This document shows, in pieces, positions 1 through 64,000 of a stretch of 64,000 nt of DNA. The stretch comes from a virus (taxonomy: Duplodnaviria; Heunggongvirae; Uroviricota; Caudoviricetes): the IMG/VR virus record IMGVR_UViG_3300042382_000594. One strand, 5' to 3'. The translations under genes and the position numbers were made by a program. How positions within the stretch are numbered: position 1 is the stretch's first letter; each line of letters begins with the position of its first letter. The notes below the pieces were generated by a model that was given only the letters and a program-made list of their open reading frames with translations, was not told the DNA's origin and did no database searches.

Positions 1-394
1 TTTTATATTTCGTTAGGTGACGACGTGTTACTCTCACTGATATCCAATTATTGTAATAACTGGAATCTATTAGTACGTTGTTGATGAACTGATAATAGGC
101 TTCCAAGTAAGAAAGTTGAGATCTGGAATGACAAATTTCCAATATCTCTTTCTTTAATTCTGGGTTATTTGTTTTTATATCAGTATTTAAATCGTCGTTG
201 GATCCGGTGTATGTTTTCCAATCGGATTCAACCTTTACTTTTTTCTTTTTTAAATTCTTCTGGATAGTTTTACTAAAATGGAAAACTTTTTTACCAATAT
301 ATTTTTTGTTATTTTGGGTGTTGGTAATTAGATAAACAAACCCAATTGCTTTTTCTGGGGGAGCAGTTAATGGTTCGTTGTTGTAAAGCCACAT
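1..394 (-). CDS. GIY-YIG homing-endonuclease-like protein, partial (runs off window start)
   Basis: Own translation of minus strand from ATG at 392-394. N-terminus is MWLYNNEPLTAPPEKAIGFVYLITNTQNNKKYIGKK, which carries the GIY-(10)-YIG motif. No stop codon before position 1. Absent from the ORF track, presumably because it is incomplete. Confidence 0.5.
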   Translation of the reverse strand, partial: MWLYNNEPLTAPPEKAIGFVYLITNTQNNKKYIGKKVFHFSKTIQKNLKKKKVKVESDWKTYTGSNDDLNTDIKTNNPELKKEILEICHSRSQLSYLEAYYQFINNVLIDSSYYNNWISVRVTRRHLTKYK

Positions 395-434
395 TGATTT
401 TTACCTGTTCAAGTTAAGATAACTTTACTTAGGG

Positions 435-644
435 TTATTCTTCGTCTTCAATTTCTTCTTCGTCATCAATTTCCGTTTCAATTTCACTACCACAAACAAT
501 ACAATACCTAATATCATCGGTAAGGCATCCCTGTTGAGAGTGAATTTGATATTCTGAGTCGCATTCAAAACAAGTTATTTTTGTTATCATAGACTTCCTT
601 GTCCTCTTTTTATTTATGTTTAAAGTCTGTTTTATACCATCCAT
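435..644 (-). CDS. small CxxC...CxxC zinc-ribbon protein with acidic C-terminal tail
   Basis: ORF track. Two Cys pairs (CFECDS...CIVCGS) followed by an Asp/Glu-rich tail. Confidence 0.3.
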   Translation of the reverse strand: MDGIKQTLNINKKRTRKSMITKITCFECDSEYQIHSQQGCLTDDIRYCIVCGSEIETEIDDEEEIEDEE

Positions 645-792
645 TACCCTTTAACGCAAAATTAGTACGAGCGATTAATCTTTTAGGAGATTCAGCTGCA
701 CAATATTTACAGTTTAGAGGGTCAGATTGGTCTTTTCTTAATTCTTCCCAAACTTGTTTACAGCTTGGGCATTCGTAATCGCGTAATGGCAT
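610..792 (-). CDS. FmdB-family zinc-ribbon protein
   Basis: The N-terminus MPLRDYECPSCKQVWEE...CKYC matches the FmdB regulatory zinc-ribbon pattern (MPxYEYxCxxC...CxxC). Overlaps the previous ORF by 35 nt in another frame. Confidence 0.4.
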   Translation of the reverse strand: MPLRDYECPSCKQVWEELRKDQSDPLNCKYCAAESPKRLIARTNFALKGNGWYKTDFKHK

Positions 793-910
793 AGTATAAT
801 CCTATTATCAACAGTAGAGCATAATAAAAAATAGTTGTTGTAAAAATTACTGGGATTAAAAATAACCCCAGTAAAGCAATGAAATTTAGTTTTCTTACCT
901 TATTTAGCAT

Positions 911-1240
911 TTAACTGCATTGACAGTATTTTTTAGCAGGCGGAGCTGAAGTCCAATCATATGGGTGTTCATCAATAGAATTAGGTAATGTAATTGTATC
1001 TCCTTCAAATTTAACATAAGAGTTATCATTTGGATACCATGGAGGTTGAACTCCTCCGCCCACTCCTCCTATAGGACCAACGCCTACGCTTTCTGTAATA
1101 ACAGTAGATTTTTCTCCAATAGATAATTTTCCGTCGAAAATTTTATGCAACTCATTATACAATTCTAATGCATCATGATTAGATAAAATTAATTCTTTTT
1201 TATCAGAAAGCGTAAAAACCAATTTACTTAATTTAGCCAT
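911..1240 (-). CDS. hypothetical protein (Gly-rich centre)
   Basis: ORF track only. No recognised motif. Confidence 0.3.
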   Translation of the reverse strand: MAKLSKLVFTLSDKKELILSNHDALELYNELHKIFDGKLSIGEKSTVITESVGVGPIGGVGGGVQPPWYPNDNSYVKFEGDTITLPNSIDEHPYDWTSAPPAKKYCQCS

Positions 1241-1249
1241 AATAATTCC

Positions 1250-2959
1250 TTAACCGTGACAAGCAACACATTCACCTTTAGTAACATTTACTCCATTTTC
1301 AGATCTAACATAATACAATGATTTAATCCATGGATCTTTAAATGCCAATTTATGAACTTCGCTAATATATTCTTCATCTTCATCAGCTGAAAAGAAGAAA
1401 TTAATGCTTTGAGCTTGATCAATATAACGTTGACGAGCTGATGCTAATCTAACAATTTGTTTTTGATCAATCTCAAAAGCTGTTTTAAATACTGCTTTTT
1501 CATTATCATCTAACCAAGTAACATGTTGAACTGAACCGTTATTACTTATAATGTCTTTAACCACTGCATCTGTATAAACGCCTTTGTTTTTCATCACTGT
1601 TAATAATGATGGGTTAACGCGATCCATTTTACCAGCAGAGGTATTTTGAACATAAGCATTTTTATAAATTGGTTCAATTCCCTGACTAACAGAACCACAG
1701 ATTAAAGCTGAACTGAGATTTGGAGCAATAGCAACTCGATGAGTATTTCTTACACCATAACCTACACACCATTCCGGTTCACCCCAATTTTCTGCCATCC
1801 ATTTAGATGCTCGTAATGATTCCACATCTAAATGTTTAAAGATCTCAGTATTTTTATAATAAGCGTCCATTGATTCAAATGGAATATTATGGTCTTGTAA
1901 ATATGTATGGAACCCAAGCATACCCAAACCAAGAGCTCTAGATGCTGTAGCAAAAGCAACAACTTTTTCCATTCCAGGTTGTGTTTTACCGATTTCAATT
2001 AAATCTTGATTAACACAATCTAGGAATACTGTTGCATTAAATACTGCGTCAGTATCTTTCCACTCATCATAAAGTGAAGCATTCATCGAGGATAAAACGC
2101 AGCTAAATGTATAATCTTCGCTGGAGTGTAAAGCGATCTCCGTACAGAGATTAGATGCATTTACTCTTAATCCTTTATCTTTATACATTTGAGGACTAAG
2201 ATTATTAACTCGATCAACAAAAAAGAAATATCCTTTTCCAGTAATCATTTTAGTTTTTAATGCTAATTGATAACGTAATGTGGCTTCATTATCATTAGCA
2301 TCTAATCGAGCAATAAATTCATCAGTAACAACCCATCCAAGATTTGCATCATCGGGGTTTTTGCTAATAAAATTTACAATCTCATAAAAATCTGGATGAT
2401 CAATTTCAATATACCCAGCCCAAGCTCCGCGACGTTGACTACCTTGAGAAATATCTCTGGACATTTGAATAAAATCTTTAAAGACTGGGAGAACGCCTGA
2501 AGCTCCTCCTTTAACGCCCTTGATAGGAGCTCCACGGTGTCTAATCTTTCCTAGGTAGCCACTAGTACCGAAACCATTTTTACTTAATACAGCAGCCTCT
2601 TGTTGAGCTCCATAGAATCCAAAAACGCTATCTGGAATTTCTCCTCCAGAACAACTAACAGGACAACCAAATCCAGTTCCCATATTAGATAAAACTGGAG
2701 TAGAGGCAGCCAACCAACCATTCCATAATAATTCAAAAAATTTAGGTTGCCATTCATCAGGATTTGGAGTATATTTTGCAGCATGTTTAGTTATTCGATT
2801 ATAAACTGATTTTAAATCTGGACACTCAGCAGAAAGGTTTTTCTCCTTAAGCATTTGCCAAGCAATAGTTGTGCACCATGCAGGCAGTTGACCAGTTTCT
2901 TGTAACTCTTTTCTCTCATCACTCAATTCATCATAAATTGATTTTTCTTGCTTTACCAT
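1250..2959 (-). CDS. nrdA: ribonucleotide reductase class I alpha subunit, short form without ATP-cone
   Basis: 569 aa. Active-site-like NLCTEI motif and C-terminal Cys pair (CVACHG). Immediately upstream of and overlapping the ferritin-like NrdB gene. Confidence 0.7.
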   Translation of the reverse strand: MVKQEKSIYDELSDERKELQETGQLPAWCTTIAWQMLKEKNLSAECPDLKSVYNRITKHAAKYTPNPDEWQPKFFELLWNGWLAASTPVLSNMGTGFGCPVSCSGGEIPDSVFGFYGAQQEAAVLSKNGFGTSGYLGKIRHRGAPIKGVKGGASGVLPVFKDFIQMSRDISQGSQRRGAWAGYIEIDHPDFYEIVNFISKNPDDANLGWVVTDEFIARLDANDNEATLRYQLALKTKMITGKGYFFFVDRVNNLSPQMYKDKGLRVNASNLCTEIALHSSEDYTFSCVLSSMNASLYDEWKDTDAVFNATVFLDCVNQDLIEIGKTQPGMEKVVAFATASRALGLGMLGFHTYLQDHNIPFESMDAYYKNTEIFKHLDVESLRASKWMAENWGEPEWCVGYGVRNTHRVAIAPNLSSALICGSVSQGIEPIYKNAYVQNTSAGKMDRVNPSLLTVMKNKGVYTDAVVKDIISNNGSVQHVTWLDDNEKAVFKTAFEIDQKQIVRLASARQRYIDQAQSINFFFSADEDEEYISEVHKLAFKDPWIKSLYYVRSENGVNVTKGECVACHG

Positions 2960-3957
2960 ACAAATCTTGCCTCTTTCCAGTTGCGGTTGTAGTCACTACC
3001 AGTCGAACTAAAGAAATCGTGTAGTGTAGTTGATTCTAAGTCTTTATAAAACCATTCTGCAATTGGATTCCACGACGGTTTAAAAATAGATTTATAACCT
3101 AATTGTTTTAAACACATGTCTAATCTAGATTCAGTGAAATTATTTAACTGAGTTTCTGTAACACCTTTAATATGACCTTTTTCAAAAGTTTTACCATTAA
3201 TAAATCCATCATGTTCTCTAATTACTCGAGCAGTTTCCTCTAATTCAGAACGTAAATGCAATTCATCTTCTTCGCTAAATTGTCCATCAACTTTTGCTTC
3301 AGCTAATAACGTTCTAAATAACCAAGCACCGCCTTGCGAATGTAAAGATTCATCAATAGCGGAAAAGTTAATTCCAGCATTTACATTAATTGCTTTATTT
3401 TTACCATTTGAATTAAAATGTTTAATAAAAGCAAACTGGCCAAATAAAACAGCTCCTTCAACCATAGAGAAAATTCCAACAGATTTTAATTTATCCATTA
3501 AAGTTTCTCTTTTCGATAAACGTTTACCGATCCATTTCATTCTATTAACTAAAACTTCATCATCTAGATATGATAAGTAAAATTCATCAGTATCTAAACC
3601 TAAAACTTGATTAATTTTATTATAAAAAGGAGCATGAACATTAGTTTCCATAAAAGCAAAGGCATCAGCCATTCTTTGAATATCAGGTCTCGGAAACACC
3701 TGAGCAACATAATTTTTCCAGTATTCATTAACTGAAATTTCATATTTGGTAAATAATTTTAAAGTAGAAGTCAATCCATAGAGTTCCGCTTCGTTAAAAT
3801 TAGTTCTTATATCATGTAGGTCTTTTTCGACCTCAATTTCAAAATCAAACCACATAATTTCTTGCTGTTTTCTAGCAAATTCAATCGCCACTGGGTAATC
3901 AACAGTGTATGTTTCCTTTGGCGTCAGTAATCTAATAGCCATATTAGTCCTTTTCAA
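2953..3957 (-). CDS. nrdB: ribonucleotide reductase class I beta subunit
   Basis: 334 aa ferritin-like protein with E/H metal-site motifs (KYE, ESLHSQG). Seven-nucleotide overlap with nrdA. Confidence 0.7.
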   Translation of the reverse strand: MKRTNMAIRLLTPKETYTVDYPVAIEFARKQQEIMWFDFEIEVEKDLHDIRTNFNEAELYGLTSTLKLFTKYEISVNEYWKNYVAQVFPRPDIQRMADAFAFMETNVHAPFYNKINQVLGLDTDEFYLSYLDDEVLVNRMKWIGKRLSKRETLMDKLKSVGIFSMVEGAVLFGQFAFIKHFNSNGKNKAINVNAGINFSAIDESLHSQGGAWLFRTLLAEAKVDGQFSEEDELHLRSELEETARVIREHDGFINGKTFEKGHIKGVTETQLNNFTESRLDMCLKQLGYKSIFKPSWNPIAEWFYKDLESTTLHDFFSSTGSDYNRNWKEARFVW

Positions 3958-4015
3958 TAAAAATTAAAATAGTTGCATCCCTGCAACTCATTATCCATAT
4001 ACTAATTATAAAGTT

Positions 4016-4861
4016 TTATTTTGTAAAATTTAACATTGGAACTGGTCCAGTCATATACTGAGGCAATTCACCATTCCATTTATCGATTTTATTTAGCTCA
4101 AGCACGCTTGGGTTATTTCTCAATGCAGCACCTTTAATTTCAATCGCCTCAGCTTCTGCTTTAGCAATAGCAATCTTAGATTCAGCTACACCTCGAGCTT
4201 CAGCAATAGTTTTATCTGCCTCAGCTTTTGATTGCGCTACTTCATTTTCTCGTTGTTGAGTTTTTTGTAATGCTTGAATTTTAGCATTAATAGATTCAAC
4301 AATAGATTCAGGTAAACGCATATCGCCAACCAAATAAATGCTTTCTATTTTAATACCAACTGAATCCATATCATGACGAACAAGAGTAGTTACATCATCA
4401 ATTAAAGCACTTTTACCCTCACCATAAACAGATTCAATATCTCTAGATGAAGCAGCTTTGTTAAACGCATCTCTCACGCTATTGCGTAATACAACATGAG
4501 TAATTTCACTAACGCCTTTGCGATATTTCTGAAAAATATCAGTCACTTTATCTGGTTCGATATGATAACTAATACCAACATCAGTATTTACAGTTAAACC
4601 TTGTCTGGTTTGAAATGTAAACGAATCATCATTTGGGCTACCTTCAGTAGAAGCTTTGGTCCAAACATGGTTTTGCGTAAATGTTGGGAATAAGAATAAG
4701 TCTTCATTAACACCGATCCAGTAACGCCCAACGCCTAATACTTGACTATCCACGCCCTTGTCACCGCCATTTAAAAATACCTTAATTCCAGTATAACCTG
4801 GAGGAACATTAGAACAAGCAACAAGGAATAGAATCACTAACAACCATAATAATTTTTTCAC
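4016..4861 (-). CDS. SPFH/Band-7 (prohibitin/HflK-like) domain lipoprotein
   Basis: Signal peptide with lipobox (LVAC). SPFH core followed by an Ala/Glu-rich coiled-coil tail (AQSKAEADKTIAEARGVAESKIAIAKAEAEAIEIK). Confidence 0.65.
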   Translation of the reverse strand: MKKLLWLLVILFLVACSNVPPGYTGIKVFLNGGDKGVDSQVLGVGRYWIGVNEDLFLFPTFTQNHVWTKASTEGSPNDDSFTFQTRQGLTVNTDVGISYHIEPDKVTDIFQKYRKGVSEITHVVLRNSVRDAFNKAASSRDIESVYGEGKSALIDDVTTLVRHDMDSVGIKIESIYLVGDMRLPESIVESINAKIQALQKTQQRENEVAQSKAEADKTIAEARGVAESKIAIAKAEAEAIEIKGAALRNNPSVLELNKIDKWNGELPQYMTGPVPMLNFTK

Positions 4862-4863
4862 TT

Positions 4864-5067
4864 TTATTCTCCAATCATTTTTTTCTTATAATCAGCATAA
4901 GCCGTTTCCCATTTACTTAAAAACATTTCGGCTAATTGTTCTCTAGGTAATACTGCAGTAGCATCCATTAATGATTCAATATCCAAAATAAGAGTAACTC
5001 TAGCTTTCGGCGCAAACGTATCTTTATCAACAAACATCTCAACATTTTCAATTAACATATCACACAC
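4864..5067 (-). CDS. hypothetical protein
   Basis: ORF track. 67 aa. Confidence 0.25.
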   Translation of the reverse strand: MCDMLIENVEMFVDKDTFAPKARVTLILDIESLMDATAVLPREQLAEMFLSKWETAYADYKKKMIGE

Positions 5068-5242
5068 CTCTAAAAATATATTTTACAACAGATGGTACTG
5101 TTGCAGCAGTTAATACAATTAAAACAAAACCGGAAATTACTTCAATGTCATCTCTAGCCGAAACTAGATACGGGCAAACAATTCCGATAATCAAAAAATA
5201 CAATATTAAAACAAAACCTGCTTCAATAATTGCTCTACCCAT
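5060..5242 (-). CDS. small 2-TM membrane protein (possible NfeD-like partner of the SPFH protein)
   Basis: 60 aa with two hydrophobic helices. Translationally coupled upstream of the SPFH module, as SPFH/NfeD pairs are in bacteria. Confidence 0.3.
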   Translation of the reverse strand: MGRAIIEAGFVLILYFLIIGIVCPYLVSARDDIEVISGFVLIVLTAATVPSVVKYIFRGV

Positions 5243-5652
5243 TACACGTCACCTTCTTGTCTAACTTCTGATTTAATAATATCAAAACCTTGCGGATATC
5301 TAGCGGATAACTTCTCGACATTCATTACAATAGCATCTTCTAACGTAATATTTAATGCATTACAAGCAACAACTACATACCATAAAATATCACCTAATTC
5401 GCGCTTCAAGTGAAAGATATTATCTTCATCTAGCGGTTTACCTTGAAATACGATTTTCTTAACAACTTCAGTAAATTCACCTGCCTCAGCAGTTAAACCA
5501 AAAGAAGCAGTTAATAATTCAGGAATTAAAATTCCTAATTTATTACCATCCAATTCGCTCAACCTTGATTCCAGAATACCAAAAATTGATGATGGTTGTG
5601 AAATTGTTGATTGGACAAATGCTTCATAATCTTTTAATTCAACTTTACTCAT
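5242..5652 (-). CDS. mazG: MazG-like nucleoside triphosphate pyrophosphohydrolase
   Basis: EExxE...ELGDILWYV motif typical of the MazG/all-alpha NTP-PPase fold. 136 aa. Confidence 0.75.
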   Translation of the reverse strand: MSKVELKDYEAFVQSTISQPSSIFGILESRLSELDGNKLGILIPELLTASFGLTAEAGEFTEVVKKIVFQGKPLDEDNIFHLKRELGDILWYVVVACNALNITLEDAIVMNVEKLSARYPQGFDIIKSEVRQEGDV

Positions 5653-5660
5653 AATTTCCT

Positions 5661-5903
5661 CTATCTAATATAATTGTGTTTACTTAATGATGCATGATAA
5701 TTTACTCCATTAATCCAATATGGATCGTACACTAAATTATCATTATGACATTTATTTTGTAATTGAACTTGTTTAAACTCTTGTTGTTCAACCATTTTTT
5801 GATCTAAATCAGATTTAAAATTTAAATCATAATAATATTGTTTTTGAACATTAATAGCTGTTATGTAATTCAAGCTGGAACTCATATTGGTGATCCTCTG
5901 CAT
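5661..5903 (-). CDS. hypothetical protein
   Basis: ORF track. Overlaps the ThyX start region by about 50 nt, so may be shorter or spurious. Confidence 0.2.
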   Translation of the reverse strand: MQRITNMSSSLNYITAINVQKQYYYDLNFKSDLDQKMVEQQEFKQVQLQNKCHNDNLVYDPYWINGVNYHASLSKHNYIR

Positions 5904-6717
5904 TAAATTTATTTAATTTTTGCTCTACTCTATCGCGATACTGTATCCAGCCTCTAAAGTTACGATACCAATATGATGGATCTCCTGGAGTTGCTTGATG
6001 TTCAGCTGGACTAGCATGAATTGGAACCGAACCAACCAATCTATCGTGTAATATAATATCATTTGCTAAATTAGCAGCACTACCATCATGATTGCTGTAA
6101 CTAACTCTAGCACAACGAGCTGTTGAAGCTTTTAATAAATCTTCTTCATCATAATATTTACGTTCTTCATCAGTAATGTACGGTAAATGCCACTCAGCAT
6201 GTTCTCTTTCAACAGATTCACTGGATTCAATAGCATCATAGATTGCTTTAGCTAGAGTTTGAATCTCAGGCTGAGCATCCGGATGAATTCTTAAATCAAA
6301 AAAGTTATCCCATTCTGTTGAAGTAACAATAACATTAATATATTGCCATGGCTCTAAAATTCTATTACCAATTTGTTTATGTAATCCAATTTTATCAAAT
6401 CCATAAGCAAAAATACAAGCAACTTTAGCTGAAGTTTTCCAAATAAATTTAGCAGCAGATAATTTCCATCCAGTTAATTCTTCATTAGCTTGCATTCCAG
6501 AAACATTAGCTCCCCAGTAAACCGGCATAGCTGGGTCATTCCAAACTTGAGAAATAATTTTACTAATTGGAATTGCTCTAGAACTAGATGCAGATCTAGA
6601 AAATACTCGATGTGTCATAAATTCTGCATGAATAAATCTAGGGTATTTTAATTGTAAAGTACAAATTCTATTATCAAAATCGTAATAAGAATCTGCAATC
6701 ATTTTAGCTGTAATCAT
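5851..6717 (-). CDS. thyX: FAD-dependent thymidylate synthase ThyX
   Basis: ThyX signature RHR-x7-S is present as MTHRVFSRSASSSRAIP. 288 aa. Confidence 0.75.
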   Translation of the reverse strand: MITAKMIADSYYDFDNRICTLQLKYPRFIHAEFMTHRVFSRSASSSRAIPISKIISQVWNDPAMPVYWGANVSGMQANEELTGWKLSAAKFIWKTSAKVACIFAYGFDKIGLHKQIGNRILEPWQYINVIVTSTEWDNFFDLRIHPDAQPEIQTLAKAIYDAIESSESVEREHAEWHLPYITDEERKYYDEEDLLKASTARCARVSYSNHDGSAANLANDIILHDRLVGSVPIHASPAEHQATPGDPSYWYRNFRGWIQYRDRVEQKLNKFNAEDHQYEFQLELHNSY

Positions 6718-6908
6718 TTTCCAAAAGTCTCCAAATATAAACTTTCTAATTCCGGTCTATCTTCGGGAATATATTTTACCTGATATTTATCCCATCTAAA
6801 CCAAATGCCACTAACTCTCATGTATTCTAGACCATCAATAAGGAATTTCGTATTTCCATCTTCGCTAGCATTAATTTTTTCTATTTTAGTTGTCATATTT
6901 TCTTCCAA
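6714..6908 (-). CDS. hypothetical protein
   Basis: ORF track. 64 aa. Start overlaps the stop of the primase gene. Confidence 0.25.
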   Translation of the reverse strand: MEENMTTKIEKINASEDGNTKFLIDGLEYMRVSGIWFRWDKYQVKYIPEDRPELESLYLETFGK

Positions 6909-7894
6909 TTTAAGTATTCCAGTTCAGCTCGTAACCCAGAGAAGGTGTTATTACTTATTATAACTAATAATTCCTCCTGCGTCAAGCCATTTTTTATTGC
7001 ATCATTAATATCCTTAACTCCAAATGATTCTGGTAATAAACAAACAGAGAACCCATTCTTAATAAACTTCCCGATATTTTTAACGATATTCGCGTTTCTA
7101 GGCTCGCAGTCAGGGATTAGTATCAACTTACTCTTATCAAACACATTAGCTGCAGCGGCCAAATTTGAGTCTGCAGTTGCGATCGCGTTTGGTAGGAATA
7201 AAGAATCGAATGGACCTTCTACAACATAAATCAGCTTCATTGGATCAACTTTATCCAGCCCAAAAATCTTTTCTTGTTCCCTGTCAATCTTTACTGTTAT
7301 ATATCTCATGGAATAACTATCAAGAGCTCTTCCCTGAAATGCAACTAAATCACCAGATCTAGAATAAAATGGAATGATTACCCTTGGACCAGTTTGATCA
7401 AGTTTTTTATCAGAAACGGATTCAACAAAAGCTTTAAAATCATCAGTAAAAAATAGATATTTAAGATATTTTTCTGGTATTTTGCGATCTAAGATATACT
7501 TTTTAGCAATATGACTATCATCTAAATCAGCAATAGTAGGTAAATCTATTTTTTTATCTTGAATTTTAAATTTTGGAATTGCAGGTTTATCAATAGAATT
7601 ATTTTTCTTTCCAGTAAATTTTTCCTGGAAATTTTCCATGATATATTCTTGTTCTAGGTGAGGATCTAGATAACCAAGCAAAGATCTAAGAGTTGTTCCT
7701 TTATCGCAATTAAAACACGTGTAGAAATAATTATCGTTTTTTGCATAAACGAATCCACGAGTTTTTGATTTCATTTTTTGAGAGTCGCCGCAATATGGGC
7801 AACGCATGGTATATAGGTTGGTATTCTTTTGTTTAAAGAGTTCCAACTTAGGTGATAACATTAAAATGTATTTTCTATCTATCCAAATGCTCAT
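6893..7894 (-). CDS. 61: DNA primase (T4 gp61-like)
   Basis: N-terminal zinc ribbon (CPYCGDS...CFNC) and Toprim-like VEGPFDSLF segment. 333 aa versus T4 gp61 342 aa. Confidence 0.75.
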   Translation of the reverse strand: MSIWIDRKYILMLSPKLELFKQKNTNLYTMRCPYCGDSQKMKSKTRGFVYAKNDNYFYTCFNCDKGTTLRSLLGYLDPHLEQEYIMENFQEKFTGKKNNSIDKPAIPKFKIQDKKIDLPTIADLDDSHIAKKYILDRKIPEKYLKYLFFTDDFKAFVESVSDKKLDQTGPRVIIPFYSRSGDLVAFQGRALDSYSMRYITVKIDREQEKIFGLDKVDPMKLIYVVEGPFDSLFLPNAIATADSNLAAAANVFDKSKLILIPDCEPRNANIVKNIGKFIKNGFSVCLLPESFGVKDINDAIKNGLTQEELLVIISNNTFSGLRAELEYLNWKKI

Positions 7895-7897
7895 TAT

Positions 7898-7924
7898 AAA
7901 AAAGCCTGAAGTTTATATTCAGGC
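7898..7924 (-). terminator. rho-independent terminator (minus strand)
   Basis: Hairpin gcctgaa-gtttatat-ttcaggc, followed on the minus strand by a T6 run. Lies between ORF 7959..8417 and the primase gene. Confidence 0.5.
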
Positions 7925-7958
7925 TTATTATACTACGAAAAGATAAAAAAGTAAAGCA

Positions 7959-8417
7959 TTATTTTATTACAAATAATTTTTTGAGCATATCAATATTTGA
8001 AAATATCCATAAAACAACTACACCGCCGCCCCACAATAACCATTTGTATTGTAATAGGTCTACAGTTTTGGCTTCATTTTTATCAACTCTATCAGTTAAA
8101 GTTTTATTCATAGAATTAATTTCCTCTGTTAATAACTTCTCAATAGCATTAATTCTACTTGAAATATTTTTCTCAGAGTCTTCTAATATTTTATATAAAT
8201 CTTCTAATTCATCTTTAGTATTAAGAAGGTTATATTCTATTTTCGTAGTTTTATCTAATACTGCTGCATGTTGAGTATCGATTTTATCAATTACGTCTTC
8301 GATTCTACTAAAAAGCCTATTAATAAATCCGACTTCTTGTTTTAAGACTGCAACTTCAACTTTTAATTCCGATAACGTTTCGACTTTTACATCATGCAAC
8401 GTTGAATTATCTGCCAT
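7959..8417 (-). CDS. coiled-coil protein with C-terminal transmembrane anchor
   Basis: Heptad-rich N-terminus and a hydrophobic C-terminal segment (WLLWGGGVVVLWIF). Confidence 0.3.
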   Translation of the reverse strand: MADNSTLHDVKVETLSELKVEVAVLKQEVGFINRLFSRIEDVIDKIDTQHAAVLDKTTKIEYNLLNTKDELEDLYKILEDSEKNISSRINAIEKLLTEEINSMNKTLTDRVDKNEAKTVDLLQYKWLLWGGGVVVLWIFSNIDMLKKLFVIK

Positions 8418-8608
8418 TATCTGCCCACCTTTAGGGAAATATCTTCTATTTTTGATGTTTGTTCAAGTAATTTATCTAGTTTATGAGAATAATTTTCTAA
8501 AGATCGCAATAAGTTAAGTCTTTTTGCTATATTACTTTTTGATAATATTTCTTTATCGTTATAATTATTATAATGGATCATCGGGGTTGCCTCTTTGACA
8601 GTCATCAT
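8417..8608 (-). CDS. hypothetical protein
   Basis: ORF track. 63 aa. Confidence 0.2.
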   Translation of the reverse strand: MMTVKEATPMIHYNNYNDKEILSKSNIAKRLNLLRSLENYSHKLDKLLEQTSKIEDISLKVGR

Positions 8609-8620
8609 AACAAATACCAG

Positions 8621-9145
8621 TTATTTCAATTTTTGTAATTTATAAATTGTAGTATTGCATAATTCAACAGATTCGTCAATTATATTTTGCATAGAAGTAT
8701 CATCAGTAATTAATCCTCTATTTTTAGAAATCCAATCCCTAAATTCTATAATAGCATCAACTGCGATTTTCATTTCAGCAGCAATTGGAGGCAAACTAAT
8801 AAATTTACCATATAATCCAATATAAGCTTCACAGAATTTATCTACAGTTTCAACAATTTCTTCATAAAAAGTTGTTAGAGCAGAATGTTCCGAAAAAGAA
8901 TCTGTACTTAAATGAGCAAAATGAGTAGTTGTAGCTAGAGCTCTACAACGAGCAAAAAATTCAGAAGCAATTGCATTGGAAATTCCTTCTTTTGAACTTG
9001 GATCTTGAGCTTCTTCAGGCGGATATCCAGGTTTTGTAGCTTCAAATAAAGCTTGTTCTATTTCTTTTTGATTAGCTTTACGTGTTCTATTAAAACCGCA
9101 ATCTTCAATAATAGAAGTTAATTTATTTTTATATTTATTATCCAT
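8621..9145 (-). CDS. hypothetical protein
   Basis: ORF track. 174 aa. No motif recognised. Confidence 0.3.
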   Translation of the reverse strand: MDNKYKNKLTSIIEDCGFNRTRKANQKEIEQALFEATKPGYPPEEAQDPSSKEGISNAIASEFFARCRALATTTHFAHLSTDSFSEHSALTTFYEEIVETVDKFCEAYIGLYGKFISLPPIAAEMKIAVDAIIEFRDWISKNRGLITDDTSMQNIIDESVELCNTTIYKLQKLK

Positions 9146-9146
9146 T

Positions 9147-9323
9147 TTATCCTGCCCTTGTTATTGGAGTTCCAGTCATAACTGGAGATTGTTTTTTTCT
9201 TGGCACTCTTACTCCAGGATCTTTAAGTCCTGCTATACCATTTGTAGTATTAGTTGGAGCGGTACTAACCGCAGCAGGAGCACCTTCTCCATCTTCTTCT
9301 AAAAATTGTTTAAATGTTTTCAT
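9147..9323 (-). CDS. small ORF (58 aa), hypothetical
   Basis: Own translation (MKTFKQFLEEDGEGAPAAVSTAPTNTTNGIAGLKDPGVRVPRKKQSPVMTGTPITRAG). ATGA-type overlap with the upstream ORF stop. Fills an otherwise empty 175-nt gap. Confidence 0.2.
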   Translation of the reverse strand: MKTFKQFLEEDGEGAPAAVSTAPTNTTNGIAGLKDPGVRVPRKKQSPVMTGTPITRAG

Positions 9324-9703
9324 AATTCTCTTAATATTTTTGCGATTTCCATATCTAAAGGAATATCAGAGGAAATTAATTTAGTTCCATCATACAAAAT
9401 TTCTGTAGGCATTCTATTTAGATAAACTAAAAACGTTTTTAATGCACTATAGCAATTATCATCTAATTTAAAAAATAACATTTTATTTACAGCTATAGTT
9501 GGTTCAAAAACGTTATATAATAATATTAAATGATTTAAAATTAACCGTTCAGCTAATTCGCCGGATTTTTTATATTTCTTTAACAATCGTTTAATGTAAA
9601 TTATTCTTTTTAAATCGGAATTAAATTCAGTCATAGAATAATGCACAGAATAATAATGTTTTGCGGCAAATAATAAAAAATTATCTTCAGTCAAGTCATC
9701 CAT
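9320..9703 (-). CDS. hypothetical protein
   Basis: ORF track. 127 aa. Confidence 0.3.
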   Translation of the reverse strand: MDDLTEDNFLLFAAKHYYSVHYSMTEFNSDLKRIIYIKRLLKKYKKSGELAERLILNHLILLYNVFEPTIAVNKMLFFKLDDNCYSALKTFLVYLNRMPTEILYDGTKLISSDIPLDMEIAKILREL

Positions 9704-9719
9704 AATTATAATATTATTT

Positions 9720-10136
9720 TTAATTTTGGTTAAGGTAATTATTTGGAGTATTAGCCTGTTCTAAATCGGTATTACTCATTTTAGCATCTTTACCTGGATA
9801 ACCATAAAAAGTAACTTTTGCTTTTTTTCCAACACTATCTTTCTTAGCATCTTTAATAGTTTCAATTAATGTTTTTGTTGAATTACTTTCAACACTTTCT
9901 ACATTATGCGCTTTTAATTGAAGCCATGCTTTAAATGCAGGAGAGTTTTTAATTCTTTCACGAAGCCTAGATCCAGCAACCCCGCGCAATTTATATGGAT
10001 CTAATTTTAGATGTCTATAATATGTAACAACTTGATCGTAATTACTAATTTCGTCGATTTGTTCAAATTCTTCTGTTACTTCAATATCCTGTAAAGAATT
10101 CTCTAATCTAAGCTCTTTTATGGCTTTAAAATCCAT
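9720..10136 (-). CDS. hypothetical protein
   Basis: ORF track. 138 aa. Confidence 0.3.
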   Translation of the reverse strand: MDFKAIKELRLENSLQDIEVTEEFEQIDEISNYDQVVTYYRHLKLDPYKLRGVAGSRLRERIKNSPAFKAWLQLKAHNVESVESNSTKTLIETIKDAKKDSVGKKAKVTFYGYPGKDAKMSNTDLEQANTPNNYLNQN

Positions 10137-10149
10137 TTAACTTCTCCTA

Positions 10150-10899
10150 TTATTTATTGTTGTTTTTAATTGGGTGAAATTTAGCCGGCGGGTTAAATTT
10201 CGGCGTATGTTTTACAACAAAAGAATCTTGTTTTTGTCCAATAATATGCGGATCATGCATAGCAGGATTACTTTGATGTTGCGGATGATTTGGAATATGT
10301 GGAACAGGAGCATGCGGAACAGGATGACTTGGCGGAACTACATGAGGTTCAGTATGAGTCAAATGTTGCGTGTTAACAGGAGGTTTTGAATGAACTGCGC
10401 GTTCCGGAGGTTTATATTCATGATGAAATTTATTTTGATAATTTTTTTCATGTTCCCTATTCATAGTATTCATTAAAATAGTATCTGCTTTAATTTCGCT
10501 ATCAGATTTAGTTACCTTTTTTTCGCGATTATTAAATTTATTAGTTAATTGTGCAATTTTTGGATTTGTATATCTTGAATGCAAATGAATACCAGCTTTA
10601 GCAAAACGAGCAGTTTCTGGATTTTTATATTGTCTAACAGAAGTATCTGTATCCTCAGTTAATCCACAAAACTCTTCATGATATTTCATTACTAATCTAT
10701 CTTTGAATGATAATGAAAATGGCGAATTTTTTCCTGATGAATGTGCAACTAGCTGCGGGGTTGATGTATCAGAATAATCTGGAGTAATTACACTAGGTTT
10801 TGCTTCTTTTCCATGAAAATGTTTCGATGGATGAGTAGATGAAAATGCCCCTTTTAGTGAAGTAAACCTACTTGAACTATGTTTATTTTTCGATGGCAT
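10150..10899 (-). CDS. His/Pro-rich low-complexity (probably disordered) basic protein
   Basis: C-terminal half is HxxP/PxH repeats (HVVPPSHPVPHAPVPHIPNHPQHQ). Confidence 0.35.
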   Translation of the reverse strand: MPSKNKHSSSRFTSLKGAFSSTHPSKHFHGKEAKPSVITPDYSDTSTPQLVAHSSGKNSPFSLSFKDRLVMKYHEEFCGLTEDTDTSVRQYKNPETARFAKAGIHLHSRYTNPKIAQLTNKFNNREKKVTKSDSEIKADTILMNTMNREHEKNYQNKFHHEYKPPERAVHSKPPVNTQHLTHTEPHVVPPSHPVPHAPVPHIPNHPQHQSNPAMHDPHIIGQKQDSFVVKHTPKFNPPAKFHPIKNNNK

Positions 10900-11695
10900 T
10901 TGGGATTACCTTTCTGAAATTTATTTTTTTAATTTTATTCAACACTTTTCTGGTATTTTCTTTATCTTGATCAGATTGCATACTAACTGTTGAAGATGCG
11001 GTACTTTGCATAGGACCGGTAGCTATAGGGGAAATATCATAATTAGGTGATTCAACTGATTCAGCAACTCCATTATAAACAGACCACGTCCCTGGAGTCA
11101 TACTTCTCGTATCAGAAGTATCTGCAGGAAGTTTTAATGGAACAATTTTATTAACCTTTTTCTTCAAATTAATTTTTACAATTTCTTCTAAACGCAAATC
11201 GGATTTAAATGTTAAATCTTCTAAAATATCATAAATAAATTCTCTTGATTCAGTTAAATCCAATGATTTTGAATTATCCACAGTAATATAAGAGTTAAAT
11301 AAACTAATAATTGCTTGTCTATTTGCATTTCCAACACTAATTCTATCCAATGATTCTTTTAAATTTTTTCTATCTTTTAATCTTTCAACAGCAATTCCTA
11401 AATCAGCCTCAACAACAATTAAATGCGTTGTATAACCAATTGCTTCTAATATATCTTTAGTTATAACAAACCCTAAATCAAATGAATTTCCAGTAACGAG
11501 TATAGAATATCTTTCTAAAAGAGAATCTTGTTTTTCCGATTTAGCTCGTTTAAATACTGCGTCATTATATAACATCTCATCAATTTGAGTTGACGTAAAT
11601 TCTACAATACCGTAATTAGATGCAATATCTCTAATTACGACATCCTTTCCGGATCCAGGAGATCCGATAATAAAAATTGCTTGTTTATTTTGCAT
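10883..11695 (-). CDS. P-loop nucleoside/nucleotide kinase-like protein with C-terminal extension
   Basis: Walker A IGSPGSGKDVVIRDIASNYG resembles the T4 gp1 N-terminus (SGVKRSGKDTTADFIMSNY). The rest is not gp1-like. 270 aa. Confidence 0.45.
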   Translation of the reverse strand: MQNKQAIFIIGSPGSGKDVVIRDIASNYGIVEFTSTQIDEMLYNDAVFKRAKSEKQDSLLERYSILVTGNSFDLGFVITKDILEAIGYTTHLIVVEADLGIAVERLKDRKNLKESLDRISVGNANRQAIISLFNSYITVDNSKSLDLTESREFIYDILEDLTFKSDLRLEEIVKINLKKKVNKIVPLKLPADTSDTRSMTPGTWSVYNGVAESVESPNYDISPIATGPMQSTASSTVSMQSDQDKENTRKVLNKIKKINFRKVIPNAIEK

Positions 11696-11696
11696 T

Positions 11697-12320
11697 TTAA
11701 AATAGTCTTATTTTGTTTAAAAATCCACGAATATATGATTCATGAACATTCATACCAGATTTAACATCACTCATCAATTCTTTTGCATGATCATCTGAAA
11801 CGTGAGATGGAACTCCTTGTCTAAATGAATGAAAATCATTGTTTTTAGCAAATTCTCGCATTTTAGTTCCAGACATACCAGCAGTTCCTTCTGCATTTGG
11901 ATCTCTATGACCAGCTGAACGCACTTCTATCTTTTTAAAATTATAATATCCATGTTTAGATGGCACTCCATTATATTTATGTATTAATTCTTCCATATCT
12001 TTTGTGCGATCCGAACCCGCAACATAAATTAAATGATCATGACCTTTATCGTGTAATTTAGATAAATGATGTAATAATGTTGGAGATTTAGAATCAGCTA
12101 CAGAAAAATTAGTTCCAGGAGAATATCTAGATAAATGTTTTAATTTGTGTTCTGAAGTTAATGGATTTTTCTTTGGATCATGACTACCTGAAGCGATAAT
12201 ATCATGATCAGCATTTTCTTTTTCTGCAGTAGAACGAACAGCATTAATTAACTGTAAGTGCCCAGTTGTAGGTGGATTCATTCTACCAAAAGCAGTAACA
12301 ACAGGATTTTTAGTGCTCAT
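11697..12320 (-). CDS. HxGH-motif nucleotidyltransferase (cytidylyltransferase/NMNAT-like)
   Basis: N-terminal AFGRMNPPTTGH matches the GRFxPxHxGH motif of the cytidylyltransferase-like superfamily (NadM/NMNAT, TagD). Confidence 0.55.
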   Translation of the reverse strand: MSTKNPVVTAFGRMNPPTTGHLQLINAVRSTAEKENADHDIIASGSHDPKKNPLTSEHKLKHLSRYSPGTNFSVADSKSPTLLHHLSKLHDKGHDHLIYVAGSDRTKDMEELIHKYNGVPSKHGYYNFKKIEVRSAGHRDPNAEGTAGMSGTKMREFAKNNDFHSFRQGVPSHVSDDHAKELMSDVKSGMNVHESYIRGFLNKIRLF

Positions 12321-13492
12321 TAACGTACCTTTAACAAATTAGCTTTAGAAAATTCTTCTCTATTAACAAGTTTAGTTGGTTCTCCATTATGATGAATAAC
12401 AAATCCTTCCGGATTTGTTCTTTTGTCACCAATATGGTGTTCTAATCCACCTTCATGTTGATTTAATGTTTTGGTTAAAATATTTTTAGCCGACTGTAAA
12501 TGGCCATGCATTTTTAATAAACGATTATAATGATCAGAATTACCAGCAATATGAGATAGATGACTAGTCAGTTCAGTATGTTTTCTAGCTTTACCTGCAT
12601 CACTTTTTAACTTATCAATTTGTTTTTCATATTTACCTACTATATGATTCTGCAATCCATCTGCAGAAGGTTTTTCGCCAGTTCTAACCGTATGATTAAT
12701 ATATGTTGCTAAATGACCGCTGTCACCACCATGAGGAGCTGTAGCATCATACATAGTATCTTTATGCGTTTTATGAATTTTATCAGCAGCATCCATATGT
12801 TTTTGAAATTTAGCTTGATCAGCTTCGCTATAATGAACGTTTTTGGTATCGTGTTCTGGAGTTTTACTCCAAACATCTGAATGAGATTTAAAATTATGTA
12901 AATCTGGATGAGGATCAGCTTTCATAGAAGATAAGGTATTTCCATGATACTGTGTATGAGTAACAACACCTAATTTTGCTTTTTTAACTTTATCTGCTTC
13001 TTCGCCGTGAGCAGTATATTTAATTGTATTTGGAGTAAATGATACGGATCCATTATCATTATGTTTCTTATCATCTCCACTAAACATTAAATCGCCTTGA
13101 TATACACCCTTTTTTGGAGTAATTTTATGTAAATGATCCAACGAATCTTTTAACTTCTCAACTAATCCAGGAGCATGGCCATGGTTTTGCTCAATATCTT
13201 CGTGAGTATAATTTATTTTTGGATTTTTATTAAATGCAGATTTACTGGCTACAAAGAATTTACCATTCTCTGGATGATGACCATATACGATGGAAGGAGA
13301 TCCATCGTATTTCATAGTAAGGTTAGTGCTATGTTCTCCAGATTTAATTGCATCATGAGCATGATGCAATGCACCTTTAGCATGAGCATATCCATTTGAA
13401 CCTTCAAAAACTCTATCTTCTGGATGTTTAATGTGCTTTAATTTAGCACCTTCTTCCTCGTTCTCAACAAGAAAATCTTTAAAACTTAGCAT
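12320..13492 (-). CDS. His-rich hypothetical protein
   Basis: 390 aa with very many His and Lys and no clear catalytic motif. Translationally coupled to the nucleotidyltransferase. Confidence 0.35.
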   Translation of the reverse strand: MLSFKDFLVENEEEGAKLKHIKHPEDRVFEGSNGYAHAKGALHHAHDAIKSGEHSTNLTMKYDGSPSIVYGHHPENGKFFVASKSAFNKNPKINYTHEDIEQNHGHAPGLVEKLKDSLDHLHKITPKKGVYQGDLMFSGDDKKHNDNGSVSFTPNTIKYTAHGEEADKVKKAKLGVVTHTQYHGNTLSSMKADPHPDLHNFKSHSDVWSKTPEHDTKNVHYSEADQAKFQKHMDAADKIHKTHKDTMYDATAPHGGDSGHLATYINHTVRTGEKPSADGLQNHIVGKYEKQIDKLKSDAGKARKHTELTSHLSHIAGNSDHYNRLLKMHGHLQSAKNILTKTLNQHEGGLEHHIGDKRTNPEGFVIHHNGEPTKLVNREEFSKANLLKVR

Positions 13493-13537
13493 ATAACCTC
13501 TCTGGCTTAATGTATATAATATAATTAACTATTTATA

Positions 13538-14443
13538 TTATAATAGTTTTTCTTTAATCCAGTCAATCACATTTATAGTTGGAACCCAATTTGTTGCTAA
13601 TTTAAATTTAGTATTATCTGATAAATTATTTAATGCTTCGCCAGCTGGTTTTTTAATATAAACAATACTATCTGATAGAGTATTAGCAATTTCATTAATA
13701 GTTTTTGTTTCTCCATATCCAATATTAAATACTTGAGCTTTCCACATATCTGGATTTGTATCAAAATTATCAATACATCGTATATTAGCCTGAGCAATAT
13801 CTTTTACATGTATAAAATCTCGCTCTTGGGTTCCATCACCAGTAACTGTTAATGGTTTACCATCTTTTAATAATTTTTCAAAGATACCTAATACTAGCGC
13901 ATATTGACCAGATTTGGGAGAACGTTCACCATAAACATTAAAATAACGAAGAATAACTGATTTAATTCCGTAGATTTCATAATAGTTTCTCAAAAATAAT
14001 TCTGCTGCATACTTAGTTGATGCATACGCATTTAAACAATCTTCTCGCTCAGTTTCTTTTAGCGGAAAATTTGTATTTAATCCATATATTGAAGATGTTG
14101 AAGAGAAAACAATACCTTTAATCTTATTTGCTTTTGCTGCTTCTAATACCGAAACAACGCCTTTAATGTTAGAATCAATTGCTTTTCTTGGATTAGCAAT
14201 AGAAGCACCTAATCGCGATTCTGCTGCTAAATGAAATATAAATTCACACCCTCTACTAACTGATATTAATTGCTTAGTATTACAAATATCAAAATGATAA
14301 TTTTTAATATTCTCATTAAAATAAAATTGATCATTATCTGCTGATAAATCATCAACATTAACAACAGTATAACCAGAATCAACTAACAAATCAATTAAAT
14401 GACTTCCAATAAACCCGCAACCACCAGTAACCAATACTTTCAT
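13538..14443 (-). CDS. NAD-dependent sugar-nucleotide epimerase/reductase (extended SDR)
   Basis: N-terminal VLVTGGCGFIGSHL Rossmann motif and YASTKYAAE (YxxxK) catalytic motif. Confidence 0.8.
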   Translation of the reverse strand: MKVLVTGGCGFIGSHLIDLLVDSGYTVVNVDDLSADNDQFYFNENIKNYHFDICNTKQLISVSRGCEFIFHLAAESRLGASIANPRKAIDSNIKGVVSVLEAAKANKIKGIVFSSTSSIYGLNTNFPLKETEREDCLNAYASTKYAAELFLRNYYEIYGIKSVILRYFNVYGERSPKSGQYALVLGIFEKLLKDGKPLTVTGDGTQERDFIHVKDIAQANIRCIDNFDTNPDMWKAQVFNIGYGETKTINEIANTLSDSIVYIKKPAGEALNNLSDNTKFKLATNWVPTINVIDWIKEKLL

Positions 14444-15168
14444 ACATCACCATTTATTGTTTGTTTAAAATATAAATTTATTGAATCAAATATTTTTTGT
14501 TTCAATGCAGTAGCAGAATAACTATGATCGCGTTCTATAAAATAAACAGGTAATTCTAAATCTTTACCAGTGAAACTTTTATCTTTATAATCAGAACCCA
14601 AAAAACGAATGTCAAAATTATTTATCTCTAGTAAATTATACAATTCTTCTTCTGTAGAATAACAGATAACATTATCAATATATCTAATTGCAGATAATAT
14701 TTCAATACGTTCTTCTACTGTTTGTACTGGGGTAATTTTATTTGCTGGAGAAATATTTAATAATACTGTTAAATTAGTGCAATGTAATTTAGCTTCTTTA
14801 AACATTCTAACATATCCAGGATGAATAATATCAAACGCTCCAGCTAATACTCCAAATTTATTTGGAATTGAGTTTTTCCAATCATCAATGGAAACCCCTT
14901 TATCATCAATAAAAATATGAGCATGAGGTTTAATACCCATAAGCAATTTATGATGTTTTATACCCCATTTTCTTAATTGGTCTTCAGTTAAATCATAATG
15001 ATCAATTCCACTAACGCAACCTCTTGCAGTCATAATAATAATTTCATGGCCAGAATCATATAAACGGTTAATCTCATTAACTACAGTTTTATCTGGAATA
15101 GAATTATAATATTCGCTATTTTCAACAGAGGAACAAATCGTTCCGTCTAAATCAAAACAATAAATCAT
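14440..15168 (-). CDS. bifunctional HAD-type sugar phosphatase / cytidylyltransferase-like nucleotidyltransferase
   Basis: N-terminal CFDLDGT HAD motif I (GmhB-like). C-terminal GAFDIIHPGY matches the HxGH nucleotidyltransferase motif (RfaE/HldE domain II-like). Confidence 0.6.
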   Translation of the reverse strand: MIYCFDLDGTICSSVENSEYYNSIPDKTVVNEINRLYDSGHEIIIMTARGCVSGIDHYDLTEDQLRKWGIKHHKLLMGIKPHAHIFIDDKGVSIDDWKNSIPNKFGVLAGAFDIIHPGYVRMFKEAKLHCTNLTVLLNISPANKITPVQTVEERIEILSAIRYIDNVICYSTEEELYNLLEINNFDIRFLGSDYKDKSFTGKDLELPVYFIERDHSYSATALKQKIFDSINLYFKQTINGDV

Positions 15169-15680
15169 TCAACAACTCCATGCAAAAATATTTGGTGTAC
15201 GCACTCAACTACGCCATAATCTTTACTATTAACGTGATAATCAAATTTGGCATTACGACCTAAACGACCCAAAACTCTAGCACTGTTACTTTTTGCAAAT
15301 CCAGTTAATATTCCATAAGGGTAATCATTTGCTTCGCAATATTTAATTACCTTTAATATATTTTCTGATTCGCCAGAAGAACTTATTAAAATAATAAATG
15401 TATCATAAGTTCTGTATGCTTTTACAAATTCTAAATACGCATTTTCCATACCGTAATCGTTAATAAAACACGTTAACATAGATGGATCGGAAAACGTTAA
15501 AGAATGTTTATGACACTTTTTAACATAATCTTGCGAGATATGAGAAGCAACTGAATTGCTTCCTCCATTACCGATAATAATAAATTTATTGTTTTGCTTA
15601 AAAACGCTTTTAAATTTATTGTATTCTTCGGAATCTTCCATTTTAGATAAAATATCTATACAATCTTTTATTAAACTCAT
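15165..15680 (-). CDS. gmhA: SIS-domain sedoheptulose-7-phosphate isomerase (GmhA-like)
   Basis: IIGNGGSNSVASH matches the GmhA GNGGSAADAQH signature. 171 aa. Confidence 0.7.
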   Translation of the reverse strand: MSLIKDCIDILSKMEDSEEYNKFKSVFKQNNKFIIIGNGGSNSVASHISQDYVKKCHKHSLTFSDPSMLTCFINDYGMENAYLEFVKAYRTYDTFIILISSSGESENILKVIKYCEANDYPYGILTGFAKSNSARVLGRLGRNAKFDYHVNSKDYGVVECVHQIFLHGVVE

Positions 15681-16624
15681 ATTTTTATACCTTCTACACC
15701 TGATGAACTTACATTTATTTTAATATAAGGTAACGATAAAGTCAAGCAGTTTTTCTTTGAAAATACAAGATAAAATCCGCCATTTCCTGCACCGCATAAT
15801 TTATGAGCTAATACTGTCGGGTTATCTAATAATATTTGATCGATTTCAGCTACAGTTACATTCTCGGTAATTAAATTACTTGTTTCCTTTTTAAGTTTCC
15901 AGCTATCAGAAACATATTGCAAAAATAACTCATATTCTTCATTATATAATGCTTGTTGAGCCAACTCAACAATTTGAATTAGTCCACGAGATTTTTCTAT
16001 ATTATTAGTAACATCTTTTAATACGTTTTTTGAATTTCGATTAACCCCTGTAAAAACTAAATGCATATCATAAATATCAAATATTTTTGTTGGGAGGAAT
16101 GTATATCTAACCTTATTATTTCTCTCAAATTCAATACGCTTAAATCCGCCAACCCCGCAACCAAATGGATCTTGTAATCCACAATGCGGATTAAACTTTT
16201 GTTCTAATTCAAGAGCAATTAAACAAATTTCAGTATCAGTTAAATGTAATTCATTTTTAATAGATATCGCTTTAATTAAAGAAATAATATAAGCTGACGA
16301 AGATGCCAATCCACTCCCTTGTGAGTAAACATCGCTGGTTAATGAAATTGTTAGAGGATCTATATTAAAATATTCTAATACAACTCTAACAACTTCATTT
16401 TTTATATCTTTAGCAAAAGATTCTTCTTCTCTAATAGAATAATTAAGAACATATTTATGTAAATGTTTGTTATAACCAACTTTATCTTCATGAATTGTAA
16501 CATAGGTTTTTAAATCACAAGTAAAACTTATTACTGAGCCATATCCATATCTCTCAATAAAAAGAGGATTATCAGTAGAACCCCCGAATAAAGAAACCCT
16601 TAATGGACAATTCGTTACTATCAT
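15677..16624 (-). CDS. GHMP-family sugar kinase (HddA-like heptose-7-phosphate kinase)
   Basis: GHMP motif 2 (SQGSGLASSSAYI). Lies between GmhA and a phosphatase/NTase in a heptose-pathway context. Confidence 0.7.
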   Translation of the reverse strand: MIVTNCPLRVSLFGGSTDNPLFIERYGYGSVISFTCDLKTYVTIHEDKVGYNKHLHKYVLNYSIREEESFAKDIKNEVVRVVLEYFNIDPLTISLTSDVYSQGSGLASSSAYIISLIKAISIKNELHLTDTEICLIALELEQKFNPHCGLQDPFGCGVGGFKRIEFERNNKVRYTFLPTKIFDIYDMHLVFTGVNRNSKNVLKDVTNNIEKSRGLIQIVELAQQALYNEEYELFLQYVSDSWKLKKETSNLITENVTVAEIDQILLDNPTVLAHKLCGAGNGGFYLVFSKKNCLTLSLPYIKINVSSSGVEGIKI

Positions 16625-17625
16625 GTTAAATAAACATCCTTAAATTCTTGCATTACGATTTCTGGAGTATAATTAGCAGTATAACCATCCCAATCTATTT
16701 TAGCTATCTCATTTCTATCAAAGAAACATAATATATTATATAGATCTTGGGCAGTATCATAATAAATTGCTTTATTTTGCATTAAGTAAATATGACCATA
16801 ATCATAAAAATGCGGTATTTCTTTTGGTAACCAAGAAATAACAGGTTTATTTCTAATAGTAAATTCAGCTACAGATAAACTAAATATTTCCCCATCAGCT
16901 CTTGCATGCATCATAGCATCACAAGTATTAACAAACTTCGCTTTTACTTGCTCGTCCATCGTCCATGGAAGATGAATAACTCGTTCGTGATCAATAAACT
17001 TATCTGTATTTAAAAAGACGAACCAGAGGTCTTTACGATCCTCTAACGCTTTTTTAATTGCAGGATAAACAAATTGTAGGTTAAAAGTTTCTCTACCACC
17101 ATGACGCCCAAGAACTAATGCATCTTTAGGGATACCCAATTCTTCTCTAAATGTATCATGCATATCTGAAGCTTCTTTTTCTAGAATATGATGAACATAA
17201 GGATGAGTTGCTCCAAATTTTTCTGAAATATATTTACATACCCCAGAATAAACGTCAGCATGAGGATCGTGCATTCTAAACACACAATGAGCCAACGATT
17301 TAGCATTAGTAGGCATTATACCATCATTTTCTCCAGCTTTAATTGCATAGAACGCATCAATCTTTTGCTTATCGCAAATTTTTTCTATAGCAGTTCTAAC
17401 ATTATTATTTTTAGCTCCATCTCTATATTCTTCTTCATATAAGATTGTTGAAAAATCTTTAAATCGATTTAAAGATGGAGTTGGTTTTAATCCAGAGGAA
17501 ATAATAATAGATTCATTACCCAAAATTTCTCTATTATATTTTGCATATTTGTAGAGACAAATTTCAGTACCTCTTTCACCTAATTGATTACTGTGGAACG
17601 CGATTCGCATTAGCTCTTTCCTCAT
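16621..17625 (-). CDS. GT-B fold glycosyltransferase (GT4-like)
   Basis: C-terminal ADGEIFSLSVAEFTIRNKPVIS resembles the GT4 E-x7-E/PVI motif. Confidence 0.45.
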   Translation of the reverse strand: MRKELMRIAFHSNQLGERGTEICLYKYAKYNREILGNESIIISSGLKPTPSLNRFKDFSTILYEEEYRDGAKNNNVRTAIEKICDKQKIDAFYAIKAGENDGIMPTNAKSLAHCVFRMHDPHADVYSGVCKYISEKFGATHPYVHHILEKEASDMHDTFREELGIPKDALVLGRHGGRETFNLQFVYPAIKKALEDRKDLWFVFLNTDKFIDHERVIHLPWTMDEQVKAKFVNTCDAMMHARADGEIFSLSVAEFTIRNKPVISWLPKEIPHFYDYGHIYLMQNKAIYYDTAQDLYNILCFFDRNEIAKIDWDGYTANYTPEIVMQEFKDVYLT

Positions 17626-18337
17626 CCATTTTTCTAAATTTTTCTACTGAATATTGACGTTCTTCTGTTTCAAGAGCTTGTAATTCAGGTTTTAAATAAT
17701 TAGCATCTTCGTGATATCTAAAACAATGAACAACTTTTTCAATCATAATTGGAGGACCATAATGCCAGTACGATCTAACAAAGTATTCTCCATCAACTAC
17801 GAATCGTAAATTTTCATCCATATCAATAGCAAATTCTCTACGAACTGCATAAGTAGAAGGATTTCCCGTTGAATTATCTCCGTTAACATATGCATTATCA
17901 AATCTAGGTAGCCTAGCATTAAAAAATTCAGTTCTATCTTCATTACAATTAACAAAGCCAGCAATCAACCACTTTTTATCTGGATTTGCTTGAAACGCAT
18001 CCCAAGTTTCCTGCAACCCAGTTTGTTCAACAAAAAAATCATCCATAAATAAAATTTTACATATTTCTCCAGTAGCTTTTTTCATACCAAAATTAACATT
18101 GGCTGCAGTAGAACCTCGCATATAATCGTTTTTATAGTATTTAATATCTAATACATGAGAAAAAGTGTCACAAATAGCTTTTAAATTATCACCAACACTA
18201 TGGTCAGCAACAACAATATCGAAATCTTTAAAATGTTGATACGATAATGAAGCAAAAAATTCTACTAAAAATCTTTCACTATAACCTTCTCTAATAGAAG
18301 AAGTATGAATGGGGGCAATTATTGATATTTTTGGCAT
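17588..18337 (-). CDS. GT-A fold glycosyltransferase (GT2-like)
   Basis: N-terminal ISIIAPIH...VVADHS pattern of GT2 enzymes. Confidence 0.5.
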   Translation of the reverse strand: MPKISIIAPIHTSSIREGYSERFLVEFFASLSYQHFKDFDIVVADHSVGDNLKAICDTFSHVLDIKYYKNDYMRGSTAANVNFGMKKATGEICKILFMDDFFVEQTGLQETWDAFQANPDKKWLIAGFVNCNEDRTEFFNARLPRFDNAYVNGDNSTGNPSTYAVRREFAIDMDENLRFVVDGEYFVRSYWHYGPPIMIEKVVHCFRYHEDANYLKPELQALETEERQYSVEKFRKMDEERANANRVPQ

Positions 18338-18340
18338 TAT

Positions 18341-19123
18341 TTAATCCTTTTCGTACATTGATCTAGGAAAGTATGTTTCACCTAAACTTGAAATTGGCGG
18401 CATAAAGGGAGCATTTTTTATTGTATAGAAATCGCTATTACAAACTGAACCTATCCACATTTCAGCTTTTAGCCTAATAGAATTCCAAGTTCGTAAATCA
18501 GTAGAATTAATTAAATTTATCCACCAATCATTTTCCATTATATCAGGGAGTTTATTTATATGCGAAGATTTAGACCACCAAATTGTTCCTGAATAATGAG
18601 GAGTTGGCCATTCGCACAAATTAACTCCAGCGCAAGAATGTGTTTCTAATGCTTTAATACAAAGTTTCCAGTTTTCAACGCAACCCCATTCTAAAAACTT
18701 TCTCCAATTATAATAATTAACATATCTTCTAAAATCGCCTGCTTGTTTCATTCTACTTGTAGCAGTAACTCCTTTAGAATGAAGATAAAGAAAATAAGCA
18801 TCTTCGCGTTTAGCATGAGCCTGTAATTCTTTCATTGTTATAGTTTCGTCATGAGGATTATGATTATCCAAATAATTAGAAGATAATTGTTGATCATTTA
18901 ATTTAGTTTCACAACAATTTAATACTTGAATTTTATTAAACTGAGTACATAATCCAACAAATAAATTTATTTGTTCCGGTGAACCGATACAATTAACATA
19001 CATTTTTTCCAATTCATCATATAAACCGGAATTTATAGTTAAATAAACTTGGTCTATAAATAAACTAGACCAAGTTCCAGTATCATCAGTAAGGTAAATG
19101 TGATAATACAAATATTTTTTCAT
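18341..19123 (-). CDS. hypothetical protein within glycan cluster
   Basis: ORF track. 260 aa, Trp/Cys-rich. Location only. Confidence 0.25.
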   Translation of the reverse strand: MKKYLYYHIYLTDDTGTWSSLFIDQVYLTINSGLYDELEKMYVNCIGSPEQINLFVGLCTQFNKIQVLNCCETKLNDQQLSSNYLDNHNPHDETITMKELQAHAKREDAYFLYLHSKGVTATSRMKQAGDFRRYVNYYNWRKFLEWGCVENWKLCIKALETHSCAGVNLCEWPTPHYSGTIWWSKSSHINKLPDIMENDWWINLINSTDLRTWNSIRLKAEMWIGSVCNSDFYTIKNAPFMPPISSLGETYFPRSMYEKD

Positions 19124-20154
19124 TAGGCTAACTCAATCCATTCTTGATTATCTAATGACCAATGAACGACTTCTGAAATACGTTCTTGAAGAGATACTTT
19201 TGGTTCCCAACCTAGAGATTTCATATATTCACCAGATAAAGCATAACGTAAATCGTGTCCAGGTCTAGAAGTATGGAAATCAATCATTTCATAATTTAAT
19301 TCTTTTCCCGCTGCAGCAGCAATCATTTTGGCTAAAGATAAATTATCAATTTCTTCTTTACCAACAACATTAAATTTAGGGCATTTAGCATTACCATAAT
19401 CAGGTTCGTAGATAGAAGGATTATCTAAATTTAATAAGAATAACATAGCATCAGCAACATCACTAGCATGAATATAATGGCGGCTACCAGCTTGAGTTTT
19501 ATCAGCATTAGAATGAATAAAAACTGTATCTCCATCTCTAGCTCTACGGATACATAATGGAATAAACTTTTCTGGATGTTGACGCTCACCAAACACATTC
19601 ATTGTGTGAGTAACAAAGATCGGAGTTCCATAAGTATTTTCATATGCTACACACAATTCTTCGCCTGCAGCTTTAGAAGCTGAATATGGATTTGTTGAAT
19701 TATATCTATCGCGTTCTTTATAATCAACGCCCTCTGGGGCGACACCAAAAATTTCATCAGTAGAAAAATAGATAAATCTTTCTAAACTTTTATGTTTTCT
19801 AGCGAACTCTAGGATATTTGTAGTACCAACAACATTATCCATTACAAATTCCATAGGAAATTCAATAGATCGATCTACATGACTTCCTGCAGCTAAATGT
19901 AGGATATAATTTATTTCACCAATAAAATTCTGTGTTAATGTTGAAATTTCAGCTTTTAAATCATGAAATACGAATTTAATTCTACTTTTAAATTCCGGAT
20001 TTCTAGCAATAACGTCAGCTAATCTATTTAAATTACCAGATAAATCTAATCTGTCTAACGTAACAATTTCCCAGTCAGTATTTGTTAGGAAATGATATAG
20101 AACATGATGTGCAATAAAACCTGCTCCGCCTGTTATTAATACTCTTTTTGCCAT
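19123..20154 (-). CDS. NDP-sugar 4,6-dehydratase (RmlB/GDP-heptose dehydratase-like SDR)
   Basis: VLITGGAGFIAHH, YSASKAAGE, HPEKFIPL and RPGHDLRYAL align with RmlB motifs (YSASKA, EKLIPL, RPGHDRRYAID). Confidence 0.8.
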   Translation of the reverse strand: MAKRVLITGGAGFIAHHVLYHFLTNTDWEIVTLDRLDLSGNLNRLADVIARNPEFKSRIKFVFHDLKAEISTLTQNFIGEINYILHLAAGSHVDRSIEFPMEFVMDNVVGTTNILEFARKHKSLERFIYFSTDEIFGVAPEGVDYKERDRYNSTNPYSASKAAGEELCVAYENTYGTPIFVTHTMNVFGERQHPEKFIPLCIRRARDGDTVFIHSNADKTQAGSRHYIHASDVADAMLFLLNLDNPSIYEPDYGNAKCPKFNVVGKEEIDNLSLAKMIAAAAGKELNYEMIDFHTSRPGHDLRYALSGEYMKSLGWEPKVSLQERISEVVHWSLDNQEWIELA

Positions 20155-20169
20155 TTTAAAACCCCCAAA

Positions 20170-20862
20170 TTACGAATAATTACAAATTTTTCCAGAATAA
20201 ACTTCAATAGAATTAAACATACCATTAGTAGAAAACGTTCCATCTACTATTTCATCGCATCTTAATTTAAATAAGTCAGCGTTTTGTTTATATCTTCCCT
20301 GAAATAAATGATATACAGAATTAGCAAATACTGTTCCAATACCGTAATATCCAAAATTACCCAATCTCCAAACACCTTCAACCGGCTCACGCTCAAAATT
20401 TGTTGGATACAATGCTTTATATGGAACCATAAAATCTTCAGCAACGTATGAAACTTCTTCAGCAACATCGCTTCTTGAATTTTCTAAGAAAGATGGTTTA
20501 CCCATTTTAACCCAAGTATCTCTATATATAAAGAAAAAGCACGGAGCAGCAAAAATATGCGCTCTTGGAGCAATATGATTTGATGCTTGAGCTGTTCCAA
20601 TAAATGATTTTGTTGCAGTTGCATATGCAATAGCATATTCTACAATACCTGCATTTAAGGGAACGCAATCATTATCAAAAAAACCAACAACGTCAGCTGT
20701 GCTATTTTCTAAAACCTCATTCATCCATTGACCATGAGGAATTGTTGTTAAATCATATTGAACCTGTAACCCTAAATGTTCAGTTACTTTTTTATGCGAT
20801 TCAATTAAATATTCACCATTTTGCCAATACATACATCTTAATTCTACAGTTACTTCTTCCAT
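20170..20862 (-). CDS. hypothetical protein within glycan cluster
   Basis: ORF track. 230 aa. Confidence 0.25.
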   Translation of the reverse strand: MEEVTVELRCMYWQNGEYLIESHKKVTEHLGLQVQYDLTTIPHGQWMNEVLENSTADVVGFFDNDCVPLNAGIVEYAIAYATATKSFIGTAQASNHIAPRAHIFAAPCFFFIYRDTWVKMGKPSFLENSRSDVAEEVSYVAEDFMVPYKALYPTNFEREPVEGVWRLGNFGYYGIGTVFANSVYHLFQGRYKQNADLFKLRCDEIVDGTFSTNGMFNSIEVYSGKICNYS

Positions 20863-21563
20863 GGATATTTCCCATTATATGTTTCATTCATTATTTTATT
20901 ACCCTGCTCAAAAAATTCTTTTGTCACAGAACCCTCGTTACCGCCCAATCGATAATTAATTGTATATTCACCAGAACATTCATAATTATTAAAATTATTA
21001 TGCAATACATTAAAAATTACTCTATCTTCACCCCAACCGGAATGCCAGAATGAAGCAATTTTAATAGCAATTTCTTTTGGAATACAATAACAATTAGTAT
21101 CAACCATATTTGTATTAGTCCAAGCAGACCATTTTCCTAAACTTTCGCAATTATCTTGCAACAAATACTCTCCAGCAGGAGAATATATATTACGCAAACT
21201 ATATGCCCATTGAGATCCAGTTGATTCAATAGTTGAAATCATAGATTCAATATGAGTAGGTTCATACCAATTATCTTGATCTAAGAAAAACAAATAATCT
21301 TTGTTTACTAGATGAGAAAAAGAGGCATAAATTCGTTGGCCATAAAAACCACCAGCACCAACGTTTTCTTCTAGATAAACTAGTTGAATAGGAATACCAA
21401 AACCTCTACCAAAAAACATCTTTCTTACTTTAGAAGCAAATTCTTTTCCATCAACTACAATAAGAGCAGTAACGTCCTTGTATGTTTGTTTAGAAATACT
21501 CTCTACTGCTTGTATAAGAGTGTCAGCTCCTGTTGTAGGAATTATTACTATCGCGCTTTTCAT
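20850..21563 (-). CDS. GT-A fold glycosyltransferase (GT2)
   Basis: AIVIIPTTG...ALIVVDGKE pattern typical of GT2 enzymes. Confidence 0.6.
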   Translation of the reverse strand: MKSAIVIIPTTGADTLIQAVESISKQTYKDVTALIVVDGKEFASKVRKMFFGRGFGIPIQLVYLEENVGAGGFYGQRIYASFSHLVNKDYLFFLDQDNWYEPTHIESMISTIESTGSQWAYSLRNIYSPAGEYLLQDNCESLGKWSAWTNTNMVDTNCYCIPKEIAIKIASFWHSGWGEDRVIFNVLHNNFNNYECSGEYTINYRLGGNEGSVTKEFFEQGNKIMNETYNGKYPWKK

Positions 21564-22960
21564 TATACTTTAAACCCATCAAATGATTTCTTTTCAAATT
21601 TATTTTGTTTTTGCATAGATTTATATGACTCAGATGGATCCATGCTTCCAGCATCAGTAATACCTTCCTGCGCTGATTGTTCAACATCAAATAATTTCAT
21701 CTTAGCTCTATCAACGCCAACAACAAAACGTTTATTTAAATTTAAATCTCTATATCGATTTTTTAATTGTTTAATCATTATTTGATTTAAATCATATAGT
21801 TCTTCGCTGTTAATAATTGCACACATAAAATCAGCAATAGCAGGAACACCAAATGATTCAGATACATCACTCATATCAACATCACTACTTTGAGATCCGC
21901 TTCTAGTTGTCTGAGTTGCTGTTACTACAGGAATACTAAACTCTTGAGCGAAGCCCCGCAATTCTTGCGCAATAGCTTGAATATATGTATAAGTGTTGAT
22001 ACTACCAGACATCTTCATTCTAGAACTAGCACAAATATTTAAATAATCAATAAAAACTACATCTGGAACGAAATTCTTTTTTAAACGCAATTCATTTAAT
22101 AAAGTTCTAAAATGATTTACATTAGCTGCAGCTGTTGGGTATTCTTTGACAAATAACTTACCAATCGTTTTTGATTTAACATAATTAATCTTTTTATCAA
22201 AAGAAGATTTATCCAATTGCATTAAATCATCCATAGATATTCTAAGCAAATTAGCATCAATACGTTTTGCGATTTCTTCTTCAGCCATTTCACAAGTTAT
22301 GTATAAAACATTTTTACCTGATAACTGAAAATCAGCTGCGAAATTACACATCATTAAACTTTTGCCGCCATGGGGTGGAGCTAAGATAACATTTAGAGTT
22401 TTCTTCGGTAAGCCGCCATTTGTTATTAAATTAAAATAATTTAAACTAAAAGGAACTTTTTCCTCAGTTCTATGATAATATTCATAACGACTATCGGCAT
22501 CACCCAAATAGTCGTGACCAACGCTTGAATCAAATGATATTGATAATGCTTCAGATAATAATGTAGGAATACTTCCCTTAGATAAATCTTTATGTTTTCC
22601 ATCAAGAATTGTAATAGATTCTCTAACAGCATTAAAGATTGCTTGGTCTTGACAAAAAGTTTCCGTTTTATCAACTAACCATTCTAAATCTACAGTTTCA
22701 GATTTAGCTTCATGCAATTCATTTAATAATGTAAGAGTTTCTTTATGTTCTTCTTCGGAAACTGCTTTTTCATTTAACTGAATAATAAGAGCTTCATATG
22801 TTGGAATATTTCCATAATTTGTAATGAACGAACTAATCTCGTTAAAAATTGTTCGTTCATTTCTATCATTAAAATAATCTGCCCTTAAAAAAGGTAATAC
22901 TTTTCTCGTAAATTCTTCAGAGTAATGAAGGTTCTTCAAAATCAGCGTATTCAGATTCAA
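21563..22960 (-). CDS. 41: replicative DNA helicase (T4 gp41, DnaB-like)
   Basis: Walker A PPHGGKSLMM, DnaB-like C-terminal RecA fold. Position between the primase region and uvsX. Confidence 0.85.
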   Translation of the reverse strand: MNLNTLILKNLHYSEEFTRKVLPFLRADYFNDRNERTIFNEISSFITNYGNIPTYEALIIQLNEKAVSEEEHKETLTLLNELHEAKSETVDLEWLVDKTETFCQDQAIFNAVRESITILDGKHKDLSKGSIPTLLSEALSISFDSSVGHDYLGDADSRYEYYHRTEEKVPFSLNYFNLITNGGLPKKTLNVILAPPHGGKSLMMCNFAADFQLSGKNVLYITCEMAEEEIAKRIDANLLRISMDDLMQLDKSSFDKKINYVKSKTIGKLFVKEYPTAAANVNHFRTLLNELRLKKNFVPDVVFIDYLNICASSRMKMSGSINTYTYIQAIAQELRGFAQEFSIPVVTATQTTRSGSQSSDVDMSDVSESFGVPAIADFMCAIINSEELYDLNQIMIKQLKNRYRDLNLNKRFVVGVDRAKMKLFDVEQSAQEGITDAGSMDPSESYKSMQKQNKFEKKSFDGFKV

Positions 22961-23255
22961 TATTTTCTCCTGCTTCTTTAATACTGTCAGTAAGAATTTT
23001 CATTAATATATCACCTATAGTATTTTTAAAATCTATAGTTTCAAATAATTCTTTTGGTTTTTCGGCGTCATAAACGACATCATAATTAAAACTTAACACA
23101 GCAGATCCATCTGGATTATCTGTACCATCATCTTGAACACTAAGATCGCTTAATGTTACGATAACCCCGTCAAATTCACCGGATTCTAATTTTAATCCAT
23201 TTGCTCCATTGACCTCAATGAAATTATACTCTACAACGGTTCTTTCGTCAACCAT
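22917..23255 (-). CDS. acidic hypothetical protein
   Basis: ORF track. 112 aa. Overlaps the gp41 3' end. Confidence 0.3.
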   Translation of the reverse strand: MVDERTVVEYNFIEVNGANGLKLESGEFDGVIVTLSDLSVQDDGTDNPDGSAVLSFNYDVVYDAEKPKELFETIDFKNTIGDILMKILTDSIKEAGENIESEYADFEEPSLL

Positions 23256-23264
23256 TTTTTTCTC

Positions 23265-23468
23265 CTACCAGAAATTAAACCAAACGCCAGTTCCATGAAC
23301 CCACGCAATTGGAGCCATAATGGCTCCGGCAATTAAAAATAACCATTCTTTATTGTTAATACAAACTATAATATGAGTAAACCAAGATGCTATTGTCCAA
23401 CAAAGAAAACTAATAATAAGCGTTACATAAAAAATATCATTAATATCAATTCTAGTTAATCTATGCAT
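23265..23468 (-). CDS. small membrane protein (start trimmed to Met just after uvsX stop)
   Basis: The track ORF 23265..23561 overlaps the uvsX 3' end by 100 nt. An internal Met (MHRLTRID...) at 23468 gives a 2-TM, 67-aa protein. Confidence 0.25.
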   Translation of the reverse strand: MHRLTRIDINDIFYVTLIISFLCWTIASWFTHIIVCINNKEWLFLIAGAIMAPIAWVHGTGVWFNFW

Positions 23469-24543
23469 CTTCCAATTCCTCATCAGCAAATACAGCATCA
23501 ATATCTTCATCAATATCATTACCAAAAATATCTCCATGAGATACTTTATATTTACTTTCAATAAATGCTTTAAATTGAGTGCTTTCCAAAATAGGATCCC
23601 AAAATTCAGCAGATTCAGTTTCTTTTAATCGATATTTTTTCTCTAAAAGTTCACCAGTTGCTAAATTAACTTTTTGATACCAACCATTACTCGGTTTAAT
23701 AACGATACCAGATTCTAATGCTAAATCAATTAAACCAGACCATTTACTAATACCACCTTTAAAACTTACGCAAACTGGAATTTTAGATTTCTCTTTGGTA
23801 TATCGAGATTTCTCAACGTTAATAATAAAGTTATATCCAATTACTTCAGTTCCTTCTTTTTCTTGCTGACGACCTAAAATATAAATGTTATCAGCTGCAT
23901 AATATGAACCAGTACCGCCACCAACAACATCTTTTGCATAAAGTTCCATAGTTTTATAGGTATGATTAACAGCTACCAATGGAATATCTTTTAACATTAA
24001 ATGAGGTGTAATCATTCTAAACAAAGATTTTAACTGTTTAGCTCTAGTCATATCAGCTGTTGATTTACCATCTAAGGCATCATCAACTTCTTTCTTACTA
24101 GCCAAATTACCAATAGAGTCTATAAGGATAAGAATTCGATCTCCACGGACAATATTATCAATCTGATTCATTATATCAAACTTCAATTCTTCGACGTTTT
24201 TAAGAGGAGTGTGGATCACTCTATCCATATCAATACCAAAAGATTGGAAATATGATTGCGGCGTACCAAACTCTGAATCATAAAATAACAAAACTGATTC
24301 TGGATATTTATCCATATACGATTTAGCCATTAATAAACTAAATGCAGTTTTAAAATGTTTACTTGGACCAGCCCACATTGTAAATCCAGGAGTAAACCCA
24401 CCATCTAAAGATCCTGATAACGCCACGTTAATAATTGGAATTGGCGTTTGAATCATATCTTTATCAACAAAGAATTTTGATTTAGAAAGAACCGAAGTTT
24501 CTTTAATTGTACTATTCTTTTTAATTTTATCTAACAAACTCAT
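23461..24543 (-). CDS. uvsX: RecA-like recombinase UvsX
   Basis: MWAGPSKHFKTAFSL matches the T4 UvsX Walker A region (FAGPSKHFKSNMSL). 360 aa. Confidence 0.9.
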   Translation of the reverse strand: MSLLDKIKKNSTIKETSVLSKSKFFVDKDMIQTPIPIINVALSGSLDGGFTPGFTMWAGPSKHFKTAFSLLMAKSYMDKYPESVLLFYDSEFGTPQSYFQSFGIDMDRVIHTPLKNVEELKFDIMNQIDNIVRGDRILILIDSIGNLASKKEVDDALDGKSTADMTRAKQLKSLFRMITPHLMLKDIPLVAVNHTYKTMELYAKDVVGGGTGSYYAADNIYILGRQQEKEGTEVIGYNFIINVEKSRYTKEKSKIPVCVSFKGGISKWSGLIDLALESGIVIKPSNGWYQKVNLATGELLEKKYRLKETESAEFWDPILESTQFKAFIESKYKVSHGDIFGNDIDEDIDAVFADEELEDA

Positions 24544-24556
24544 ATTTTATTTTCCT

Positions 24557-27073
24557 TTAAGCAAAAAAGTCATCAATACAATTTCTTCTTTCATGCGACC
24601 AACCAACGGCTTGTAACATACCATTTAATGGATCCAAGAAAGTTTTTTCATACTGTTTATCGTAATCTACATATTGTTCTAAATCAAACTCAGGTGGAAT
24701 TGAAACTGGAAATGAAATTACTTCATGTTTTAATGGATTAGGTAATTTTAAATAACAAAATTTAATATGCGCACCTTCACCAATCATTTCATATCTATTC
24801 TGAAGACCCATTTCACGAAGTTTATTGTTATATAGTATCGATCCTTTAGTATGAATCGGGCATTTATTACCATAAATCGTTTCTGAATCAGAATACTTTT
24901 CAATACCATTTACTCCACGAGGAAACGCAATCTCTTCAACAGAATAATTTTTAAACTTAGATTTAACCGCAGCTACAAAATCTTGAATATCACCTTCAGT
25001 TCCGTTTAAAATCAAACCAACTGAACTACGAAGTTTATCGCGAATAACTAATGGAGTTGAAGATTTAACAACTTCAAGACCCATAATTTTTATCTTAGGT
25101 TCGTTATAAACAACACCTTCATTTTCATACACATTTAATGCATATCGTTTTTTACCAGTCCAAAAACCATTAGAACTAATACCCTCAAGTTTAAATGAAA
25201 TACAGTTACGTTTTACATGAGTATAGGCTTGCAAATCATCACAACATTCATTAATAATTGGATCAATCTTTTCTTTACAAATTTTACTTAAAACAGGAAC
25301 AATTTCTTTAAATTCTTTATCAGAATAAAATTTATTAACAATAGGTTCTAACGAAAGATAAATTGAATCTGTATCTTGATAAATTACCCATGGATAATCA
25401 GCTTTAAACATTTTATCTAATTTTAATTTAACAAATTCACCAACGGAAATAATAATGTATTGACCAGATAAAGTTACAGCTCTAGCATTTTCTAAGGTGT
25501 AATATCTAAAAAACGCATTACCCAAAGCTCCATACAAACTGTTCATAGCAATTTTAAATGCCATCTGCTCATTATTAAACTTGGAAATTAAATTTGAAAT
25601 TCGTTTGTATTCTTTTTTATCATAATCTTTATTAGATTTTAAGGCTTCTAACTCAGATTCATATTTTAACATTGTTGATTTTGCTTCTTTACGTTTTTTC
25701 ATATAAACGTCAATCAACTCAGGAATCATACCAACTTTATCTTTACGATACATAGCTCCATTAGCTGCAACAGCATATTCTTCTGGAAAAGTATATTCTT
25801 TATCTAATAAACCTTTAGTTGTAATATTACCATCAAACATACCAGTAAAAGTTTCCAACGAAATATTCCATGTTTGTAAAATACTTGGATACAAACTAGT
25901 GGCATCGAAACTAGCAATATCGCGATAAAATCCAGGAACTGGTTCGCGAACGTATGCACCTTCAAACTGTTCGCTTTTACTATTTTTAGATCTAGGCGGA
26001 ATTACTATTTTATTGGCTTTTAAATGATTAAAAATAATTGCATCCCACATTCTAATCTGACTATAAATATCACCATAATTAATCTTAGCCAGATAACTCA
26101 TAGTTAAACATAAATCAATAAGTTTTTCTGTATCTTCTAACTCATCAACTCTATCACAGTCGATAATGTTATAGTCAACAAACTTATTCCAACCATTGGT
26201 ATAGAAATCTTTAAATGTATCAAATTCACTATGGTCTAATTTACCATGACCTAATACTAGTTGAGCAACTGTTTCTAGGCGCAAGTTTTCTGGCTTTTTC
26301 TGACCGTATTTTTTATAAAGATCTCTAAAATCAATGACGTTAACTCCGACAATTTCAAATAAAGTTGTTGGTTTACCAAAATCATCCTTTGTTTTACGTT
26401 CTTTAATACGGTTCCATGGACTTAATTCGCGAACTCTATCTTCGCTAACTATTTTTGTAATACGATTAACCAGATATTTTATATCGAACCCTTCTACGTT
26501 CCAACCTGTAATAATATCGATATCACTACGTTTCCAGAAATCAACAAAACGATTTAATAAAGAATACTCATCATCACACAAAATAAACTCACAGTTTTCT
26601 TTTTTATCTCCAGTATATTCTCTAGACATAAAAGTTGTACTGCGTTTTGTTTTCATGTTTTTCATGGTAATAAGAAGAACTTCCTCTGCTGCAACATCAG
26701 GCGAAGGAAAACCGGAATTTTCAGTTGAAGTTTCGATATCCAATACATAAGAATTAATGAATTCTATATCCCAATCAATAACTTTTGGAAATTGATCAGA
26801 GATAAATTGAACATCGAAACCGATATCACCATAAATTTCAAAATTATCTACATCTTCGTATCTTTTAATAAAATCGCGAGTTTCTTTAATATCTCCAGGT
26901 TGGATTTCTTCAACATATTGACCGAAAAGATTTTTCCAATCACTTTGTTTATTTGATTTAACATAAACTTTAGGCGAATATTCATATTTAAACTGAACTC
27001 GCTTACCATCCTCAATCCCTTTATATAAAATACTATTCCCTAATATAGATACGTCAGTGTAGAATTTTGACAT
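24557..27073 (-). CDS. 43: family B DNA polymerase (T4 gp43)
   Basis: 838 aa. Pol motif C YQDTDSIY, motif A DxxSLYPS (DATSLYPSI) and exonuclease motifs present. Confidence 0.95.
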   Translation of the reverse strand: MSKFYTDVSILGNSILYKGIEDGKRVQFKYEYSPKVYVKSNKQSDWKNLFGQYVEEIQPGDIKETRDFIKRYEDVDNFEIYGDIGFDVQFISDQFPKVIDWDIEFINSYVLDIETSTENSGFPSPDVAAEEVLLITMKNMKTKRSTTFMSREYTGDKKENCEFILCDDEYSLLNRFVDFWKRSDIDIITGWNVEGFDIKYLVNRITKIVSEDRVRELSPWNRIKERKTKDDFGKPTTLFEIVGVNVIDFRDLYKKYGQKKPENLRLETVAQLVLGHGKLDHSEFDTFKDFYTNGWNKFVDYNIIDCDRVDELEDTEKLIDLCLTMSYLAKINYGDIYSQIRMWDAIIFNHLKANKIVIPPRSKNSKSEQFEGAYVREPVPGFYRDIASFDATSLYPSILQTWNISLETFTGMFDGNITTKGLLDKEYTFPEEYAVAANGAMYRKDKVGMIPELIDVYMKKRKEAKSTMLKYESELEALKSNKDYDKKEYKRISNLISKFNNEQMAFKIAMNSLYGALGNAFFRYYTLENARAVTLSGQYIIISVGEFVKLKLDKMFKADYPWVIYQDTDSIYLSLEPIVNKFYSDKEFKEIVPVLSKICKEKIDPIINECCDDLQAYTHVKRNCISFKLEGISSNGFWTGKKRYALNVYENEGVVYNEPKIKIMGLEVVKSSTPLVIRDKLRSSVGLILNGTEGDIQDFVAAVKSKFKNYSVEEIAFPRGVNGIEKYSDSETIYGNKCPIHTKGSILYNNKLREMGLQNRYEMIGEGAHIKFCYLKLPNPLKHEVISFPVSIPPEFDLEQYVDYDKQYEKTFLDPLNGMLQAVGWSHERRNCIDDFFA

Positions 27074-27439
27074 TTATTTTCCTGTAAAGATTTTTTGTGG
27101 CGCAGTTAAGATTTTACCAAAAATTTTATTATATTGTTCAACAAATTGTTCGTCTGGTTCAATATAAAATACAACTAGATTTTTATTAATTTCAATCTTA
27201 TTTTTATTTTTCGGGTTATTATATTCTGGAAAAGGAGCAAATCCTACTGATTGTTCTTTTGGGTTTTCCAGCGAATCAGCAATAACTAATTGAATTGTAT
27301 CCTCGAACAAATCACACTCAGGTCGCGTTTCACATGGACCAAGATATGTACCTAAAACTGTTTCGCCAGACAATAATTTAAATTGTTTAACTGTCATTTT
27401 CTTCCTCAATTTTATAGATTTTAACACCGCATTTTTCAA
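27074..27439 (-). CDS. hypothetical protein
   Basis: ORF track. 121 aa. Confidence 0.3.
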   Translation of the reverse strand: MKNAVLKSIKLRKKMTVKQFKLLSGETVLGTYLGPCETRPECDLFEDTIQLVIADSLENPKEQSVGFAPFPEYNNPKNKNKIEINKNLVVFYIEPDEQFVEQYNKIFGKILTAPQKIFTGK

Positions 27440-27899
27440 GAAAACGAATACCTGCGGATGAACGATATTCGTTTTTATAATATAATGTTTTTATACCAGA
27501 ACTGTATATAATTTTTGCACACTGTAAACAAGGGCTATGAGTACAAATAATTGTTGCATCTATACCAGATTCTGTTGAACGCGCTAGTTGACTAATTGCA
27601 TTTGCCTCAGAATGAATTAACTCATCATAAGTTTTTAACCCTTCCCATGCATTTTTATTGGAATTATACGTGAATCTAGCTTGTTCGTCAATAGGTAATT
27701 TTGAAAATTCAACATTATCAATAGAAACTGGATATTCACAATCATTAGGCGTCCACCCTGCAGGCATTCCATTGTACCCACAGCTAATGATACGATTATT
27801 CTTTACTATGACCGTACCAACTTGTAAACGAGTCGCATAGGACAACTGAGCAGTTCTCTCGGCGACATCCATAAAGTATTTAACAAATTTTTCTTTCAT
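27387..27899 (-). CDS. cd: dCMP deaminase
   Basis: Zinc-binding HSEANAI and PCLQC motifs of the cytidine/dCMP deaminase family. Confidence 0.8.
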   Translation of the reverse strand: MKEKFVKYFMDVAERTAQLSYATRLQVGTVIVKNNRIISCGYNGMPAGWTPNDCEYPVSIDNVEFSKLPIDEQARFTYNSNKNAWEGLKTYDELIHSEANAISQLARSTESGIDATIICTHSPCLQCAKIIYSSGIKTLYYKNEYRSSAGIRFLEKCGVKIYKIEEENDS

Positions 27900-28168
27900 T
27901 TTTTATCAGGATTAAATTCATCATCAATATCAAATATAAATTGCTTTATAATATAAAGTGCTTCTTCCATATTACTTTCGCTAATTTCCATATCGCACCT
28001 TGATCTAATTATCTCGGGAGTAATTGTTTTTAATTCTTCATATGTATAAATTGGATTTTCGTCAGCTCCAGCATACCATAAAGCTAACTTTTGAGTTTCT
28101 TTTGTTTCACCGGATTCAGTTGTATGAAATGCATACCAATCTGAACAAGACCAACGGCTATAAGACAT
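27896..28168 (-). CDS. hypothetical protein
   Basis: ORF track. 90 aa. Confidence 0.3.
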   Translation of the reverse strand: MSYSRWSCSDWYAFHTTESGETKETQKLALWYAGADENPIYTYEELKTITPEIIRSRCDMEISESNMEEALYIIKQFIFDIDDEFNPDKK

Positions 28169-28228
28169 AATACCTCCTACATTTAAACTATAATAATATT
28201 ATACTATATAAGTTGTTTTTTGTCAAGC

Positions 28229-28262
28229 AAAAAAAAAAGGGGCAACCATTTCTGATTGCCCC
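28229..28262 (-). terminator. rho-independent terminator downstream of hsp20 (minus strand)
   Basis: Stem ggggcaa/ttgcccc with an 11-nt loop. On the minus strand it is followed by a T10 run. Confidence 0.6.
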
Positions 28263-28280
28263 TATAGTTATAAAACCTAA

Positions 28281-28709
28281 TTATTCTATTTGAAATATTT
28301 TAGGCTTTTTATTATCTGGTATTACATTTCTTAGCGATACATATAACATACCATCGGATAATGATACTTTATCGACTTCAACTGTATCAGCTATGGTAAA
28401 TGTTCTAGTAAAATCTCTTTCAGCAATTCCTTTATATAAGAATTCCGAATCTTTTTTAGATTCATCTGGTTTAATTTTACCTGTAACAACAAGTTTACCT
28501 GTATCTAAAGTAACTGAGATTTGATCTTTTGTATATCCAGCAACTGCCATTTTGATAACAAACTTCTCTTCAGACTGTTTGATAATATCATATGGAGGAA
28601 AACCAGTTTGAGGCTTTTCCAATTCAGTGATTCTACGAAATAATTCGTCAAAACCAATTAATGCTGAATTATGAATTGTTCTAAAAGTAGTTAAGTCTTT
28701 AGCGTACAT
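28281..28709 (-). CDS. small heat-shock protein (Hsp20/alpha-crystallin family)
   Basis: Alpha-crystallin domain features (YDIIKQSEEKFVIKMAVAGY...SDGMLYVSL). Confidence 0.85.
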   Translation of the reverse strand: MYAKDLTTFRTIHNSALIGFDELFRRITELEKPQTGFPPYDIIKQSEEKFVIKMAVAGYTKDQISVTLDTGKLVVTGKIKPDESKKDSEFLYKGIAERDFTRTFTIADTVEVDKVSLSDGMLYVSLRNVIPDNKKPKIFQIE

Positions 28710-28790
28710 ATTTTTCTCCTTAAAAGCAAGATTTAATTTCGACCCCCGAAGCAGGTCATTTTTCTACGAGAACCATTCTCGCAAAACTAT

Positions 28791-29054
28791 TTAGCCACCA
28801 GCAAAAACGTCTCCCGACCCTGACGCTGAATGGCCACAAGTAGCGGCATCGCCAGCTCGACAAACTGCAATGCCATTAACAAATACTGAACCAGAACCAG
28901 CAGCCATAGTTGGGGAATCATGAGGGGCGACCCCATGACCTGTAACTGCATCACCTTTTCTAACAGCTGCAGCTCCATTAACAAATACATCACCGGATCC
29001 AGCAGCTAATTTACCTCCAGCTGAATCCGTACCTTTTCTAGTAACTCCAGGCAT
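28791..29054 (-). CDS. PAAR-repeat protein (T4 gp5.4-like spike tip)
   Basis: Gly/Ala-rich 87 aa with repeated GDVFVNGAAAVRKGD / GSVFVNGIAVCRAGD (PAAR motifs) and conserved Cys/His. Locally GC-rich DNA. Confidence 0.6.
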   Translation of the reverse strand: MPGVTRKGTDSAGGKLAAGSGDVFVNGAAAVRKGDAVTGHGVAPHDSPTMAAGSGSVFVNGIAVCRAGDAATCGHSASGSGDVFAGG

Positions 29055-29455
29055 TATTTTTTAACTTTGCCGATGTTATATTTACTAACCAAATTATATT
29101 CATCTTTTTCTTTATACGATAAAATTTTAATTTGACTAATTGGAACTAATGGAGATTTACATTCATCTTCATGTCTAATTTCCAATAGTTCCCAATCCCT
29201 TAAAAGGTTTACAATAGTATTTCTTCTAGCAATATCATTTTCACTAATTTCATGAGATTTGTTATCCAGACCAAATAATTCTTTAAAATGGATAATTACA
29301 TATCTACCTTGTTTATGTAAGATATGACATGATTGATATAAAGTTTTATCTTTTTTAGATAATACGCCAATTCTAGATAACGTTTCTTTAATTTTTAAAA
29401 AATTATTCTCATCAATAAATACCTCAACGCCATATCCATTAAAAATGTCACTCAT
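29054..29455 (-). CDS. regA: translational repressor RegA
   Basis: LKIKETLSRIGVLSKKDKTLYQSCHILHKQGRYVIIHFKELF aligns closely with T4 RegA (LKVKETLTRMGIANNKDKVLYQSCHILQKKGLYYIVHFKEML). Confidence 0.9.
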   Translation of the reverse strand: MSDIFNGYGVEVFIDENNFLKIKETLSRIGVLSKKDKTLYQSCHILHKQGRYVIIHFKELFGLDNKSHEISENDIARRNTIVNLLRDWELLEIRHEDECKSPLVPISQIKILSYKEKDEYNLVSKYNIGKVKK

Positions 29456-29498
29456 TTTTATATTTCCTATTTATTCAAAATTATCATAATAATATATT

Positions 29499-29506
29499 TA
29501 TAAATA
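29499..29506 (+). promoter_or_regulatory. T4-type late promoter TATAAATA (plus strand) upstream of GIY-YIG gene
   Basis: Exact TATAAATA, immediately 5' of a hairpin. Confidence 0.45.
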
Positions 29507-29509
29507 TTT

Positions 29510-29540
29510 GTAAGTCGCGATGCGCTAACATCCACTTACA
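29510..29540 (+). promoter_or_regulatory. RNA hairpin (gtaagtcgcgat...acttac) between late promoter and GIY-YIG RBS
   Basis: 6-bp stem with shared tcgcgat core. A paralogous element is upstream of the second plus-strand GIY-YIG gene. Confidence 0.4.
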
Positions 29541-29566
29541 CTAACTGTTATTAAGGAACAATCAGC

Positions 29567-30208
29567 ATGAATATATATTCACCCATCAAACCAACATATC
29601 TTTATATTAAACAACATTCCATTACCGGATTAAAATATTTCGGTAAGACAACTAAAGATCCACGCACATATTTGGGATCAGGAATAAAATGGAAAAGTCA
29701 TATTAAAAAACACGGCAAACAATTTGTAAAAACTTTATGGATTTCAGATTTATATTATGATACATCAATAAAAGAAATTGCGTTACATTTTTCTACGGAA
29801 AACAATATTGTTGAATCAGATAAGTGGGCTAATCTAATCCAGGAAAATGGGTTAGATAGCGGAACTCTTACAAAAAATCAAAAAATTAAAATTTCACAAA
29901 AACAAAAATATAATTGGAATAAAAATAATTCTCCTTATAATGAAGATAGAAACTTAAAATGTTCTAATATTAAAAAAGAACAGTGGGAAGATTTAAAATC
30001 AAAATATAATTCTAATACATATAGACTTCAACAAAAAAAGCTAAAAGAAAAGCAATACGAAGTAATAAATCCAATAGGTACTAAATTTATTATAACTGGG
30101 TTAAAACAATTTTGTAAAGAAAATAATCTCTCAGAACAAAATATGTATAAAGTTTCCAATAAATTAAGAGAGCATCACAAAGGATGGAAATGTAATAAAA
30201 TTATTTAA
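29567..30208 (+). CDS. GIY-YIG homing-endonuclease-like protein (Seg-like), free-standing
   Basis: N-terminal YLYIKQHSITGLKYFGKTT (GIY...YFG) and Lys-rich C-terminal half. Lies on the strand opposite its neighbours, between regA and gene 62. Confidence 0.55.
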   Translation: MNIYSPIKPTYLYIKQHSITGLKYFGKTTKDPRTYLGSGIKWKSHIKKHGKQFVKTLWISDLYYDTSIKEIALHFSTENNIVESDKWANLIQENGLDSGTLTKNQKIKISQKQKYNWNKNNSPYNEDRNLKCSNIKKEQWEDLKSKYNSNTYRLQQKKLKEKQYEVINPIGTKFIITGLKQFCKENNLSEQNMYKVSNKLREHHKGWKCNKII

Positions 30209-30584
30209 TTACCCCGCCTTTGTCTAATATTTGTCTTATAGTTTCCAACTGCAAAGACGTAAGAATTCTTAACGCATCTTTGGCTTTTTCTGATGAATAA
30301 CCGAAATACTCTTTAATTAATGCTATGTCTTTTGATTCATTTGCTTTATACCATTTTTGAAATGGGCGTTTTTTGCTATGTAAAATAAACAAATAAAAAT
30401 CATATTGCATTTTTTTATCTAAGCCAGAATACTGATTCATTTCATTTACATATAACAAACAATCATTATGTTGGCTTAATGCGCGATTTACAATATAAGG
30501 TTCATATTCTTTTTCGTTATCAGATGTAATAATAGATTTTTTAGTTTGAAGCAATGATGGTAAAACTTCTTTAAACAAATCCAT
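30201..30584 (-). CDS. 62: clamp-loader small subunit (T4 gp62-like, by position)
   Basis: 127-aa ORF immediately downstream of gp44, as in T4. No strong motif. Confidence 0.5.
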   Translation of the reverse strand: MDLFKEVLPSLLQTKKSIITSDNEKEYEPYIVNRALSQHNDCLLYVNEMNQYSGLDKKMQYDFYLFILHSKKRPFQKWYKANESKDIALIKEYFGYSSEKAKDALRILTSLQLETIRQILDKGGVIK

Positions 30585-30591
30585 AAATCAC

Positions 30592-31530
30592 CTATTTGAA
30601 TTCTAAGTCAACCATACATTCTGTAAAGAAAGCCATTAAATTAATCTCATGATCAATAACAAAAGCTGTTTGATATTGATAACGACCAATTAATAATACT
30701 AACTGTGGAATTGAATTCGGCTTTAAAATATCATACATTGAATCATACATCTTGCGATAAATTGTTTGACTATCGTTATCTAAGTTATCAACAACCCACT
30801 TTCTAACATCAGCAAATGATTTTTCTTTTAAACCTTTGATTAATGGTGTTAAATTTACATCAGAAACTTGTGATAATAAACCAGCATCAATAACACCACC
30901 CATTGCATAACGCTGAAGTTCATTTAAAACTCTACGATTATCTGGATAATATTTAGCAATAACCTGAGCTACAACTTCTTTGTTATATTCAACTTTTTCT
31001 TCATCTAAAATCCAACAAACTCGTTTAAAAAACTGAGCCATTAATTTCTGCTTATCATCTTTTGTAATCTTTACATCAACAACTGAACATCTTGAATGTA
31101 GCGGTTCAATAATACGATTTTTATAGTTACAAGTAAATATAAAAGAACAGTTACGAGAAAACTCTTCAATTGCATTACGCAAAGCTGGTTGTAGTGAATT
31201 AGCATTTAAATAATCTGCTTCATCAATAATAATTACTTTACGTCCGCCAGATAAACTAACTGATGAAGCATAATTTTTAATTTTACCACGAAGAACATCA
31301 ATACCATTTTCATCAGAACCATTAATGACAATATAGTCGCAATCTGTTTCTTTACATAAGGCTTTTGCAATAGTTGTTTTACCAACGCCAGCTGAACCTG
31401 CAATTAATAAATGAGGGATTTTGTTTTGAGTAACAAATTCTTGAAACGTTGATTTGATTGATTCAGGAAGAATACAATCGGCAATTTTTTCTGGTCTGTA
31501 TTTTTCAACCCAAAGTACATGTTCACGCAT
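30592..31530 (-). CDS. 44: clamp-loader large subunit (T4 gp44, RFC-like AAA+)
   Basis: Walker A AGSAGVGKTT and Walker B IIIDEAD. 312 aa. Confidence 0.9.
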   Translation of the reverse strand: MREHVLWVEKYRPEKIADCILPESIKSTFQEFVTQNKIPHLLIAGSAGVGKTTIAKALCKETDCDYIVINGSDENGIDVLRGKIKNYASSVSLSGGRKVIIIDEADYLNANSLQPALRNAIEEFSRNCSFIFTCNYKNRIIEPLHSRCSVVDVKITKDDKQKLMAQFFKRVCWILDEEKVEYNKEVVAQVIAKYYPDNRRVLNELQRYAMGGVIDAGLLSQVSDVNLTPLIKGLKEKSFADVRKWVVDNLDNDSQTIYRKMYDSMYDILKPNSIPQLVLLIGRYQYQTAFVIDHEINLMAFFTECMVDLEFK

Positions 31531-31556
31531 AATATAATCTCACAATAAAAATAATA

Positions 31557-31579
31557 AAAAGGGTGACCGAAGCCACCCA
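31557..31579 (-). terminator. rho-independent terminator (minus strand)
   Basis: Hairpin gggtg-accgaagc-caccc, followed on the minus strand by T5. Confidence 0.45.
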
Positions 31580-31590
31580 AAAATCAATAA

Positions 31591-31875
31591 TTAAGCTGTA
31601 TGACCTGATACAACACTTACATAAAGTTTAGCAAATTCTTTATCTTCAGTATTCTGTTCAGCAAAATTCTGTTTATGATACGTTTTAGCTAAACGATTAA
31701 TAATTTTCTTTGGTAACTCAATTTGATCTTTAACAGCATCAACGATATCTTTAATTGCTTCTTTTTCGCGCTCAACTCTAGAAAAATGAACTGAAATTTC
31801 TTTTAATCCATCAGTAAGAATTTTTAATTGTTTATCATCAAGCGTACCAAATACAGTTTCTAAAGTTTCAGTCAT
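31591..31875 (-). CDS. hypothetical protein
   Basis: ORF track. 94 aa. Between genes 45 and 44. Confidence 0.3.
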   Translation of the reverse strand: MTETLETVFGTLDDKQLKILTDGLKEISVHFSRVEREKEAIKDIVDAVKDQIELPKKIINRLAKTYHKQNFAEQNTEDKEFAKLYVSVVSGHTA

Positions 31876-31879
31876 AATA

Positions 31880-32053
31880 TTATTCCTCTGTCAAAATTGA
31901 TTTAATGCCATGTATTAATTCTTTTTTATCAACTTCTTCACTAATATAAGCATCTAATAAAGTAAATAAAAATATTTGTTTCATTTTATAACTTGAAGTA
32001 GCTGGAATATAAGAATTCCAGTTATCTAACATTGTATTATTAAAATCGCTCAT
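31880..32053 (-). CDS. small ORF (57 aa), hypothetical
   Basis: Own translation MSDFNNTMLDNWNSYIPATSSYKMKQIFLF... Fills the gap between gene 45 and the next ORF. Confidence 0.2.
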   Translation of the reverse strand: MSDFNNTMLDNWNSYIPATSSYKMKQIFLFTLLDAYISEEVDKKELIHGIKSILTEE

Positions 32054-32056
32054 ATT

Positions 32057-32740
32057 TTATTTACCAAATGTTGAACTCGTTTCAATAGTAATCCAATATT
32101 TTAATTCAGCTGTAGTAGAAGTCCATGCTGAAATACCTTTACTAGAAATCTCAACCGAATACGTATCTGGAATAACTTTTAAATTTTCAGCTTTAAATAC
32201 TAATTTAAATACTTTACCTTCTGGATCAACGTCAGCCATTTCTAATGAATTAACATGACTTGAATCATTTGCTTCATCAAAAGTAACTAAAGATACAGTA
32301 GTTCCATCCGATTCAACGGCAACATGAGGTGCACCAAGAACAGTTGCAGTTTTTAATACCCACTCAAAATCTTCTTTAGAGAATGTAAATTTAACATCTG
32401 GAGCTGGAACATTAGGAAGTTTTTCTGGCGGAACAACAATCATTGATTGATCAGCAACACGATATTTAATCTTACTACGACCGCCACGACCTTTAATAAT
32501 AACATGTTTATCATCAAATTCTAATTCTGGACCTTCTTTAAATAAAGAAGCAACTGATAAAAAGTTATTTAAATCGTAAATACCGAAATCTTGGGGGATT
32601 GTATCTGAGATAGTTGCAACAGATAAGATATTTTTACCTGGACTCATAGTTGAAACTGTAGAACCTTTTCTAAAGAAAATACCTTGATTAATATGAGCAA
32701 AGTTTTTTAGAATTGCAGTTGTTTCTTGAGAAATTTTCAT
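32057..32740 (-). CDS. 45: sliding clamp (T4 gp45)
   Basis: MKISQETTAILKNFAHINQGI... aligns with T4 gp45 MKLSKDTTALLKNFATINSGI. 227 aa versus 228 aa. Confidence 0.9.
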   Translation of the reverse strand: MKISQETTAILKNFAHINQGIFFRKGSTVSTMSPGKNILSVATISDTIPQDFGIYDLNNFLSVASLFKEGPELEFDDKHVIIKGRGGRSKIKYRVADQSMIVVPPEKLPNVPAPDVKFTFSKEDFEWVLKTATVLGAPHVAVESDGTTVSLVTFDEANDSSHVNSLEMADVDPEGKVFKLVFKAENLKVIPDTYSVEISSKGISAWTSTTAELKYWITIETSSTFGK

Positions 32741-32780
32741 ATTTTATATCACCTCATCGTTAAGAATCATTTTAAAAATT

Positions 32781-32854
32781 TGGAGCGGGATAAGGGAATC
32801 GAACCCTCACTAGGAGATTGGAAATCTGCTGTTCTACCATTAAACTAATCCCGC
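32781..32854 (-). tRNA. tRNA-Gly (anticodon UCC)
   Basis: Manual fold. Acceptor gcgggat/atcccgc, D-arm gttt/gaac, anticodon loop tttccaa, T-arm gaggg-ttcgatt-ccctt, CCA encoded. One C-C mismatch in the anticodon stem. Confidence 0.6.
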
Positions 32855-32860
32855 AATATT

Positions 32861-32937
32861 TGGTGCCCCTCCTAGGACTTGAACCTAGAACCAACCGATT
32901 ATGAGTCGGACGCTCTAACCATTTGAGCTAAAGGGGC
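32861..32937 (-). tRNA. tRNA-Met or Ile2 (anticodon CAU)
   Basis: Manual fold. Anticodon loop ctcataa, T-arm ctagg-ttcaagt-cctag, CCA encoded. Confidence 0.6.
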
Positions 32938-32982
32938 AAATTACATTACTATTATATAACGTAAACGTGTATTAGTCAAGAA

Positions 32983-33165
32983 TTATTTTTTCTGAACTTT
33001 TTTAAAGAAATTATCTAATTTTTTATCGCACTGTTTATTTGAATTTGTTAAAGATTCGACCTTTGCAGTTAAAGCAGCATGATCATCTTGTAACTTAGCT
33101 AAATCGCCTGAACTAGCGCAACCTGTTACAAATAAACATAAACTAACTAAAAATAAAGTTTTCAT
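32983..33165 (-). CDS. Lpp-like coiled-coil lipoprotein
   Basis: Signal peptide with lipobox LFVTGC followed by a helical SSGDLAKLQDDHAALTAKVESLTN region, like Braun lipoprotein. Embedded in the tRNA array. Confidence 0.45.
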   Translation of the reverse strand: MKTLFLVSLCLFVTGCASSGDLAKLQDDHAALTAKVESLTNSNKQCDKKLDNFFKKVQKK

Positions 33166-33187
33166 AACTTTCTCTTATTAAATTAAT

Positions 33188-33264
33188 TGGCGGGCAGGGA
33201 AAGACTCGAACTCTCATCTTTGTGTTTTGGAGGCACATGTTTTATCCAATTAAACTACCTACCC
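33188..33264 (-). tRNA. tRNA-Trp (anticodon CCA)
   Basis: Manual fold. Acceptor gggtagg/cctgccc, anticodon loop ctccaaa, T-arm gagag-ttcgagt-ctttc, CCA encoded. C-A mismatch at the base of the anticodon stem. Confidence 0.5.
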
Positions 33265-33269
33265 AGTAT

Positions 33270-33344
33270 TGGCGTCGCTACGGGGAATCGAACCCCGCTT
33301 ACAAGAATGAAAATCTTGTGTCCTAACCGATAGACGATAGCGAC
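33270..33344 (-). tRNA. tRNA-Glu (anticodon UUC)
   Basis: Manual fold. Acceptor gtcgcta/tagcgac, anticodon stem caaga/tcttg with loop ttttcat, T-arm cgggg-ttcgatt-ccccg, CCA encoded. Confidence 0.55.
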
Positions 33345-33368
33345 AATTATTTTTTAAACCCATTAGGG

Positions 33369-33441
33369 GTGACTAGTGGGACTTGAACCCACAAAATCTC
33401 GAATCACAATCGAGGACGTCTACCAATTCCGTCATAGTCAC
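33369..33441 (-). tRNA. tRNA-His (anticodon GUG)
   Basis: Manual fold. Anticodon stem ctcga/tcgag with loop ttgtgat, T-arm gtggg-ttcaagt-cccac, discriminator C, CCA not encoded. Confidence 0.55.
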
Positions 33442-33458
33442 ACCTAATGGGTCTTATT

Positions 33459-33535
33459 TGGCTCCCAGAGTAAGAATCGAACTTACCTGATAAACTGATT
33501 AACAGTCAGCTGGCACACCTTGCGCCCATCTGGGA
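33459..33535 (-). tRNA. tRNA-Asn (anticodon GUU)
   Basis: Manual fold. Acceptor tcccaga/tctggga, anticodon stem gctga/tcagt with loop ctgttaa, T-arm gtaag-ttcgatt-cttac, CCA encoded. Variable region is unusually long (7 nt). Confidence 0.5.
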
Positions 33536-33543
33536 TTTATCTT

Positions 33544-34167
33544 TTAATTATTTACAATTACATCTAATATTTTTAACTCTAATTCTTGTAGAGTTCCATT
33601 ATTGTCAATTATATAGTCAATATGAGGATTTCCATACCAATCGTATTCAGATTTATGTATATTTTGCGATGCTGCATAAGCATCAAATACAGATTTATCT
33701 AACGAATCAAGATAACCGTACCAGTTAGGTCGTGTTTCTTTTCTATCAATTTGAATAAATACAGCTCCAATAGATTTTAAGAAACTAATCTCGTTTTTAA
33801 ATCTAACATCAGTAATAACTACATTATCATACTGTTGAATTTTTCGCTCAAGAGAATCAACCCAAATTCCATCAAGTAAATTTTCTCTACAAACTTCTGT
33901 ACCAAAATACTGTAGTATATATCTAGGTGTTATAGGTTTATTAAATTTAACCGACCAAAAAGTATCAACAGTTTCACGAAAAACTCTAGATTCTTCGGTG
34001 TCACCTTCTAATAAAGCTCTATCCCAACCAAAAATAGAAGATACTGCATCTTTTAATGAGCCAGCAAAAGATAGAGCAGTAAAATTATTTTCTACTAAAA
34101 TATCGCCAGCAGTTCCTTTTCCAGAACCAATAAAACCAAGTAACCCAATAATCATAATATAACCCAA
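33544..34167 (-). CDS. 1: deoxynucleoside monophosphate kinase (T4 gp1-like)
   Basis: P-loop GFIGSGKGT. VVITDVRFKNEISFLKSIGAVFIQIDR and the C-terminal IDNNGTLQELELKI resemble T4 gp1 (IVPDTRQDHE...GATVIHVVRP, ITNDGSLEELFSKI). Confidence 0.6.
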   Translation of the reverse strand: MGYIMIIGLLGFIGSGKGTAGDILVENNFTALSFAGSLKDAVSSIFGWDRALLEGDTEESRVFRETVDTFWSVKFNKPITPRYILQYFGTEVCRENLLDGIWVDSLERKIQQYDNVVITDVRFKNEISFLKSIGAVFIQIDRKETRPNWYGYLDSLDKSVFDAYAASQNIHKSEYDWYGNPHIDYIIDNNGTLQELELKILDVIVNN

Positions 34168-34171
34168 AACG

Positions 34172-34993
34172 TCAAGAAAGTAAAGACAAATACTTATTCA
34201 TAATATTTGACAAATCTTGTTTTAATAATATTCTTCCATGATATTTAAAAGTATCTCGTAATTGCTCATAACTCTCAGCGTTTTCGGATAAATGTTCGTT
34301 AAACGTAACTAATAATTTTTCTTTAGTTAATCCAGTTGGACTATTATTATCAGTATGTTGACCGCCAGCCATAGAAAACCTATCGCTAAGAGGTACTCGC
34401 GTTTGAATCTGCAACTTTCTAGCTATAAATTCATCGGTCATAGGAGCAAAACCATAATTAAAAATAATAAATCTTGCTGTATTAATTAATCTCGGGTAAT
34501 GCCTGCCTTGGCTATATCTAACAGAATTAGAATGCATTAAACGAGAACCTCTGTGTTCTATAGTATTAGGAACATCTAAACCAACTTTAAGAACATCCCA
34601 TAAAGGAACGTCATACGACAACGTATTTGATCCCCTAAACTCTAATTCATCAACAAAATATAAACATGGAATATATAATTCTTCTTCTTTTGTCGAATTT
34701 AAACTAGCAAAATCGCCAATTAAAAATTCAGTGGTATTTAAACAAACTTTCCAATCAGTTATAGTTGCCTCAATATCCATCACTTCACGATCTACGTCAC
34801 TAGCACTAAAGTCTCGGTTTTTGCTGTTAACTATTTCCCAAGTAGGGCAAATGTGTTTAATAATTTCAACACTTTTATCTGTACTAGCATAATTAATCAA
34901 AATGCCATGATCAAAATATTTTTTATGGTGATTTAACCACCACGGAAGTAAATATTCTTCATTATAAAAATGCGAAATAATAGTTTTTTTCAT
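34172..34993 (-). CDS. putative GT-A glycosyltransferase (DUF23/GT92-like)
   Basis: N-terminal ISHFYNEEYLLPWWLNHH resembles the NE..L.EW..HH motif of GT92/DUF23 proteins. Confidence 0.3.
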   Translation of the reverse strand: MKKTIISHFYNEEYLLPWWLNHHKKYFDHGILINYASTDKSVEIIKHICPTWEIVNSKNRDFSASDVDREVMDIEATITDWKVCLNTTEFLIGDFASLNSTKEEELYIPCLYFVDELEFRGSNTLSYDVPLWDVLKVGLDVPNTIEHRGSRLMHSNSVRYSQGRHYPRLINTARFIIFNYGFAPMTDEFIARKLQIQTRVPLSDRFSMAGGQHTDNNSPTGLTKEKLLVTFNEHLSENAESYEQLRDTFKYHGRILLKQDLSNIMNKYLSLLS

Positions 34994-35008
34994 TTATCAC
35001 CTAAAAAT

Positions 35009-35075
35009 TGGACGCGAAAGGGTGGAATAGAACCGCAAGTTATGAGCCTAGCTATCTACCACTGATATACTTCGC
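35009..35075 (-). tRNA. degenerate tRNA-like element with CAU anticodon loop (possible pseudo-tRNA)
   Basis: Acceptor 6/7 bp, perfect D-arm tatc/gata, anticodon loop ctcataa. The anticodon stem is weak and no canonical T-arm could be folded. Confidence 0.25.
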
Positions 35076-35083
35076 ATAATATT

Positions 35084-35160
35084 TGGTCTCCCATGACAGA
35101 TTCGAACTGCCGACCTATCCGCCCCAAACGGATCGCTCTACCAGACTGAGCTAATGGGAG
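35084..35160 (-). tRNA. tRNA-Pro (anticodon UGG)
   Basis: Manual fold. Acceptor ctcccat/atgggag, anticodon stem atccg/cggat with loop tttgggg, T-arm ggcag-ttcgaat-ctgtc, CCA encoded. Confidence 0.65.
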
Positions 35161-35168
35161 TAATAATT

Positions 35169-35244
35169 TGGAGCCAAAGACAGGAATCGAACCCGCAACA
35201 TCTTCATTACAAGTGAAGCGCTCTACCTATTGAGCTACATTGGC
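35169..35244 (-). tRNA. tRNA-Thr (anticodon UGU)
   Basis: Manual fold. D-arm gctc/gagc, anticodon stem cttca/tgaag with loop cttgtaa, T-arm gcggg-ttcgatt-cctgt, CCA encoded. One U-U mismatch in the acceptor stem. Confidence 0.55.
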
Positions 35245-35259
35245 AATTTGTAAAGTATC

Positions 35260-35267
35260 TATTTATA
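35260..35267 (-). promoter_or_regulatory. T4-type late promoter TATAAATA (minus strand) upstream of the tRNA-Thr/Pro group
   Basis: Plus strand reads tatttata. Confidence 0.35.
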
Positions 35268-35366
35268 AAAATACTTTATTCTATTTAGTCAAATTTTACA
35301 ACTTTTTTATTATAGAGGTATTATATATTAACACCTCTATAAAGTCAAGCACTTTTTTAAATTATT

Positions 35367-36161
35367 TTACAATTCGCCGAGATAATTTGCTACAGCTGGT
35401 AAATTACCTTGGAACTGATAACTTCCGACATGGACGCAATTAACCCATGGCGCCATCCAAACTTCAATTCCGATTTTTCTGCATTGTTGACAGAAATGAT
35501 AATCTTCGCTCAATACGCGATTTGATTCTTCGTCAATCTCAACATTAAAATATGAATGAATTTTTCTATCACCGCTGAAATGTTGCGTACCAACATGATC
35601 TGGCGTATATTCATATTGCGGAAACTCTTCTTTAAATTTAGATAGAACATCTTTACGAATCATCATCATACCAGTTCCAATCTCAAGAACTTGTAATGGT
35701 TCAGTAACATTAAACTGTTTAGTTCCAGCAACAGGATTAAATACAATATCTCCACCTAATCTCTCTAATTCTCCAGTCGAAATATTAGGATTTTTAATAA
35801 TTGCCTTTTTAATATTTTCCCATTTAATAGTTTTCTTGGGATAAGGAGCTCCAATAATATCTTTATCTAATACCAGCATTGCAATAACATCTACTGCACT
35901 AAATCCAATATCAGCATCAATAAACATCATATGAGTACAATCAGAACGTAAAAATTCATCAACTAAATAATTTCTTGCTCGCTGAATTAAACTTTCATTA
36001 AATAAGAACGAGAATTTAATTTCCAATCCATATTGCAATGCGGCCATTTGTAAGTCTAAACAAGACTTCATATAAGCACCAAGACAACTACCGCCATACA
36101 TTGGTGTAGCAACAAATAGTTTTTTGCCTTCTAGATTTTCTTTTGATAATTTAATTTCCAT
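35367..36161 (-). CDS. putative GT-A glycosyltransferase
   Basis: Rossmann-like N-terminus LFVATPMYGG and DxD-like FIDADIG. Confidence 0.3.
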   Translation of the reverse strand: MEIKLSKENLEGKKLFVATPMYGGSCLGAYMKSCLDLQMAALQYGLEIKFSFLFNESLIQRARNYLVDEFLRSDCTHMMFIDADIGFSAVDVIAMLVLDKDIIGAPYPKKTIKWENIKKAIIKNPNISTGELERLGGDIVFNPVAGTKQFNVTEPLQVLEIGTGMMMIRKDVLSKFKEEFPQYEYTPDHVGTQHFSGDRKIHSYFNVEIDEESNRVLSEDYHFCQQCRKIGIEVWMAPWVNCVHVGSYQFQGNLPAVANYLGEL

Positions 36162-36164
36162 AAT

Positions 36165-36473
36165 TTAAGTAGTCTCTTTTAAAATTTGTTCGTTAATTTT
36201 ATTTTGTATATCTTCTGGTATTGCGAATATCTTTTCGGTAATCTCGGAATTATATTTAGATGCAGCAGTTTCTCGTACCTTTTTAATTGCTTCGGCTTCT
36301 CTGGATGGAATTAAAGGAATTTTTGAAATATCCTCAGCATAATGAATTTTACACGAATATTCTTGAACTTCATTAAATGCTCGAATATCTTCTATAAAAT
36401 GCCTAAAATGTATTTTACTTAATTTCCAAATAGTAGAAATAGTTACACATGTACGACATTTACTTCTTGTCAT
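36165..36473 (-). CDS. hypothetical protein
   Basis: ORF track. 102 aa. Confidence 0.25.
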   Translation of the reverse strand: MTRSKCRTCVTISTIWKLSKIHFRHFIEDIRAFNEVQEYSCKIHYAEDISKIPLIPSREAEAIKKVRETAASKYNSEITEKIFAIPEDIQNKINEQILKETT

Positions 36474-37071
36474 TTTTACCTCTCTTTTTCGTGATTATGC
36501 GACTCTTTACGAATTTCTTAATTTTTTTATTTAGAGCAGTTTCAGCTCGTTCTAAAACAAATTTAGAAACTTTAGTTTTAAAATCAATTCCATTTAATCT
36601 ATCTATTCCTTGTTGAATAATTCTTGAAGTTAAACCATCGAACCTAGTCATCTTTTCATTTCCTTCAAAATCTTGATATGAAACAATAACTGTAGTAGGG
36701 CGTTTAACTACCATTAATAAACCCATATTACTCAAATCAGATTCTTCTAGTAAAATTTCGCCATGCGATTCAATAACAATAGGATTGAAAAATGCAACAA
36801 AATTATCTGCAACTCCAGCAACCAATACTTTATGCTCTAATCCGCATTGATTTGCAGCAATTCCATATACTTTATGAAATTTACATGTTGCAATTAACTT
36901 TGAAGCAATTTCGCTAGAATTTAATTCAGTATTGGTAAAATCGAAGTGTTTTAACTTTGTAGTTAAAACTGGATCTTTTTGATCACATAATTCATAACCA
37001 AGAAATTGAGGTTCAGGCACTGCTGCAGCCTGAGAAACTACATCAGCAGTATTATATATAAACTCACTCAT
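36460..37071 (-). CDS. peptide deformylase-like protein with substituted metal-ligand motifs
   Basis: Motif 1 is GIAANQCG (PDF GφGφAAxQ). The EGCLS position reads EESDLS and the HExxH position reads QQGIDRLNG. Carries a Lys-rich C-terminal tail. Confidence 0.55.
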   Translation of the reverse strand: MSEFIYNTADVVSQAAAVPEPQFLGYELCDQKDPVLTTKLKHFDFTNTELNSSEIASKLIATCKFHKVYGIAANQCGLEHKVLVAGVADNFVAFFNPIVIESHGEILLEESDLSNMGLLMVVKRPTTVIVSYQDFEGNEKMTRFDGLTSRIIQQGIDRLNGIDFKTKVSKFVLERAETALNKKIKKFVKSRIITKKRGKNDKK

Positions 37072-38789
37072 TGTATAACCTTCATCTTTGAAAAGTTTTT
37101 TATTTTTTCGAACTTTAATACAGTATCGAATTTATCTGATACTTGATCAGACTTATGACTAATAACAAATATATTTGTACTTTTATCAACTGATGATAAT
37201 AAATTCATAAAAACATCAGTACCCCCAGTATCAAGACTGCCGTCCATTATTTCGTCAAGAATTAATAAATTGGTATTTACTGAATTTTTTAATCTAGCTA
37301 ACTGTCTAAATGAAAATAAAATAGCTAAATCTAATCGAGTTTTTTCGCCCTCAGAGAAATTAGCATAAGTAAATTCATCTCTATGACGAGATTTAATTAC
37401 TTCTTCAAAATTTTCATTAATATTAAAATTAACAAAGAAATCTAATTGAGCCAAATACTGATTTATATATTTGTTTAAAATAGGAAGATACTGTTTAATT
37501 ATACGAGTTTTAATTCCTCCGTCCTTTAACATAACAGAAATAAAATCATAATAACTTTTTTCATTTATATATTCTTCATATTTTTCAACATAAACATCTA
37601 ATGATTCAATTAATTCTTGCAGTTTATCTGAACCATTATCAGTGGTATTTGATGAATCTTTTAGTTGATCAATTTCATTAGAAACTAGTTTTATATATTT
37701 TTGCGCAGAAACAATATTTGAATTTTTCTCTGATAAAATACTTGAATTCTTTAAAATTTTAGCGTTTATCTTGGATATAGCAACTAATCTATCAGTAGCA
37801 ACCTTTAATTCCTTAGATAATTTTTTTTCGCCATCAACTAATTCTATTAATTTAGTGCTATTTTTTTCAATAATTTCCTGTTTAAACGCAGAATTAATAG
37901 ATTGACGGCATGTTGGACAATTATCATTTGAATGATAGAATGTATTATCTTTTTCTACCTTAGATATATTATCGCGCAATTTACCTTCAATTAATAATAA
38001 TTTATTTTTCTTTTTTTCAACGACATCCATATCAGAAATTTCATGACCCAGTCGTTCGTTTTCAGACAATAACTCAGAGATAGTTTGCTGTAAATCTTCA
38101 ACTTCAACACAAGTATTTGCAATTAATTCTTTTTTTCTAAGAATTAGTTCATCAGAAACTTGATTGGTACGTTTAATATTTTGTTTTTGAAGTTCTATTT
38201 TGTCTTTAAATAATTCAATATTAAATTTACAATCTTGAACAGTTTCTTTAATTCCAGATACTTTATCTTTAACAATAGAGTTCATGTTAGAAAAAATCTG
38301 AATATCAAGCAAATCTTCAATAACAGAGCGTCTATCTCCAGCTGATAACTGCATAAAAGGAGTATATCTAGCTGAGCCAAGAATAACAACTTGAGTAAAA
38401 GATTTGTAACTCATTTTAAGTATATATCTTTCTAATTGTTCTTGATAATCTTTTACTTTTGCGTCTTGGCGAACTAAATCACCATTACAATAAACTTCAA
38501 AAATATTTGGTTTAATACCACGAATAATTTTATATTTGTTTGGACCAATAGAAAACTCAACTTCAGTAACCAATTCAGATTTATTAATTGAATTTATTAA
38601 ACCGCTTTTGTTAATTTTTCTAAAAGGTTTTCCATAAAGGGCAAAGGTAATTGCATCAATAAATGTTGATTTGCCTTGCCCATTAATTCCAGTGGATAAA
38701 GTAGTTCTATCTTTATTTAATTCAATTTCAGTAAAGTTATTTCCATAGGAAAGAAAGTTTTTAAACCGGATTGTTTCAAAAATTACCAT
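37068..38789 (-). CDS. 46: recombination endonuclease subunit gp46 (Rad50/SbcC-like)
   Basis: N-terminal Walker A GINGQGKST, long coiled coil with zinc-hook-like CPTC, C-terminal signature/Walker B LILDEIMD. Confidence 0.9.
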   Translation of the reverse strand: MVIFETIRFKNFLSYGNNFTEIELNKDRTTLSTGINGQGKSTFIDAITFALYGKPFRKINKSGLINSINKSELVTEVEFSIGPNKYKIIRGIKPNIFEVYCNGDLVRQDAKVKDYQEQLERYILKMSYKSFTQVVILGSARYTPFMQLSAGDRRSVIEDLLDIQIFSNMNSIVKDKVSGIKETVQDCKFNIELFKDKIELQKQNIKRTNQVSDELILRKKELIANTCVEVEDLQQTISELLSENERLGHEISDMDVVEKKKNKLLLIEGKLRDNISKVEKDNTFYHSNDNCPTCRQSINSAFKQEIIEKNSTKLIELVDGEKKLSKELKVATDRLVAISKINAKILKNSSILSEKNSNIVSAQKYIKLVSNEIDQLKDSSNTTDNGSDKLQELIESLDVYVEKYEEYINEKSYYDFISVMLKDGGIKTRIIKQYLPILNKYINQYLAQLDFFVNFNINENFEEVIKSRHRDEFTYANFSEGEKTRLDLAILFSFRQLARLKNSVNTNLLILDEIMDGSLDTGGTDVFMNLLSSVDKSTNIFVISHKSDQVSDKFDTVLKFEKIKNFSKMKVIQ

Positions 38790-39865
38790 TATTCAACCGC
38801 CATTGCTTCAGTATATAAATTAGACATCATAGTCTTCAATTTGTTTTTATCTAATTCTTGTTGATTAATACTATCAATATATTTGTAAGTAATTGTTAAT
38901 GTATCATCAGTTTCATCAACATCCTCATCAATTTCTAAATCAACTACATCTTCAGTAATTGATACATCTATAGGGTTATTCGCATAAACTTGATCGACAA
39001 ATAAATCAAACAAATATGGATTAGTTTTAGCCTTAACTTGAATCTTAACATATTTACCAATTACGTTAGATAAAAATTCTTTATCAAGATAACTGGAATT
39101 AGTGACATCACTAGATCCAGAATCATCATAATCCATCTTATAGAAAATTGAATTTGGATTAAGTACAGTTTCCAATTCCCTAGTTTCTAAGTCAAAAACT
39201 CTAAAACCTTTTGGATCGGCATAATCTTGCCAAGTCATCTCATAAGGAGTCCCTATGTACTCGATATTCCCTCTCTTAGACGCGTGATGATAATGACCGG
39301 ATAATACCCTTTCATAATTAGAAAACGCCTTAGCGGACAATCCATGCTCCGATAGGATACTACTTTGGTACATCTTAAAACCTTCTATTTCAAAATGACC
39401 AACACAAACAGTAGAAGTATCTTGTTTAATAAAATTTAAACATTCTTGATAATTTTCTTTACAAATCCATGGAATAATAGAAATTCCATTGTCAAGTTTA
39501 GTTGGTTCTTTTACAACAGTTACGTTTTTAAACTGAGTTAAAAATAATCCAGAACTACTAATACTCAATGATTCTTTATACGCTAAATCGTGGTTTCCAA
39601 GTAATGTTATTAATTTAATATCAAATTTATCGAACTTAGAAAAGAAATAATTATTAGCTTCAGATAATGTTATATGATTCGTGTATTTTCTTCTATCAAA
39701 TAAATCCCCTAATTGAATAACAGTGCTTATATTATTTTGTATAAGATAAGGAAAAAATACCTGATCATAAAATTTTTCAAAAAACTTATGAAAATACATA
39801 CTGTCGCCTCTTGCACCAAAATGACAATCACCAAGAAAAACTATTTTACTCATAACAAAATCCAA
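38789..39865 (-). CDS. 47: recombination endonuclease subunit gp47 (Mre11/SbcD-like)
   Basis: Calcineurin-like phosphoesterase motifs (VFLGDCHFG, GDLFD, GNHD, GHFE, GHYH). Confidence 0.9.
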   Translation of the reverse strand: MDFVMSKIVFLGDCHFGARGDSMYFHKFFEKFYDQVFFPYLIQNNISTVIQLGDLFDRRKYTNHITLSEANNYFFSKFDKFDIKLITLLGNHDLAYKESLSISSSGLFLTQFKNVTVVKEPTKLDNGISIIPWICKENYQECLNFIKQDTSTVCVGHFEIEGFKMYQSSILSEHGLSAKAFSNYERVLSGHYHHASKRGNIEYIGTPYEMTWQDYADPKGFRVFDLETRELETVLNPNSIFYKMDYDDSGSSDVTNSSYLDKEFLSNVIGKYVKIQVKAKTNPYLFDLFVDQVYANNPIDVSITEDVVDLEIDEDVDETDDTLTITYKYIDSINQQELDKNKLKTMMSNLYTEAMAVE

Positions 39866-39870
39866 AAATA

Positions 39871-39880
39871 ATAAATAATA
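39871..39880 (+). promoter_or_regulatory. near-consensus late promoter (aATAAATAat) upstream of second GIY-YIG gene
   Basis: 7 of 8 positions match TATAAATA. Positioned 6-9 nt 5' of the hairpin, as at 29499. Confidence 0.3.
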
Positions 39881-39885
39881 AAAAA

Positions 39886-39915
39886 GCTACTCGCGATATC
39901 CCCATATCCAGTAGC
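39886..39915 (+). promoter_or_regulatory. RNA hairpin (gctactcgcgat...agtagc) upstream of GIY-YIG RBS
   Basis: 6-bp stem and tcgcgat core, followed by cactaa. Paralogous to the element at 29510-29540. Confidence 0.4.
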
Positions 39916-39929
39916 ACTAAACATTAACC

Positions 39930-40682
39930 GTGTTATCAAAGGAGACAACTATGTCCAGCACAAATACTTATACTGAACAAAAATACTGCGTTTATCATAT
40001 TACATACTCAGGCGATAAGTTATCACCAAAAAATAATTCAAATATAATCCCATCAAATTACATCGGTTCATCTACAATTGATAGTATTAAATCCGGTTAT
40101 ATGGGATCCATAAAATCAAAAATTTATAAAAATATTTGGAAATCAGAATTAAAAACTAATCCACATTTATTTTCTATTGAAATAATATCATATCACGAAA
40201 CTAGACCATCAGCTACCTACAAAGAATTACAAATACAAAAAATATTTAACGTTGTTAAGAATCCATTATTTGTTAACATGGCGTATGCTGCGCCAAATGG
40301 GTTTTTTGGTAGAGATGTTTCGAGAGAAAAACATCCAAATTATAATAAACCGCGAACAAATGATAGTAAAGAAAAAATATCAAAAAATCATGCAAACGTA
40401 TCAGGTAAAAATAATCCAATGTCTAACAAAATTAGAATTACTAATGGTATATTAAATTCTGCAGTAAAACATAAAAATGAAATACCTGATGGATGGTATA
40501 CAGGACTAACATTTAATACTCAACGGAAAAAAGAAACTAACCCCAGAAAAGCATATAAAAAAGAAAATAAAAATCGATCAACAAAAGGCATTAAACGTAA
40601 AAAATTTATTTGTATTATTGAAACCAAGAAAGAATACGATAAAGCAAAAGCAAAAATATATTTTCCTGAATTACCATATTAA
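39930..40682 (+). CDS. GIY-YIG homing-endonuclease-like protein, free-standing
   Basis: CVYHITYSG...NYIGSST (GIY...YIG) with a Lys/Arg-rich C-terminal half. Plus strand between gp47 and gp55. Confidence 0.55.
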   Translation: MLSKETTMSSTNTYTEQKYCVYHITYSGDKLSPKNNSNIIPSNYIGSSTIDSIKSGYMGSIKSKIYKNIWKSELKTNPHLFSIEIISYHETRPSATYKELQIQKIFNVVKNPLFVNMAYAAPNGFFGRDVSREKHPNYNKPRTNDSKEKISKNHANVSGKNNPMSNKIRITNGILNSAVKHKNEIPDGWYTGLTFNTQRKKETNPRKAYKKENKNRSTKGIKRKKFICIIETKKEYDKAKAKIYFPELPY

Positions 40683-41344
40683 TCCTCCAAGAAAGTTTCA
40701 ATTCCTTTAGCTTTTTTCTTTTTCTTCGCTACAGGACTTTTAGTGCTTTTTTTGAATTCAGTATCTTCAAATTTTTGAATAAAATCATACATATTATCAT
40801 AAACTTCAATTTGTTTAATTTGACCTTCACCAAGTTCCAATAACTCAGCTTCATCAAGAATACCGAAATTTTCTGTTGCTTTATATTTTATATACTGCTG
40901 TTTTTTTTCTTTTTGGATCCTACGAACAAAACACCACCAAAGAATCTGAGTAAAATAAGCAAAGGGATTTTTAGTTTTTGCTGAATCAAAATTTTCAAAA
41001 TACATTAAACAGTTTTCAATTCCATCAGCAATCATTTCATCTTTATATGAATACCCAAAGAAATTAGGTCTACGAGCTAATCCCTCTGATAATTTAACGA
41101 AACATTCTCCAATATAATTTGGAATTCTAGGTTTAATTTTCCCTTCAGCTTTAGCAAGAGCGCAATCAGCTTTATATTTCTCTAAAGCAGCGCAAAAATC
41201 AGCATTATTAATATATTCTCGCGTGACCTTTTTTCGTTTTACTTTAGCAACAACGGGTTTTTCTTCCGGAAGATCTTCTAATAAAGAAGGTATTTCTTCA
41301 GTAAAATCTGGAACGTCAGCAAAATCAAATTTTAATTCTTTCAT
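40679..41344 (-). CDS. 55: late-transcription sigma factor gp55
   Basis: [40 protein letters not shown] aligns with T4 gp55 [44 protein letters not shown]. Confidence 0.9.
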   Translation of the reverse strand: [221 protein letters not shown]

Positions 41345-41380
41345 AGCAATTACTCCATGTATTATCAGTTATTTAATAGT

Positions 41381-41409
41381 ATTATACTATGAAATAGATA
41401 AAATAGCAA
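41381..41409 (-). promoter_or_regulatory. sigma70-like promoter (TTGCTA-17-TATAAT) for gene 55
   Basis: On the minus strand the -35 is at 41404-41409 and the -10 at 41381-41386, with a GGAG RBS at the ATG. Confidence 0.35.
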
Positions 41410-41495
41410 GAATTATTTCTTCTGAACAGGGAATTTGATTGAATTTTCGTCAAGAACTATTTCTCGTTAAAATATAATAAGTTGAAAAAAAGTGC

Positions 41496-41524
41496 TTGAC
41501 GAAATTAAATTTGTAGGTTACATT
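41496..41524 (+). promoter_or_regulatory. sigma70-like promoter candidate on plus strand (TTGACG-17-TACATT) with no annotated plus-strand target
   Basis: Lies in a 280-nt intergenic region that also contains two hairpins. See the findings entry for 41345-41625. Confidence 0.25.
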
Positions 41525-41625
41525 ATACTCTAAGTGTTGTTTGGAACTTCGCTGATGCTTCGTTCCATAAACATTAGAGTCTCAAAATAGAATTACTGCG
41601 TAGCAGATCCTCGAAGAGGATTAAA

Positions 41626-42003
41626 TTAGTGAATACTAGATCCTTCTGGCGGAATATCTGTTTCATCTATTATTGTTTCTTTAATTTGTTTAGCTAATGT
41701 TGATTCTGGATCTAGATAATCCAATATAGCATCAAGATATCGATATCCAAACTCTATAGATGAATAAGAAACAAATAAAATGTGATCCATTGGAATAGGT
41801 GCTTCTTGTAGAGGAAATGCTTCTAAAGGCATCCAGTCAACCATAATAATTTCTTCAGTTTCATTTTCAATGTCAATGGTAGGGTAGAATGTTTTAGGGT
41901 ATTTTATTATTACAGTATTAGTTTCTTTATCTTGATGATAGAATCCAATTAAATCTTCACCAGTTCTTAATCTAACAATTTTAATTTCAAATTTTTCGGT
42001 CAT
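41626..42003 (-). CDS. hypothetical protein
   Basis: ORF track. 125 aa. Overlaps the uvsW start. Confidence 0.3.
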   Translation of the reverse strand: MTEKFEIKIVRLRTGEDLIGFYHQDKETNTVIIKYPKTFYPTIDIENETEEIIMVDWMPLEAFPLQEAPIPMDHILFVSYSSIEFGYRYLDAILDYLDPESTLAKQIKETIIDETDIPPEGSSIH

Positions 42004-43505
42004 AATGTTTCCATATCCACTTTAATAATTTTATAATCAAATTTTTCTTCATTGTAAATCTTGATTCTTTCTTGAAAATGTGTTAGAGTATAATTTTGAT
42101 GCTTCTTATACCGTAAATCATCAGCAAGGTCATATAATACTGCTTCATCTTTATTTTCATTTAAACGTAAAACGCGACCAATAGCTTGGAGGTTTCTTAT
42201 TCTAGATTTAGAAGGGCTAGCAAATATAATATTATGTAGGTTTTTAATATTAGTTCCAGTAGACACTGTTCCAACAGAACCTATTAAAATTACATTATGT
42301 TCAGTCTCCATTGCCTTTCTAATTTCTTCTCTTTCTTCAGCCTTAATATTACCATGAATATAATATATCTTTTTATTAACAGCATGTTTTGAATTAGAAA
42401 TTAACTCATATAACACATCTCCATGTTTTTCAACATATTGATAAAGTAATAATGTATTTCCTTTTAATGATAATGATAAATTCTTAATAAATTTATTTCT
42501 ATTGGCATTAGCAATTAAATATTCTAATTCTTGTTGATATTTTAATCCTTTTGATAACTTACAAGTTTCCTCGGGATATTTTAAAACAATACATTTAATA
42601 TTTAATTTTGTTACTTGTTTGTTATCCATTAATTGTTTAGTTGTAATAACCTTTCTAACTGGACCAAATAAACTTTCTAATTGTAATGAATGTATTTTTT
42701 GTCCATTTAAAGTTCCAGTAACACCAACTCGATAATCGGCATTAACGCATTTTTGTACAATACCTGTTAAGCTATTTGCTGATGCTAAATGAGCTTCATC
42801 ACATAACACAAAATCAAATTGATCAAAATAAGTTCGGCTTTTATGATTAAATAATGATTGCCAAGTGCTAATATATAAATGTTTTTCTGCATTTTTATCT
42901 TGACCAGCAAATATCATATGAATATGTTTATTTACATCCCATCTATTATGACTTGAGTAATCAGCAAAATCTGATGTAAGTTGATGACATAATGATGTGT
43001 TTGGAACCAACAGTAATCCTTTCTTTCTATTATGCGCTAACAAGAATCTAACAATAATATAAAGAATACAACTTTTACCTGATGACGTTGGAGATAATAA
43101 CATTAAACGTTTTTCGTTAAGGAAATCTAAAACGCCTTTAAATTGATAATCTCTAACCTCAATTTTCTTTCCATTAGAATGGATATCTAATGAAGTAATA
43201 AATTTGTGTAACTCAGTGTCCGTAACTGGGTCGTAGTTATCTTTATAATTGTGTTGAAGGGTATAGTCCCTATCTTTAGCAAACGCCTCTAATTGAGGGA
43301 TTAAACCGATAAAAAACTCCATATCTCCATTTGGTAATATTTTTGCTAGGCGAACCTTTCCATCCCATAATCTTGCTTTATAACTGGGCATAAATTTATA
43401 TCCAGTAGCAAAAAAAGAGAAGTAATCGCTTAGTTCCTGTGCAATACTTTTGTCGCATTTTAGGATGGCATAAGTTTCGTTATGTTTTTCAATTTCAATT
43501 ATCAT
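42000..43505 (-). CDS. uvsW: DNA helicase UvsW (SF2)
   Basis: Walker A LLSPTSSGKS, DEAH box, size 501 aa versus T4 UvsW 503 aa. Position next to uvsY. Confidence 0.85.
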   Translation of the reverse strand: MIIEIEKHNETYAILKCDKSIAQELSDYFSFFATGYKFMPSYKARLWDGKVRLAKILPNGDMEFFIGLIPQLEAFAKDRDYTLQHNYKDNYDPVTDTELHKFITSLDIHSNGKKIEVRDYQFKGVLDFLNEKRLMLLSPTSSGKSCILYIIVRFLLAHNRKKGLLLVPNTSLCHQLTSDFADYSSHNRWDVNKHIHMIFAGQDKNAEKHLYISTWQSLFNHKSRTYFDQFDFVLCDEAHLASANSLTGIVQKCVNADYRVGVTGTLNGQKIHSLQLESLFGPVRKVITTKQLMDNKQVTKLNIKCIVLKYPEETCKLSKGLKYQQELEYLIANANRNKFIKNLSLSLKGNTLLLYQYVEKHGDVLYELISNSKHAVNKKIYYIHGNIKAEEREEIRKAMETEHNVILIGSVGTVSTGTNIKNLHNIIFASPSKSRIRNLQAIGRVLRLNENKDEAVLYDLADDLRYKKHQNYTLTHFQERIKIYNEEKFDYKIIKVDMETL

Positions 43506-43506
43506 T

Positions 43507-43947
43507 TTAATTTCCAGCTAGGAATCTAGTGTATGTCATATATTCTCTTAATTGCCAAGTTCTGTTACCGAGCTCTTTAATTATTGCCTCACAAACATAT
43601 ATACATTCCTCATAGTAGGCTTTCTTTTCAAGAATTTTTATTAAAAAATCGTCAGCTTCAAGATACGTATCGATATTACCTTTGGTGCCAATCTTTAAGT
43701 CGAACTGATCCCACCCATACTCGTCTAAGGTTTCCTTTGCAAGATTTCCTAGGTAATACTCCCTACGAACTTTTTTCATCCTTGCATGGTCGAATTTTGC
43801 TTTCTGTGCAGCGAGTCTATGCTGAGAAAGAATCTCGACATATTTCGCGTGCAATAAAGGGGTATTAACTAATTCTTGGTGAGGTTTTGATTCGTCGATT
43901 TTACTATCAATTTTCCAATATTCTATAATTGTATCAAGTTTTATCAT
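43507..43947 (-). CDS. uvsY: recombination mediator UvsY
   Basis: 146 aa versus T4 137 aa. Basic helical protein immediately downstream of uvsW, as in T4-like cyanophages. Confidence 0.55.
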   Translation of the reverse strand: MIKLDTIIEYWKIDSKIDESKPHQELVNTPLLHAKYVEILSQHRLAAQKAKFDHARMKKVRREYYLGNLAKETLDEYGWDQFDLKIGTKGNIDTYLEADDFLIKILEKKAYYEECIYVCEAIIKELGNRTWQLREYMTYTRFLAGN

Positions 43948-43984
43948 TTTATATTCTCAAGTAAACATTACAAAAATATATAGG

Positions 43985-44527
43985 CTAGCCAACTAAAGTC
44001 AATTCATACCTTTTAAACCTAAATGTTGCAGTTGCTGTCATTGTTTTTGCAGAACTAACCCTAACATCAAACGGTATAGCAGACAGATAAACTGGAAATA
44101 AATCTATAAAATGGATATTTACCTTTGGTTTATCAGAAGCTGGCGATAATGTTGTTAATATCGCGTCAGCATATTGTGGAGTATTTATATATTCATATTG
44201 ACTATATTTTGATAATTTATTTAAATTGGCATAATCGTCCCAAGCTTCAGCTTGCGTATATCCCTTAATCCAATAATATATCGAAGTCCAAGATCTCAAT
44301 TCCTCATCAATAAGAAACTCGATAGATAAATCTTCGTATTCCATTTTATCTCCTGGGACGCCCATATCTCTAAACGGGTTTACTTGAACCGTGCTTTGGG
44401 AATTTACTCCTGGAAGATTTACTGCTTGACAGAAGAATTGAACTTCCATTAATCTAGGAATCGTAAAAATAAATTTTGCTGACTGCAACAAATCGGTATT
44501 ACAGATGTTTGTATCGTTAAGAGCCAT
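43985..44527 (-). CDS. 3: tail completion/sheath stabilizer protein (gp3-like, by size and position)
   Basis: 180 aa versus T4 gp3 176 aa. Located between uvsY and g23. Late promoter directly upstream. Confidence 0.4.
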   Translation of the reverse strand: MALNDTNICNTDLLQSAKFIFTIPRLMEVQFFCQAVNLPGVNSQSTVQVNPFRDMGVPGDKMEYEDLSIEFLIDEELRSWTSIYYWIKGYTQAEAWDDYANLNKLSKYSQYEYINTPQYADAILTTLSPASDKPKVNIHFIDLFPVYLSAIPFDVRVSSAKTMTATATFRFKRYELTLVG

Positions 44528-44554
44528 AAAAAATCCTTATAATTTATTTACTTG

Positions 44555-44562
44555 TATTTATA
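44555..44562 (-). promoter_or_regulatory. T4-type late promoter TATAAATA (minus strand) for gene 3
   Basis: Plus strand reads tatttata, 28 nt from the start codon. Confidence 0.45.
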
Positions 44563-44643
44563 AAATTCTAAATACAAAAAAACGCTTTACTTTTTTTAAT
44601 TTATGTAGTAAAATATATTTGAATCTTACAATAGGAGATATAG

Positions 44644-46026
44644 ATGGTAAAAGTTGTAGTTTTAAAACCGGAAGAGGTAACTCCAAGACCCGATTTGGTT
44701 GGTAAATGGCTTAATGAAAGTCATTATAGAATATTAGTTGAAGAAGATTTAGATGTATATCTTCCTCCAGATTGCGCAGATTTTACTGCCGAAGAAAACT
44801 GTGATAACAATATGGAATGTAATTCTTGTCATAAAGGGTTATCTGAAAAGAATATTGTATTTAAGTTTCGTAAAAATTTCTTTAATAAAGAAGAGGCTGA
44901 TGCAGCTTACGCGGGTTTACGTGATGCAGCTGTTGAAACTCAAAATCGCGGTATGGCTGGTGGACCAAGAACTGCTACATGCGCAGGAAGAGAATGGGTT
45001 ACTGATGAACAATTTGATTTATTAGAATTCTTTGCACATAAAAATTCGACTTCAGTATTCGGCGGATATACGCCAAAGGCAGATGTTGATTTAATACGAG
45101 CCAAGTATAAAAATCTTAAATCTGATGATAGTCGTGGTGTCGTCTGGTTGACTGAGCAAATTAGAGCTGAGAAATTTGTATTTAATGACTTTATCGATAA
45201 ATTATGCGCATTAACTATTGATGAAGCAAAAGCTGAAGCTCAACGAGTATTAGATAAATTGATTAGTAAAACGACTTATGCTAATGTCGTAAATTCTGGT
45301 ATTGCTGGTTGGTATGATAGATATCCTAGAATTCCTTTTGGTAGACCAACTACCTATACAAGAGATAATCTAGAAAAGTTTTCTAAGTCTTATCCATTCT
45401 TACAATCTTTAGCTAAAGGTTTTAAGGATATGTTGCCATGGCGTTATGGTAATCAAAAACGAGCTGCAGAATCAATTGATCAAAGATTTGTTGTACCAGA
45501 TACTCCATTTACGACAATTACAGTAAATAAAAACTTTCGAACCGCTGGCCATTACGATCCAGCTAATATGGAAGATGGATTCGCTAATCTTTGTGTTATG
45601 TCAAATAATGATCAATATGAAGGATGTTATTTAGTATTTCCGGAAATTGGTTATGCAGTTGATGTCAGACCTACTGATTTATTATTAGTAAATAATCAAG
45701 CTGGATTACATGGTAATACTGAATTAAAACTAAAAGATCCAGATGCAGAAAGAATTAGTATGATTGCGTTTTTCCATGAAGGTATGTTAACGCTTGGTAC
45801 TTATGATTACGAGAATACTCGCAGAGAATTTATTGATAGTCGTAGATTAAATCCCGATCATCCAGACCAAAGATACCGTTGGAATGGCATCACTCCTGGA
45901 TTATGGGAATCTGATGAGTGGATTGATTATTTGTTAGCTCAACCGCAAGGCAAAGGTTGGTTAGAATCCTATCACAAAGATTTGTATGACCGTAGATTCG
46001 GTAACAGTTTAGATAACTTTTTTTAA
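44644..46026 (+). CDS. 2-oxoglutarate/Fe(II)-dependent oxygenase with long N-terminal extension
   Basis: HYD (HxD), then LHGNT about 60 aa later, then ERIS (RxS): the classic 2OG-Fe(II)-oxygenase facial triad plus 2OG-binding Arg. Strong AGGAGA RBS. Confidence 0.55.
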   Translation: MVKVVVLKPEEVTPRPDLVGKWLNESHYRILVEEDLDVYLPPDCADFTAEENCDNNMECNSCHKGLSEKNIVFKFRKNFFNKEEADAAYAGLRDAAVETQNRGMAGGPRTATCAGREWVTDEQFDLLEFFAHKNSTSVFGGYTPKADVDLIRAKYKNLKSDDSRGVVWLTEQIRAEKFVFNDFIDKLCALTIDEAKAEAQRVLDKLISKTTYANVVNSGIAGWYDRYPRIPFGRPTTYTRDNLEKFSKSYPFLQSLAKGFKDMLPWRYGNQKRAAESIDQRFVVPDTPFTTITVNKNFRTAGHYDPANMEDGFANLCVMSNNDQYEGCYLVFPEIGYAVDVRPTDLLLVNNQAGLHGNTELKLKDPDAERISMIAFFHEGMLTLGTYDYENTRREFIDSRRLNPDHPDQRYRWNGITPGLWESDEWIDYLLAQPQGKGWLESYHKDLYDRRFGNSLDNFF

Positions 46027-46034
46027 GGTAGATT

Positions 46035-46844
46035 ATGAAATTGAATATTGCAATTCCTTCGTATAAACGATCTGATACGCTTAGAGATAAAACTTTAAGT
46101 GTATTGGAGAAATATAATGTAGATCCAAGTACAGTAACAATCTTTGTTGCTAATGATGCCGAAAAGACTGCATACGAAACATCATTAAAAGATAACATTT
46201 ATAACAAAAATATTGTTGTGGGTGTTGTTGGTATGGGACCAATTAGAAACTTTATTAGAAATTATTATGATGAGGGGGAATTTGTTGTAAATTTTGATGA
46301 TGATTTATCGAGTATTATGCGCAAAGCTCCTGCTGATGAAAAGAAAATGGAGCCAATTGAAGATATCCATAAAGAAGTATTTGAGCCAATGTATAATATT
46401 ATGCAGGAGAACGAAAATAAGCTCTGTGGTGTCTATGCAGCGTCGAATGCGTTTTTTATGAGTTATACCCCTAAGACTGGTTTATATTACTGCATTGGGT
46501 CGCTGTGGGGCTGCATTAACGATAAACATCAAGATCGTATGGTTCAATTATGCGATAAAGAAGATTTTGAGCGAACTCTTCAACATTATGTTCTTGATGG
46601 TTCAGTTTCGCGATTAGACAATATTACTGTTATATCCAAATATTATACTGAAGATGGAGGAATGCAAGTTGAACGAACTCTTGAACGTATTGATAAAAGT
46701 GCTGACGATTTAGTTCGTAGATTTCCAGATTTATGTACAAAATACGTCCGTGAAACTACAGGTCACGCTGAATTACGCTTACGGGATACTAGTGGAGGTA
46801 AATATCAAAAATCCACTTCTTTTGGTTTAGATAGTTTTTTCTAA
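46035..46844 (+). CDS. GT-A fold glycosyltransferase
   Basis: N-terminal IAIPSYKRSD and DxD-like NFDDDL. Start lies 9 nt after the oxygenase stop. Confidence 0.5.
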   Translation: MKLNIAIPSYKRSDTLRDKTLSVLEKYNVDPSTVTIFVANDAEKTAYETSLKDNIYNKNIVVGVVGMGPIRNFIRNYYDEGEFVVNFDDDLSSIMRKAPADEKKMEPIEDIHKEVFEPMYNIMQENENKLCGVYAASNAFFMSYTPKTGLYYCIGSLWGCINDKHQDRMVQLCDKEDFERTLQHYVLDGSVSRLDNITVISKYYTEDGGMQVERTLERIDKSADDLVRRFPDLCTKYVRETTGHAELRLRDTSGGKYQKSTSFGLDSFF

Positions 46845-46856
46845 ACTTCCAAATAG

Positions 46857-46883
46857 AAAAAGGGAGCCGAAGCTCCCTTTTTT
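46857..46883. terminator. bidirectional rho-independent terminator between the plus island and g23
   Basis: Hairpin gggagc-cgaa-gctccc flanked by A4 upstream and T6 downstream. Confidence 0.6.
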
Positions 46884-46908
46884 GTTTCATCCATGAAACA
46901 CAACTAAA

Positions 46909-48243
46909 TTACATCAAGTTTTTAACAGCAAAGATTCTGTAATAGTTGTTGCTACGTGGAGTAATCAAACCTTGACCTTGGGTTGTACCTTCAGCGAATG
47001 GATTTGCTACTAAACCGTAACGAGTTTTGAAGCCGATTTTTGGTTGGAAAGTACCTGGATCAACTGCACGAACCATTTGTAAAGGAACGTATGGGCAGTA
47101 GAATAAACCAGAGTCATAAGGACTTGTACCTTTATAACCAACTGTACATAATTCAACGTTTTGGTATGAACCACCAAAGTAAGGGTCGATATAAACTTTG
47201 ATACGACCATGTAACAAACCAGCATATGTATTACCAGTGTCATCAACTTGTAAATCAGCAGATAACGCAGGAGTATATTGTAATACACCAGCCATAGCTA
47301 GAGCAGAAGCAACGTCAGAAGAAACGATTAAAATGTTACCTTTTCCTCTACGAGTTGTTTTAGCGATTTGATTAGCTTCTCTTTCGATATGATAAATCAA
47401 ACCTTTAAATCTTTCAACTGACCAACGACCATTTGAGTCTGTATCTAAGTCGAATACGCCTGGAGTAACTGTACCGAATTGAGCACCAGCTTTAGCTACT
47501 GTATAGATTGTACGAATTACTTCGCGGTTCATCTCAGCAAGAATTTCTGTAGATAAAACGTTTGATAATTCAGTTTCAGCATCCAAACCATGGATTGCTT
47601 TCAAATCTTGAGCCATTTCTAAGCTGTATTCAGCTTTCAATGCACGAGTTCTAGCAGAAACAGTAACTTTTTCGATTGAAATTGACATTTCGCCGAATAC
47701 AGTACCAGCACCATCGCCTAATACTTCACCCATAGCAGTTGTCATTGCTTGCCCAGTATCAAAAGATGAATTTGCTAATGGACCAGAAGTTCCAACAGCT
47801 GAATTCGCTTGACCTGTAGTAGTTGAACCACCTGTGCCGATAATACCAGAGAAGATAGTATTAGCTTCGTTATAGAATGCTTCAGTACCGCCACCGTTAG
47901 GGAATGTACCGTTACCTTGAGCGCCATAACGTGAACGTAAAGCAAAGATTAATCCAGTAGGACCAGTCATTGGTTGAACGCCAGCTACGTCATAAGCAAT
48001 CAAGTTAGGTAAAGCACGACGTACTAAACTGATTAAAATTGGATCGAAGTTAGAAATACCACCAGTTGTATTAGTTGGTGTTCCTTCCATCAATGTTTCG
48101 CGATCTGAATCCATCGCTGCTTGTTGATTTTCCAATACAATTGCAGTAACTGCTTTTTTGTATGGGTCAGTAATTTTTGCTAATTCTGGATGATCCAGAA
48201 CTGGACTCCATTTATTTTGCAATTCTTCGTTTAATAAAGCCAT
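46909..48243 (-). CDS. 23: major capsid protein gp23
   Basis: VRRALPNLIAYDVAGVQPMTGPTGLIFALRSRYG aligns with T4 gp23 VRRAIPNLIAFDICGVQPMNSPTGQVFALRAVYG. 444 aa. Confidence 0.95.
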   Translation of the reverse strand: MALLNEELQNKWSPVLDHPELAKITDPYKKAVTAIVLENQQAAMDSDRETLMEGTPTNTTGGISNFDPILISLVRRALPNLIAYDVAGVQPMTGPTGLIFALRSRYGAQGNGTFPNGGGTEAFYNEANTIFSGIIGTGGSTTTGQANSAVGTSGPLANSSFDTGQAMTTAMGEVLGDGAGTVFGEMSISIEKVTVSARTRALKAEYSLEMAQDLKAIHGLDAETELSNVLSTEILAEMNREVIRTIYTVAKAGAQFGTVTPGVFDLDTDSNGRWSVERFKGLIYHIEREANQIAKTTRRGKGNILIVSSDVASALAMAGVLQYTPALSADLQVDDTGNTYAGLLHGRIKVYIDPYFGGSYQNVELCTVGYKGTSPYDSGLFYCPYVPLQMVRAVDPGTFQPKIGFKTRYGLVANPFAEGTTQGQGLITPRSNNYYRIFAVKNLM

Positions 48244-48270
48244 TTAGATAAACTCCTTAAATTTTTATTT

Positions 48271-49353
48271 TTATTTTAAAATTGTTTGTGAAATACGTGA
48301 AGCATAAGCAGCAATTGTTGGGTCAACTCTTTTTGCTGGTTTTATTTCTTCATTTAAGTCAATAACGTCATTTAAAGATTCGATAGAAGCGGGTTTAACA
48401 GTAGATACCGAGAAATAAGATTCTTTAATATCTTCCATTTGTGTAACAAAATCATTTTCGCTTACAAATTCTACGCTCTCTGCAATAGTTTTAATTTTTT
48501 CAGCTTGAGATAATGTTAATCCTTCACATACTGCGTGAAGAGCTTCAACTTTCTTTTGTTCTGACAATTTTTGTTTCAAGTTAATGTTTTTATTCATTTC
48601 TTCATTAACTTGTTTTTCTAATGCCTCTACTTTAGAAGCTAATTCTTCTACTACATCGAATTTTTCTTCAGGAATATCGATATAGTGTTCTTCGAATACG
48701 GTTTTCAAAGACTCAATAAAGCCTTCTGCAATTTCAGTTCTTAAGCCTGATTCAACTGCTAATTTGTTTTCTTCCATCCAAGATTCAGTAACGTAATCTA
48801 GATATTCATCAACTTTATCAGTAAAATCTTCTTTCATGTCTTCATAAGCTTCTTCGAATTGTGCAACATAATGCGCTTCTAATTCTTCAGCTAATTCGCC
48901 AACTTTAGATTTAACAGCAGCTTCAAAAATAGCAGATGCTTTACGTTTGAAACTTTCTGATAAGTTTTCGCCAGCCATTAATGCTGCGATATCTTCGTTT
49001 ACTTCTTCTTCATCTTCGTCTGGTTCGCCTTCTTCATTAACACCTTTTTTAGGATGAAGATTTACTTTTGTATCAACTTTAGAAGAAGCTTCAGCTGGTT
49101 GTGGAGCTAATTTTTTCATTGGTTCAGCGCCAACAGGTGGTGTTTGCCCTGGAGGAGTTGCAGATGGAGCTTCAACGCTCAATTTTTCCCAATCAGCATT
49201 TCCTACATCATGACCTGTTGTTTTATTAACTGTATCATGTAATTTTTCGCCTTCGCCAAATTTATCTTGTTTAGCGCCTTTGTCTTTTCTATTGCCGTTC
49301 AGAATATCCATTGCAGCTTCAGAAAGATTTAAATTTTTATCTTGTGACATCAA
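48271..49353 (-). CDS. 22: prohead scaffolding protein gp22
   Basis: Highly acidic coiled-coil protein between the g21 and g23 homologues. Confidence 0.65.
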   Translation of the reverse strand: MMSQDKNLNLSEAAMDILNGNRKDKGAKQDKFGEGEKLHDTVNKTTGHDVGNADWEKLSVEAPSATPPGQTPPVGAEPMKKLAPQPAEASSKVDTKVNLHPKKGVNEEGEPDEDEEEVNEDIAALMAGENLSESFKRKASAIFEAAVKSKVGELAEELEAHYVAQFEEAYEDMKEDFTDKVDEYLDYVTESWMEENKLAVESGLRTEIAEGFIESLKTVFEEHYIDIPEEKFDVVEELASKVEALEKQVNEEMNKNINLKQKLSEQKKVEALHAVCEGLTLSQAEKIKTIAESVEFVSENDFVTQMEDIKESYFSVSTVKPASIESLNDVIDLNEEIKPAKRVDPTIAAYASRISQTILK

Positions 49354-49381
49354 ATATCTCCTATTAGATTTTTATAATAAT

Positions 49382-49389
49382 TATTTATA
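49382..49389 (-). promoter_or_regulatory. T4-type late promoter TATAAATA (minus strand) for gene 22
   Basis: Plus strand reads tatttata, about 30 nt upstream of the g22 start. Confidence 0.45.
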
Positions 49390-49405
49390 TAAATTAAATT
49401 TTGTA

Positions 49406-50047
49406 TTAAAGTTTTCTTAAAAAGTTTTCGAAGATTTTAAGAGCCATCGGTTCAACTTCTTTAGCTGTAAGTTTTCTTAAAGTATCTCTTGATTCTTGTA
49501 AATATTGTTCAACCCAGCCTTTTCCTTCAACAAACATCCATTCCTTTCCTTCCATTAAACCTTCAACATAGCAATCTTTACCTGATGGGTCTAATACAAT
49601 ATCAACTGTTACTAAACGAAAATCTGGTTGGACATATTTAATACCATTAGATTCTTTAATAGAACCCAATCCTCTTGTTGATACGCCAAAATTTACGCCA
49701 GCATCAATAAAAGATTTTACGATGTTTCCATTAGGTGTATCTAAAACTTTAGCTTCACCGTAGCAACGGTGGTCATCAAAATCCAATTTAGTAATAAGGT
49801 GAGATACTTTATCTGGATTAATTTGTGGTCCTTCTGGGTGAGACAATTCACCTAAAGATCTACGGGTATCAATATAATCTCTTTTATATCTTGTTACTTC
49901 AGGTAGCATATGCTCTTTTACATAAACTCTGCCATTTCTATTTTGTTCATTACAATGAATGAAATAACCTTTAATAGTATGATTCTTTTTACCGTTAGTT
50001 TCTTCTACAAGAACTTCTGTTTCGGTAAACTCATTTAACAATTTCAT
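49406..50047 (-). CDS. 21: prohead protease gp21
   Basis: LGELSHP and STRGLGSI match T4 gp21 LGELNHP and SSRGLGSL. 213 aa versus 212 aa. Confidence 0.9.
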   Translation of the reverse strand: MKLLNEFTETEVLVEETNGKKNHTIKGYFIHCNEQNRNGRVYVKEHMLPEVTRYKRDYIDTRRSLGELSHPEGPQINPDKVSHLITKLDFDDHRCYGEAKVLDTPNGNIVKSFIDAGVNFGVSTRGLGSIKESNGIKYVQPDFRLVTVDIVLDPSGKDCYVEGLMEGKEWMFVEGKGWVEQYLQESRDTLRKLTAKEVEPMALKIFENFLRKL

Positions 50048-50063
50048 CGTTTGTTAACTCCTG

Positions 50064-50471
50064 TTATTGACCAGATTCTTCCGATAAATCTGTTGATTGT
50101 AATTGAGCAGCCTGTTCCAAAATTTCTAAGAAACTTTTATCTGAAACGTGTAATTGTTCTGCTAATTCTTCGTTTTTGCTAATAAAATCTAAAATTACAT
50201 CAGCGCATTCTTTATTTATATTTAACTCTGAAGAGTCATTAAAAATAACAACTCCAATATCATCATTTTCTGATATTTGAGTTAATTTTTCTAATACTGA
50301 TTCTGTTGTATTTGAAAATTGAGAACCATCTAATGGAACAGTAACAAATTGATCCAAATGTTCTGAGTGATAAAGAGCAACTTGTTGTCCATTAGGGAAT
50401 CTTTGAATATAAGTTCTTTTTAAGATTAAGATTTGCGGTAAATCTCTATGTATTTTTTTCTTATTAGTCAT
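50064..50471 (-). CDS. prohead core protein (gp67/gp68-like, by position)
   Basis: 135-aa acidic ORF between the portal and protease genes. Confidence 0.3.
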   Translation of the reverse strand: MTNKKKIHRDLPQILILKRTYIQRFPNGQQVALYHSEHLDQFVTVPLDGSQFSNTTESVLEKLTQISENDDIGVVIFNDSSELNINKECADVILDFISKNEELAEQLHVSDKSFLEILEQAAQLQSTDLSEESGQ

Positions 50472-52140
50472 AGTATGGGTTTTTTGAAGTTTTATCGGAT
50501 TGTTGTTTAGAGTTTGCTCTTCCTATAGATGGATCTTGGTCATTAGTATCTTGACTATTTGGTATTCCGTCTCCATCTGGATCAGCATTTGGATCTTGCC
50601 CATCATCGCCACCATCTCCTCCGCCTAAACCTGCCATTGGATCATTCATTAATTTTGGGTCTGGATATACTTGATCTTTAATTTCTTGTGCAATTTGTTT
50701 TTGCATTTCTTCAATTTCATCTTCATCCATTTTAAGAATATTTTTTTGGATCCATGCTTGAGAATAATAAACGCCTTTATATGGATCAACAACTGCCAAT
50801 AAATTTAATCTATTCTGTAATAATTCTGAATCTTTCATTTCAGCATAATTATTATCTCTAACAAATTCATAATCGAAATCTTGTTTGTATACATCAAACT
50901 CATCATCAGAGCAAATACCTTTTAATTGGCATTGAACTTTTAATGCTTGATCAAACACGTCAGTAAATTTATTTCTTAATCTTTGAATAAATTTATCAAA
51001 TTTAATTTCATCTCTGGATATTACTTGATTTGTACCAACATCAAATGCACTATCGGGTTGAACTAATCTAGAAAATGGAACATTAAGTGCTTTATATAAT
51101 TTTTTCTCGAAATATTCTACCATTGACATATCATCAAATGCAGCAGAAGATGGTAATGTAGTAATTTCTGTTGATTTATTATCAGAGCGTCTAGGTAACC
51201 AGAAATCATCCATCATAGAAAGGAATCTTCTATCATCTCTGATTTCACCTGTTGTAGCATCATAAACGACTTTATTTTTATATTTAGTCATAATATCTTT
51301 AAGATATTGTTCTGCCTTCATTTTAGGTAGATTACCGACATCAATATAAAAAATACGTCTTTCTGGAGCTCTTGATACTTTGTAAATTACGCTAGCATCT
51401 TCAATCATTCTTAGTTGATTTAGAGGTTTGATGCATTTATGTAAATTACTTAATATAATTGATCGTTTTGCGTCTAATAACCCTGATGTAACGCAAATCA
51501 TTGAATCTGGGGCAATTCTTAATCCGGAATTAGTTAAATTAGATTTTGTTGATATAGTATCAGAATAGATATAATATTCAACATAACCGGCGACAATATC
51601 GTATCCAGTAGTTTGATCTTTTACTTTTTTAATTTCGCGAATTTTTGTAATTTTTCGTGGATCTGTATATCTTAATTCTTGAATACCCGCATTTGGGTTT
51701 GCTTTATCAAGAATAATATTATAATACATTCTTCCATCAATATAATATCTTCTAAAAATATCTTGACCCAGTTGTTTAAAATTCAAAAGAGTCAAGATAT
51801 TATCAAATTCATCTTCAATAGCTTTTTTTATTTTTGGTGCAACTTTTAAATTATCTAATTTTAATTTTACAATAACACCATCTTCATTGATAATAGCTTC
51901 ATTAATAATATCATCAACTGCACTTTCTATCTCTGGCTGCATAGCCATTTCACGATATCTAGTGATTAATTCTACGTCATTTTTATAATTTGAATCTAAA
52001 TCAATAGTTGTGCCATAATGCGCTGCTGCAGTAATAGTTACTGCACCATCATCTAACACTGGTGCTGAAAAAGAAGGTAGCACTTCCTGTGCTGGTGTAT
52101 CTTTCCCTATTTTAAAACCGAATAATGAGAATTTAGCCAA
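50464..52140 (-). CDS. 20: portal vertex protein gp20
   Basis: 558 aa with Gly/Asp-rich C-terminus. Position between g19 and g21. Confidence 0.85.
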   Translation of the reverse strand: MAKFSLFGFKIGKDTPAQEVLPSFSAPVLDDGAVTITAAAHYGTTIDLDSNYKNDVELITRYREMAMQPEIESAVDDIINEAIINEDGVIVKLKLDNLKVAPKIKKAIEDEFDNILTLLNFKQLGQDIFRRYYIDGRMYYNIILDKANPNAGIQELRYTDPRKITKIREIKKVKDQTTGYDIVAGYVEYYIYSDTISTKSNLTNSGLRIAPDSMICVTSGLLDAKRSIILSNLHKCIKPLNQLRMIEDASVIYKVSRAPERRIFYIDVGNLPKMKAEQYLKDIMTKYKNKVVYDATTGEIRDDRRFLSMMDDFWLPRRSDNKSTEITTLPSSAAFDDMSMVEYFEKKLYKALNVPFSRLVQPDSAFDVGTNQVISRDEIKFDKFIQRLRNKFTDVFDQALKVQCQLKGICSDDEFDVYKQDFDYEFVRDNNYAEMKDSELLQNRLNLLAVVDPYKGVYYSQAWIQKNILKMDEDEIEEMQKQIAQEIKDQVYPDPKLMNDPMAGLGGGDGGDDGQDPNADPDGDGIPNSQDTNDQDPSIGRANSKQQSDKTSKNPYYD

Positions 52141-52182
52141 AATAAAATACCTTTTTAATAATTAATAGTATATTCTTATATA

Positions 52183-52722
52183 TTAGGTTACAGAATCTGA
52201 TTCCCAATATTGATAAGAGAACGTCACATTAAATTCTTCAATTCTATCGTTTGAACCCCAATCAACTTGAATAGGATCAACTGTATTAGGGAACATACCA
52301 ACAAATTTATATGCTTTAATTGGGGTTCCAATTTTACTATATTGTGTTACTGTAGCATCAGCGCAATATAATTGCGAATTAATTGCTCCAGCAGCACGAA
52401 CGTTTTGTGAATGACTGTTTAATTTATCTGACCATCTTTCGAACGCATTTCTTACGATAAAATCTTCATCATTAATAATCGTCAAACTCCAATCTGGGAA
52501 TTGTCTATCACCAGCAAATTTTACTTGACGACCAAAATAAAATTGTGTAGCAACACCCACGATTGATGGTGGTAATGATGTTGCATGAGCCATAAATGTT
52601 AATTTTTGAGATGCAATAGGTGAACTTGCAACTGTTGGAAATGTTAAAGACACTGAAAATAAATTAGGTCTCGCTCCATCACCAATCATTGCCGATCTAA
52701 ATTCTGCAATATTGAACGCCAT
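52183..52722 (-). CDS. 19: tail tube protein gp19
   Basis: ARPNLFSVSL, FAGDRQFPDWSLTIINDED and VDWGSNDRIEEFNVTFSYQYWE align with T4 gp19 (ARPNLFQVEI, VAGDRTFDDWTVTVMNDE, LDWDSNNEIQTFEVTLALDYWE). Confidence 0.9.
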   Translation of the reverse strand: MAFNIAEFRSAMIGDGARPNLFSVSLTFPTVASSPIASQKLTFMAHATSLPPSIVGVATQFYFGRQVKFAGDRQFPDWSLTIINDEDFIVRNAFERWSDKLNSHSQNVRAAGAINSQLYCADATVTQYSKIGTPIKAYKFVGMFPNTVDPIQVDWGSNDRIEEFNVTFSYQYWESDSVT

Positions 52723-52765
52723 GTTTGGATACTCCTTGTTAAAAAATCGTAATTATTCTTTTAAT

Positions 52766-52773
52766 TATTTATA
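52766..52773 (-). promoter_or_regulatory. T4-type late promoter TATAAATA (minus strand) for gene 19, adjacent to an intergenic hairpin
   Basis: Plus strand reads tatttata. A hairpin gagccagt...actggctc lies at 52775-52798. Confidence 0.45.
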
Positions 52774-52811
52774 TGAGCCAGTAACGAATCACTGGCTCAC
52801 AAGTTCATTAT

Positions 52812-54932
52812 TTAGAATTTGCCTGCAATTTCAGTAAAGTCAACGCCAGTACGAACTGCTACGAAATTCAACTGGATAAAGTTAATAGATCTAGCTGGTT
52901 TAATATAAATATCACCAACAAATCTATTTGTATCAATAACTTCAGCTGTGTTGTTTGTGTCATCACAAACAACTTTAAAGTCGTAAATACCTCTACGCCC
53001 TTTTACATCTCTTAAGAATGGTTCAACCATAGACACAAATTGAGCTCTTGTAAATGCATCATTAAATTCAAATAGAGAGTATTTAGCCGCAATAGCAATT
53101 GCTTTTTCAAGAACGATAAACAATCTACGGACATTAATACGATCAAACGCAGATGGTTTTGTTTGCATAGTTTTATCGCCATATAAAATAATACCTTCAC
53201 CTGGAAATGCAACAACAGGATTAATACCATTTTTATACAATTCATCTCTTTGAGCTTTAGATGGATTCCATGATAATTTAATTGCATTCAAAATTTGACC
53301 GCGATTAAATCCAGCAGGAGACCACCATGGATCTCTAATATTATCAGTTCTCGCGCATAATCCAGCAATATCACCGTTTAATGGGACATAACGATATTTG
53401 TTATTGTATTTATCAAATTGATATTTCCATCCAGAATCAAATACTGAATATGATGTAGAAGGAGTTAACCCATTTCTATATTCAATAATATTATCTAAAT
53501 TAATAGATTCAACTGCATCAGCTCTAGTTGGAGAAACAAATGCAACGCAATCTTTTCTTTGATTTACGATATCCAATGCATGATTTACAACAGTTATATC
53601 ATTATCTCCAGTAAGAACTAAAGAAATATCAACTTCGTCAGGATTTGCAAATAAATCGTAAGAGGAATATATATCTGCTGTAGTTGGAGCAACATCAGTT
53701 CCTCCGGATAATTTACTTGAATAATTTTTTAATTTATCGAATTCTAAACCTGTGTCGCAAGTAGAACCCCAATTAGAAGATCCAACAAGGTGATCAGCTA
53801 CATAAACATATTTTGACGCATTAAAAAGTTTGGTTACATAATAATTCGGAGAACCGTCATCTGTTCTTGCATCATCAGCTTTAGATACATGAGAGTATTT
53901 CTCTAATACAGTATCTCTTTCTCCTGAAAATTTGCCATCGGTATCAATAACAATAATATGTATTTCATCATTTGCAGAAGTTTTTCCTGCTGCATAAACT
54001 GAAGTTCCTGGAGCTGAATCAAATGCAGATGCATATGCCCATTTTGTTGATGTTGTTAAATTGGTTACATTAGCACTCATTGGTTCAGATATTACAACTG
54101 ATGTTGTACGCGCATCTACTGCAGTAACGCTAACTACATCATAACTTGTTCCGCTAATAGTAATAATATCACCAGAAGATAAGAATGTATTAGCATATCC
54201 TGTATTTAAAATTACAGTAGAACTTGCTGATGTTGTATTTGCAGTTAATCCGGTTTTTAAGAAAGAATCTGATGAAGAGCAAACGCTAACAGTTAATGAA
54301 TTGCCGAATGTTCCAGGATAACGACCATAAAATCCACCAAATTTAGTAATTGATCCCGCTTCAAAATTTAGTTCGTAATCTTCTTCATTTGAAATGCTGA
54401 CATTAGTTTGATATGCTGGTAATGTAACAGAAGCCCCAGAAGTATCGCCGACTAAGTTATTATAAACAACAACTGTATTACCGCTAACTGTATTTGCAGT
54501 TAATGTAAATTGATTTCCACCTGGAGTTGTTACTTTAAATGTATCGCCGCGCGTTATATATGATGATACTTCATCAGTAAATACAACATTATTGCTTGCA
54601 CTAGCTGTAGTTGCAGTTAAATTTCCTAAATCGATAAAATCAGAAATACTTGTTGAGTTAAATGTATTTGAATTATCGATAGCTCTTACAACTCTAAGAT
54701 TGTTTGTATATGCTAAGAAATTTGCTGCTGTAAAAAATGATGTAAAATTGTTATTATTCGGTTTTCCGAAAATTGATGCTAATCTGTTTTCTGAGTCAAC
54801 TAATACTCTAATTGCCGCTGGTCCCCAGCTAAATTGCCCAGCAAATGCCCCAATAGAAGAACTTACGCCTGGAACGACGTTAGTTAAATCTATTTCAGAT
54901 ACATTTACTCCTGGCGATAATTGAAATCCCAT
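52812..54932 (-). CDS. 18: tail sheath protein gp18
   Basis: 706 aa. Position between g17 and g19. Thr/Ser-rich central insertion domain. Confidence 0.85.
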   Translation of the reverse strand: MGFQLSPGVNVSEIDLTNVVPGVSSSIGAFAGQFSWGPAAIRVLVDSENRLASIFGKPNNNNFTSFFTAANFLAYTNNLRVVRAIDNSNTFNSTSISDFIDLGNLTATTASASNNVVFTDEVSSYITRGDTFKVTTPGGNQFTLTANTVSGNTVVVYNNLVGDTSGASVTLPAYQTNVSISNEEDYELNFEAGSITKFGGFYGRYPGTFGNSLTVSVCSSSDSFLKTGLTANTTSASSTVILNTGYANTFLSSGDIITISGTSYDVVSVTAVDARTTSVVISEPMSANVTNLTTSTKWAYASAFDSAPGTSVYAAGKTSANDEIHIIVIDTDGKFSGERDTVLEKYSHVSKADDARTDDGSPNYYVTKLFNASKYVYVADHLVGSSNWGSTCDTGLEFDKLKNYSSKLSGGTDVAPTTADIYSSYDLFANPDEVDISLVLTGDNDITVVNHALDIVNQRKDCVAFVSPTRADAVESINLDNIIEYRNGLTPSTSYSVFDSGWKYQFDKYNNKYRYVPLNGDIAGLCARTDNIRDPWWSPAGFNRGQILNAIKLSWNPSKAQRDELYKNGINPVVAFPGEGIILYGDKTMQTKPSAFDRINVRRLFIVLEKAIAIAAKYSLFEFNDAFTRAQFVSMVEPFLRDVKGRRGIYDFKVVCDDTNNTAEVIDTNRFVGDIYIKPARSINFIQLNFVAVRTGVDFTEIAGKF

Positions 54933-54978
54933 AACTTATACTCCTTGTTAGTAAAATAGAAAATATCTTTCATGCAAG

Positions 54979-54986
54979 TATTTATA
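54979..54986 (-). promoter_or_regulatory. T4-type late promoter TATAAATA (minus strand) for gene 18
   Basis: Plus strand reads tatttata, about 47 nt upstream of the start. Confidence 0.45.
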
Positions 54987-55003
54987 ATTTTGGTATTTTA
55001 TGT

Positions 55004-56719
55004 TTAATAATAAAATGCTGCAGGTTGAACAGTTTCCCATAAATCTCCATCTTCTAATGTAAATCTATCCATTAATGGGTTACTAAATTGTGGCATAGGC
55101 GGAACATCAATATCATCTTCTTTAATATAATTATTTTCTATTTGTAATCTTTTGCGAATATCTGTAGAAGATAATTCTATAAATAATTTTTGAGTAGATA
55201 ACCAAGCAAAAATGACAAGAGTCATTGCTAAATCATCATTTGCACCTTCTTCAGCTGCAAATGAATTATTTGTTGCAATAAATCGAGTTAGTTCATATAT
55301 TGTTTCGCTAGAATTAATTCGTAATTTATCAGTTTCAATTAACGTTTTTAATGTAGTACACCCAACACGTTTTACTAATGGACTCATATTGACGCCATTT
55401 TGTGTTGCTTTACCGTTTTCGCTTATTTGTTGAGCTTTTTTATTTCCAGCATAAACTTTTAATACATTTTCATATTCTAAATCTTGAAATAGAGTATCTG
55501 CTACCGTTGGATTATTATTTACCTCAATTAATACATATGCGTTGTTGTAATATTCTCCAGCCATTTTAATAATATCTGGAAATAACATTGGATGCAATTG
55601 ATTATTTCTATATGTAGCTACTTGAGTATATGGAATTGTTGATACATCAAAAATAGAAAATGCGGCATAATCTAAGTTTTTCCCTTCTGAAACGTCAACA
55701 GTCATTGCATAGATGTGATCTTTATCTATTTGTTTTTTCGTTTCTTCATCAAATGATTCTTTAACTGGAGGAATAAATACATCCATTTCATTTGGAATTG
55801 TTATTCCGGAGAATATTTCATCATCTGTATCTAATGGATCTATTGCAACAAGAGTTTGTAATTTAGATCCGTCGATTAATGTATTTGTAGAACCTAAAAA
55901 TTCGCAACCAAATTCTTGGTTAAACTGACGAGCAGAAGTATTTCTAATCGTAGTTTCTTTCCAGTTTTCATCGCGCCCTGGAACTCTAGACCAATGAATA
56001 TCAACAGCTTTATAATCACTCTTTTTACTTACTGCATCCATCCACATTTTGTAGTATAAATTCATACCACGAGGAGTAGATACAATAATAATTTTTGTAG
56101 TTTTACCTGATGAAATTACAGGATATGTTGAAGTAAAGAATTCTTCTGCTAAGTTATTATGAACGTGAGCAAACTCGTCCATAAATACAAGGTTAAATGA
56201 TCCGCCACGAACAGAAGAAGCAGCAGTAGAAGCTGCTAACATCTTAGAACCATTTTCTAACTCAATACTACCTTTATTCCATATAACAATACCTTGTTGT
56301 AGCCACATAGGTAAATTTTCATATGCTAATTGGTATCTAGATAGAATCTCAACAGCTAATGATTTTTTATTGGCAGTAATAGCAATGTTATAATTTTCAG
56401 TAAATAGCGATAACCATAAAAGATAACCAACAGATGTGGTGGTTTTACCTGATTGTCGACCAATTCTTACAATAGAAAATCTATTCTCATGAAATGCTTG
56501 AACCATTTCTTCTTGGTAATCATGCATATCAAAATAAACAAGACCTTCATCAAGATTAATAATTTTTACATAATTTCTAATAAAATATATTGGATTATTA
56601 ATACATTTTCTAATCTCATCTCTTTGGAATTCATCAAATTCCCAATTTTCAATGCCTGCTCTTCTTAAATTAGGGTTATCTCTATAATATAATTTATTAC
56701 TGCCTTCAAAATCAATCAT
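55004..56719 (-). CDS. 17: terminase large subunit gp17
   Basis: ATPase Walker A GRQSGKTT, Walker B VFMDE, C-terminal RNase-H-like nuclease region. 571 aa. Confidence 0.9.
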   Translation of the reverse strand: MIDFEGSNKLYYRDNPNLRRAGIENWEFDEFQRDEIRKCINNPIYFIRNYVKIINLDEGLVYFDMHDYQEEMVQAFHENRFSIVRIGRQSGKTTTSVGYLLWLSLFTENYNIAITANKKSLAVEILSRYQLAYENLPMWLQQGIVIWNKGSIELENGSKMLAASTAASSVRGGSFNLVFMDEFAHVHNNLAEEFFTSTYPVISSGKTTKIIIVSTPRGMNLYYKMWMDAVSKKSDYKAVDIHWSRVPGRDENWKETTIRNTSARQFNQEFGCEFLGSTNTLIDGSKLQTLVAIDPLDTDDEIFSGITIPNEMDVFIPPVKESFDEETKKQIDKDHIYAMTVDVSEGKNLDYAAFSIFDVSTIPYTQVATYRNNQLHPMLFPDIIKMAGEYYNNAYVLIEVNNNPTVADTLFQDLEYENVLKVYAGNKKAQQISENGKATQNGVNMSPLVKRVGCTTLKTLIETDKLRINSSETIYELTRFIATNNSFAAEEGANDDLAMTLVIFAWLSTQKLFIELSSTDIRKRLQIENNYIKEDDIDVPPMPQFSNPLMDRFTLEDGDLWETVQPAAFYY

Positions 56720-57147
56720 TCAGTATTCTCATTTTTAATAGATCTTATTAAATCTTTTGTGGATCCAACGAAAACTGCATTTTTTATATTTTGTGTAACG
56801 GTTTCTTTTTTTCCGGTAATGTCGCGCATTTTCTTTTGAACTTCTAGTAGTTCTTTTGATGCATCAACAACAGTTTTGATCATATTACCTGCGACTTCAA
56901 AATCGCGAGCTTTTTCTGATTGCCTAGCAATAGCTAACATATCATCAATTGCTTCAGTTCCTTTTGATATTAATATATCGATACTTTCGCGGGTTCTTTC
57001 GTAATCAGTTTTTAAATCATGATCGAGTAATGTTGAAAGGTCATGCGTTGATTCTACAGGTAAAAATTCTGCAAATTCAGTTTCTTCTTCTGTCACCGGT
57101 GAAGGAACGTTAAATAAATCCTCCATCGTTCTATTAAATTTACTCAT
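56716..57147 (-). CDS. 16: terminase small subunit gp16 (by position)
   Basis: 143-aa ORF directly upstream of, and overlapping, gp17. Confidence 0.5.
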   Translation of the reverse strand: MSKFNRTMEDLFNVPSPVTEEETEFAEFLPVESTHDLSTLLDHDLKTDYERTRESIDILISKGTEAIDDMLAIARQSEKARDFEVAGNMIKTVVDASKELLEVQKKMRDITGKKETVTQNIKNAVFVGSTKDLIRSIKNENTE

Positions 57148-57150
57148 AAG

Positions 57151-58113
57151 TTATATTGTTTTATCAATTATTACTACATCTAATGCATATGGACCAATTG
57201 GTGGAAAAGTATTTGGAGTTGGAGTTATTGATGTTGCATAAACTAATCCGCTTTCGGGTAATTCTCCTATAAAATATTCTGCAGATCCTGCAACATTTCT
57301 TAGTAATGCGTGTTTAGTAAATGAGCCTATTACATTTGACACAGATAATATTTTTGTATATTTATCCCATGAAGCCACTGTTGCTTTTGCTGAAGCTGTG
57401 TCATAATTATATCCTTGATATATATTTTCCCCTCCAACAAAATCACCGAATCCATCAATTAATTTTAAATTAATGTAAGTATAATTTTGAGGAATATACA
57501 TATTTGTATTCGCAGTTAAAATTGGAATATATGTTAATGGCGGTTGGTAAATAAAACTTCTGGCTGTAAATGTTAACGTTCTAAATACAGATCTAACTGG
57601 AGAATCAAATGAACCTGTTGAATCTTCTTCTTCGGAATCTCCATTAAATGTTACGGGTATAGTTTTAATTATACCTGCTTCCGGAACCATAACGATACGC
57701 ATATTATAATCCGGTTGAAAATGCGACAAAATATATTCCATTATTTGATTGGCATCTTCAATATTTCTTGTGTACAATATTAATTCAAAATTAAAATTAT
57801 ATGGAATAGGTGAATTAACATAAGTATCTCCTAATCCAGCGCACCCCATCAATTTATTTACAGGGTTTAATTTTCTATCTACATCATACTCCATGGTCGT
57901 TAACCCATATTCAATACGAGGTAAAGTTATTTGGACTTTTTCGCGCGAAATATCTAATCTTTTTACATATTTTTCTTTATCGCCATAGATAATAGGAACT
58001 ATCATTCTTTCTACTTCTATCCCATTATCATCGTATTTTATTAATGGAATATCTTTAAATAAACTAGCAAATGCAATGGTAGTTTTTCTTATTGATTGTA
58101 ATCTATATGTCAT
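57151..58113 (-). CDS. 15: tail sheath stabilizer/completion protein gp15 (by position)
   Basis: 320 aa between the g14 and g16 homologues. Confidence 0.45.
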   Translation of the reverse strand: MTYRLQSIRKTTIAFASLFKDIPLIKYDDNGIEVERMIVPIIYGDKEKYVKRLDISREKVQITLPRIEYGLTTMEYDVDRKLNPVNKLMGCAGLGDTYVNSPIPYNFNFELILYTRNIEDANQIMEYILSHFQPDYNMRIVMVPEAGIIKTIPVTFNGDSEEEDSTGSFDSPVRSVFRTLTFTARSFIYQPPLTYIPILTANTNMYIPQNYTYINLKLIDGFGDFVGGENIYQGYNYDTASAKATVASWDKYTKILSVSNVIGSFTKHALLRNVAGSAEYFIGELPESGLVYATSITPTPNTFPPIGPYALDVVIIDKTI

Positions 58114-58122
58114 ATTTTACCC

Positions 58123-58986
58123 TTAGTATTTTAAACTACCAAAACCTTGTGATGAGTCTAAGAATCCAATAACTTCATTAAATATTGGTAAATTATCGAA
58201 TTGAGATTCACGAATTTTCGTATCAACGACAGTTAATAAATAGCTAGAATTACTTGTTTGACCAACAATAGATCCTGCTGTGTTAGAGAATTCCCCTTTG
58301 GTATTCATTACAACTAATATTGTATTTGCTGCATCCCAAGAAACTACTTCAGCTTGAGCTAATTTATTATTTGCAGCTCCTTGATAAATAATTTCGCCAG
58401 CCACGTAATTACCGGTTCCATTTTGAACGTCAATTATCGTTTTATATGCTTCAATAAGTTCTATTTCATCAATAAACTCAATACCAGTATCAAGGCTTTC
58501 GTCATTATATTTGAACGGTTCAAGAGATAATTCGTAATAAAATGGTCTTATTCTACCTAGAGTATATAAATCTTTTGATGTGTTAACAAACTTAATTTCA
58601 AATAATTCGCCTGAATCTTTAAAAAATGGAATAAAAATTAAATTTCCTTCCTTTGGAACTTCGAACTGATTATTAGTTCGTTTCATAAATTCTTTAAAGG
58701 TAAATTGAATTTTAGTCTGGTTTCTTACTTCCAATCCAAATTTAGAAAAGAAATCCTGTTCGTCTCCATAATCCATTGTATTGACAAGATACATATCCAT
58801 TTTATACGCGTCATCAAAATGCTTTAAAGGATCGTCTCCATAGATCAAATCTCGTCCTTCAACGTTCGTATTTGGAATATAGTACCCGCTAAAGCCTTGG
58901 ATATTTATCGCCTCGTTGTAGAGATCCTCAATTAAATTTATCTCGACTGCAGGTTTACCATAATTCTGAAAATATTTACTTGGCAT
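58123..58986 (-). CDS. 14: neck protein gp14 (by position)
   Basis: 287 aa downstream of g13. Confidence 0.45.
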   Translation of the reverse strand: MPSKYFQNYGKPAVEINLIEDLYNEAINIQGFSGYYIPNTNVEGRDLIYGDDPLKHFDDAYKMDMYLVNTMDYGDEQDFFSKFGLEVRNQTKIQFTFKEFMKRTNNQFEVPKEGNLIFIPFFKDSGELFEIKFVNTSKDLYTLGRIRPFYYELSLEPFKYNDESLDTGIEFIDEIELIEAYKTIIDVQNGTGNYVAGEIIYQGAANNKLAQAEVVSWDAANTILVVMNTKGEFSNTAGSIVGQTSNSSYLLTVVDTKIRESQFDNLPIFNEVIGFLDSSQGFGSLKY

Positions 58987-58991
58987 AATGT

Positions 58992-59738
58992 TTATCCAAC
59001 TAAAAATTGAACAGGCAATTCGTATCTATCTTGCATTTCAGTTTCTAATCTTTGAATATCTGCTGTTGCCTCATCATATGTTTCTTTTCCGTTTAATGTT
59101 AATCCACCTGGAAGTTGAATACCGCCAAATTTTTTCATATTATCACCCCATTGACGTTTAAACAATGAAGTAACGTATTCTTTTAGCCAACGGTCATTAT
59201 AAACGCTTTCATATGTTTCTGGATCAATAGCTTTATATCCTTCTGCAATTACATTAGTACCAACTGGTATTTGAGCAGAACCCCAACCCCAATCAACATA
59301 TAACTTACGAGTATGCCTTTGAAATCTAATTGGAACGTCTCCAGTAAACATCTCGCTTAAATTTTGGAGATGTTGCATTGTAATAGAGAAATTAGTATAT
59401 GACGTCGATGTAAAATCATATAATTCATGGAGGCGAAGTTGATATCTTAAATCAAACATATTATTTTTTGTAATTGTATCATTAAGAGGAAATACTCTTG
59501 TAATACCTAAAATGCCTGGATCGACATTAAAATACCTTTGATTAACATCTTCTTGTGTAATTACATGCATCCAATAAAAAGATTCAGTTGCATCATAATG
59601 GTAATCTTGATAGAATTGTAATGCATCATCTATTCTATCTTCTAATTGATTATCATCAACATTTATCTTTATTACTGGAGCACCTAATCTTCTTAGAGCA
59701 TAATCTTTTAATTCATCTCTTGTTGTAACATGTGCCAT
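58992..59738 (-). CDS. 13: neck protein gp13
   Basis: ELKDYALRRLGAPVIKINV aligns with T4 gp13 ELKDVILRRLGAPIINVEL. The C-terminus LPGGLTLNGKE resembles LPGGVTIDGQR. Confidence 0.8.
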   Translation of the reverse strand: MAHVTTRDELKDYALRRLGAPVIKINVDDNQLEDRIDDALQFYQDYHYDATESFYWMHVITQEDVNQRYFNVDPGILGITRVFPLNDTITKNNMFDLRYQLRLHELYDFTSTSYTNFSITMQHLQNLSEMFTGDVPIRFQRHTRKLYVDWGWGSAQIPVGTNVIAEGYKAIDPETYESVYNDRWLKEYVTSLFKRQWGDNMKKFGGIQLPGGLTLNGKETYDEATADIQRLETEMQDRYELPVQFLVG

Positions 59739-59769
59739 GGAAAATCCTTTTATTTTAAACTTTATTATC

Positions 59770-59777
59770 TATTTATA
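59770..59777 (-). promoter_or_regulatory. T4-type late promoter TATAAATA (minus strand) for gene 13
   Basis: Plus strand reads tatttata, about 32 nt upstream of the start. Confidence 0.45.
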
Positions 59778-59791
59778 ATAAAAGGATTATT

Positions 59792-60193
59792 TTAAAATAA
59801 TGCTTTTTTTACTTGTGTAGCCCAATAATATGCGTGCTTACTATCAACCCTAACGTTAAAATTATTTGGTTTTTCAAATATTTTATTTGTATTCTCGTAT
59901 TCGCATCTATCAATCGTATCCATAAATATCATTAAATCTGCTCTAAAATATTTTCTAATTTCGTTAGTTGGAGCAACGAAATCACAAATAACATAATCAG
60001 CTTTAGAATCCTCGGCTAATCTTTTTATTCTATCACATTGACGAATTCTTCCTTGATCGCTAAAATCCCAATCATTATACTGTTTTCTAATCTCATCTGC
60101 ATTAAACCATTCAGAATTTGGTAAAATTTTAGCCAATTCCCTTGCTAATGTTGTTTTACCGGAATTAGGTAATCCCATTATTAAAATTTTCAT
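59792..60193 (-). CDS. adenylylsulfate (APS) kinase-like P-loop kinase, short form
   Basis: [17 protein letters not shown] matches [43 protein letters not shown] matches [44 protein letters not shown] matches the CysC ISP motif. Confidence 0.5.
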   Translation of the reverse strand: [133 protein letters not shown]

Positions 60194-60201
60194 GTTTTTC
60201 T

Positions 60202-60765
60202 CTATTGGTGAGTATGATATCTTGGTGGCTTATGGATAATTGCATTGATTCTAACTTGACTGCATACATTTCCATATGTATTAGATATATCAATAATTTC
60301 TTGCATATTATGATTAGACATATCAGTATCACAATCATAAGCTACTTGTGATACTTCTATATCAACATTGCACTGATACCCTAATGTAGTTTCCTGACCC
60401 CCAGATTCAATTGTTTGTTTATTTCTATGTTGATTAAACATATCAATTGTAACAGGCGTAATTTTTCTGCAGTGTGTTGGGTCGTGGTGAAAGTTCTCGT
60501 GATTATGATGCGGAACTACAATCTTTAATTGACCTTGATCGCTTAAAATTCTATAAAATTCTTTAATAATATTTAAAAAGGTATCTGTTTGCTGCCCAAG
60601 ATGTTCTAATACATGATTAAGAATAATTTCGTCAACAGAATTATCATCGAACGGTAATTTAGTTTCTAAATTTGCTATTACATCAGGGTTACAATTTTGA
60701 TCATAATCGACGTTGATATATCCATCTAATTTATTATATCCGCACCCAAGGTTTAATTTAATCAT
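60202..60765 (-). CDS. class I SAM-dependent methyltransferase
   Basis: LNLGCGYNKLDGYINVD (motif I) and LPFDDNSVDEIILNHVLEHL (motifs II/III). Confidence 0.7.
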   Translation of the reverse strand: MIKLNLGCGYNKLDGYINVDYDQNCNPDVIANLETKLPFDDNSVDEIILNHVLEHLGQQTDTFLNIIKEFYRILSDQGQLKIVVPHHNHENFHHDPTHCRKITPVTIDMFNQHRNKQTIESGGQETTLGYQCNVDIEVSQVAYDCDTDMSNHNMQEIIDISNTYGNVCSQVRINAIIHKPPRYHTHQ

Positions 60766-62114
60766 AATAAATTGTTATTGTTAGGTAGGGAAATGGTGGA
60801 ATTTCCATATACTTGTCTGATTTCTAATTTCGATTTGAGTTGATTCATTGGTTCTGCCCATGATTTCCATTTAATTTGTCTTAATAGAGTCGTATTCTTA
60901 TACCAGATAGTTGATGTATCTGTTGTTGAACTCCATAGATAGTATTCAAATATTGGAGTAAAAATATAAGTTTCTTTTCCTAATGCTCCAGCTGCATGAG
61001 GCACAGAAGTACAGCTGGAAACGACATAATCTAAATTATATATTAATCCTAGAGTATCATCAAATGTTTTTAATTTAGCCGATAAATCAATTATTGGTCT
61101 AATGTTGGAATGAATTGGTTCTTGATGTAATGAAACTAATACTGCTTGTTCCGAAATATTAGATACTAATTCGTCTAAATCTAGAGTTCGATGTAAATTA
61201 TGTTCGTATCCTATTTCTCCATAATATTTAATACCAACGCAACCTCTATATTGTTTAAACTTTTCGATAGATTCAGGAGTAGCTGTTAAGTAAGGTCCTT
61301 TATCAATTTCATGTTCATCTAGATTTAATAGGTACGGTAATCTCATAGAAACACACCAAACTGTATATTTGGTTGAGTCTAATTCAGTCACGTGTTCGAT
61401 TGCTTGATATCCCATTCTAATAATAATATCTCGAATATCTTTTCTATGAGTCTTCCATACTGGGATCATACCTAACGCTTTAATATTTTCAAGAAATCTT
61501 ATGTTAATAATTTCATCGCCATATCCGCCATAAGATTCAATTAATAATACTGCATCTTGAATAGGAGTTTTATCCCAATAATCGAAATTGTATTTATTGG
61601 TTTCTTTAGGTTTAGAGTTATCCCAAATACAAGACAACCCTTTATTAAATTCATGTCTTGATAGATAATATGCGGTAAGATTATGTTTGACTGCATTACG
61701 AATTGCTGAATTATTAGACTTTTGTTCAAGTTCTAATAAAAGCTTATTAGCTTCATCCCTATTATTTAACAATGATAAAGATATAGACTTTTCAATTAAC
61801 ACATCTTCATTATTGGGGGTTTTATTAAGCACCCAGTTTGACAATTCCAATGATTTATGTGGCTCATTTAATAAATTATAAACTCGAGTTAAATTAACTT
61901 TAATAAAATATTCTTCTTGCTCGGTAGCAATCTCTAATTCTCTAATTGCTAAGTCTATAACTTCTTGATAAAAATGAAGTTTATCGTAAATTACAATAAT
62001 TTCATCCATTTGCTCTATCGTAAATGCATGTAATTCAAAAGTTTTAAGTAATTCGCGCGCCAAATTACTTTTATTATTGTCATGCAAAAACATAGCTATT
62101 TCTAACAACGTCAT
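60762..62114 (-). CDS. TPR-repeat N-terminal domain fused to GT9-family (heptosyltransferase-like) glycosyltransferase
   Basis: C-terminal LIYNLDYVVSSCTSVPHAAGALGKETYIFTPIFEYYLW matches the heptosyltransferase signature LI...DL.I..DSGPMHLAAALG.P.V.LFGPT. The N-terminal 170 aa are helical repeats. Confidence 0.55.
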   Translation of the reverse strand: MTLLEIAMFLHDNNKSNLARELLKTFELHAFTIEQMDEIIVIYDKLHFYQEVIDLAIRELEIATEQEEYFIKVNLTRVYNLLNEPHKSLELSNWVLNKTPNNEDVLIEKSISLSLLNNRDEANKLLLELEQKSNNSAIRNAVKHNLTAYYLSRHEFNKGLSCIWDNSKPKETNKYNFDYWDKTPIQDAVLLIESYGGYGDEIINIRFLENIKALGMIPVWKTHRKDIRDIIIRMGYQAIEHVTELDSTKYTVWCVSMRLPYLLNLDEHEIDKGPYLTATPESIEKFKQYRGCVGIKYYGEIGYEHNLHRTLDLDELVSNISEQAVLVSLHQEPIHSNIRPIIDLSAKLKTFDDTLGLIYNLDYVVSSCTSVPHAAGALGKETYIFTPIFEYYLWSSTTDTSTIWYKNTTLLRQIKWKSWAEPMNQLKSKLEIRQVYGNSTISLPNNNNLL

Positions 62115-62136
62115 ACTATAATTTCTCGTTTATATG

Positions 62137-62904
62137 TTATTTCCAGAATTCCATACCTTTTACATGCTGTTGAATATCTGGCGGAATAATACATGGTCTA
62201 TTAATAAATGATACTTTCTTTCTGGTAGTATGTAATCCAGGCATATTAACATCGGCATCAAATTCATCAAATGAAAATTCCACGTCATCAAAATTATGTT
62301 CGAAATACGGTTTTTCTATAAATTTGTAAATTCGTTGCATCTCAACTTTAGGATTTTTAGCTAAATTTTCATAATCTACTATTAACATCATTGATCGTTC
62401 TGTTGAAAAATACCCTTGTTTTAATGCATGATACGCAAACCCAAGAGTTCTATTATCACTTAATAATGTCTGAGTTCTTGTATAAACATTAACGTTTTCT
62501 TCAGGGGAAAACATACTAGAAGCTGTATATGGATTTTTTCTAATCAACGTTTCGAATGAATCTAAAATCCATCTAATCTCTCTAACACAAACAATTACCT
62601 TAGCTTGAGGAAATAAATCCTTCAATAATGGTAACATTAATGGATATCCACGATTTGTATCAAAATGTACTTTATCGCCTTCAAAATATGTATCAAAGAT
62701 AGATTTAATAATTGCTTTACGTTTTAATTCTGTGCATTGAAATCTATAACCACCTTGATCAGATGATTGTTCAATAATTGCTCTGGTAAATCTAGCAACT
62801 GGACCTGAGATAGATGCATTAAAATCTGGATTTTGATTTAATATTGTTGATAATAATGTAGTTCCTGAACGAGGTAATCCCGTAATGAAGTTGTATTCTT
62901 TCAT
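62137..62904 (-). CDS. sulfotransferase-family protein
   Basis: N-terminal ITGLPRSGTTLLSTIL matches the PAPS 5'-phosphosulfate-binding motif (PKSGTTWL). 255 aa. Confidence 0.55.
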   Translation of the reverse strand: MKEYNFITGLPRSGTTLLSTILNQNPDFNASISGPVARFTRAIIEQSSDQGGYRFQCTELKRKAIIKSIFDTYFEGDKVHFDTNRGYPLMLPLLKDLFPQAKVIVCVREIRWILDSFETLIRKNPYTASSMFSPEENVNVYTRTQTLLSDNRTLGFAYHALKQGYFSTERSMMLIVDYENLAKNPKVEMQRIYKFIEKPYFEHNFDDVEFSFDEFDADVNMPGLHTTRKKVSFINRPCIIPPDIQQHVKGMEFWK

Positions 62905-62942
62905 AATATAATTCTCTGTTGTTAATAATATAATTATATATA

Positions 62943-64000
62943 TTAAAACTGGGACTTTATTTCGGCTACACTGAAGCTATTACTGTATGCCACATTCTTC
63001 CAGGTCAATAAACTACCAACTTGTACTGGACTTGATCTTGAAGTAGTATCGCCTAATCCTAATTGTCCATAACCATTATATCCCCAAGCCCATGAAGACC
63101 CATCGGTTTTTATAGCTCTAGTAGAAAAGGATGTAGGCGCGTTTGATATTTTATTCCAGTTTAATAGCGATCCAACTTGTACTGGGCTTGATCTATTGAT
63201 TCTATCGATTAATCCTAACTCACCTTGGGTGTTGGTTCCCCAAGCCCATAAAGACCCATCGGTTTTTGTAGCTACTGTATGAAAGTATCCGCCTGATAGA
63301 TTATTCCAAGTCAATAAATTTCCAACTTGAACTGGGCTTGATCTAAAGGTAGTATCGCCTAATCCTAATTGCCCATATTCATTACCTCCCCAAGCCCACA
63401 AAGACCCATCGGTTTTTGTAGCTAACACGTAGTAGCCACCGCCTGCTACCTTATCCCAAGTTAATAAAGATCCAACTTGAACTGGACTTGATCTAGCAAT
63501 ATTATCGCCTAATCCTAATTGCCCTTGCCAGTTATATCCCCAAGCCCATAAAGACCCATCGGTTTTTGTAGCTACTGTATGAAAGTATCCGCATGCCACA
63601 TTCTTCCAGGTCAATAAACTACCAACTTGTACTGGACTTGATCTTGAAGTAGTATCGCCTAATCCTAACTCTCCAGAAGAGTTATATCCGCAAGCCCATA
63701 AAGATCCATCGGTTTTTGTAGCTAAAGTATATTTTCCTCCACATGATACGTTCTTCCATGTCAATAATGATCCAACTTGTACTGGACTTGATCTATGAGT
63801 ACGATCGCCTAATCCTAACTGACCAAATTCATTATATCCCCAAGCCCATAAAGATCCATCGGTTTTTGTAGCTAAAGTGTGTTGACTCCCGCATGCTAAT
63901 TTATTCCAAGTTGTTAAACTTCCAATTTGTACGGGGCTAGATCTAGAAATAGCATTATCGCCTAATCCTAATTGGCCTAAGCCGTTAGCTCCACAAGAGA
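62943..64000 (-). CDS. RCC1-repeat beta-propeller protein (putative fibre/host-recognition protein), N-terminus beyond window
   Basis: About 52-aa repeats with GELGLGDTTSRSSPVQVGSLLTWKNVA..G.HT.A.KTDGSLWAWG.N (RCC1 blade). The reading frame stays open past the TTG used by the ORF track and continues to the window end. Confidence 0.7.
   Translation of the reverse strand, partial: SCGANGLGQLGLGDNAISRSSPVQIGSLTTWNKLACGSQHTLATKTDGSLWAWGYNEFGQLGLGDRTHRSSPVQVGSLLTWKNVSCGGKYTLATKTDGSLWACGYNSSGELGLGDTTSRSSPVQVGSLLTWKNVACGYFHTVATKTDGSLWAWGYNWQGQLGLGDNIARSSPVQVGSLLTWDKVAGGGYYVLATKTDGSLWAWGGNEYGQLGLGDTTFRSSPVQVGNLLTWNNLSGGYFHTVATKTDGSLWAWGTNTQGELGLIDRINRSSPVQVGSLLNWNKISNAPTSFSTRAIKTDGSSWAWGYNGYGQLGLGDTTSRSSPVQVGSLLTWKNVAYSNSFSVAEIKSQF
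62990..64000. repeat. tandem DNA repeats (about 156-nt unit) encoding the RCC1 blades
   Basis: Near-identical 50-60-nt blocks recur at 63041, 63341 and 63641 (cctaattg.ccat. .cattat. .ccccaagcccat...), and again at 63241 and 63541 (ccaagcccataaagacccatcggtttttgtagctactgtatgaaagtatccgc). Confidence 0.7.

Follow-up and report, generated by a model that had tools for sequence, protein, structure and literature searches.

The window, a 64,000-nucleotide stretch of DNA from a T4-like aquatic phage, carries a genuine sugar-gene island. We read this island as an auxiliary glycan module, with a probability of roughly 0.6, in which a four-gene cassette would make an NDP-heptose and the remaining genes would build a short heteroglycan on an existing acceptor. 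The island most likely has two layers: the cassette, which is conserved and horizontally exchanged, and a lineage-specific set of genes. This reading builds on observed gene families and motifs, on synteny and distribution, and on purifying selection.

Island architecture

An ORF check of the 64-kb window finds twelve co-oriented minus-strand ORFs, each at the position given in the initial annotation (Table 1). They are flanked by a P-loop kinase-like gene (10883-11695) on one side and by the gp41 helicase gene (21563-22960; DnaB_C, 3.4e-22 in a profile search) on the other. Profile searches and a structure model bear out nearly every earlier family call on these ORFs, among them the GT-B (16621) and both GT2 (17588 and 20850) transferases. 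Ten of the twelve (13538-21563) form the island, which lies inside the replication module and adjoins gp41, UvsX and gp43, and the pair at 11697-13492 makes up a variable unit of its own. Along the run of five consecutive genes from 16621 down to 13538, each shares 4 bp with its neighbour, and dN/dS relative to related contigs is 0.03-0.28 for all island genes, indicating purifying selection. The island ORFs are therefore real, expressed-type genes rather than chance ORFs. The core comprises four translationally coupled genes, encoding the GHMP kinase, the SIS isomerase, the HAD-phosphatase/cytidylyltransferase fusion and the SDR. No priming phosphoglycosyltransferase, flippase, polymerase or ligase is found among the island genes in the ORF list or by profile search, and the absence of the priming transferase, flippase and ligase implies that the module must decorate something that already exists.

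Table 1 Features of the sugar-gene island and of other loci in the window
Coordinates	Strand	Feature	Basis or remark
11697..13492	-	Cytidylyltransferase-like protein (207 aa) and DUF6267 protein (390 aa, KYDG motif)	Outside island
13538..14443	-	GalE-like SDR, fourth gene of conserved cassette	NCBIfam, PDB, synteny
14440..15168	-	Small HAD phosphatase (residues 1-100) and cytidylyltransferase-fold nucleotidyltransferase (103-231)	Pfam, NCBIfam, motifs, PDB
15165..15680	-	SIS-fold isomerase, GmhA-like, GNGGS loop	NCBIfam, PDB profile matches, invariant residues
15677..16624	-	GHMP sugar kinase, HddA-like	NCBIfam, PDB profile matches, motifs
16621..17625	-	GT-B glycosyltransferase, GT4-like (retaining type)	4-bp overlap with kinase gene
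17588..18337	-	GT2 (GT-A) glycosyltransferase	PF00535 1.8e-10
18341..19123	-	DUF8361 protein	Precomputed Pfam PF27674 on identical or near-identical genes
19123..20154	-	RmlB-type NDP-hexose 4,6-dehydratase	TIGR01181, PDB, TDE and YxxxK motifs
20170..20862	-	Unnamed family, candidate small GT-A-like transferase	DxD motif
20850..21563	-	GT2 glycosyltransferase, adjoins gp41	PF00535 1.4e-10
44644-46026	+	TET/JBP dioxygenase	PF12851 9.8e-24
46035-46844	+	TET-associated glycosyltransferase (TAGT)	PF20691 7.8e-12
60762..62114	-	TPR domain and GT9 (heptosyltransferase) fold, neck/tail-fibre module	Possibly connected

The four-gene cassette

All 13 of the top 13 PDB matches of the SIS protein are phosphoheptose isomerases, and gmhA is its top NCBIfam match (1.4e-14), under the curated cut-off (54 versus 209 bits). 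Four residues invariant in 81 family members (H47, D51, E159 and H167) align with H61, E65, Q172 and H180 of GmhA. KdsD and GutQ are absent among the NCBIfam and PDB matches, and the GmhA-type assignment of the initial annotation holds. The earlier kinase call also stands, in that HddA-type heptose kinases, rather than galacto- or mevalonate kinases, are the best matches of the GHMP protein: HddA is the top NCBIfam match (1.3e-26, under the cut-off at 94 versus 600 bits), fucokinase and galactokinase trail far behind, and the best PDB matches (4n3o, 3k85 and WcbL, at 1.8e-21) are all heptose kinases. The three GHMP motifs are invariant across 76 homologs.

The third gene had been described as a HAD phosphatase fused to an HxGH cytidylyltransferase, with GmhB and HldE domain II as the proposed identities. 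The fusion itself is real, with HAD at residues 1-100 and CTP_transf_like at 103-226 in the profile search, but the motif is HPGY, not HxGH, and neither identity is supported. DxDGT, AFDxxHPGY and R-x-H-x-Y-S-T-T are invariant in the family. The phosphatase half, which matches PDB profiles 9iqw (5.5e-17) and 1xpj, is, judged by its sequence, a TIGR01689/1xpj-type HAD and not GmhB. The transferase half matches TagD (1coz, 5.9e-18) ahead of HldC (5x9q, 8.7e-9), scores 51 bits for rfaE domain II against a curated cut-off of 181, and is no nearer to HldE domain II than to TagD. The SDR scores 1.3e-46 for GalE versus 1e-31 for heptose 6-epimerase in NCBIfam, and its best PDB matches are the 4-epimerases 6dnt, 4zrm, 6wjb, WbgU and WbpP, with HldD at just 1.5e-20. 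It is probably an NDP-sugar 4-epimerase or 4-oxidoreductase.

These families are consistent with a five-step route. The GmhA-like isomerase would convert sedoheptulose-7-phosphate to heptose-7-phosphate, the HddA-like kinase would phosphorylate the anomeric C1, the HAD half of the fusion would remove the 7-phosphate, and the cytidylyltransferase-fold half would join heptose-1-phosphate to an NTP, for which we favour CTP on account of the TagD-like motifs. The GalE-like SDR may then epimerise or oxidise the NDP-heptose at C4. The isomerase/kinase/phosphatase/nucleotidyltransferase logic of the enzyme set originally proposed for NDP-heptose is thus retained, but with a phosphatase that is not GmhB and a TagD-like transferase. 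We infer every substrate, nucleotide, anomer and acceptor in this scheme, and neither these nor the product can be read from the sequence.

Several features count against heptose. Every cassette protein scores far under the curated heptose-family cut-offs, the HAD half is of the TIGR01689/1xpj type, and the transferase profile is nearer to TagD than to HldC. We know of no characterised precedent for an HddA-type kinase (alpha pathway) working with a cytidylyltransferase-fold transferase (beta pathway). It is conceivable, if unlikely, that the same logic serves another sugar, with the SIS protein acting on a substrate such as ribulose-5-phosphate and a product that is not heptose. The low scores fit such a route, and T4-like phages do make NDP-arabinose for DNA by the same isomerase/kinase/HAD/nucleotidyltransferase logic, using a 1xpj-like HAD of the TIGR01689 type found here (PMC13326640). 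However, the isomerase of the arabinose route is KdsD-type and its kinase APH-type, whereas the SIS protein here matches GmhA and DiaA only and the kinase matches HddA first. We retain NDP-heptose as the preferred product, a reading to which the heptosyltransferase-fold protein encoded elsewhere in the window lends support.

The GDP-D-glycero-alpha-D-manno-heptose pathway (GmhA, HddA, GmhB, HddC), known from Aneurinibacillus and from Campylobacter and Burkholderia capsules, likewise pairs a SIS isomerase with a GHMP anomeric kinase and moves phosphate from C7 to C1 via a bisphosphate before nucleotide activation. It differs in having GmhB in place of a small TIGR01689/1xpj-type HAD and an RmlA/HddC-type transferase in place of a cytidylyltransferase fold, and the two activities are fused in our cassette, whose identity to HddA and GmhA is just ~25-30%.

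Distribution and published relatives

The initial annotation regarded a phage heptose route as not an established system, a view that the distribution and literature contradict: marine cyanophages commonly carry the four-gene core, whose heptose genes have already been annotated and published. At least 567 IMG/VR contigs have the cassette. Of 80 IMG/VR loci fetched, 63 keep its order, GHMP-SIS-HAD/NT-SDR, with the SDR following the fusion gene, and in 12 of the remaining 17 the contig ends within the locus. The usual setting in phages is a large LPS-like island that also contains GT11, GT25, methyltransferase and aminotransferase genes. Among cells, a Prochlorococcus single-cell genome has the cassette next to genes for GT2, GT1/4 and Bac_transf, and a 6-Mb bacterial chromosome has it next to a Polysacc_synt flippase and Bac_transf.

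The closest described relative is Synechococcus phage SynMITS9220M01, in which genes 204-207 (MT408532) have the same order and 45-59% amino-acid identity and are mentioned as heptose-related LPS genes (Belisle et al. 2020, PMC7378029). There the fusion gene is annotated as hypothetical, the partner glycosyltransferases are unrelated to those here, and the cassette terminates a large, hypervariable glycan island rather than lying in the replication module. The "6-epimerase" label of its SDR is not supported by PDB comparison, which favours 4-epimerases. Viral NDP-heptose enzymes have been reported to be active (PMC11461863, commentary on Tang et al. 2024; PMC11573728). That system, known from viruses and cells, shares with ours a cytidylyltransferase-fold heptose nucleotidyltransferase, a type with CDP- and UDP-heptose as known products, but has a PfkB/ribokinase-type instead of a GHMP kinase, and (F/L)xxGxSTT and HxGH instead of R-x-H-x-Y-S-T-T and HPGY. 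The commentary describes the phosphatase as absent from viruses, whereas here it is fused to the transferase (PMC11461863).

Lineage-specific genes

The second layer would consist of a GT4-like transferase, two GT2 proteins, one probable GT-A protein, a DUF8361 protein and an RmlB-type dehydratase. These may cooperate in the cytoplasm to build a short heteroglycan, with the dehydratase as putative source of a 6-deoxyhexose precursor. The RmlB-like call at 19123 was correct (TIGR01181, TDE and YxxxK motifs), but the 6-deoxy-heptose tailoring (DmhA/DmhB) proposed with it is not supported: TIGR01181 scores 2.5e-71 versus 3.3e-15 for gmd, PDB RmlB 8du1 scores 2.2e-48 versus 2.9e-18 for the GDP-heptose dehydratase 7us5, the dehydratase is lineage-specific and outside the conserved cassette, and the SDR is GalE-like. 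Homologs of the GT2 at 17588 recur in other cyanophage islands at 29-34% identity. The DUF8361 protein gave no match in our own search of the Pfam copy used. In the 20170 family (503 representatives), D63 and D65 of the DxD motif are invariant; Glycos_transf_2 is matched by 7 of 32 aligned members, a match that may lie in the longer members' extra domains, and the protein has a weak PDB match to the GT-A protein STIV A197. Its product is probably a small GT-A-like transferase.

Candidate acceptors

Phage DNA is a tentative candidate acceptor. NDP-heptose and a deoxyhexose from the island, with its glycosyltransferases, may install or extend glycans on TET-made 5-hydroxymethyl-pyrimidines, the first sugar being added by the TAGT that neighbours the TET/JBP gene. 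This hypermodification pair lies in the same window and 125-kb contig, is kept at the same position in related contigs, and is possibly connected to the island. The replication-module location (gp41, UvsX, gp43) and two further GT-like genes beside a T4 gp1-type dNMP kinase point the same way. A phage gene cluster, contig 53 of the 5mYOX/TET clusters, has been reported to heptosylate 5hmC in DNA, yielding mono- and di-heptosyl-5hmC, with a HAD phosphatase, kinase, cytidylyltransferase and GT-B, and such glycosyltransferases often adjoin helicase, polymerase and clamp genes (Pyle et al., bioRxiv 10.1101/2023.12.21.572611; Cell Rep 2024). Its APH-like kinase is fused to HAD, whereas the GHMP kinase here is a separate gene; it has no isomerase, heptose phosphate being supplied by E. 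coli; and its genes adjoin TET and methyltransferase genes, whereas TET/TAGT here lie 23 kb off on the opposite strand. The T4-like Caulobacter phage Cr30 (KF301602) independently combines TET-like and TAGT-like genes with HddA-like, GmhA-like, GT2, GalE-like and TagD-like NT genes near replication genes, at 27-38% identity, but these are dispersed rather than in a four-gene cassette. We saw no HAD fusion in Cr30, and the literature searched describes no function for its sugar genes. Against a DNA acceptor, SynMITS9220M01, the only cultured phage among those searched to match the single-gene HAD-NT fusion and the other three cassette genes, has no TET or TAGT match; most phage cassettes lie in LPS-like islands and cellular copies in Bac_transf polysaccharide loci; the window yielded neither a C5 methyltransferase nor a ThyA-type hydroxymethylase; the island glycosyltransferases have no similarity to TAGT; and the distance and opposite strand of TET/TAGT likewise speak against it.

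Glycan intermediates of the host envelope are a possible acceptor to the same degree. The glycosyltransferases would then act on host lipid-linked or LPS-core intermediates and alter the cell surface, for instance blocking superinfection. Such "cyanophage LPS genes" are taken this way, as an interpretation, in the literature (PMC7029224, PMC7378029), the GT2 and GT4 families commonly take part in assembling lipid-linked glycans, and homologous cassettes occur in cellular polysaccharide loci with Bac_transf, flippase and GT2/GT4. The missing priming transferase, flippase, polymerase and ligase argue against it. Also against it, the capsid protein gives no clear pointer to a host, being just ~62% identical to those of Synechococcus, Methylophilales and Pelagibacter phages.

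A virion protein acceptor is somewhat more doubtful. Here the TPR-GT9-fold protein would use NDP-heptose on structural proteins, with sulfation possible; its N-terminal TPR domain and adjacent APS kinase, methyltransferase and sulfotransferase genes are consistent with this, and phage S-SRM01 carries the same TPR-GT9-like protein, together with a sulfotransferase, in the midst of its tail-fibre and RCC1 genes. Yet the window's protein falls short of the PF01075 threshold, its gene is 40 kb from the island, and homologs occur in only six phage records, none of them among the seven with HddA-like kinase matches; Cr30 and SynMITS9220M01 lack one. As far as is known, the GT9 and TibC enzymes characterised to date take ADP-heptose in its beta-linked form, which clashes with the alpha anomer predicted by an HddA-type kinase.

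The flanking unit

The two ORFs at 11697 (CTP_transf_like, 3e-7) and 12320 (DUF6267, 1e-99) had been counted in a twelve-gene pathway cluster, of which the ten genes of the island remain. The pair falls outside the pathway because DUF6267 is widespread, being a core gene of ~470 marine T4-like phage records, and because two related contigs keep the island with 289-aa and 616-aa genes in place of the pair. A promoter-like site is located at 13566-13537.

Genome setting of the sugar island

From a 125,787-bp metagenomic contig of a T4-like myovirus, the window covers the first 64 kb with an offset of 14 bases; its GC content is ~30%. Its gp41 helicase shares ~55% identity with cyanophage homologs, and its major capsid protein is ~62% identical to Synechococcus, Methylophilales and Pelagibacter phage counterparts. 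All twelve minus-strand ORFs of the initial annotation are present, and ten of them (13538–21563) form a sugar gene island adjoining the gp41 gene. At every junction between the gene at 16621 and the one at 13538, five genes in all, neighbours overlap by 4 bp. Because all island genes are under purifying selection (dN/dS 0.03–0.28 in comparison with two related contigs), chance or decaying ORFs are ruled out. A near-identity search of the island DNA against 50,697 phage records returned a sole match, 166 bp in S-SM2.

Features of the window, named by coordinate (single numbers are gene starts)
Position	Strand	Feature	Basis or remark
4016-4861, 28281-28709, 36460-37071	-	SPFH/Band 7 protein, Hsp20, peptide deformylase	Within replication genes
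10883-13492	-	P-loop kinase-like, 207-aa cytidylyltransferase-like and DUF6267 genes	Kinase-like: weak AAA_33, zeta-toxin
13538	-	GalE-like SDR	HldD far down the list
14440	-	Small HAD phosphatase fused to cytidylyltransferase-fold domain	Model and family-profile matches
15165	-	SIS protein with GNGGS loop	Best models GmhA; Pfam SIS_2 and SIS
15677	-	GHMP kinase	Best model HddA
17588, 20850	-	GT2 glycosyltransferases	Pfam matches
18341	-	DUF8361 protein	Precomputed Pfam
19123	-	RmlB-type 4,6-dehydratase, intact TDE motif	Campylobacter GDP-heptose dehydratase a distant match
20170	-	Unnamed family, probably GT-A-like	503 representatives, invariant DxD
33544-36161	-	T4 gp1-type dNMP kinase, then two glycosyltransferase-like ORFs (273 and 264 aa)	PF21448 3.7e-12; Glyco_tranf_2_4 1.8e-5; weak Anp1-like
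39930-40682	+	250-aa opposite-strand ORF with NUMOD3 motif	Between gp47 and the next gene
44644-46844 (start)	+	TET/JBP 2OG-Fe oxygenase, 460 aa	PF12851 9.8e-24
44644-46844 (end)	+	TAGT (TET-associated glycosyltransferase), 269 aa, 8 bp after TET/JBP	PF20691 7.8e-12
59792-62904	-	APS kinase (133 aa), methyltransferase (187 aa), TPR + GT9-fold protein (450 aa), sulfotransferase (255 aa)	Between gp13/gp14 neck genes and tail-fibre-like genes

The other two ORFs, at 11697 and 12320, had been counted in the cluster and are not part of the sugar pathway. Relatives that keep the whole island have the DUF6267 gene (12320) and the 207-aa transferase gene swapped for 289-aa and 616-aa genes, and DUF6267 belongs to the core set shared by marine T4-like phages: it is found in 470 phage records, every one of which labels it hypothetical. 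Between the C terminus of the 616-aa product and the 207-aa protein, identity is 32%. Neither DUF6267 nor the 207-aa transferase gave a match in PDB sequence searches. A strong promoter-like site (11/12 match) lies upstream of DUF6267; otherwise the sigma-70 scan that located it carries no information, as it found fewer sites than shuffled sequence gives. The DUF6267 protein (390 aa) is His-rich and contains a KYDG motif that resembles ligase motif I; together with the two genes listed beside it, it may constitute a putative nucleic-acid end-processing or ligation module.

Cassette enzymes and proposed chemistry

Four island genes, encoding the GHMP kinase, the SIS protein, the HAD/nucleotidyltransferase fusion and the SDR, make up a cassette whose nearest characterized relatives include enzymes of heptose metabolism, although all heptose-family scores of the window proteins lie well under curated cut-offs. 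The identification of 15165 as a GmhA-like SIS protein holds. Its five NCBIfam matches are four GmhA models and DiaA, its 13 best PDB matches (13/13) are phosphoheptose isomerases, and a KdsD/Kdo-type function was dropped since no KdsD-type or GutQ protein was found among the matches obtained. Against TIGR00441 (GmhA) the protein scores 54.5 bits, under the cut-off of 209.45. Residues H47, D51, E159 and H167 are invariant in 81 homologs and align with the catalytic/metal tetrad of E. coli GmhA (H61, E65, Q172 and H180), two of the four being conservative replacements. The GHMP kinase is also closest to heptose enzymes, with HddA as its top NCBIfam match (1.3e-26; 93.9 bits against model NF049969, under the cut-off of 600) and the heptose kinases 4n3o, 3k85 and WcbL as its best PDB structures, fucokinase and galactokinase lying far behind. 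GHMP motifs I–III are invariant in 76 homologs.

The HAD half of the fusion protein carries DxDGT, T47, K80 and DD motifs and falls outside the HAD-IIIA/GmhB subfamily in which it had been placed (HAD-IIIA 20 bits, cut-off 44.6), resembling instead TIGR01689 (EcbF/BcbF; top model, 6.3e-6) and its top PDB matches, 9iqw and 1xpj. For the transferase half, for which a likeness to the HldE C-terminal domain had been suggested, rfaE_dom_II ranks first in the single-sequence search (51.4 bits against a TIGR02199 cut-off of 181.5, versus 45 bits for TagD), whereas the family profile is closer to TagD (1coz, 68.5 bits) than to HldC (5x9q, 38.5 bits). The HxGH and (F/L)xxGxSTT signature of HldE domain II/HldC is replaced by HPGY and R-x-H-x-Y-S-T-T. 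All 20 aligned family members carry DxDGT, AFDxxHPGY and R-x-H-x-Y-S-T-T without variation. The SDR scores 159 bits with GalE and 110 bits with HldD (TIGR02197, cut-off 274.6), and more than 50 GalE-type PDB structures rank ahead of HldD 4ej0; an HldD (ADP-heptose 6-epimerase) function was rejected.

Acting in sequence, the isomerase, kinase and phosphatase would shift the phosphate of a heptose phosphate from C7 to C1, and the transferase would then activate the sugar. The predicted enzyme set fits this scheme. Further support comes from how tightly the genes are coupled and from the joining of steps 3 and 4 in one protein, and the TagD-like motifs would favour CTP as the nucleotide. The cassette matches neither of the textbook heptose routes, since its kinase is of the alpha-pathway type and its transferase has the cytidylyltransferase fold. 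Since an HddA-type kinase is combined here with a HAD phosphatase–TagD-like transferase fusion, the cassette may make an undescribed sugar nucleotide; our literature search turned up no biochemical study of the product, its nucleotide and anomer, or the acceptor. An analogous route in RB69-like phages, built on a KdsD-type isomerase and an APH-type kinase, yields NDP-arabinose for DNA (PMC13326640), but the enzyme types differ from those of the cassette.

A further proposal, 6-deoxy-heptose tailoring by a DmhA/DmhB pair, is not supported. The 19123 dehydratase belongs to the RmlB rather than the gmd lineage (2.5e-71 versus 3.3e-15) and matches the PDB heptose dehydratase 7us5 at only 2.9e-18, so a DmhA function was rejected; it is also missing from the conserved cassette of other phages, and the SDR is GalE-like. 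Its substrate is more plausibly a host dTDP- or UDP-hexose than a heptose. The GT4-like family had no match in a PDB sequence search.

Distribution and recombination of the cassette

The order GHMP, SIS, HAD/NT, SDR is conserved. The cassette recurs in the cultured Synechococcus phage SynMITS9220M01 (45–59% identity) and in 63 of the 80 IMG/VR loci retrieved, 12 of the remaining 17 ending at a contig edge. With at least 567 confirmed matches in the IMG/VR scan, it is among the commoner auxiliary modules of marine T4-like phage contigs. In most cyanophages it lies at the end of a long hypervariable glycan island, alongside GT11-like, GT25, GT2, GT4, methyltransferase and DegT aminotransferase genes; the six non-cassette genes of the window island are common to close relatives only. 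In the nearly identical contig IMGVR_UViG_3300044633_001933, flanking genes are 97–100% identical to those of the window (dS 0.07–0.13), whereas the SIS protein shares 78% amino acid identity (dS 1.17) and the fusion protein 87% (dS 0.49; kinase and fusion 0.41–0.49). Because these dS values far exceed those of the flanks, the cassette is a recombination mosaic, which indicates recent recombinational replacement within it (13538–16624).

The cassette also occurs in cells. In Prochlorococcus single-cell genomes its neighbours are GT2, GT1/4, Bac_transf and CobD genes, and in a 6-Mb bacterial chromosome it adjoins a Polysacc_synt flippase and Bac_transf. These contexts support host envelope glycans as a candidate acceptor, which is the usual reading in the literature (PMC7029224, PMC7378029). 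The window island is without a priming transferase, flippase or ligase gene.

A complete phage heptose route had been described as not an established system, a view that earlier work overturns. Heptose genes are already annotated and published for SynMITS9220M01 (PMC7378029), gmhA is regarded as one of the standard auxiliary genes of viruses (PMC9238414), and NDP-heptose enzymes of viral origin are reported to be active (PMC11461863, PMC11573728). Pyle et al. (bioRxiv 10.1101/2023.12.21.572611) have produced heptosylated DNA of the phage type. The island thus adds to a known phenomenon. P-SSM2 gene 311 (239311–239655, 114 aa), phiR1-RT g052 and an S-T4 gene are labelled 'phosphoheptose isomerase', but such ~114-aa genes resemble residues 3–97 of the fusion protein (45% identity), in its small HAD phosphatase domain, and not the SIS isomerase. 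Judged by these alignments, the label on small HAD phosphatases is a propagated misannotation; it probably extends to records beyond P-SSM2 and phiR1-RT, and could inflate viral gmhA counts.

Candidate acceptors

What cyanophage 'LPS genes' glycosylate is a long-standing question, and this genome is a good test case because its cassette coexists with TET/TAGT and TPR-GT9/sulfotransferase genes. The latter lie in a four-gene block beside tail-fibre-like genes, whose sulfotransferase matches PF13469 (5e-20) and whose content suggests PAPS-dependent sulfation and glycosylation of something tail-linked. Virion proteins are accordingly a candidate acceptor, and S-SRM01 has a similar block, with the same TPR-GT9-like protein and a sulfotransferase amid tail-fibre and RCC1 genes. 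Against virion proteins, the TPR-GT9-like gene and the cassette do not co-occur in other complete genomes, and the characterised GT9 and TibC enzymes are known to take ADP-heptose in the beta linkage. In some homologs of the TPR protein a sulfotransferase domain forms part of the same polypeptide.

A third possibility, to which we assign a tentative probability of roughly 30%, is that the heptose ends up on the phage's own DNA. In this reading, the TET/JBP oxygenase would make 5-hydroxymethyl-pyrimidines, and TAGT and the island glycosyltransferases would add a heptose-containing glycan, the NDP-heptose being entirely phage-made from sedoheptulose-7-phosphate. The TET/TAGT pair implies glycosylation of hydroxymethyl-pyrimidines in phage DNA, and the island sits in the replication module. 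Pyle et al. report that HAD/kinase, cytidylyltransferase and GT-B genes clustered in a phage add one or two heptoses to 5hmC, and Caulobacter phage Cr30 independently unites TET, TAGT and heptose-type genes. Cr30 and the window share TET, TAGT, HddA, GmhA, GT2, GalE and TagD-like genes, at only 27–38% identity. Conversely, SynMITS9220M01 has the cassette yet no TET or TAGT match, and a C5 cytosine methyltransferase was not seen among the scanned window ORFs. As in phage TET/5mYOX glycosylation clusters, a DNA glycosyltransferase adjoins the 5mYOX oxygenase, but sugar-activating genes are not beside it, the island being 23 kb off. The IMG/VR scan with TET gave mostly close relatives, with 10-kb flanks too short to reach the island, and its three more distant loci contained no cassette genes. 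BLAST of the window glycosyltransferases against TAGT revealed no paralogy. If true, no earlier T4-like phage would have shown a natural heptose-DNA system that is self-sufficient, and the very common cyanophage 'LPS island' might in part be devoted to modifying nucleic acids.

Additional genomic features

The TET/TAGT pair lies on the strand opposite to nearly all other genes. It is an insertion between gp23 and a tail-tube-like gene, and the patch that holds it has raised GC and a positive GC skew. Its position is kept in most related contigs, several relatives have TET without detectable TAGT, and a distant DNA search with the pair gave no match. Homologs spanning the full length of TET are present in Cr30, DLP6 and C48C1. 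The Cr30 genes include TET-like gp129 (labelled 'SNF2 DNA repair protein'), TAGT-like gp122 and TagD-like gp178; its TET gene is followed by a cupin (labelled 'cysteine dioxygenase') of the type found in the P-SSM2 and P-TIM68 sugar cassettes.

The gp1-type kinase block is situated between gp45 and the peptide deformylase gene. A kinase of this type is not known among the usual cyanophage core genes, and it may point to non-canonical nucleotides. The SPFH/Band 7, Hsp20 and peptide deformylase genes belong to the auxiliary repertoire usual for aquatic T4-like phages, and the NUMOD3 ORF is probably a homing-endonuclease-like insertion.

Follow-up and report, generated by a model that had tools for sequence, protein, structure and literature searches.

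A conserved, structured leader in front of a free-standing homing endonuclease gene of an uncultured T4-like myovirus

The nuclease gene and its neighbours

The window, the whole 64,000-nucleotide stretch that was analysed (IMG/VR record IMGVR_UViG_3300042382_000594), belongs to an uncultured T4-like myovirus. Its closest cultured relatives are cyanomyoviruses, with ~45% DNA polymerase identity, and neither megablast of the locus nor sensitive blastn of the leader described below found a match among GenBank phages. The minus strand carries 67 of the 71 ORFs of the window. On the plus strand lies the ORF to which an earlier note, made from the sequence alone, had drawn attention: a homing endonuclease gene (HEG) flanked on the minus strand by regA and gene 62, both of which are recognized by profile matches (Table 1). 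HEG is an antisense insert at the gene 62/regA junction. Its 3' end overlaps that of gene 62 by 8 nt in a convergent arrangement, and no plus-strand ORF of at least 90 aa is found in the 29 kb of the window upstream of it.

Table 1. Features of the HEG locus, of the second leader copy and of the uninterrupted junction (window coordinates unless a locus is named)
Feature	Position	Strand	Details
regA	29054-29455	minus	PF01818, E 1.8e-37
Degenerate remnant of ancestral gene 62 3' end	29456..29478	minus	junction alignment
Segment of HEG-plus genomes	29479..30258		~32 nt instead in HEG-less close relatives
TATAAATA, reverse copy	29495..29502	minus	within palindrome TATTTATAAATA (29495-29506)
TATAAATA, T4-type late-promoter element of HEG	29499..29506	+	exact match
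Conserved bulged stem-loop	29509..29540	+	fold, RNAalifold, covariance model
Outer stem, 7 bp	29509-29515 with 29534-29540	+
Bulged C; pair; bulged C	C29516; G29517-C29533; C29518	+
Inner stem; 6-nt loop	29519-29522 with 29529-29532; 29523-29528	+
Invariant CTAA	29541..29544	+	directly 3' of stem-loop; alignment A3 and covariance-model matches
Shine-Dalgarno (SD) AAGGA	29553..29557	+	9 nt before HEG ATG
HEG, free-standing Seg-like GIY-YIG homing endonuclease gene	29567..30208	+	213 aa
HEG N-terminal nuclease domain	~residues 1-100
HEG C-terminal DNA-binding module	~residues 156-212
Gene 62, clamp-loader subunit	30201-30584	minus	PF16790, phrog_225
Recoded gene 62 3' end	30201..30258	minus	last 19 codons; TSLQLETIRQILDKGGVIK vs TPEQIDKIKEVVDKTGVIK
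Second leader motif copy	39880..39927	+	covariance model, 56.6 bits, E 1.2e-11
AATAAATA, just 5' of second-copy hairpin	39870-39877	+
Second-copy hairpin; CTAA	39886-39915; 39917-39920	+
Second HEG-like ORF (MSSTNTY...)	39951..40682	+	243 aa; weak NUMOD3 match
HEG-less 62/regA junction	L013 2940-3010		...CTTACTCCTGAACAAATTGATAAAATTAAGGAAGTTGTTGATAAAACAGGAGTTATAAAATGAGTG

The gene codes for a free-standing Seg-like GIY-YIG homing endonuclease, as the earlier note had proposed; fold, similarity to SegE and SegD, and presence or absence among near-identical phages agree on this point. The GIY-YIG alpha/beta fold was recognized by fold comparison, which alone settles the assignment because the sequence-profile routes are negative or marginal. 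Pfam PF01541 does not match the whole protein, gives 14.2 bits (E 0.054, below the cut-off of 22.6) with the N-terminal domain alone and matches 10 of 120 family members (best E 2.9e-4). PF19835 (SegE_GIY-YIG) does not match, NCBIfam and a profile search against PDB sequences yield no GIY-YIG match, and hhalign against I-TevI is negative or marginal. Foldseek against the PDB picked up only the carboxyl-terminal module, which is of the I-HmuI/HNH-HEG type. The nuclease domain is joined to a separate DNA-binding module, the arrangement of Seg-type proteins. Motifs Y13 (YLY) and Y24-F-G26 are separated by 11 residues, show little or no variation in 120 sequences and align with the motifs of SegD, SegE and I-TevI; two Tyr motifs 10-11 residues apart, together with a Gly, are characteristic of the GIY-YIG superfamily. 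The invariant N89 aligns with N90 of I-TevI. For I-TevI E75 the strongest candidate is E70, a position with E or D in 26 of 29 sequences, in an uncertain register. No conserved Arg was recognized as equivalent to I-TevI R27, the alignments giving either K/H/Y/R at position 41 or no R27 helix at all. T4 SegD and SegE have no Arg at the R27 position either in the MAFFT alignment. The identical HEG protein is found on 17 contigs.

Homology in blastn of the window to five HEG-less loci (L013, L016, L025, L021 and L028) ends at 29478 and restarts at 30259. This 780-nt segment is missing in close relatives whose regA is 99-100% identical, and a wider set of HEG-less loci (L013, L016-L020, L024, L025 and others) has regA 97-100% identical with overlapping 62 and regA. 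The gap between the two genes is 746 nt in HEG-plus loci and -3 in HEG-less ones, where the genes overlap by ATGA. By these comparisons the segment is a mobile insert, since it is present or absent among near-identical phages with intact flanking genes. The junction reads ...TTTTGAATAAATAGGAAATATAAAAATG in HEG-plus and ...GTTGATAAAACAGGAGTTATAAAATG in HEG-less genomes, and the remnant of gene 62 left at the junction still supplies the regA SD (AGGAA, 29468-29464, minus strand). At the other border, the last codons of gene 62 encode amino acids similar to those of HEG-less alleles in strongly divergent DNA, while the remainder of the gene has 92-95% DNA identity to these alleles. Probably this recoded end is a target region that has been immunised or replaced, the divergence being only suggestive of target immunisation. 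The HEG-plus/HEG-less pair at 62/regA, together with the recoded gene end, provides a ready target-site prediction for biochemistry.

A probable late promoter followed by a conserved stem-loop

The exact TATAAATA upstream of HEG that the earlier note reported is present. The element is not enriched in the window (16 observed vs 19.0 +/- 4.3 expected), and 8 of its 9 intergenic copies are located 28-61 nt 5' of a same-strand start codon. Within the HEG family it is found on the coding strand 5' of 37 of 47 unique members and on the other strand of 3 of 47, with a chance expectation of 0.018 per upstream region. Because of this strand bias, sequence comparison gives good support to the proposed late promoter of T4 type. 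From T4 late-promoter geometry, HEG transcription would start at ~A29512. The overlapping reverse copy of TATAAATA, 40 nt 5' of the regA ATG, is absent from HEG-less relatives and could be a late promoter of regA; the remaining intergenic minus-strand copies stand 28-47 nt 5' of start codons.

The hairpin announced behind TATAAATA is also real: the fold of 29507-29545 has -10.1 kcal/mol (z = -3.49) and none of 200 shuffles is as stable. Its description has to be amended in several respects. It begins 2-3 nt after the promoter element (T29509/G29510), not 4 nt; a 7-bp outer stem, two bulged cytosines and an inner stem replace the plain 6-bp hairpin; and its 3' end lies 12 nt before the SD, not ~20 nt before the ribosome-binding site (RBS), and 26 nt before the AUG. 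The adjacent CTAA is invariant in alignment A3 and in 37 unique covariance-model matches. A conserved CAGC (29563-29566) comes after the HEG SD, and the consensus of the short-class leaders is ...aaGGAgtAtCAGCATGA. A pseudoknot between loop and flank was sought, and the complementarity is no better than with shuffled loops.

In the family consensus an outer stem of 6-7 bp is followed by an R-Y pair with a bulged C on either side, then by a 4-bp inner stem, a variable loop and CTAA. RNAalifold independently recovers both stems, with compensatory changes in 8 of 10 pairs. Scored against the specified structure, 97.8% of cells pair (68% in shuffles, 30-42% in slid registers), the covariation score is 0.856 against 0.252 for shuffles, and double-change cells number 114 vs 35. 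Nine of 11 stem pairs change on both sides, with four pair types at some positions, and one-sided changes occur at no pair; the bulged C, a G-C pair, a T-A pair and CTAA are invariant. Judged from this pattern, the hairpin is real and under selection. Nearly all pairs are Watson-Crick, G-U pairs making up 2 of 407 cells in the covariance-model set and 7 of 344 in the pattern-scan set, and non-Watson-Crick cells are too few for G-U versus A-C counts to indicate the strand of the functional form. Such scarcity of G-U pairs is unusual for a constraint acting on RNA; it is accounted for equally well by a DNA hairpin or by an element that is read on both strands.

The covariance model scores the HEG leader at 50.9 bits (E 3.6e-10) and detects two copies only in the window, each upstream of a HEG, the next best match having 14.4 bits. 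In 79 related loci it gives 67 matches, all on the HEG strand. A pattern scan of IMG/VR, in which pairing was not required for a match, returned 122 matches of which 63 are fully paired; these represent 43 unique sequences, and in 39 of them an ORF follows 18-32 nt after the end of CTAAYCATT. The same scan of bacterial and archaeal genomes gave 120 matches, none paired. In these searches the element is confined to phage contigs and to HEG leaders, and these paired viral matches, with the covariation, uphold the earlier view of the hairpin as a genuine element. Rfam 15 has no relevant match to 29380-29650 at E up to 10: the best, symR, is on the opposite strand and reaches 18.8 bits, where the gathering score is 61. 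The covariance model does not match the T4 regions or the Vibrio phage SRILMA locus examined.

The second copy of the window folds at -10.8 kcal/mol (z -6.7) and precedes an ORF lying antisense between a gp47-like gene and gp55. A paralogue of this ORF occupies a different site in another genome (L002). The two cassettes share 79 of the 80 nt of their leaders, their flanks are unrelated and their proteins are 60% identical; identity leaps from random to 40/40 at 39880. One leader is common to many different nuclease bodies. Clustering of the downstream proteins by BLAST is uninformative because they share C-terminal repeats, and four bodies (L232, L237, L287 and L043) are HNH according to motifs read by eye, without Pfam confirmation. 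Hairpin-bearing cassettes are antisense to their neighbours in 22 of 29 cases and co-oriented in 7.

The distance from hairpin to ATG is constrained (23-35 nt) and that from promoter to hairpin is not (2-56 nt). Since the promoter element is 5' of the hairpin in the 25 hairpin-bearing leaders where it was located, the core of the hairpin belongs to the 5' UTR. In 9 of these 25, including HEG, the spacing is 2-5 nt, so that transcription is predicted to begin at the base of the stem; the outer-stem bases upstream of that start are nevertheless perfectly complementary in this close-spacing class. Leaders with a promoter 8-56 nt upstream do not have the hairpin at the 5' terminus. In most relatives the conserved leader extends into the first few codons, with a conserved C-AGC at codons 2-3. 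The sequence directly 5' of the stem is A-rich in 55 of 75 instances, which on the opposite strand resembles the U-tract of a terminator.

Candidate roles of the stem-loop

The earlier note proposed T4 seg/I-TevI-like translational control, with the hairpin blocking expression from early read-through transcripts, and with late transcripts escaping because they start in its 5' arm. Such control is defined by a hairpin that contains the RBS: in I-TevI, I-TevII, I-TevIII, T4 segB and Aeh1 mobE, SD and AUG are in a hairpin present only in longer early/middle same-strand transcripts (PMC2988022). Some features of HEG agree with this scheme. The promoter element is so close to the stem that a start at ~A29512 would drop 3 of the 7 outer pairs, leaving 9 of the 12 hairpin pairs that still fold, and weaken the fold from -10.1 to -4.5 kcal/mol. 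Long leaders are predicted to be slightly less accessible (0.49 vs 0.57), and the minimum free energy (MFE) fold of a long transcript holds a weak long-range pairing of UUCCU (29464-29468), the complement of the regA SD, with AGGAA (29554-29558) at the HEG SD. However, this pairing has an ensemble frequency of 0.006, the long fold has a z of -1.3, and we discarded it. The RBS lies outside the hairpin, and predicted SD-AUG accessibility over 30 leaders is the same whether the hairpin is present (0.574) or absent (0.575). Truncation of the 5' arm, which on the gate hypothesis should raise accessibility, lowers it to 0.51, whereas the T4 I-TevI control behaves as published (0.29 to 0.51). No same-strand gene is available to read through from, sigma-70-like sites are at chance level in the window (18 found vs 14.9 +/- 3.6 expected), and 16 of 25 relatives have their promoter 8-56 nt 5' of the hairpin, so that transcripts include all of it. 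As modelled, the hairpin does not occlude the RBS. Because it stands off the SD, leaves accessibility unchanged and has no same-strand gene upstream, the I-TevI-type mechanism is unsupported; it is largely refuted by geometry and we hold it to be very improbable.

We lean towards a portable leader for late expression, in which the hairpin would serve as a structural or protein-binding element close to the 5' end. The cassette would carry this leader with it: the late promoter TATAAATA, then the stem-loop with its two bulged cytosines, the invariant CUAA, a pyrimidine-rich single-stranded spacer, SD and AUG. In the late HEG mRNA the stem-loop would act near the 5' end, being essentially 5'-terminal if transcription starts at ~A29512, would leave the RBS unmasked, and would set mRNA stability and/or the level of translation. 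The nuclease would then be made late and at a controlled level wherever the cassette lands. We infer that plus-strand RNA is the functional form and that the hairpin serves as a stabiliser or operator. A simple 5' stabiliser leaves the bulged cytosines, CTAA and the C-AGC at codons 2-3 unexplained.

Other readings differ in the molecule on which the hairpin would act. It could be a DNA-level element, an inverted repeat that forms a hairpin or cruciform when the DNA is single-stranded or supercoiled, and whose extrahelical cytosines and CTAA would be recognized by a protein (nuclease, recombination/replication factor or transcription machinery) and serve cassette mobility, shuffling or promoter activation. 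The almost strictly Watson-Crick pairing without one-sided changes favours it, as do its position precisely where the conserved cassette begins on the left (40/40 from 39880), the joining of the same leader to many unrelated bodies and the covariation of outer-stem bases predicted to be untranscribed. Its position, however, is tied to the start codon rather than to the promoter or cassette end, it is always 3' of a promoter-like sequence in the 5' UTR, and no recombinase is associated with it; homing requires no cis site in the donor. We consider this reading unlikely. It is likewise improbable that the stem-loop is the cis-recognition site of a structure-specific partner, on RNA or single-stranded DNA, and that the cassettes form a distinct class of mobile element. 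In the RNA form the partner may be dedicated to homing endonuclease genes and control their translation or mRNA stability; in the DNA form the hairpin could guide nicking, priming or recombination, and the leader could capture or exchange nuclease bodies like integron attC sites or IS200/IS605 ends. If this were true, the cassettes would not be ordinary free-standing HEGs.

On the opposite strand the hairpin might be an intrinsic terminator or insulator that stops or processes minus-strand transcripts having crossed the antisense HEG. The antisense orientation of 22 of 29 cassettes, the minus-strand fold of -11.5 kcal/mol, the A-richness 5' of the stem (at least 5 A in 8 nt in 55 of 75 instances, at a background A frequency of 0.40) and the second copy of the window, which on the minus strand is followed by UUUUUUAUUAUUUAUUAUUUUU, are in its favour. 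An A-run of at least 5, however, is found in only 32 of 75 instances, and regA and gp47, 55 and 33 nt downstream, would be cut off. Termination also does not account for the bulges, CTAA, the fixed distance to the HEG start and the seven co-oriented cassettes. For the copy at 29509-29540, with no U-tract (minus strand ...ACUUACAAAUAUUUAU) and no call in a terminator scan, we rejected it, and overall it appears quite doubtful. Almost no credence is left for a functionless hairpin, either a chance inverted repeat or part of a leader that spread recently as a unit. Near identity of the leader between some cassettes would fit such a spread, but stems that differ widely stay paired with changes on both sides at 9 of 11 pairs, the bulged C, G-C pair, T-A pair and CTAA do not vary, and neither the 200 shuffles nor the 120 cellular pattern matches reproduce the fold or the pairing. 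Covariation refutes it.

Comparison with known systems

Free-standing homing endonucleases need late, low expression wherever they are inserted. To our knowledge, the only way of achieving this that is understood is a hairpin masking the RBS, as in the T4 intron endonucleases, segB and mobE. The locus would offer a second, different one, a self-contained leader of ~100 nt with late promoter, bulged stem-loop, CUAA spacer and SD. This leader is kept by covariation, in viral contigs only, before many unrelated nuclease bodies and in either orientation to host genes, and it is a concrete, testable cis-element for studying how selfish nuclease genes shield themselves from their surroundings in the genome. 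The conserved structured leader has no Rfam 15 family and is not the known ribosome-site-masking switch. Late, limited expression is the likely purpose in HEG as in I-TevI, segB and mobE, from which HEG differs by a hairpin 12 nt 5' of the SD with no predicted effect on accessibility and by the lack of an upstream same-strand transcription unit.

The protein resembles T4 SegE and SegD in its N-terminal pattern Y-x-Y...G-x-K-Y-[IF]-G-K...Y-[LM]-G-S-G...I-K-K-[YH]-G (BLASTP to SegE, E 3e-4). Like the T4 Seg proteins (SegA-G), it is encoded by a free-standing gene between conserved genes, present or absent in relatives, and its DNA-binding C terminus is modular. Antisense orientation to the neighbours is also seen in T4 segD (PMC2988022). 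The differences from T4 Seg proteins are an identity of ~37% over 51 residues only, the I-HmuI/HNH-HEG type of the C-terminal module, an insertion site (62/regA) that is not a T4 seg site, and the presence of the bulged-hairpin leader, absent from those T4 regions that were examined.

One published case has a stable hairpin just 5' of, and excluding, the RBS of a seg-like gene, seg43(25) of Aeromonas phage 25 (PMC2988022). Like the HEG hairpin it is upstream of the RBS, but it is a perfect 8-bp GGGGTTAT/ATAACCCC stem 1 nt from the SD, without bulges or CTAA, and the covariance model does not match it. The architectures differ, homology was rejected and the resemblance is an analogy. The PeSL (promoter-early stem-loop) cassettes of T4-type phages place a short conserved promoter and stem-loop, in the order terminator, then early sigma-70 promoter, before variable genes (PMC2839356, PMC4122927). 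Both modules are fused to unrelated bodies, suggesting recombination at the module. In the HEG leader, by contrast, the late promoter comes first, followed by a non-terminator bulged hairpin inside the 5' UTR; it has no plus-strand T-run, no terminator call and sigma-70-like sites only at chance, and is associated exclusively with HEG-like ORFs. The 5' UTR of E. coli ompA exemplifies 5'-terminal stem-loops that stabilise mRNA. The HEG hairpin shares with such stabilisers a position near the transcript 5' end, separate from and 5' of the RBS. They require no conserved bulges or flanking motif, whereas the invariant C bulges and CTAA of the HEG hairpin point, from their conservation, to sequence-specific recognition.

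The nuclease gene and its insertion at the gene 62/regA junction

The plus-strand ORF that the earlier note singled out as a homing endonuclease gene (HEG) was confirmed, together with the late-promoter octamer TATAAATA in front of it and a hairpin that proved richer than described. The coordinates of the locus are collected in the table below. Gene 44, a dsbA-like gene and gene 45 lie beyond gene 62; in T4 itself genes 62 and regA are adjacent. On the other side, an Hsp20-family gene (28281-28709) comes next after the PAAR-motif gene, with dCMP deaminase and DNA polymerase genes nearby, and sister contigs L002/L003 carry a 54-aa ORF (5221-5385) in place of the PAAR-motif gene. The strand bias of the window is extreme: the minus strand holds 67 of the 71 ORFs of at least 90 aa, leaving to the plus strand just the two HEG-like genes and the pair 44644-46026 / 46035-46844.

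Features of the HEG locus and of the second leader-bearing cassette in the window
Feature	Position	Strand	Remark
PAAR-motif gene, 87 aa	28791-29054		directly downstream of regA; PF05488, E 3e-10
regA	29054-29455	-	PF01818, E 1.8e-37
TATTTATAAATA, perfect palindrome containing TATAAATA	29495-29506	both	octamer also reads on minus strand, towards regA
TATAAATA, exact	29499-29506	+	upstream of HEG
Hairpin outer stem	29509-29515 with 29534-29540	+	fold
Bulged C, G-C pair, bulged C	C29516; G29517-C29533; C29518	+	fold
Hairpin inner stem	29519-29522 with 29529-29532	+	fold; 6-nt loop
CTAA	29541-29544	+	directly 3' of hairpin
SD AAGGA	29553-29557	+	12 nt 3' of hairpin end
HEG ORF, 213 aa	29567-30208	+	ORF confirmed
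Gene 62, clamp-loader subunit	30201-30584	-	PF16790 and phrog_225
Second HEG-like ORF	39951-40682	+	preceded by second leader copy (hairpin 39886-39915)

The whole HEG protein has no match in Pfam, its isolated N-domain reaches 14.2 bits with PF01541 (cut-off 22.6), and searches of NCBIfam and, with a profile, of PDB sequences gave no hits. Weak PF01541 matches are found in 10 of 120 relatives, and two-sequence BLASTP aligns the protein to T4 SegE (E 3e-4) and SegD (E 0.004) over the Seg-type pattern YxY...GxKY[IF]GK...Y[LM]GSG...IKK[YH]G. Its C-terminal 55 residues resemble the region with which HNH-type homing endonucleases bind DNA (phrog_2081, E 1.5e-9; K1E gp40.5-like proteins). At least 1255 proteins make up the family; they share a very conserved N-domain of 98 residues and swap C-terminal modules (NUMOD3, DUF7487 and others). 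N89 is invariant and aligned to I-TevI N90; judging from the alignment, E70 (E or D in 26/29) is the likely catalytic glutamate. The position of I-TevI R27 is without a conserved arginine in the family alignment, as it is in T4 SegD and SegE aligned with MAFFT. The studied gene belongs to a known kind, the free-standing Seg-like GIY-YIG homing endonucleases, of which it is a new member.

A second subfamily of this nuclease, with the N-terminus MKPTYLYIK, occurs in related IMG/VR loci (L095, L099-L101, L113, L119-L122, L147, L154, L156, L158). Its genes, always co-oriented and downstream of an ORF of about 445 aa, have no bulged hairpin; they have instead a GC-rich terminator hairpin and T-run immediately followed by TATAAATAcatatag, about 35 nt from the ATG, and no obvious SD.

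That the HEG is a mobile insert is shown by HEG-less relatives, found by searching IMG/VR for regA relatives. Phages whose regA is 97-100% identical have gene 62 and regA overlapping by ATGA with no ORF between them (L013, L016-L020, L024, L025, L027 and others), and homology between HEG-plus and HEG-less genomes ends at window position 29478 to restart at 30259. HEG-plus genomes have a recoded gene 62 end: over the last 19 codons (TSLQLETIRQILDKGGVIK vs TPEQIDKIKEVVDKTGVIK) most nucleotides are changed, the remaining gene being 92-95% identical to HEG-less alleles. The former gene 62 end persists 5' of regA as a degenerate copy, which still bears regA's SD. At the sequence level, recoded end and remnant are the signature expected of a homing cassette whose putative target, the 62/regA junction, would have been destroyed or immunised. 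Other inserts occupy the same junction in more distant phages: L043 and L060 have an ORF judged by eye to be HNH-like, L066 has a classical GIY-YIG ORF, and L076 and L085 have an insert of 295 nt. Distant T4-like phages have insertions here repeatedly, which marks the junction as a hot spot. The L043 ORF (2393-2986) is co-oriented; that of L066 (2228-2836) is antisense and has the same bulged hairpin.

Late promoter and bulged hairpin

The octamer TATAAATA is not enriched window-wide (16 found vs 19.0 +/- 4.3 expected), yet it is non-randomly placed: nine copies are intergenic, and eight of these face a start codon at a distance of 28-61 nt. In the 160 nt upstream of non-redundant HEG relatives it is found on the coding strand in 37/47 and on the other strand in 3/47, for a background expectation of 0.018 per upstream region, so that members of the family consistently have a T4-type late promoter. 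By extrapolation from the geometry of T4 late promoters, HEG transcription would start at about A29512. On the minus strand the octamer is separated by 40 nt from regA downstream, a spacing typical of the other copies on that strand of the window, and it is not present in HEG-less relatives; regA may owe a late promoter to the HEG cassette. In some leaders (L097, L111, L126, L130, L136, L170) the promoter is far from the hairpin, about 40-56 nt 5' of it. Between the two come a conserved ctattatataac... segment, then a small, variable second inverted repeat, then an A-run that adjoins the hairpin, and this stretch may contain a second promoter-like or structured element.

The hairpin ends 26 nt before the ATG and folds at -10.1 kcal/mol (z -3.49; equalled by 0/200 shuffles). 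Its architecture recurs upstream of relatives whose genomic contexts are quite different: a variable outer stem of 6-7 bp that an invariant T-A pair closes; two C residues with an R between them, which covaries with a Y on the opposite arm; a G-C pair that is invariant, next to a variable inner stem of 3-4 bp; a variable loop of 5-8 nt; and N-CTAA. RNAalifold, with no structure supplied, predicted both stems with compensatory changes in 8/10 pairs. For the named structure, 97.8% of cells are paired (shuffles 68.4 +/- 1.7%; slid registers 30-42%), double-change cells number 114 (control 35 +/- 6) and the covariation score is 0.856 (control 0.252; reached by 0/500 shuffles). Since this set had been chosen with a stem filter, the test was redone without it by scanning IMG/VR for the invariant unpaired or closing positions only. 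The 122 matches are bimodal: 63 have at least 4/5 outer and 2/3 inner Watson-Crick pairs and the others look random. The same pattern yielded 0/120 paired matches, one borderline, in bacterial and archaeal genomes, and no Rfam 15 family matches the leader. A loop-flank pseudoknot was unsupported.

A covariance model finds exactly two copies in the window, the studied one (50.9 bits) and 39880-39927 (56.6 bits), the next best scoring 14 bits. The second HEG-like ORF is antisense between a gp47-like gene (start ~39853, minus) and gp55 (40679-41344, minus); in this cassette (39870-40682) AATAAATA precedes the hairpin. The model has 67 hits in 79 related loci, every one of them on the HEG strand; each additional hit is followed about 20 nt further on by an SD and a HEG-like ORF. 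In the filter-free set an ORF follows 39/43 unique motifs, starting M-[TS]-S-x-x-[IT]-Y in nearly all. The bodies behind this shared leader diverge: they include the present family, classical GIY-YIG and several SegE-like or unassigned types, and a few have HNH-like motifs, read by eye. The second cassette and a paralogue in L002 (8066-8764), which sits elsewhere, between gp44 and dsbA, have 80-nt leaders identical at 79/80 positions, proteins 60% identical and unrelated flanks. The C-AGC nucleotides at codons 2-3 of the long class are conserved though residue 2 varies (T/S/I/P/A), the Ser3 codon being AGC in 52/53 (leaders in L092-L293); the short class, to which the window belongs, has the equivalent CAGC just 5' of the ATG (29563-29566). 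CAGC is a nucleotide-level constraint.

Role of the leader

The earlier note read the hairpin as an I-TevI-type translational switch. Its late promoter and Seg-like nuclease stand; the switch does not. In T4 the RBS is inside the hairpin, which forms only in longer early/middle transcripts, the late promoter lying within it (Edgell, Gibb, Belfort, PMC2988022), whereas the window hairpin stops 12 nt before the SD. Predicted SD-AUG accessibility for the T4 I-TevI control is 0.29 in long transcripts and 0.51 in those from about -25; over 30 leaders the corresponding values are 0.574 (hairpin present), 0.575 (hairpin absent) and 0.51 (5' arm truncated). Long-range pairing in one MFE structure was negligible in the ensemble. 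No plus-strand ORF of at least 90 aa is present in the 29 kb of window upstream of the HEG, and 22/29 related cassettes are antisense to their neighbours. The promoter-to-hairpin distance is 2-56 nt and that from hairpin to ATG 23-35 nt.

The element is always between late promoter and SD, at a position tied to the start of translation, and in 9/25 leaders, window included, the predicted transcription start falls at the stem foot; a role in the late HEG mRNA is therefore favoured. We infer, with a little more belief than doubt, a 5'-proximal structure that would set mRNA stability and/or translation level, the bulged cytosines and CUAA being probable recognition features; expression of the cassette would then not depend on its insertion site. 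A plain RNA reading meets three difficulties: the stems have hardly any G-U pairs, stem bases predicted to be untranscribed are still perfectly paired, and a simple stabiliser leaves the invariant bulges and CAGC unexplained. We therefore keep as an unlikely rival a DNA-level hairpin, recognised single-stranded or extruded. Even less probable is a terminator for the opposite strand: an A-rich tract lies 5' of the stem in 55/75 instances, but it is missing at the studied copy, where regA would be cut off.

The promoter-hairpin leader, conserved, covarying and confined to viral contigs, is a new form of HEG regulation; it was not found in the literature searched. Among published cases, only the non-sequestering hairpin in front of seg43(25) of Aeromonas phage 25 (PMC2988022) offers a parallel; it differs in structure from that of the window and is not detected by the covariance model.

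What the first reader, a model, noticed from the sequence alone, without database searches (positions are those of the whole stretch)
36460..37071. Peptide-deformylase-fold protein lacking all three metal ligands
The ORF retains PDF motif 1 (GIAANQCG) and overall length. At the positions of motif 2 (EGCLS) and motif 3 (HEXXH) it reads EESDLS and QQGIDRLNG. The Cys and both His that bind the catalytic metal are therefore replaced, and a Lys-rich C-terminal tail is appended.

Phage PDFs are known from marine cyanophages and are catalytically active. A copy that keeps the fold but not the catalytic site suggests a non-enzymatic role, such as binding the ribosome exit tunnel or nascent chains. Alternatively my motif alignment is offset.
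Basis: partly seen in the sequence, partly recalled or inferred. Interest (0 to 1): 0.55.

Follow-up and report, generated by a model that had tools for sequence, protein, structure and literature searches.

The report
Catalytically dead phage peptide deformylase
A T4-like phage carries, in the slot where its relatives keep an active peptide deformylase, a well-conserved copy that has lost every catalytic residue but kept the helix that bacterial deformylases use to dock on the ribosome, so a gene counted as a metabolic enzyme probably works without catalysis.

Summary
The ORF at 36460-37071 (-) encodes a 203-aa protein with a clear peptide deformylase (PDF) fold. It matches Pfam PF01327 at E 2.9e-22, and its AlphaFold model superposes on E. 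coli PDF with a TM-score of 0.85. The metal ligand Cys is Asp112, the two His ligands are Gln154 and Arg158, and the catalytic Glu is Gly155. No His or Cys occurs after residue 103, so no alignment shift can restore the site.

This is not decay. About 55 sequence clusters share the D-Q-x-R pattern. All come from uncultured T4-like phages of about 30% GC, and dN/dS is 0.1-0.3. The gene always follows gp47-gp46 (the Mre11/Rad50-like recombination nuclease). Canonical EGCLS/HExxH PDFs occupy that slot in related phages, so it looks like the positional ortholog of an active enzyme. Other lineages appear to have lost the ligands separately in the same slot.

The basic C-terminal helix, which is the ribosome anchor in E. 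coli PDF, is kept and is relatively better conserved than in the active relatives.

Best reading: a non-catalytic PDF pseudoenzyme that probably docks at the ribosomal tunnel exit. The docking is inferred, not shown. Databases and papers still call it "peptide deformylase".

The parts
36460..37071 (-). PDF-like coding sequence, 203 aa plus stop codon
   Evidence: ORF list. Pfam PF01327 at E 2.9e-22. AF2 model with pLDDT 86.7. Foldseek top hits are E. coli PDF with TM 0.85.
36991..37071 (-). N-terminal extension, residues 1-27. Confidence is low in the model, but the MSEFIYNT motif is conserved (Tyr6 and Thr8 at 98%).
   Evidence: pLDDT 53-54. Conservation. A similar hydrophobic-(N/D)-T motif occurs in the nearest canonical relatives P0056, P0058, P0066 and P0068.
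36841..36870 (-). Motif 1, residues 68-77, VYGIAANQCG. Gln75 (E. coli Gln50) and Ala-Ala are kept. The first Gly (E. coli Gly43) is Val, and Ile44 is Tyr.
   Evidence: Alignments.
36730..36747 (-). Degenerate motif 2, residues 109-114, EESDLS in place of EGCLS. Asp112 (36736-36738) sits at the Cys90 metal-ligand position.
   Evidence: Asp is present in 56 of 56 family sequences and Cys in 123 of 123 canonical relatives.
36589..36615 (-). Degenerate motif 3, residues 153-161, QQGIDRLNG in place of QHExDHLxG. Gln154 (36610-36612), Gly155 (36607-36609) and Arg158 (36598-36600) replace His132, Glu133 and His136.
   Evidence: In the family, position 154 is Q in 53 and H in 3. Position 155 is variable (N, G, C, A, S). 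Position 158 is R in 54 of 56.
36502..36564 (-). Basic amphipathic C-terminal helix, residues 170-190. It is equivalent to the E. coli PDF ribosome-anchoring helix (residues 147-168). Arg175, Lys182 and Lys185 are (near-)invariant.
   Evidence: Model helix H170-200. Alignment to E. coli Def. Conservation and net charge of +10. Role of the helix in E. coli: bioRxiv 10.1101/312850.
36463..36501 (-). Variable C-terminal tail, residues 191-203. It is Lys-rich only in the closest relatives.
37068..37071 (-). ATGA overlap: the start codon of the PDF-like gene overlaps the stop codon of gp46. An AAGG Shine-Dalgarno-like sequence lies at 37079-37082, inside the end of gp46. This suggests translational coupling.
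   Evidence: Sequence read directly. The same 4-nt overlap occurs in L001 and L059.
37068..38789 (-). gp46-like Rad50/SbcC ATPase, the conserved upstream neighbour
   Evidence: Pfam SMC_N and AAA_23. Synteny across all related loci.
38789..39865 (-). gp47-like Mre11/SbcD nuclease, first gene of the conserved gp47-gp46-PDF block
   Evidence: Pfam Metallophos. Synteny.
36165..36473 (-). Downstream 102-aa ORF that overlaps the PDF-like 3' end by 14 nt. No family match. It lies in a variable slot.
   Evidence: Found only in the closest relatives; dTDP-sugar genes occupy this slot in L001.

Best explanation
The gene encodes a pseudoenzyme derived from a phage peptide deformylase.

Shown:
- It keeps the complete type-1B PDF fold.
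- It has lost the Cys and both His ligands and the catalytic Glu, so it cannot be a metal-dependent deformylase.
- The ligand-less D112/Q154/R158 state is fixed and under purifying selection in a clade of low-GC T4-like phages.
- It sits in the gp47-gp46-PDF slot, where related phages carry a canonical PDF.

Inferred, step 1: Asp112, Gln154 and Arg158 converge on the former metal position. They probably form a salt-bridge and hydrogen-bond cluster that replaces the metal structurally.

Inferred, step 2: the protein still docks beside the ribosomal tunnel exit, in the uL22/uL32 and 23S H24/H47 groove. It would do so through its conserved basic C-terminal helix, as E. coli PDF does. There it would act without catalysis. 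It could occupy the site shared by host PDF and MetAP and so alter N-terminal processing of nascent chains. Or it could serve as a passive exit-site factor during infection.

Sub-confidences: not a metallo-deformylase, about 0.93. Functional and selected, about 0.9. Ribosome docking as the retained activity, about 0.4.
For: Fold and lost ligands. There is no His or Cys after residue 103 and none is conserved in the family.

Family-wide fixation: 46 homologs at 38-95% identity all carry Asp112 and Arg158. The nine best 50%-identity representatives among 1.84 billion proteins also carry Asp112, seven of them with Arg158 (Thr or Ile in two). Canonical CHEH proteins come next.

Selection: dN/dS is 0.10-0.29.

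Pattern of constraint: the positions conserved only for catalysis (Gly89, Glu133, Gly43, Pro94) have become variable. The fold core (Glu88, Arg102, Gln50, Asn74-Pro75, Asp135, Gly139) stays invariant.

Orthology: gp47-gp46-PDF synteny holds in all 18 pseudo loci and in most of the 28 canonical loci. Among cultured phages, Melnitz and Mosig carry canonical PDFs just downstream of gp46, and DLP_6 carries one about 4.5 kb downstream.

C-terminal helix:
- It aligns with the E. coli ribosome-anchor helix.
- Arg175 is at 98% against 31% in canonical relatives. Lys183 is at 88% against 26%. Lys185 is at 100%.
- Net charge of the C-terminal region is +10 against +7.7.
- Its information content equals the protein mean in the pseudo clade but is below the mean in canonical relatives.

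Separate degenerate forms (P0063, P0170, P0061, P0190, P0192) sit in the same slot where context is available and keep basic C-terminal helices. This points to a non-catalytic function that already existed in the active ancestor.

Ribosome binding is the only known non-catalytic activity of PDFs.
Against:
- A highly basic helix could equally bind DNA or another RNA.
- The gene is translationally coupled to a recombination nuclease, not to translation genes.
- The cleft is remodelled (Tyr/Phe at Ile44, Val/Ile at Gly43, variable residue at Gly89), so nascent-chain binding in the canonical mode is doubtful.
- Two divergent members lack Arg158 (P0052 has Thr, P0054 has Ile), so the salt-bridge idea is not universal.
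- The protein evolves 1.7-2.1 times faster than gp46, against 1.0-1.4 times for active relatives. Constraint is therefore relaxed.
- A second, active PDF elsewhere in the genome cannot be excluded beyond the 64-kb window.
Confidence: 0.45

Rival explanations
1. It is an accessory factor of the gp46/gp47 (Rad50/Mre11-like) recombination nuclease or of DNA metabolism. The basic C-terminal helix would bind DNA, and the PDF core would act only as a scaffold.
For: The start codon overlaps the gp46 stop codon (ATGA), and the gp47-gp46-PDF block is conserved in every related locus. The published description is 'inside a DNA metabolism operon' (PMC7029224). The C-terminal region carries a net charge of +10.
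Against: Canonical, presumably active PDFs occupy the same slot in related phages. Position is therefore inherited and does not indicate a DNA function. No DNA-binding domain was detected. The conserved basic positions coincide with those of the E. coli ribosome-anchor helix.
Confidence: 0.13
2. It is a ligand 'reader' that works off the ribosome. The remodelled cleft (Asp112, Arg158, Gln154, Tyr69, Asn115) would bind an N-terminal peptide, free or formylated Met, or a small molecule without turning it over. It could shield or sequester particular N-termini.
For: The former active-site region is the most conserved part of the protein, at 3.2-3.7 bits per column. It carries family-specific invariant residues: Asp112, Asn115, Tyr/Phe69 and Arg158. 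Gln75 (the oxyanion Gln50) and Leu113 are kept.
Against: These motifs also form the fold core around the former metal site, so their conservation may be structural. Gly43, Ile44 and Gly89, which shape the peptide-binding crevice, are replaced by bulkier residues that may fill it. No ligand can be named.
Confidence: 0.12
3. It is still a hydrolase that uses a different, metal-independent or differently liganded chemistry, for example with Asp112 and Glu110 as acid and base.
For: Asp112 and Glu110 are invariant, and Gln75 is retained. Some type 3 PDFs with motif substitutions are reported to be active (PMC12690207).
Against: All three ligands are gone. Arg does not coordinate metals. The general-base position 155 varies freely (N, G, C, A, S, I, T). 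Glu110 is the structural partner of Arg124 in all PDFs. The protein scores 66 bits against the TIGR00079 equivalog cut-off of 104.
Confidence: 0.07
4. It is a decaying relic: a dead gene with no function that has not yet been deleted.
For: It evolves about twice as fast as gp46, faster than active relatives do. The cultured pelagiphage HTVC008M lacks any PDF homolog, so the gene is dispensable for some T4-like phages.
Against: The ORF is intact in all 55+ clusters down to 38% identity. dN/dS is 0.1-0.3, there are 20 invariant columns, and the substituting residues themselves are fixed rather than random. Phage genomes purge useless DNA quickly.
Confidence: 0.03

Closest known systems
Canonical PDFs of Cyano-T4-type phages near or next to gp46 (Stenotrophomonas phage DLP_6 AMQ65985, Methylophilales phage Melnitz QZI94945, Pelagibacter phage Mosig QOI68987, and IMG/VR loci L027-L054)
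   Same: They are the closest sequence relatives, at 28-41% identity. They share the unusual 'AANQ(C)G' motif 1, the FDF motif before helix 1 and a basic C-terminal helix. Most sit in the same genomic position, downstream of gp47-gp46.
   Different: They keep EGCL(S/T) and QHExDH. The window protein has D/Q/G/R at the four catalytic positions, bulkier residues at Gly43, Ile44 and Gly89, and a longer, better conserved C-terminal helix.
E. coli peptide deformylase (Def, type 1B; PDB 1ICJ, 1LRU, 1BS5)
   Same: Same fold over the whole chain, including the C-terminal helix (TM 0.85-0.88, 161-167 aligned columns). The structural residues Glu88, Arg102, Gln50, Asp135 and Gly139 are conserved. The basic helix positions R153, K160 and R163 align with R175, K182 and K185.
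   Different: 22-25% identity. Cys90, His132, Glu133 and His136 are all replaced. The window protein has a 27-residue N-terminal extension and a 13-residue C-terminal tail.
Characterised viral PDFs: cyanophage S-SSM7 PDF (PDB 3UWA) and Vibrio phage Vp16 PDF (PDB 5MTC)
   Same: Phage-encoded PDF-fold proteins. Both are detected by sequence, at E 1e-7 and 7e-5.
   Different: They are the mirror image of this protein. [quoted passage not shown] This protein keeps the helix and lacks the catalytic site.
Inactive 'type 3' accessory PDFs of Staphylococcus aureus and Streptococcus pneumoniae (Margolis 2000/2001, as cited in PMC12690207)
   Same: PDF homologs with substitutions in the catalytic motifs that are inactive under the conditions tested. 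They set the precedent for PDF pseudoenzymes.
   Different: Those are bacterial paralogs that sit alongside an essential active PDF, and they belong to a different PDF type. Here the protein is phage-encoded, arose from a type-1B-like phage PDF, occupies the ortholog's slot, and shows complete replacement of ligands by a fixed D/Q/R set. Phylogenetic membership in type 3 was not tested.

Membership tests
Peptide deformylase, active enzyme (EC 3.5.1.88) | PDF fold / Pfam PF01327 domain | tested here: met
   79.4 bits against a cut-off of 22.8. Foldseek TM 0.85 to E. coli PDF.
Peptide deformylase, active enzyme (EC 3.5.1.88) | Motif I (hydrophobic-G-hydrophobic-A-A-x-Q), including the oxyanion Gln50 | tested here: met
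   Y69-G-I-A-A-N-Q75 fits the revised motif of PMC12690207. The preceding Gly43 of the classical motif is Val, and 17 of 56 family members lack Gly at position 70.
Peptide deformylase, active enzyme (EC 3.5.1.88) | Motif II, EGCLS, with the Cys90 metal ligand | tested here: not met
   The sequence is EESDLS. Asp112 sits at the Cys position in 56 of 56 family sequences.
Peptide deformylase, active enzyme (EC 3.5.1.88) | Motif III, HExxH, with His132 and His136 as ligands and Glu133 as catalytic base | tested here: not met
   The sequence is Q154-G-I-D-R158. There is no His or Cys anywhere after residue 103.
Peptide deformylase, active enzyme (EC 3.5.1.88) | NCBIfam TIGR00079 equivalog score at or above its cut-off | tested here: not met
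   66.1 bits against a cut-off of 103.95. E. coli Def scores 220.7.
Peptide deformylase, active enzyme (EC 3.5.1.88) | Deformylase activity and bound Fe/Ni/Zn | not testable with these tools
   Needs an enzyme assay, ICP-MS, or complementation of a def conditional mutant.
Type 1B PDF architecture (ribosome-docking form) | C-terminal alpha-helix after the 3-10 helix that follows motif III | tested here: met
   The model has helix 170-200. The alignment covers E. coli residues up to 168.
Type 1B PDF architecture (ribosome-docking form) | Binding to the 50S subunit at uL22/uL32 through that helix | not testable with these tools
   Only indirect evidence: the conserved basic positions align with E. 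coli R153, K160 and R163.
Characterised viral PDFs (cyanophage S-SSM7, Vp16, 'type 4') | Intact catalytic motifs combined with a truncated C-terminus | tested here: not met
   Both features are inverted here.
Inactive accessory ('type 3'-like) PDFs | Substitutions of crucial motif residues | tested here: met
   All four catalytic residues are substituted.
Inactive accessory ('type 3'-like) PDFs | Coexistence with an active PDF paralog in the same genome | tested here: inconclusive
   There is no second PDF in the 64-kb window by six-frame HMM search. The rest of the phage genome was not available. The host presumably supplies Def.
Inactive accessory ('type 3'-like) PDFs | Phylogenetic placement within type 3 | not tested
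   The nearest relatives are canonical phage PDFs with a type-1B-like helix, so membership seems unlikely. No type 3 references were included.

The most novel reading that the evidence does not exclude
The PDF gene next to gp46 in Cyano-T4-type phages is maintained mainly for a non-catalytic activity at the ribosomal tunnel exit. That activity would be occupying or remodelling the site shared by host PDF and MetAP, so as to reprogram co-translational N-terminal processing during infection. Catalysis would be dispensable and has been lost several times. The D-Q-x-R clade would then be the first phage-encoded pseudoenzyme that targets the ribosome exit site. A 'core auxiliary metabolic gene' of abundant aquatic phages would not be a metabolic enzyme at all.
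Probability: 0.3. Interest if true: 0.75.

Novelty: new variant of a known kind. Interest (0 to 1): 0.55.

Why it matters
PDF is one of the most often cited viral auxiliary metabolic genes. It is counted as an enzyme in marine virome surveys. PMC7029224 calls it a core gene of pelagimyophages, and PMC9599517 uses it as a reference AMG.

This work shows that a whole clade of these 'PDFs' cannot be deformylases. The clade spans about 55 clusters at 90% identity and at least 9 at 50%, and every public annotation seen for it reads 'peptide deformylase'. Functional inferences from those annotations therefore need correcting.

Biologically, the clade is a natural separation-of-function allele. Catalysis is removed while the ribosome-anchoring helix is retained and tightened. 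This is the opposite of the characterised viral PDFs.

Loss of the ligands appears to have happened more than once in the same genomic slot. That suggests PDFs have a selectable non-catalytic role. The protein gives a direct handle for testing what PDF occupancy of the tunnel exit does by itself.

Tried and rejected
Three independent alignments agree, the fold match is clear, and no His or Cys occurs after residue 103.
- Second canonical PDF in the window: none found by six-frame HMM or phmmer search. Walking along IMG/VR contigs to cover more of the genome failed. The one contig recovered (L061) overlaps the window instead of extending it.
- Cultured pelagimyophage HTVC008M as a reference: it has no PDF-like ORF at all.
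- Near-identical DNA in GenBank phages: only a tRNA matched. The DNA polymerase is at most 45% identical to cyanomyovirus polymerases. The host therefore stays unassigned. The pelagimyophage label rests only on about 30% GC and on the published description.
- Translation-themed neighbours: there is no ribosomal protein S21 gene in the window. The tRNA-CAT at 32861-32937 is not an initiator tRNA, because G1-C72 is paired and the anticodon stem has no GGG/CCC.
- Literature: searches for a catalytically inactive or pseudoenzyme phage PDF found no such report in the held library.
- Strict monophyly of the family: when 10 motif columns are masked, bootstrap support is only modest, at 12 of 60. One other degenerate sequence, P0191, often joins the clade. 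The number of independent losses is therefore approximate.
- Measuring the Asp112-Arg158 distance: not possible, because model coordinates are not exposed.
Full report
**1. The observation**

The ORF at 36460-37071 on the minus strand is real. It starts with ATG and encodes 203 aa. It matches Pfam Pep_deformylase (PF01327) at 79.4 bits, E 2.9e-22, well above the 22.8-bit cut-off. It also matches PHROG 2890 'peptide deformylase'.

A phmmer search against PDB sequences aligns it with about 60 solved PDFs. In the best alignments, with P. falciparum 1RL4 and T. maritima 1LME, 'EGCLS' pairs with 'EESDLS' and 'QHEFDHLNG' pairs with 'QQGIDRLNG'. A MAFFT alignment that includes E. coli Def taken from NC_000913 gives the same register:

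| E. coli Def | Window protein |
|---|---|
| E88 | E110 |
| G89 | S111 |
| C90 | D112 |
| L91 | L113 |
| Q131 | Q153 |
| H132 | Q154 |
| E133 | G155 |
| D135 | D157 |
| H136 | R158 |
| G139 | G161 |
| Q50 | Q75 |

An AlphaFold2 model built on 47 family sequences has a mean pLDDT of 86.7. Its best Foldseek hits in the PDB are full-length E. coli PDF structures (1ICJ, 1LRU, 1XEN). They align over 161-167 columns with a target-normalised TM-score of 0.85-0.88, and the match includes the C-terminal helix.

There is also an argument that does not depend on any alignment. The protein has no His or Cys after residue 103, and no His or Cys column is conserved anywhere in the family.

**2. Not a one-off and not decay**

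The 5.8-billion-protein search returned 46 homologs of 191-225 aa at 38-95% identity. In their alignment E110, D112 and R158 are invariant, as are N74, Q75 and G77.

An exhaustive profile search of 1.84 billion 50%-identity representatives gave a clear ordering. The nine best-scoring representatives all carry Asp at the Cys position. Seven of them also carry Arg at the second His position, and two have Thr or Ile there. Canonical C/H/E/H proteins follow.

Eighteen IMG/VR loci carry the same form, E[S/T/L]D...QQx[I/V]DR. Pairwise Nei-Gojobori dN/dS within the family is 0.10-0.29.

The pattern of constraint is what one expects of a pseudoenzyme:
- Positions conserved in active relatives only for catalysis or substrate handling have become variable or changed. 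These are Gly43, Gly89, Pro94 and Glu133.
- The fold-core residues stay invariant. These are Glu88, Arg102, Gln50, Asn74-Pro75, Asp135 and Gly139.
- The replacing residues are themselves fixed. Asp112 is present in 56 of 56 sequences, Gln154 in 53 of 56 and Arg158 in 54 of 56.

Relative to the neighbouring gp46, the protein diverges 1.7-2.1 times as fast. Canonical relatives diverge 1.0-1.4 times as fast. Constraint is therefore relaxed but clearly present.

**3. Where it came from**

The window is part of an uncultured T4-like myovirus of about 30% GC.
- It encodes homologs of gp46, gp47, UvsW, UvsY, gp45, gp44 and a dNMP kinase.
- It has no near DNA match among GenBank phages.
- Its DNA polymerase is at most 45% identical to cyanomyovirus polymerases.

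The PDF-like start codon overlaps the gp46 stop codon (ATGA at 37068-37071). An AAGG Shine-Dalgarno-like sequence lies 7 nt upstream of the start.

The closest cultured homologs are the PDFs of Stenotrophomonas phage DLP_6, Methylophilales phage Melnitz and Pelagibacter phage Mosig. All three have canonical EGCL(S/T) and QHExDH motifs and a basic C-terminal helix. DLP_6 and Melnitz also share the unusual 'ANQ' in motif 1; Mosig reads ASQ there. In Melnitz and Mosig the PDF lies just downstream of gp46.

In IMG/VR, 28 further loci at 29-41% identity all encode canonical PDFs with 'AANQCG'. tblastn shows the gp47-gp46-PDF order both in the pseudo loci and in most of the canonical loci. The window protein therefore looks like the positional ortholog of an active phage enzyme, not a stray paralog. 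All pseudo-clade loci have 29-31% GC, whereas the canonical loci span 29-49%.

The deepest family members (P0045, P0046, P0051) read D-H-x-R. This suggests that His132 was the last ligand to go.

**4. Apparently repeated loss**

Among the best 150 representatives, about 14 further proteins have other degenerate ligand sets:

| Protein | Residues at C90 / H132 / E133 / H136 |
|---|---|
| P0063 | C Q G S |
| P0094 | S Q M I |
| P0061 | S Q N H |
| P0170 | D Q Q Y |
| P0190 | C Q A Y |
| P0192 | S Q S F |
| P0059 | N Q A S |
| P0191 | S H G I |

Others are listed. Most have canonical proteins as their nearest neighbours.

Where context could be retrieved, the degenerate genes also sit directly after gp46. 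This holds for P0063, P0170, P0061 and P0046. They all keep basic C-terminal helices.

A neighbour-joining tree recovers the D-Q-x-R family as a clade. With 10 motif columns masked, P0191 joins it and strict bootstrap support is modest, at 12 of 60. I therefore claim several separate losses without giving an exact number.

**5. What is kept**

The C-terminal helix spans residues 170-190 and is co-extensive with E. coli residues 147-168. It is amphipathic and strongly basic.
- Arg175, Lys182 and Lys185 align with E. coli R153, K160 and R163.
- They are 98-100% conserved in the pseudo clade. Arg175 is at 31% and Lys183 at 26% in canonical relatives, many of which end earlier.
- The information content of the helix equals the whole-protein mean in the pseudo clade (3.08 against 3.05 bits). 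It falls below the mean in canonical relatives (1.84 against 2.15).

In E. coli this helix is the ribosome anchor. It lies between uL22 and uL32 and in the groove formed by 23S helices H24 and H47 (bioRxiv 10.1101/312850; 10.1101/2022.04.20.488877; PMC12690207).

By contrast, the substrate crevice is remodelled. Gly43 is Val/Ile, Ile44 is Tyr/Phe, Gly89 is variable, and Phe/Tyr-Pro after motif 2 has become Asn-Met.

**6. Mechanism**

Shown: the protein cannot coordinate the catalytic metal and lacks the general base. It is nevertheless maintained by selection.

Inferred, step 1: in every PDF, the three side chains at the Cys90, His132 and His136 positions converge on one point. Asp112, Gln154 and Arg158 therefore most likely form a salt-bridge and hydrogen-bond cluster that replaces the metal structurally. 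I could not measure this, because model coordinates are not exposed. Two divergent members lack the Arg.

Inferred, step 2: the only known non-catalytic activity of PDFs is ribosome docking through the C-terminal helix. That helix is the element whose relative conservation rises when catalysis is lost. I therefore favour a ribosome exit-site role, with probability about 0.4. The protein could compete with host PDF and MetAP, or act as a passive exit-site factor.

Rivals, with their probabilities:
- A DNA- or recombination-associated role suggested by coupling to gp46 (0.13). This is weakened because active PDFs share the slot.
- A ligand or N-terminus 'reader' that uses the remodelled cleft (0.12).
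- Altered catalysis (0.07).
- A functionless relic (0.03).

**7. Comparison with what is known**

Characterised viral PDFs (cyanophage S-SSM7 and Vibrio phage Vp16) keep perfect catalytic motifs, are active, and lack the ribosome-binding C-terminus (PMC5591237). This family is the inverse.

Inactive accessory 'type 3' PDFs exist in S. aureus and S. pneumoniae. PDF pseudoenzymes are therefore not unprecedented. Those, however, are bacterial paralogs of another PDF type and have no assigned function.

As an active PDF, the window protein fails the defining motif II and motif III tests. It also fails the TIGR00079 equivalog cut-off, at 66 against 104 bits. It passes only the fold and domain test.

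Public sources name every family member seen 'peptide deformylase'. [quoted passage not shown] PMC9599517 uses PDF as a reference AMG. Searches of the held literature found no report of a ligand-less phage PDF.

**8. Verdict**

The non-enzymatic status is well supported, and the ribosome role is plausible but untested.
- I rate this a new variant of a known kind. It is a conserved PDF pseudoenzyme, apparently evolved more than once, in T4-like phages.
- Interest is moderate to good. It corrects a widespread annotation and offers a natural separation-of-function allele for studying PDF occupancy of the ribosome exit site.

**9. Limits**

- The host is unassigned. The pelagimyophage attribution rests on GC content and on the published description, and the cultured HTVC008M lacks the gene.
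- Only 64 kb of the genome was scanned for a second PDF.
- The phylogeny is neighbour-joining only.
- There is no biochemical evidence.

Noticed in passing
window 44644-46026 (+) and 46035-46844 (+): A Tet/JBP-type 2OG-Fe(II) dioxygenase (PF12851, E 1e-23) sits directly before a TET-associated glycosyltransferase (PF20691, E 8e-12). The pair probably hypermodifies DNA bases. A Tet_JBP gene also lies near the PDF-like gene in the related contig L001.
   Followed up: partly
window 32781-35244 (-): A cluster of eight tRNA genes (Gly-TCC, Met/Ile-CAT, Trp, Glu, His, Asn, Pro, Thr) lies between the clamp gene and the glycosyltransferases. The CAT tRNA at 32861-32937 is not an initiator, because G1-C72 is paired and the anticodon stem has no GGG/CCC. 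The tRNA-Thr is the only stretch with a near DNA match in GenBank phages (85% to Klebsiella phage tRNAs).
   Followed up: partly
window 39930-40682 (+): An opposite-strand 250-aa ORF with a weak NUMOD3 motif (20.2 bits) lies immediately beyond gp47. It is a probable homing endonuclease inserted in the replication and recombination module.
   Followed up: no
L001 8031-10004; L009, L015 and L017 about 6724-8403: In several close relatives gp46 is called as 657 aa with a faint intein-splicing hit. About 1.6 kb of extra sequence separates gp47 from the part of gp46 that aligns to the window protein. gp46 therefore seems invaded by an intein or a mobile element in those phages, but not in this window.
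   Followed up: no
window 36165-36473 (-) and the same slot in L001 10603-12884: The slot between the PDF-like gene and the conserved 264-aa glycosyltransferase-like gene (35367-36161, PHROG 1574) is variable. Here it holds a 102-aa ORF with no family match that overlaps the PDF-like gene by 14 nt. In L001 it holds three dTDP-sugar biosynthesis genes (epimerase/dehydratase, nucleotidyltransferase, sugar isomerase).
   Followed up: partly
L006-L008 (Pelagibacter phage HTVC008M, KC465899): Six-frame HMM and phmmer searches find no PDF-like ORF anywhere in HTVC008M. PMC7029224, however, states that PDF is core to all pelagimyophages. Downstream of its gp46 are unrelated hypothetical genes.
   Followed up: yes
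proteins P0059, P0061, P0063, P0094, P0106, P0123, P0154, P0157, P0170, P0190-P0192; loci L056-L060: About 14 of the best 150 cluster representatives are other phage-type PDFs with different degenerate ligand sets. Several were verified to lie directly after gp46, and all that were inspected keep basic C-terminal helices. This points to recurrent loss of catalysis in this gene slot.
   Followed up: partly
L058 1047-1961: In the contig that carries the degenerate PDF P0061, the next gene encodes an ADP-ribosyltransferase toxin-like protein (PF03496). It is reminiscent of the T4 Alt/Mod host-takeover enzymes.
   Followed up: no
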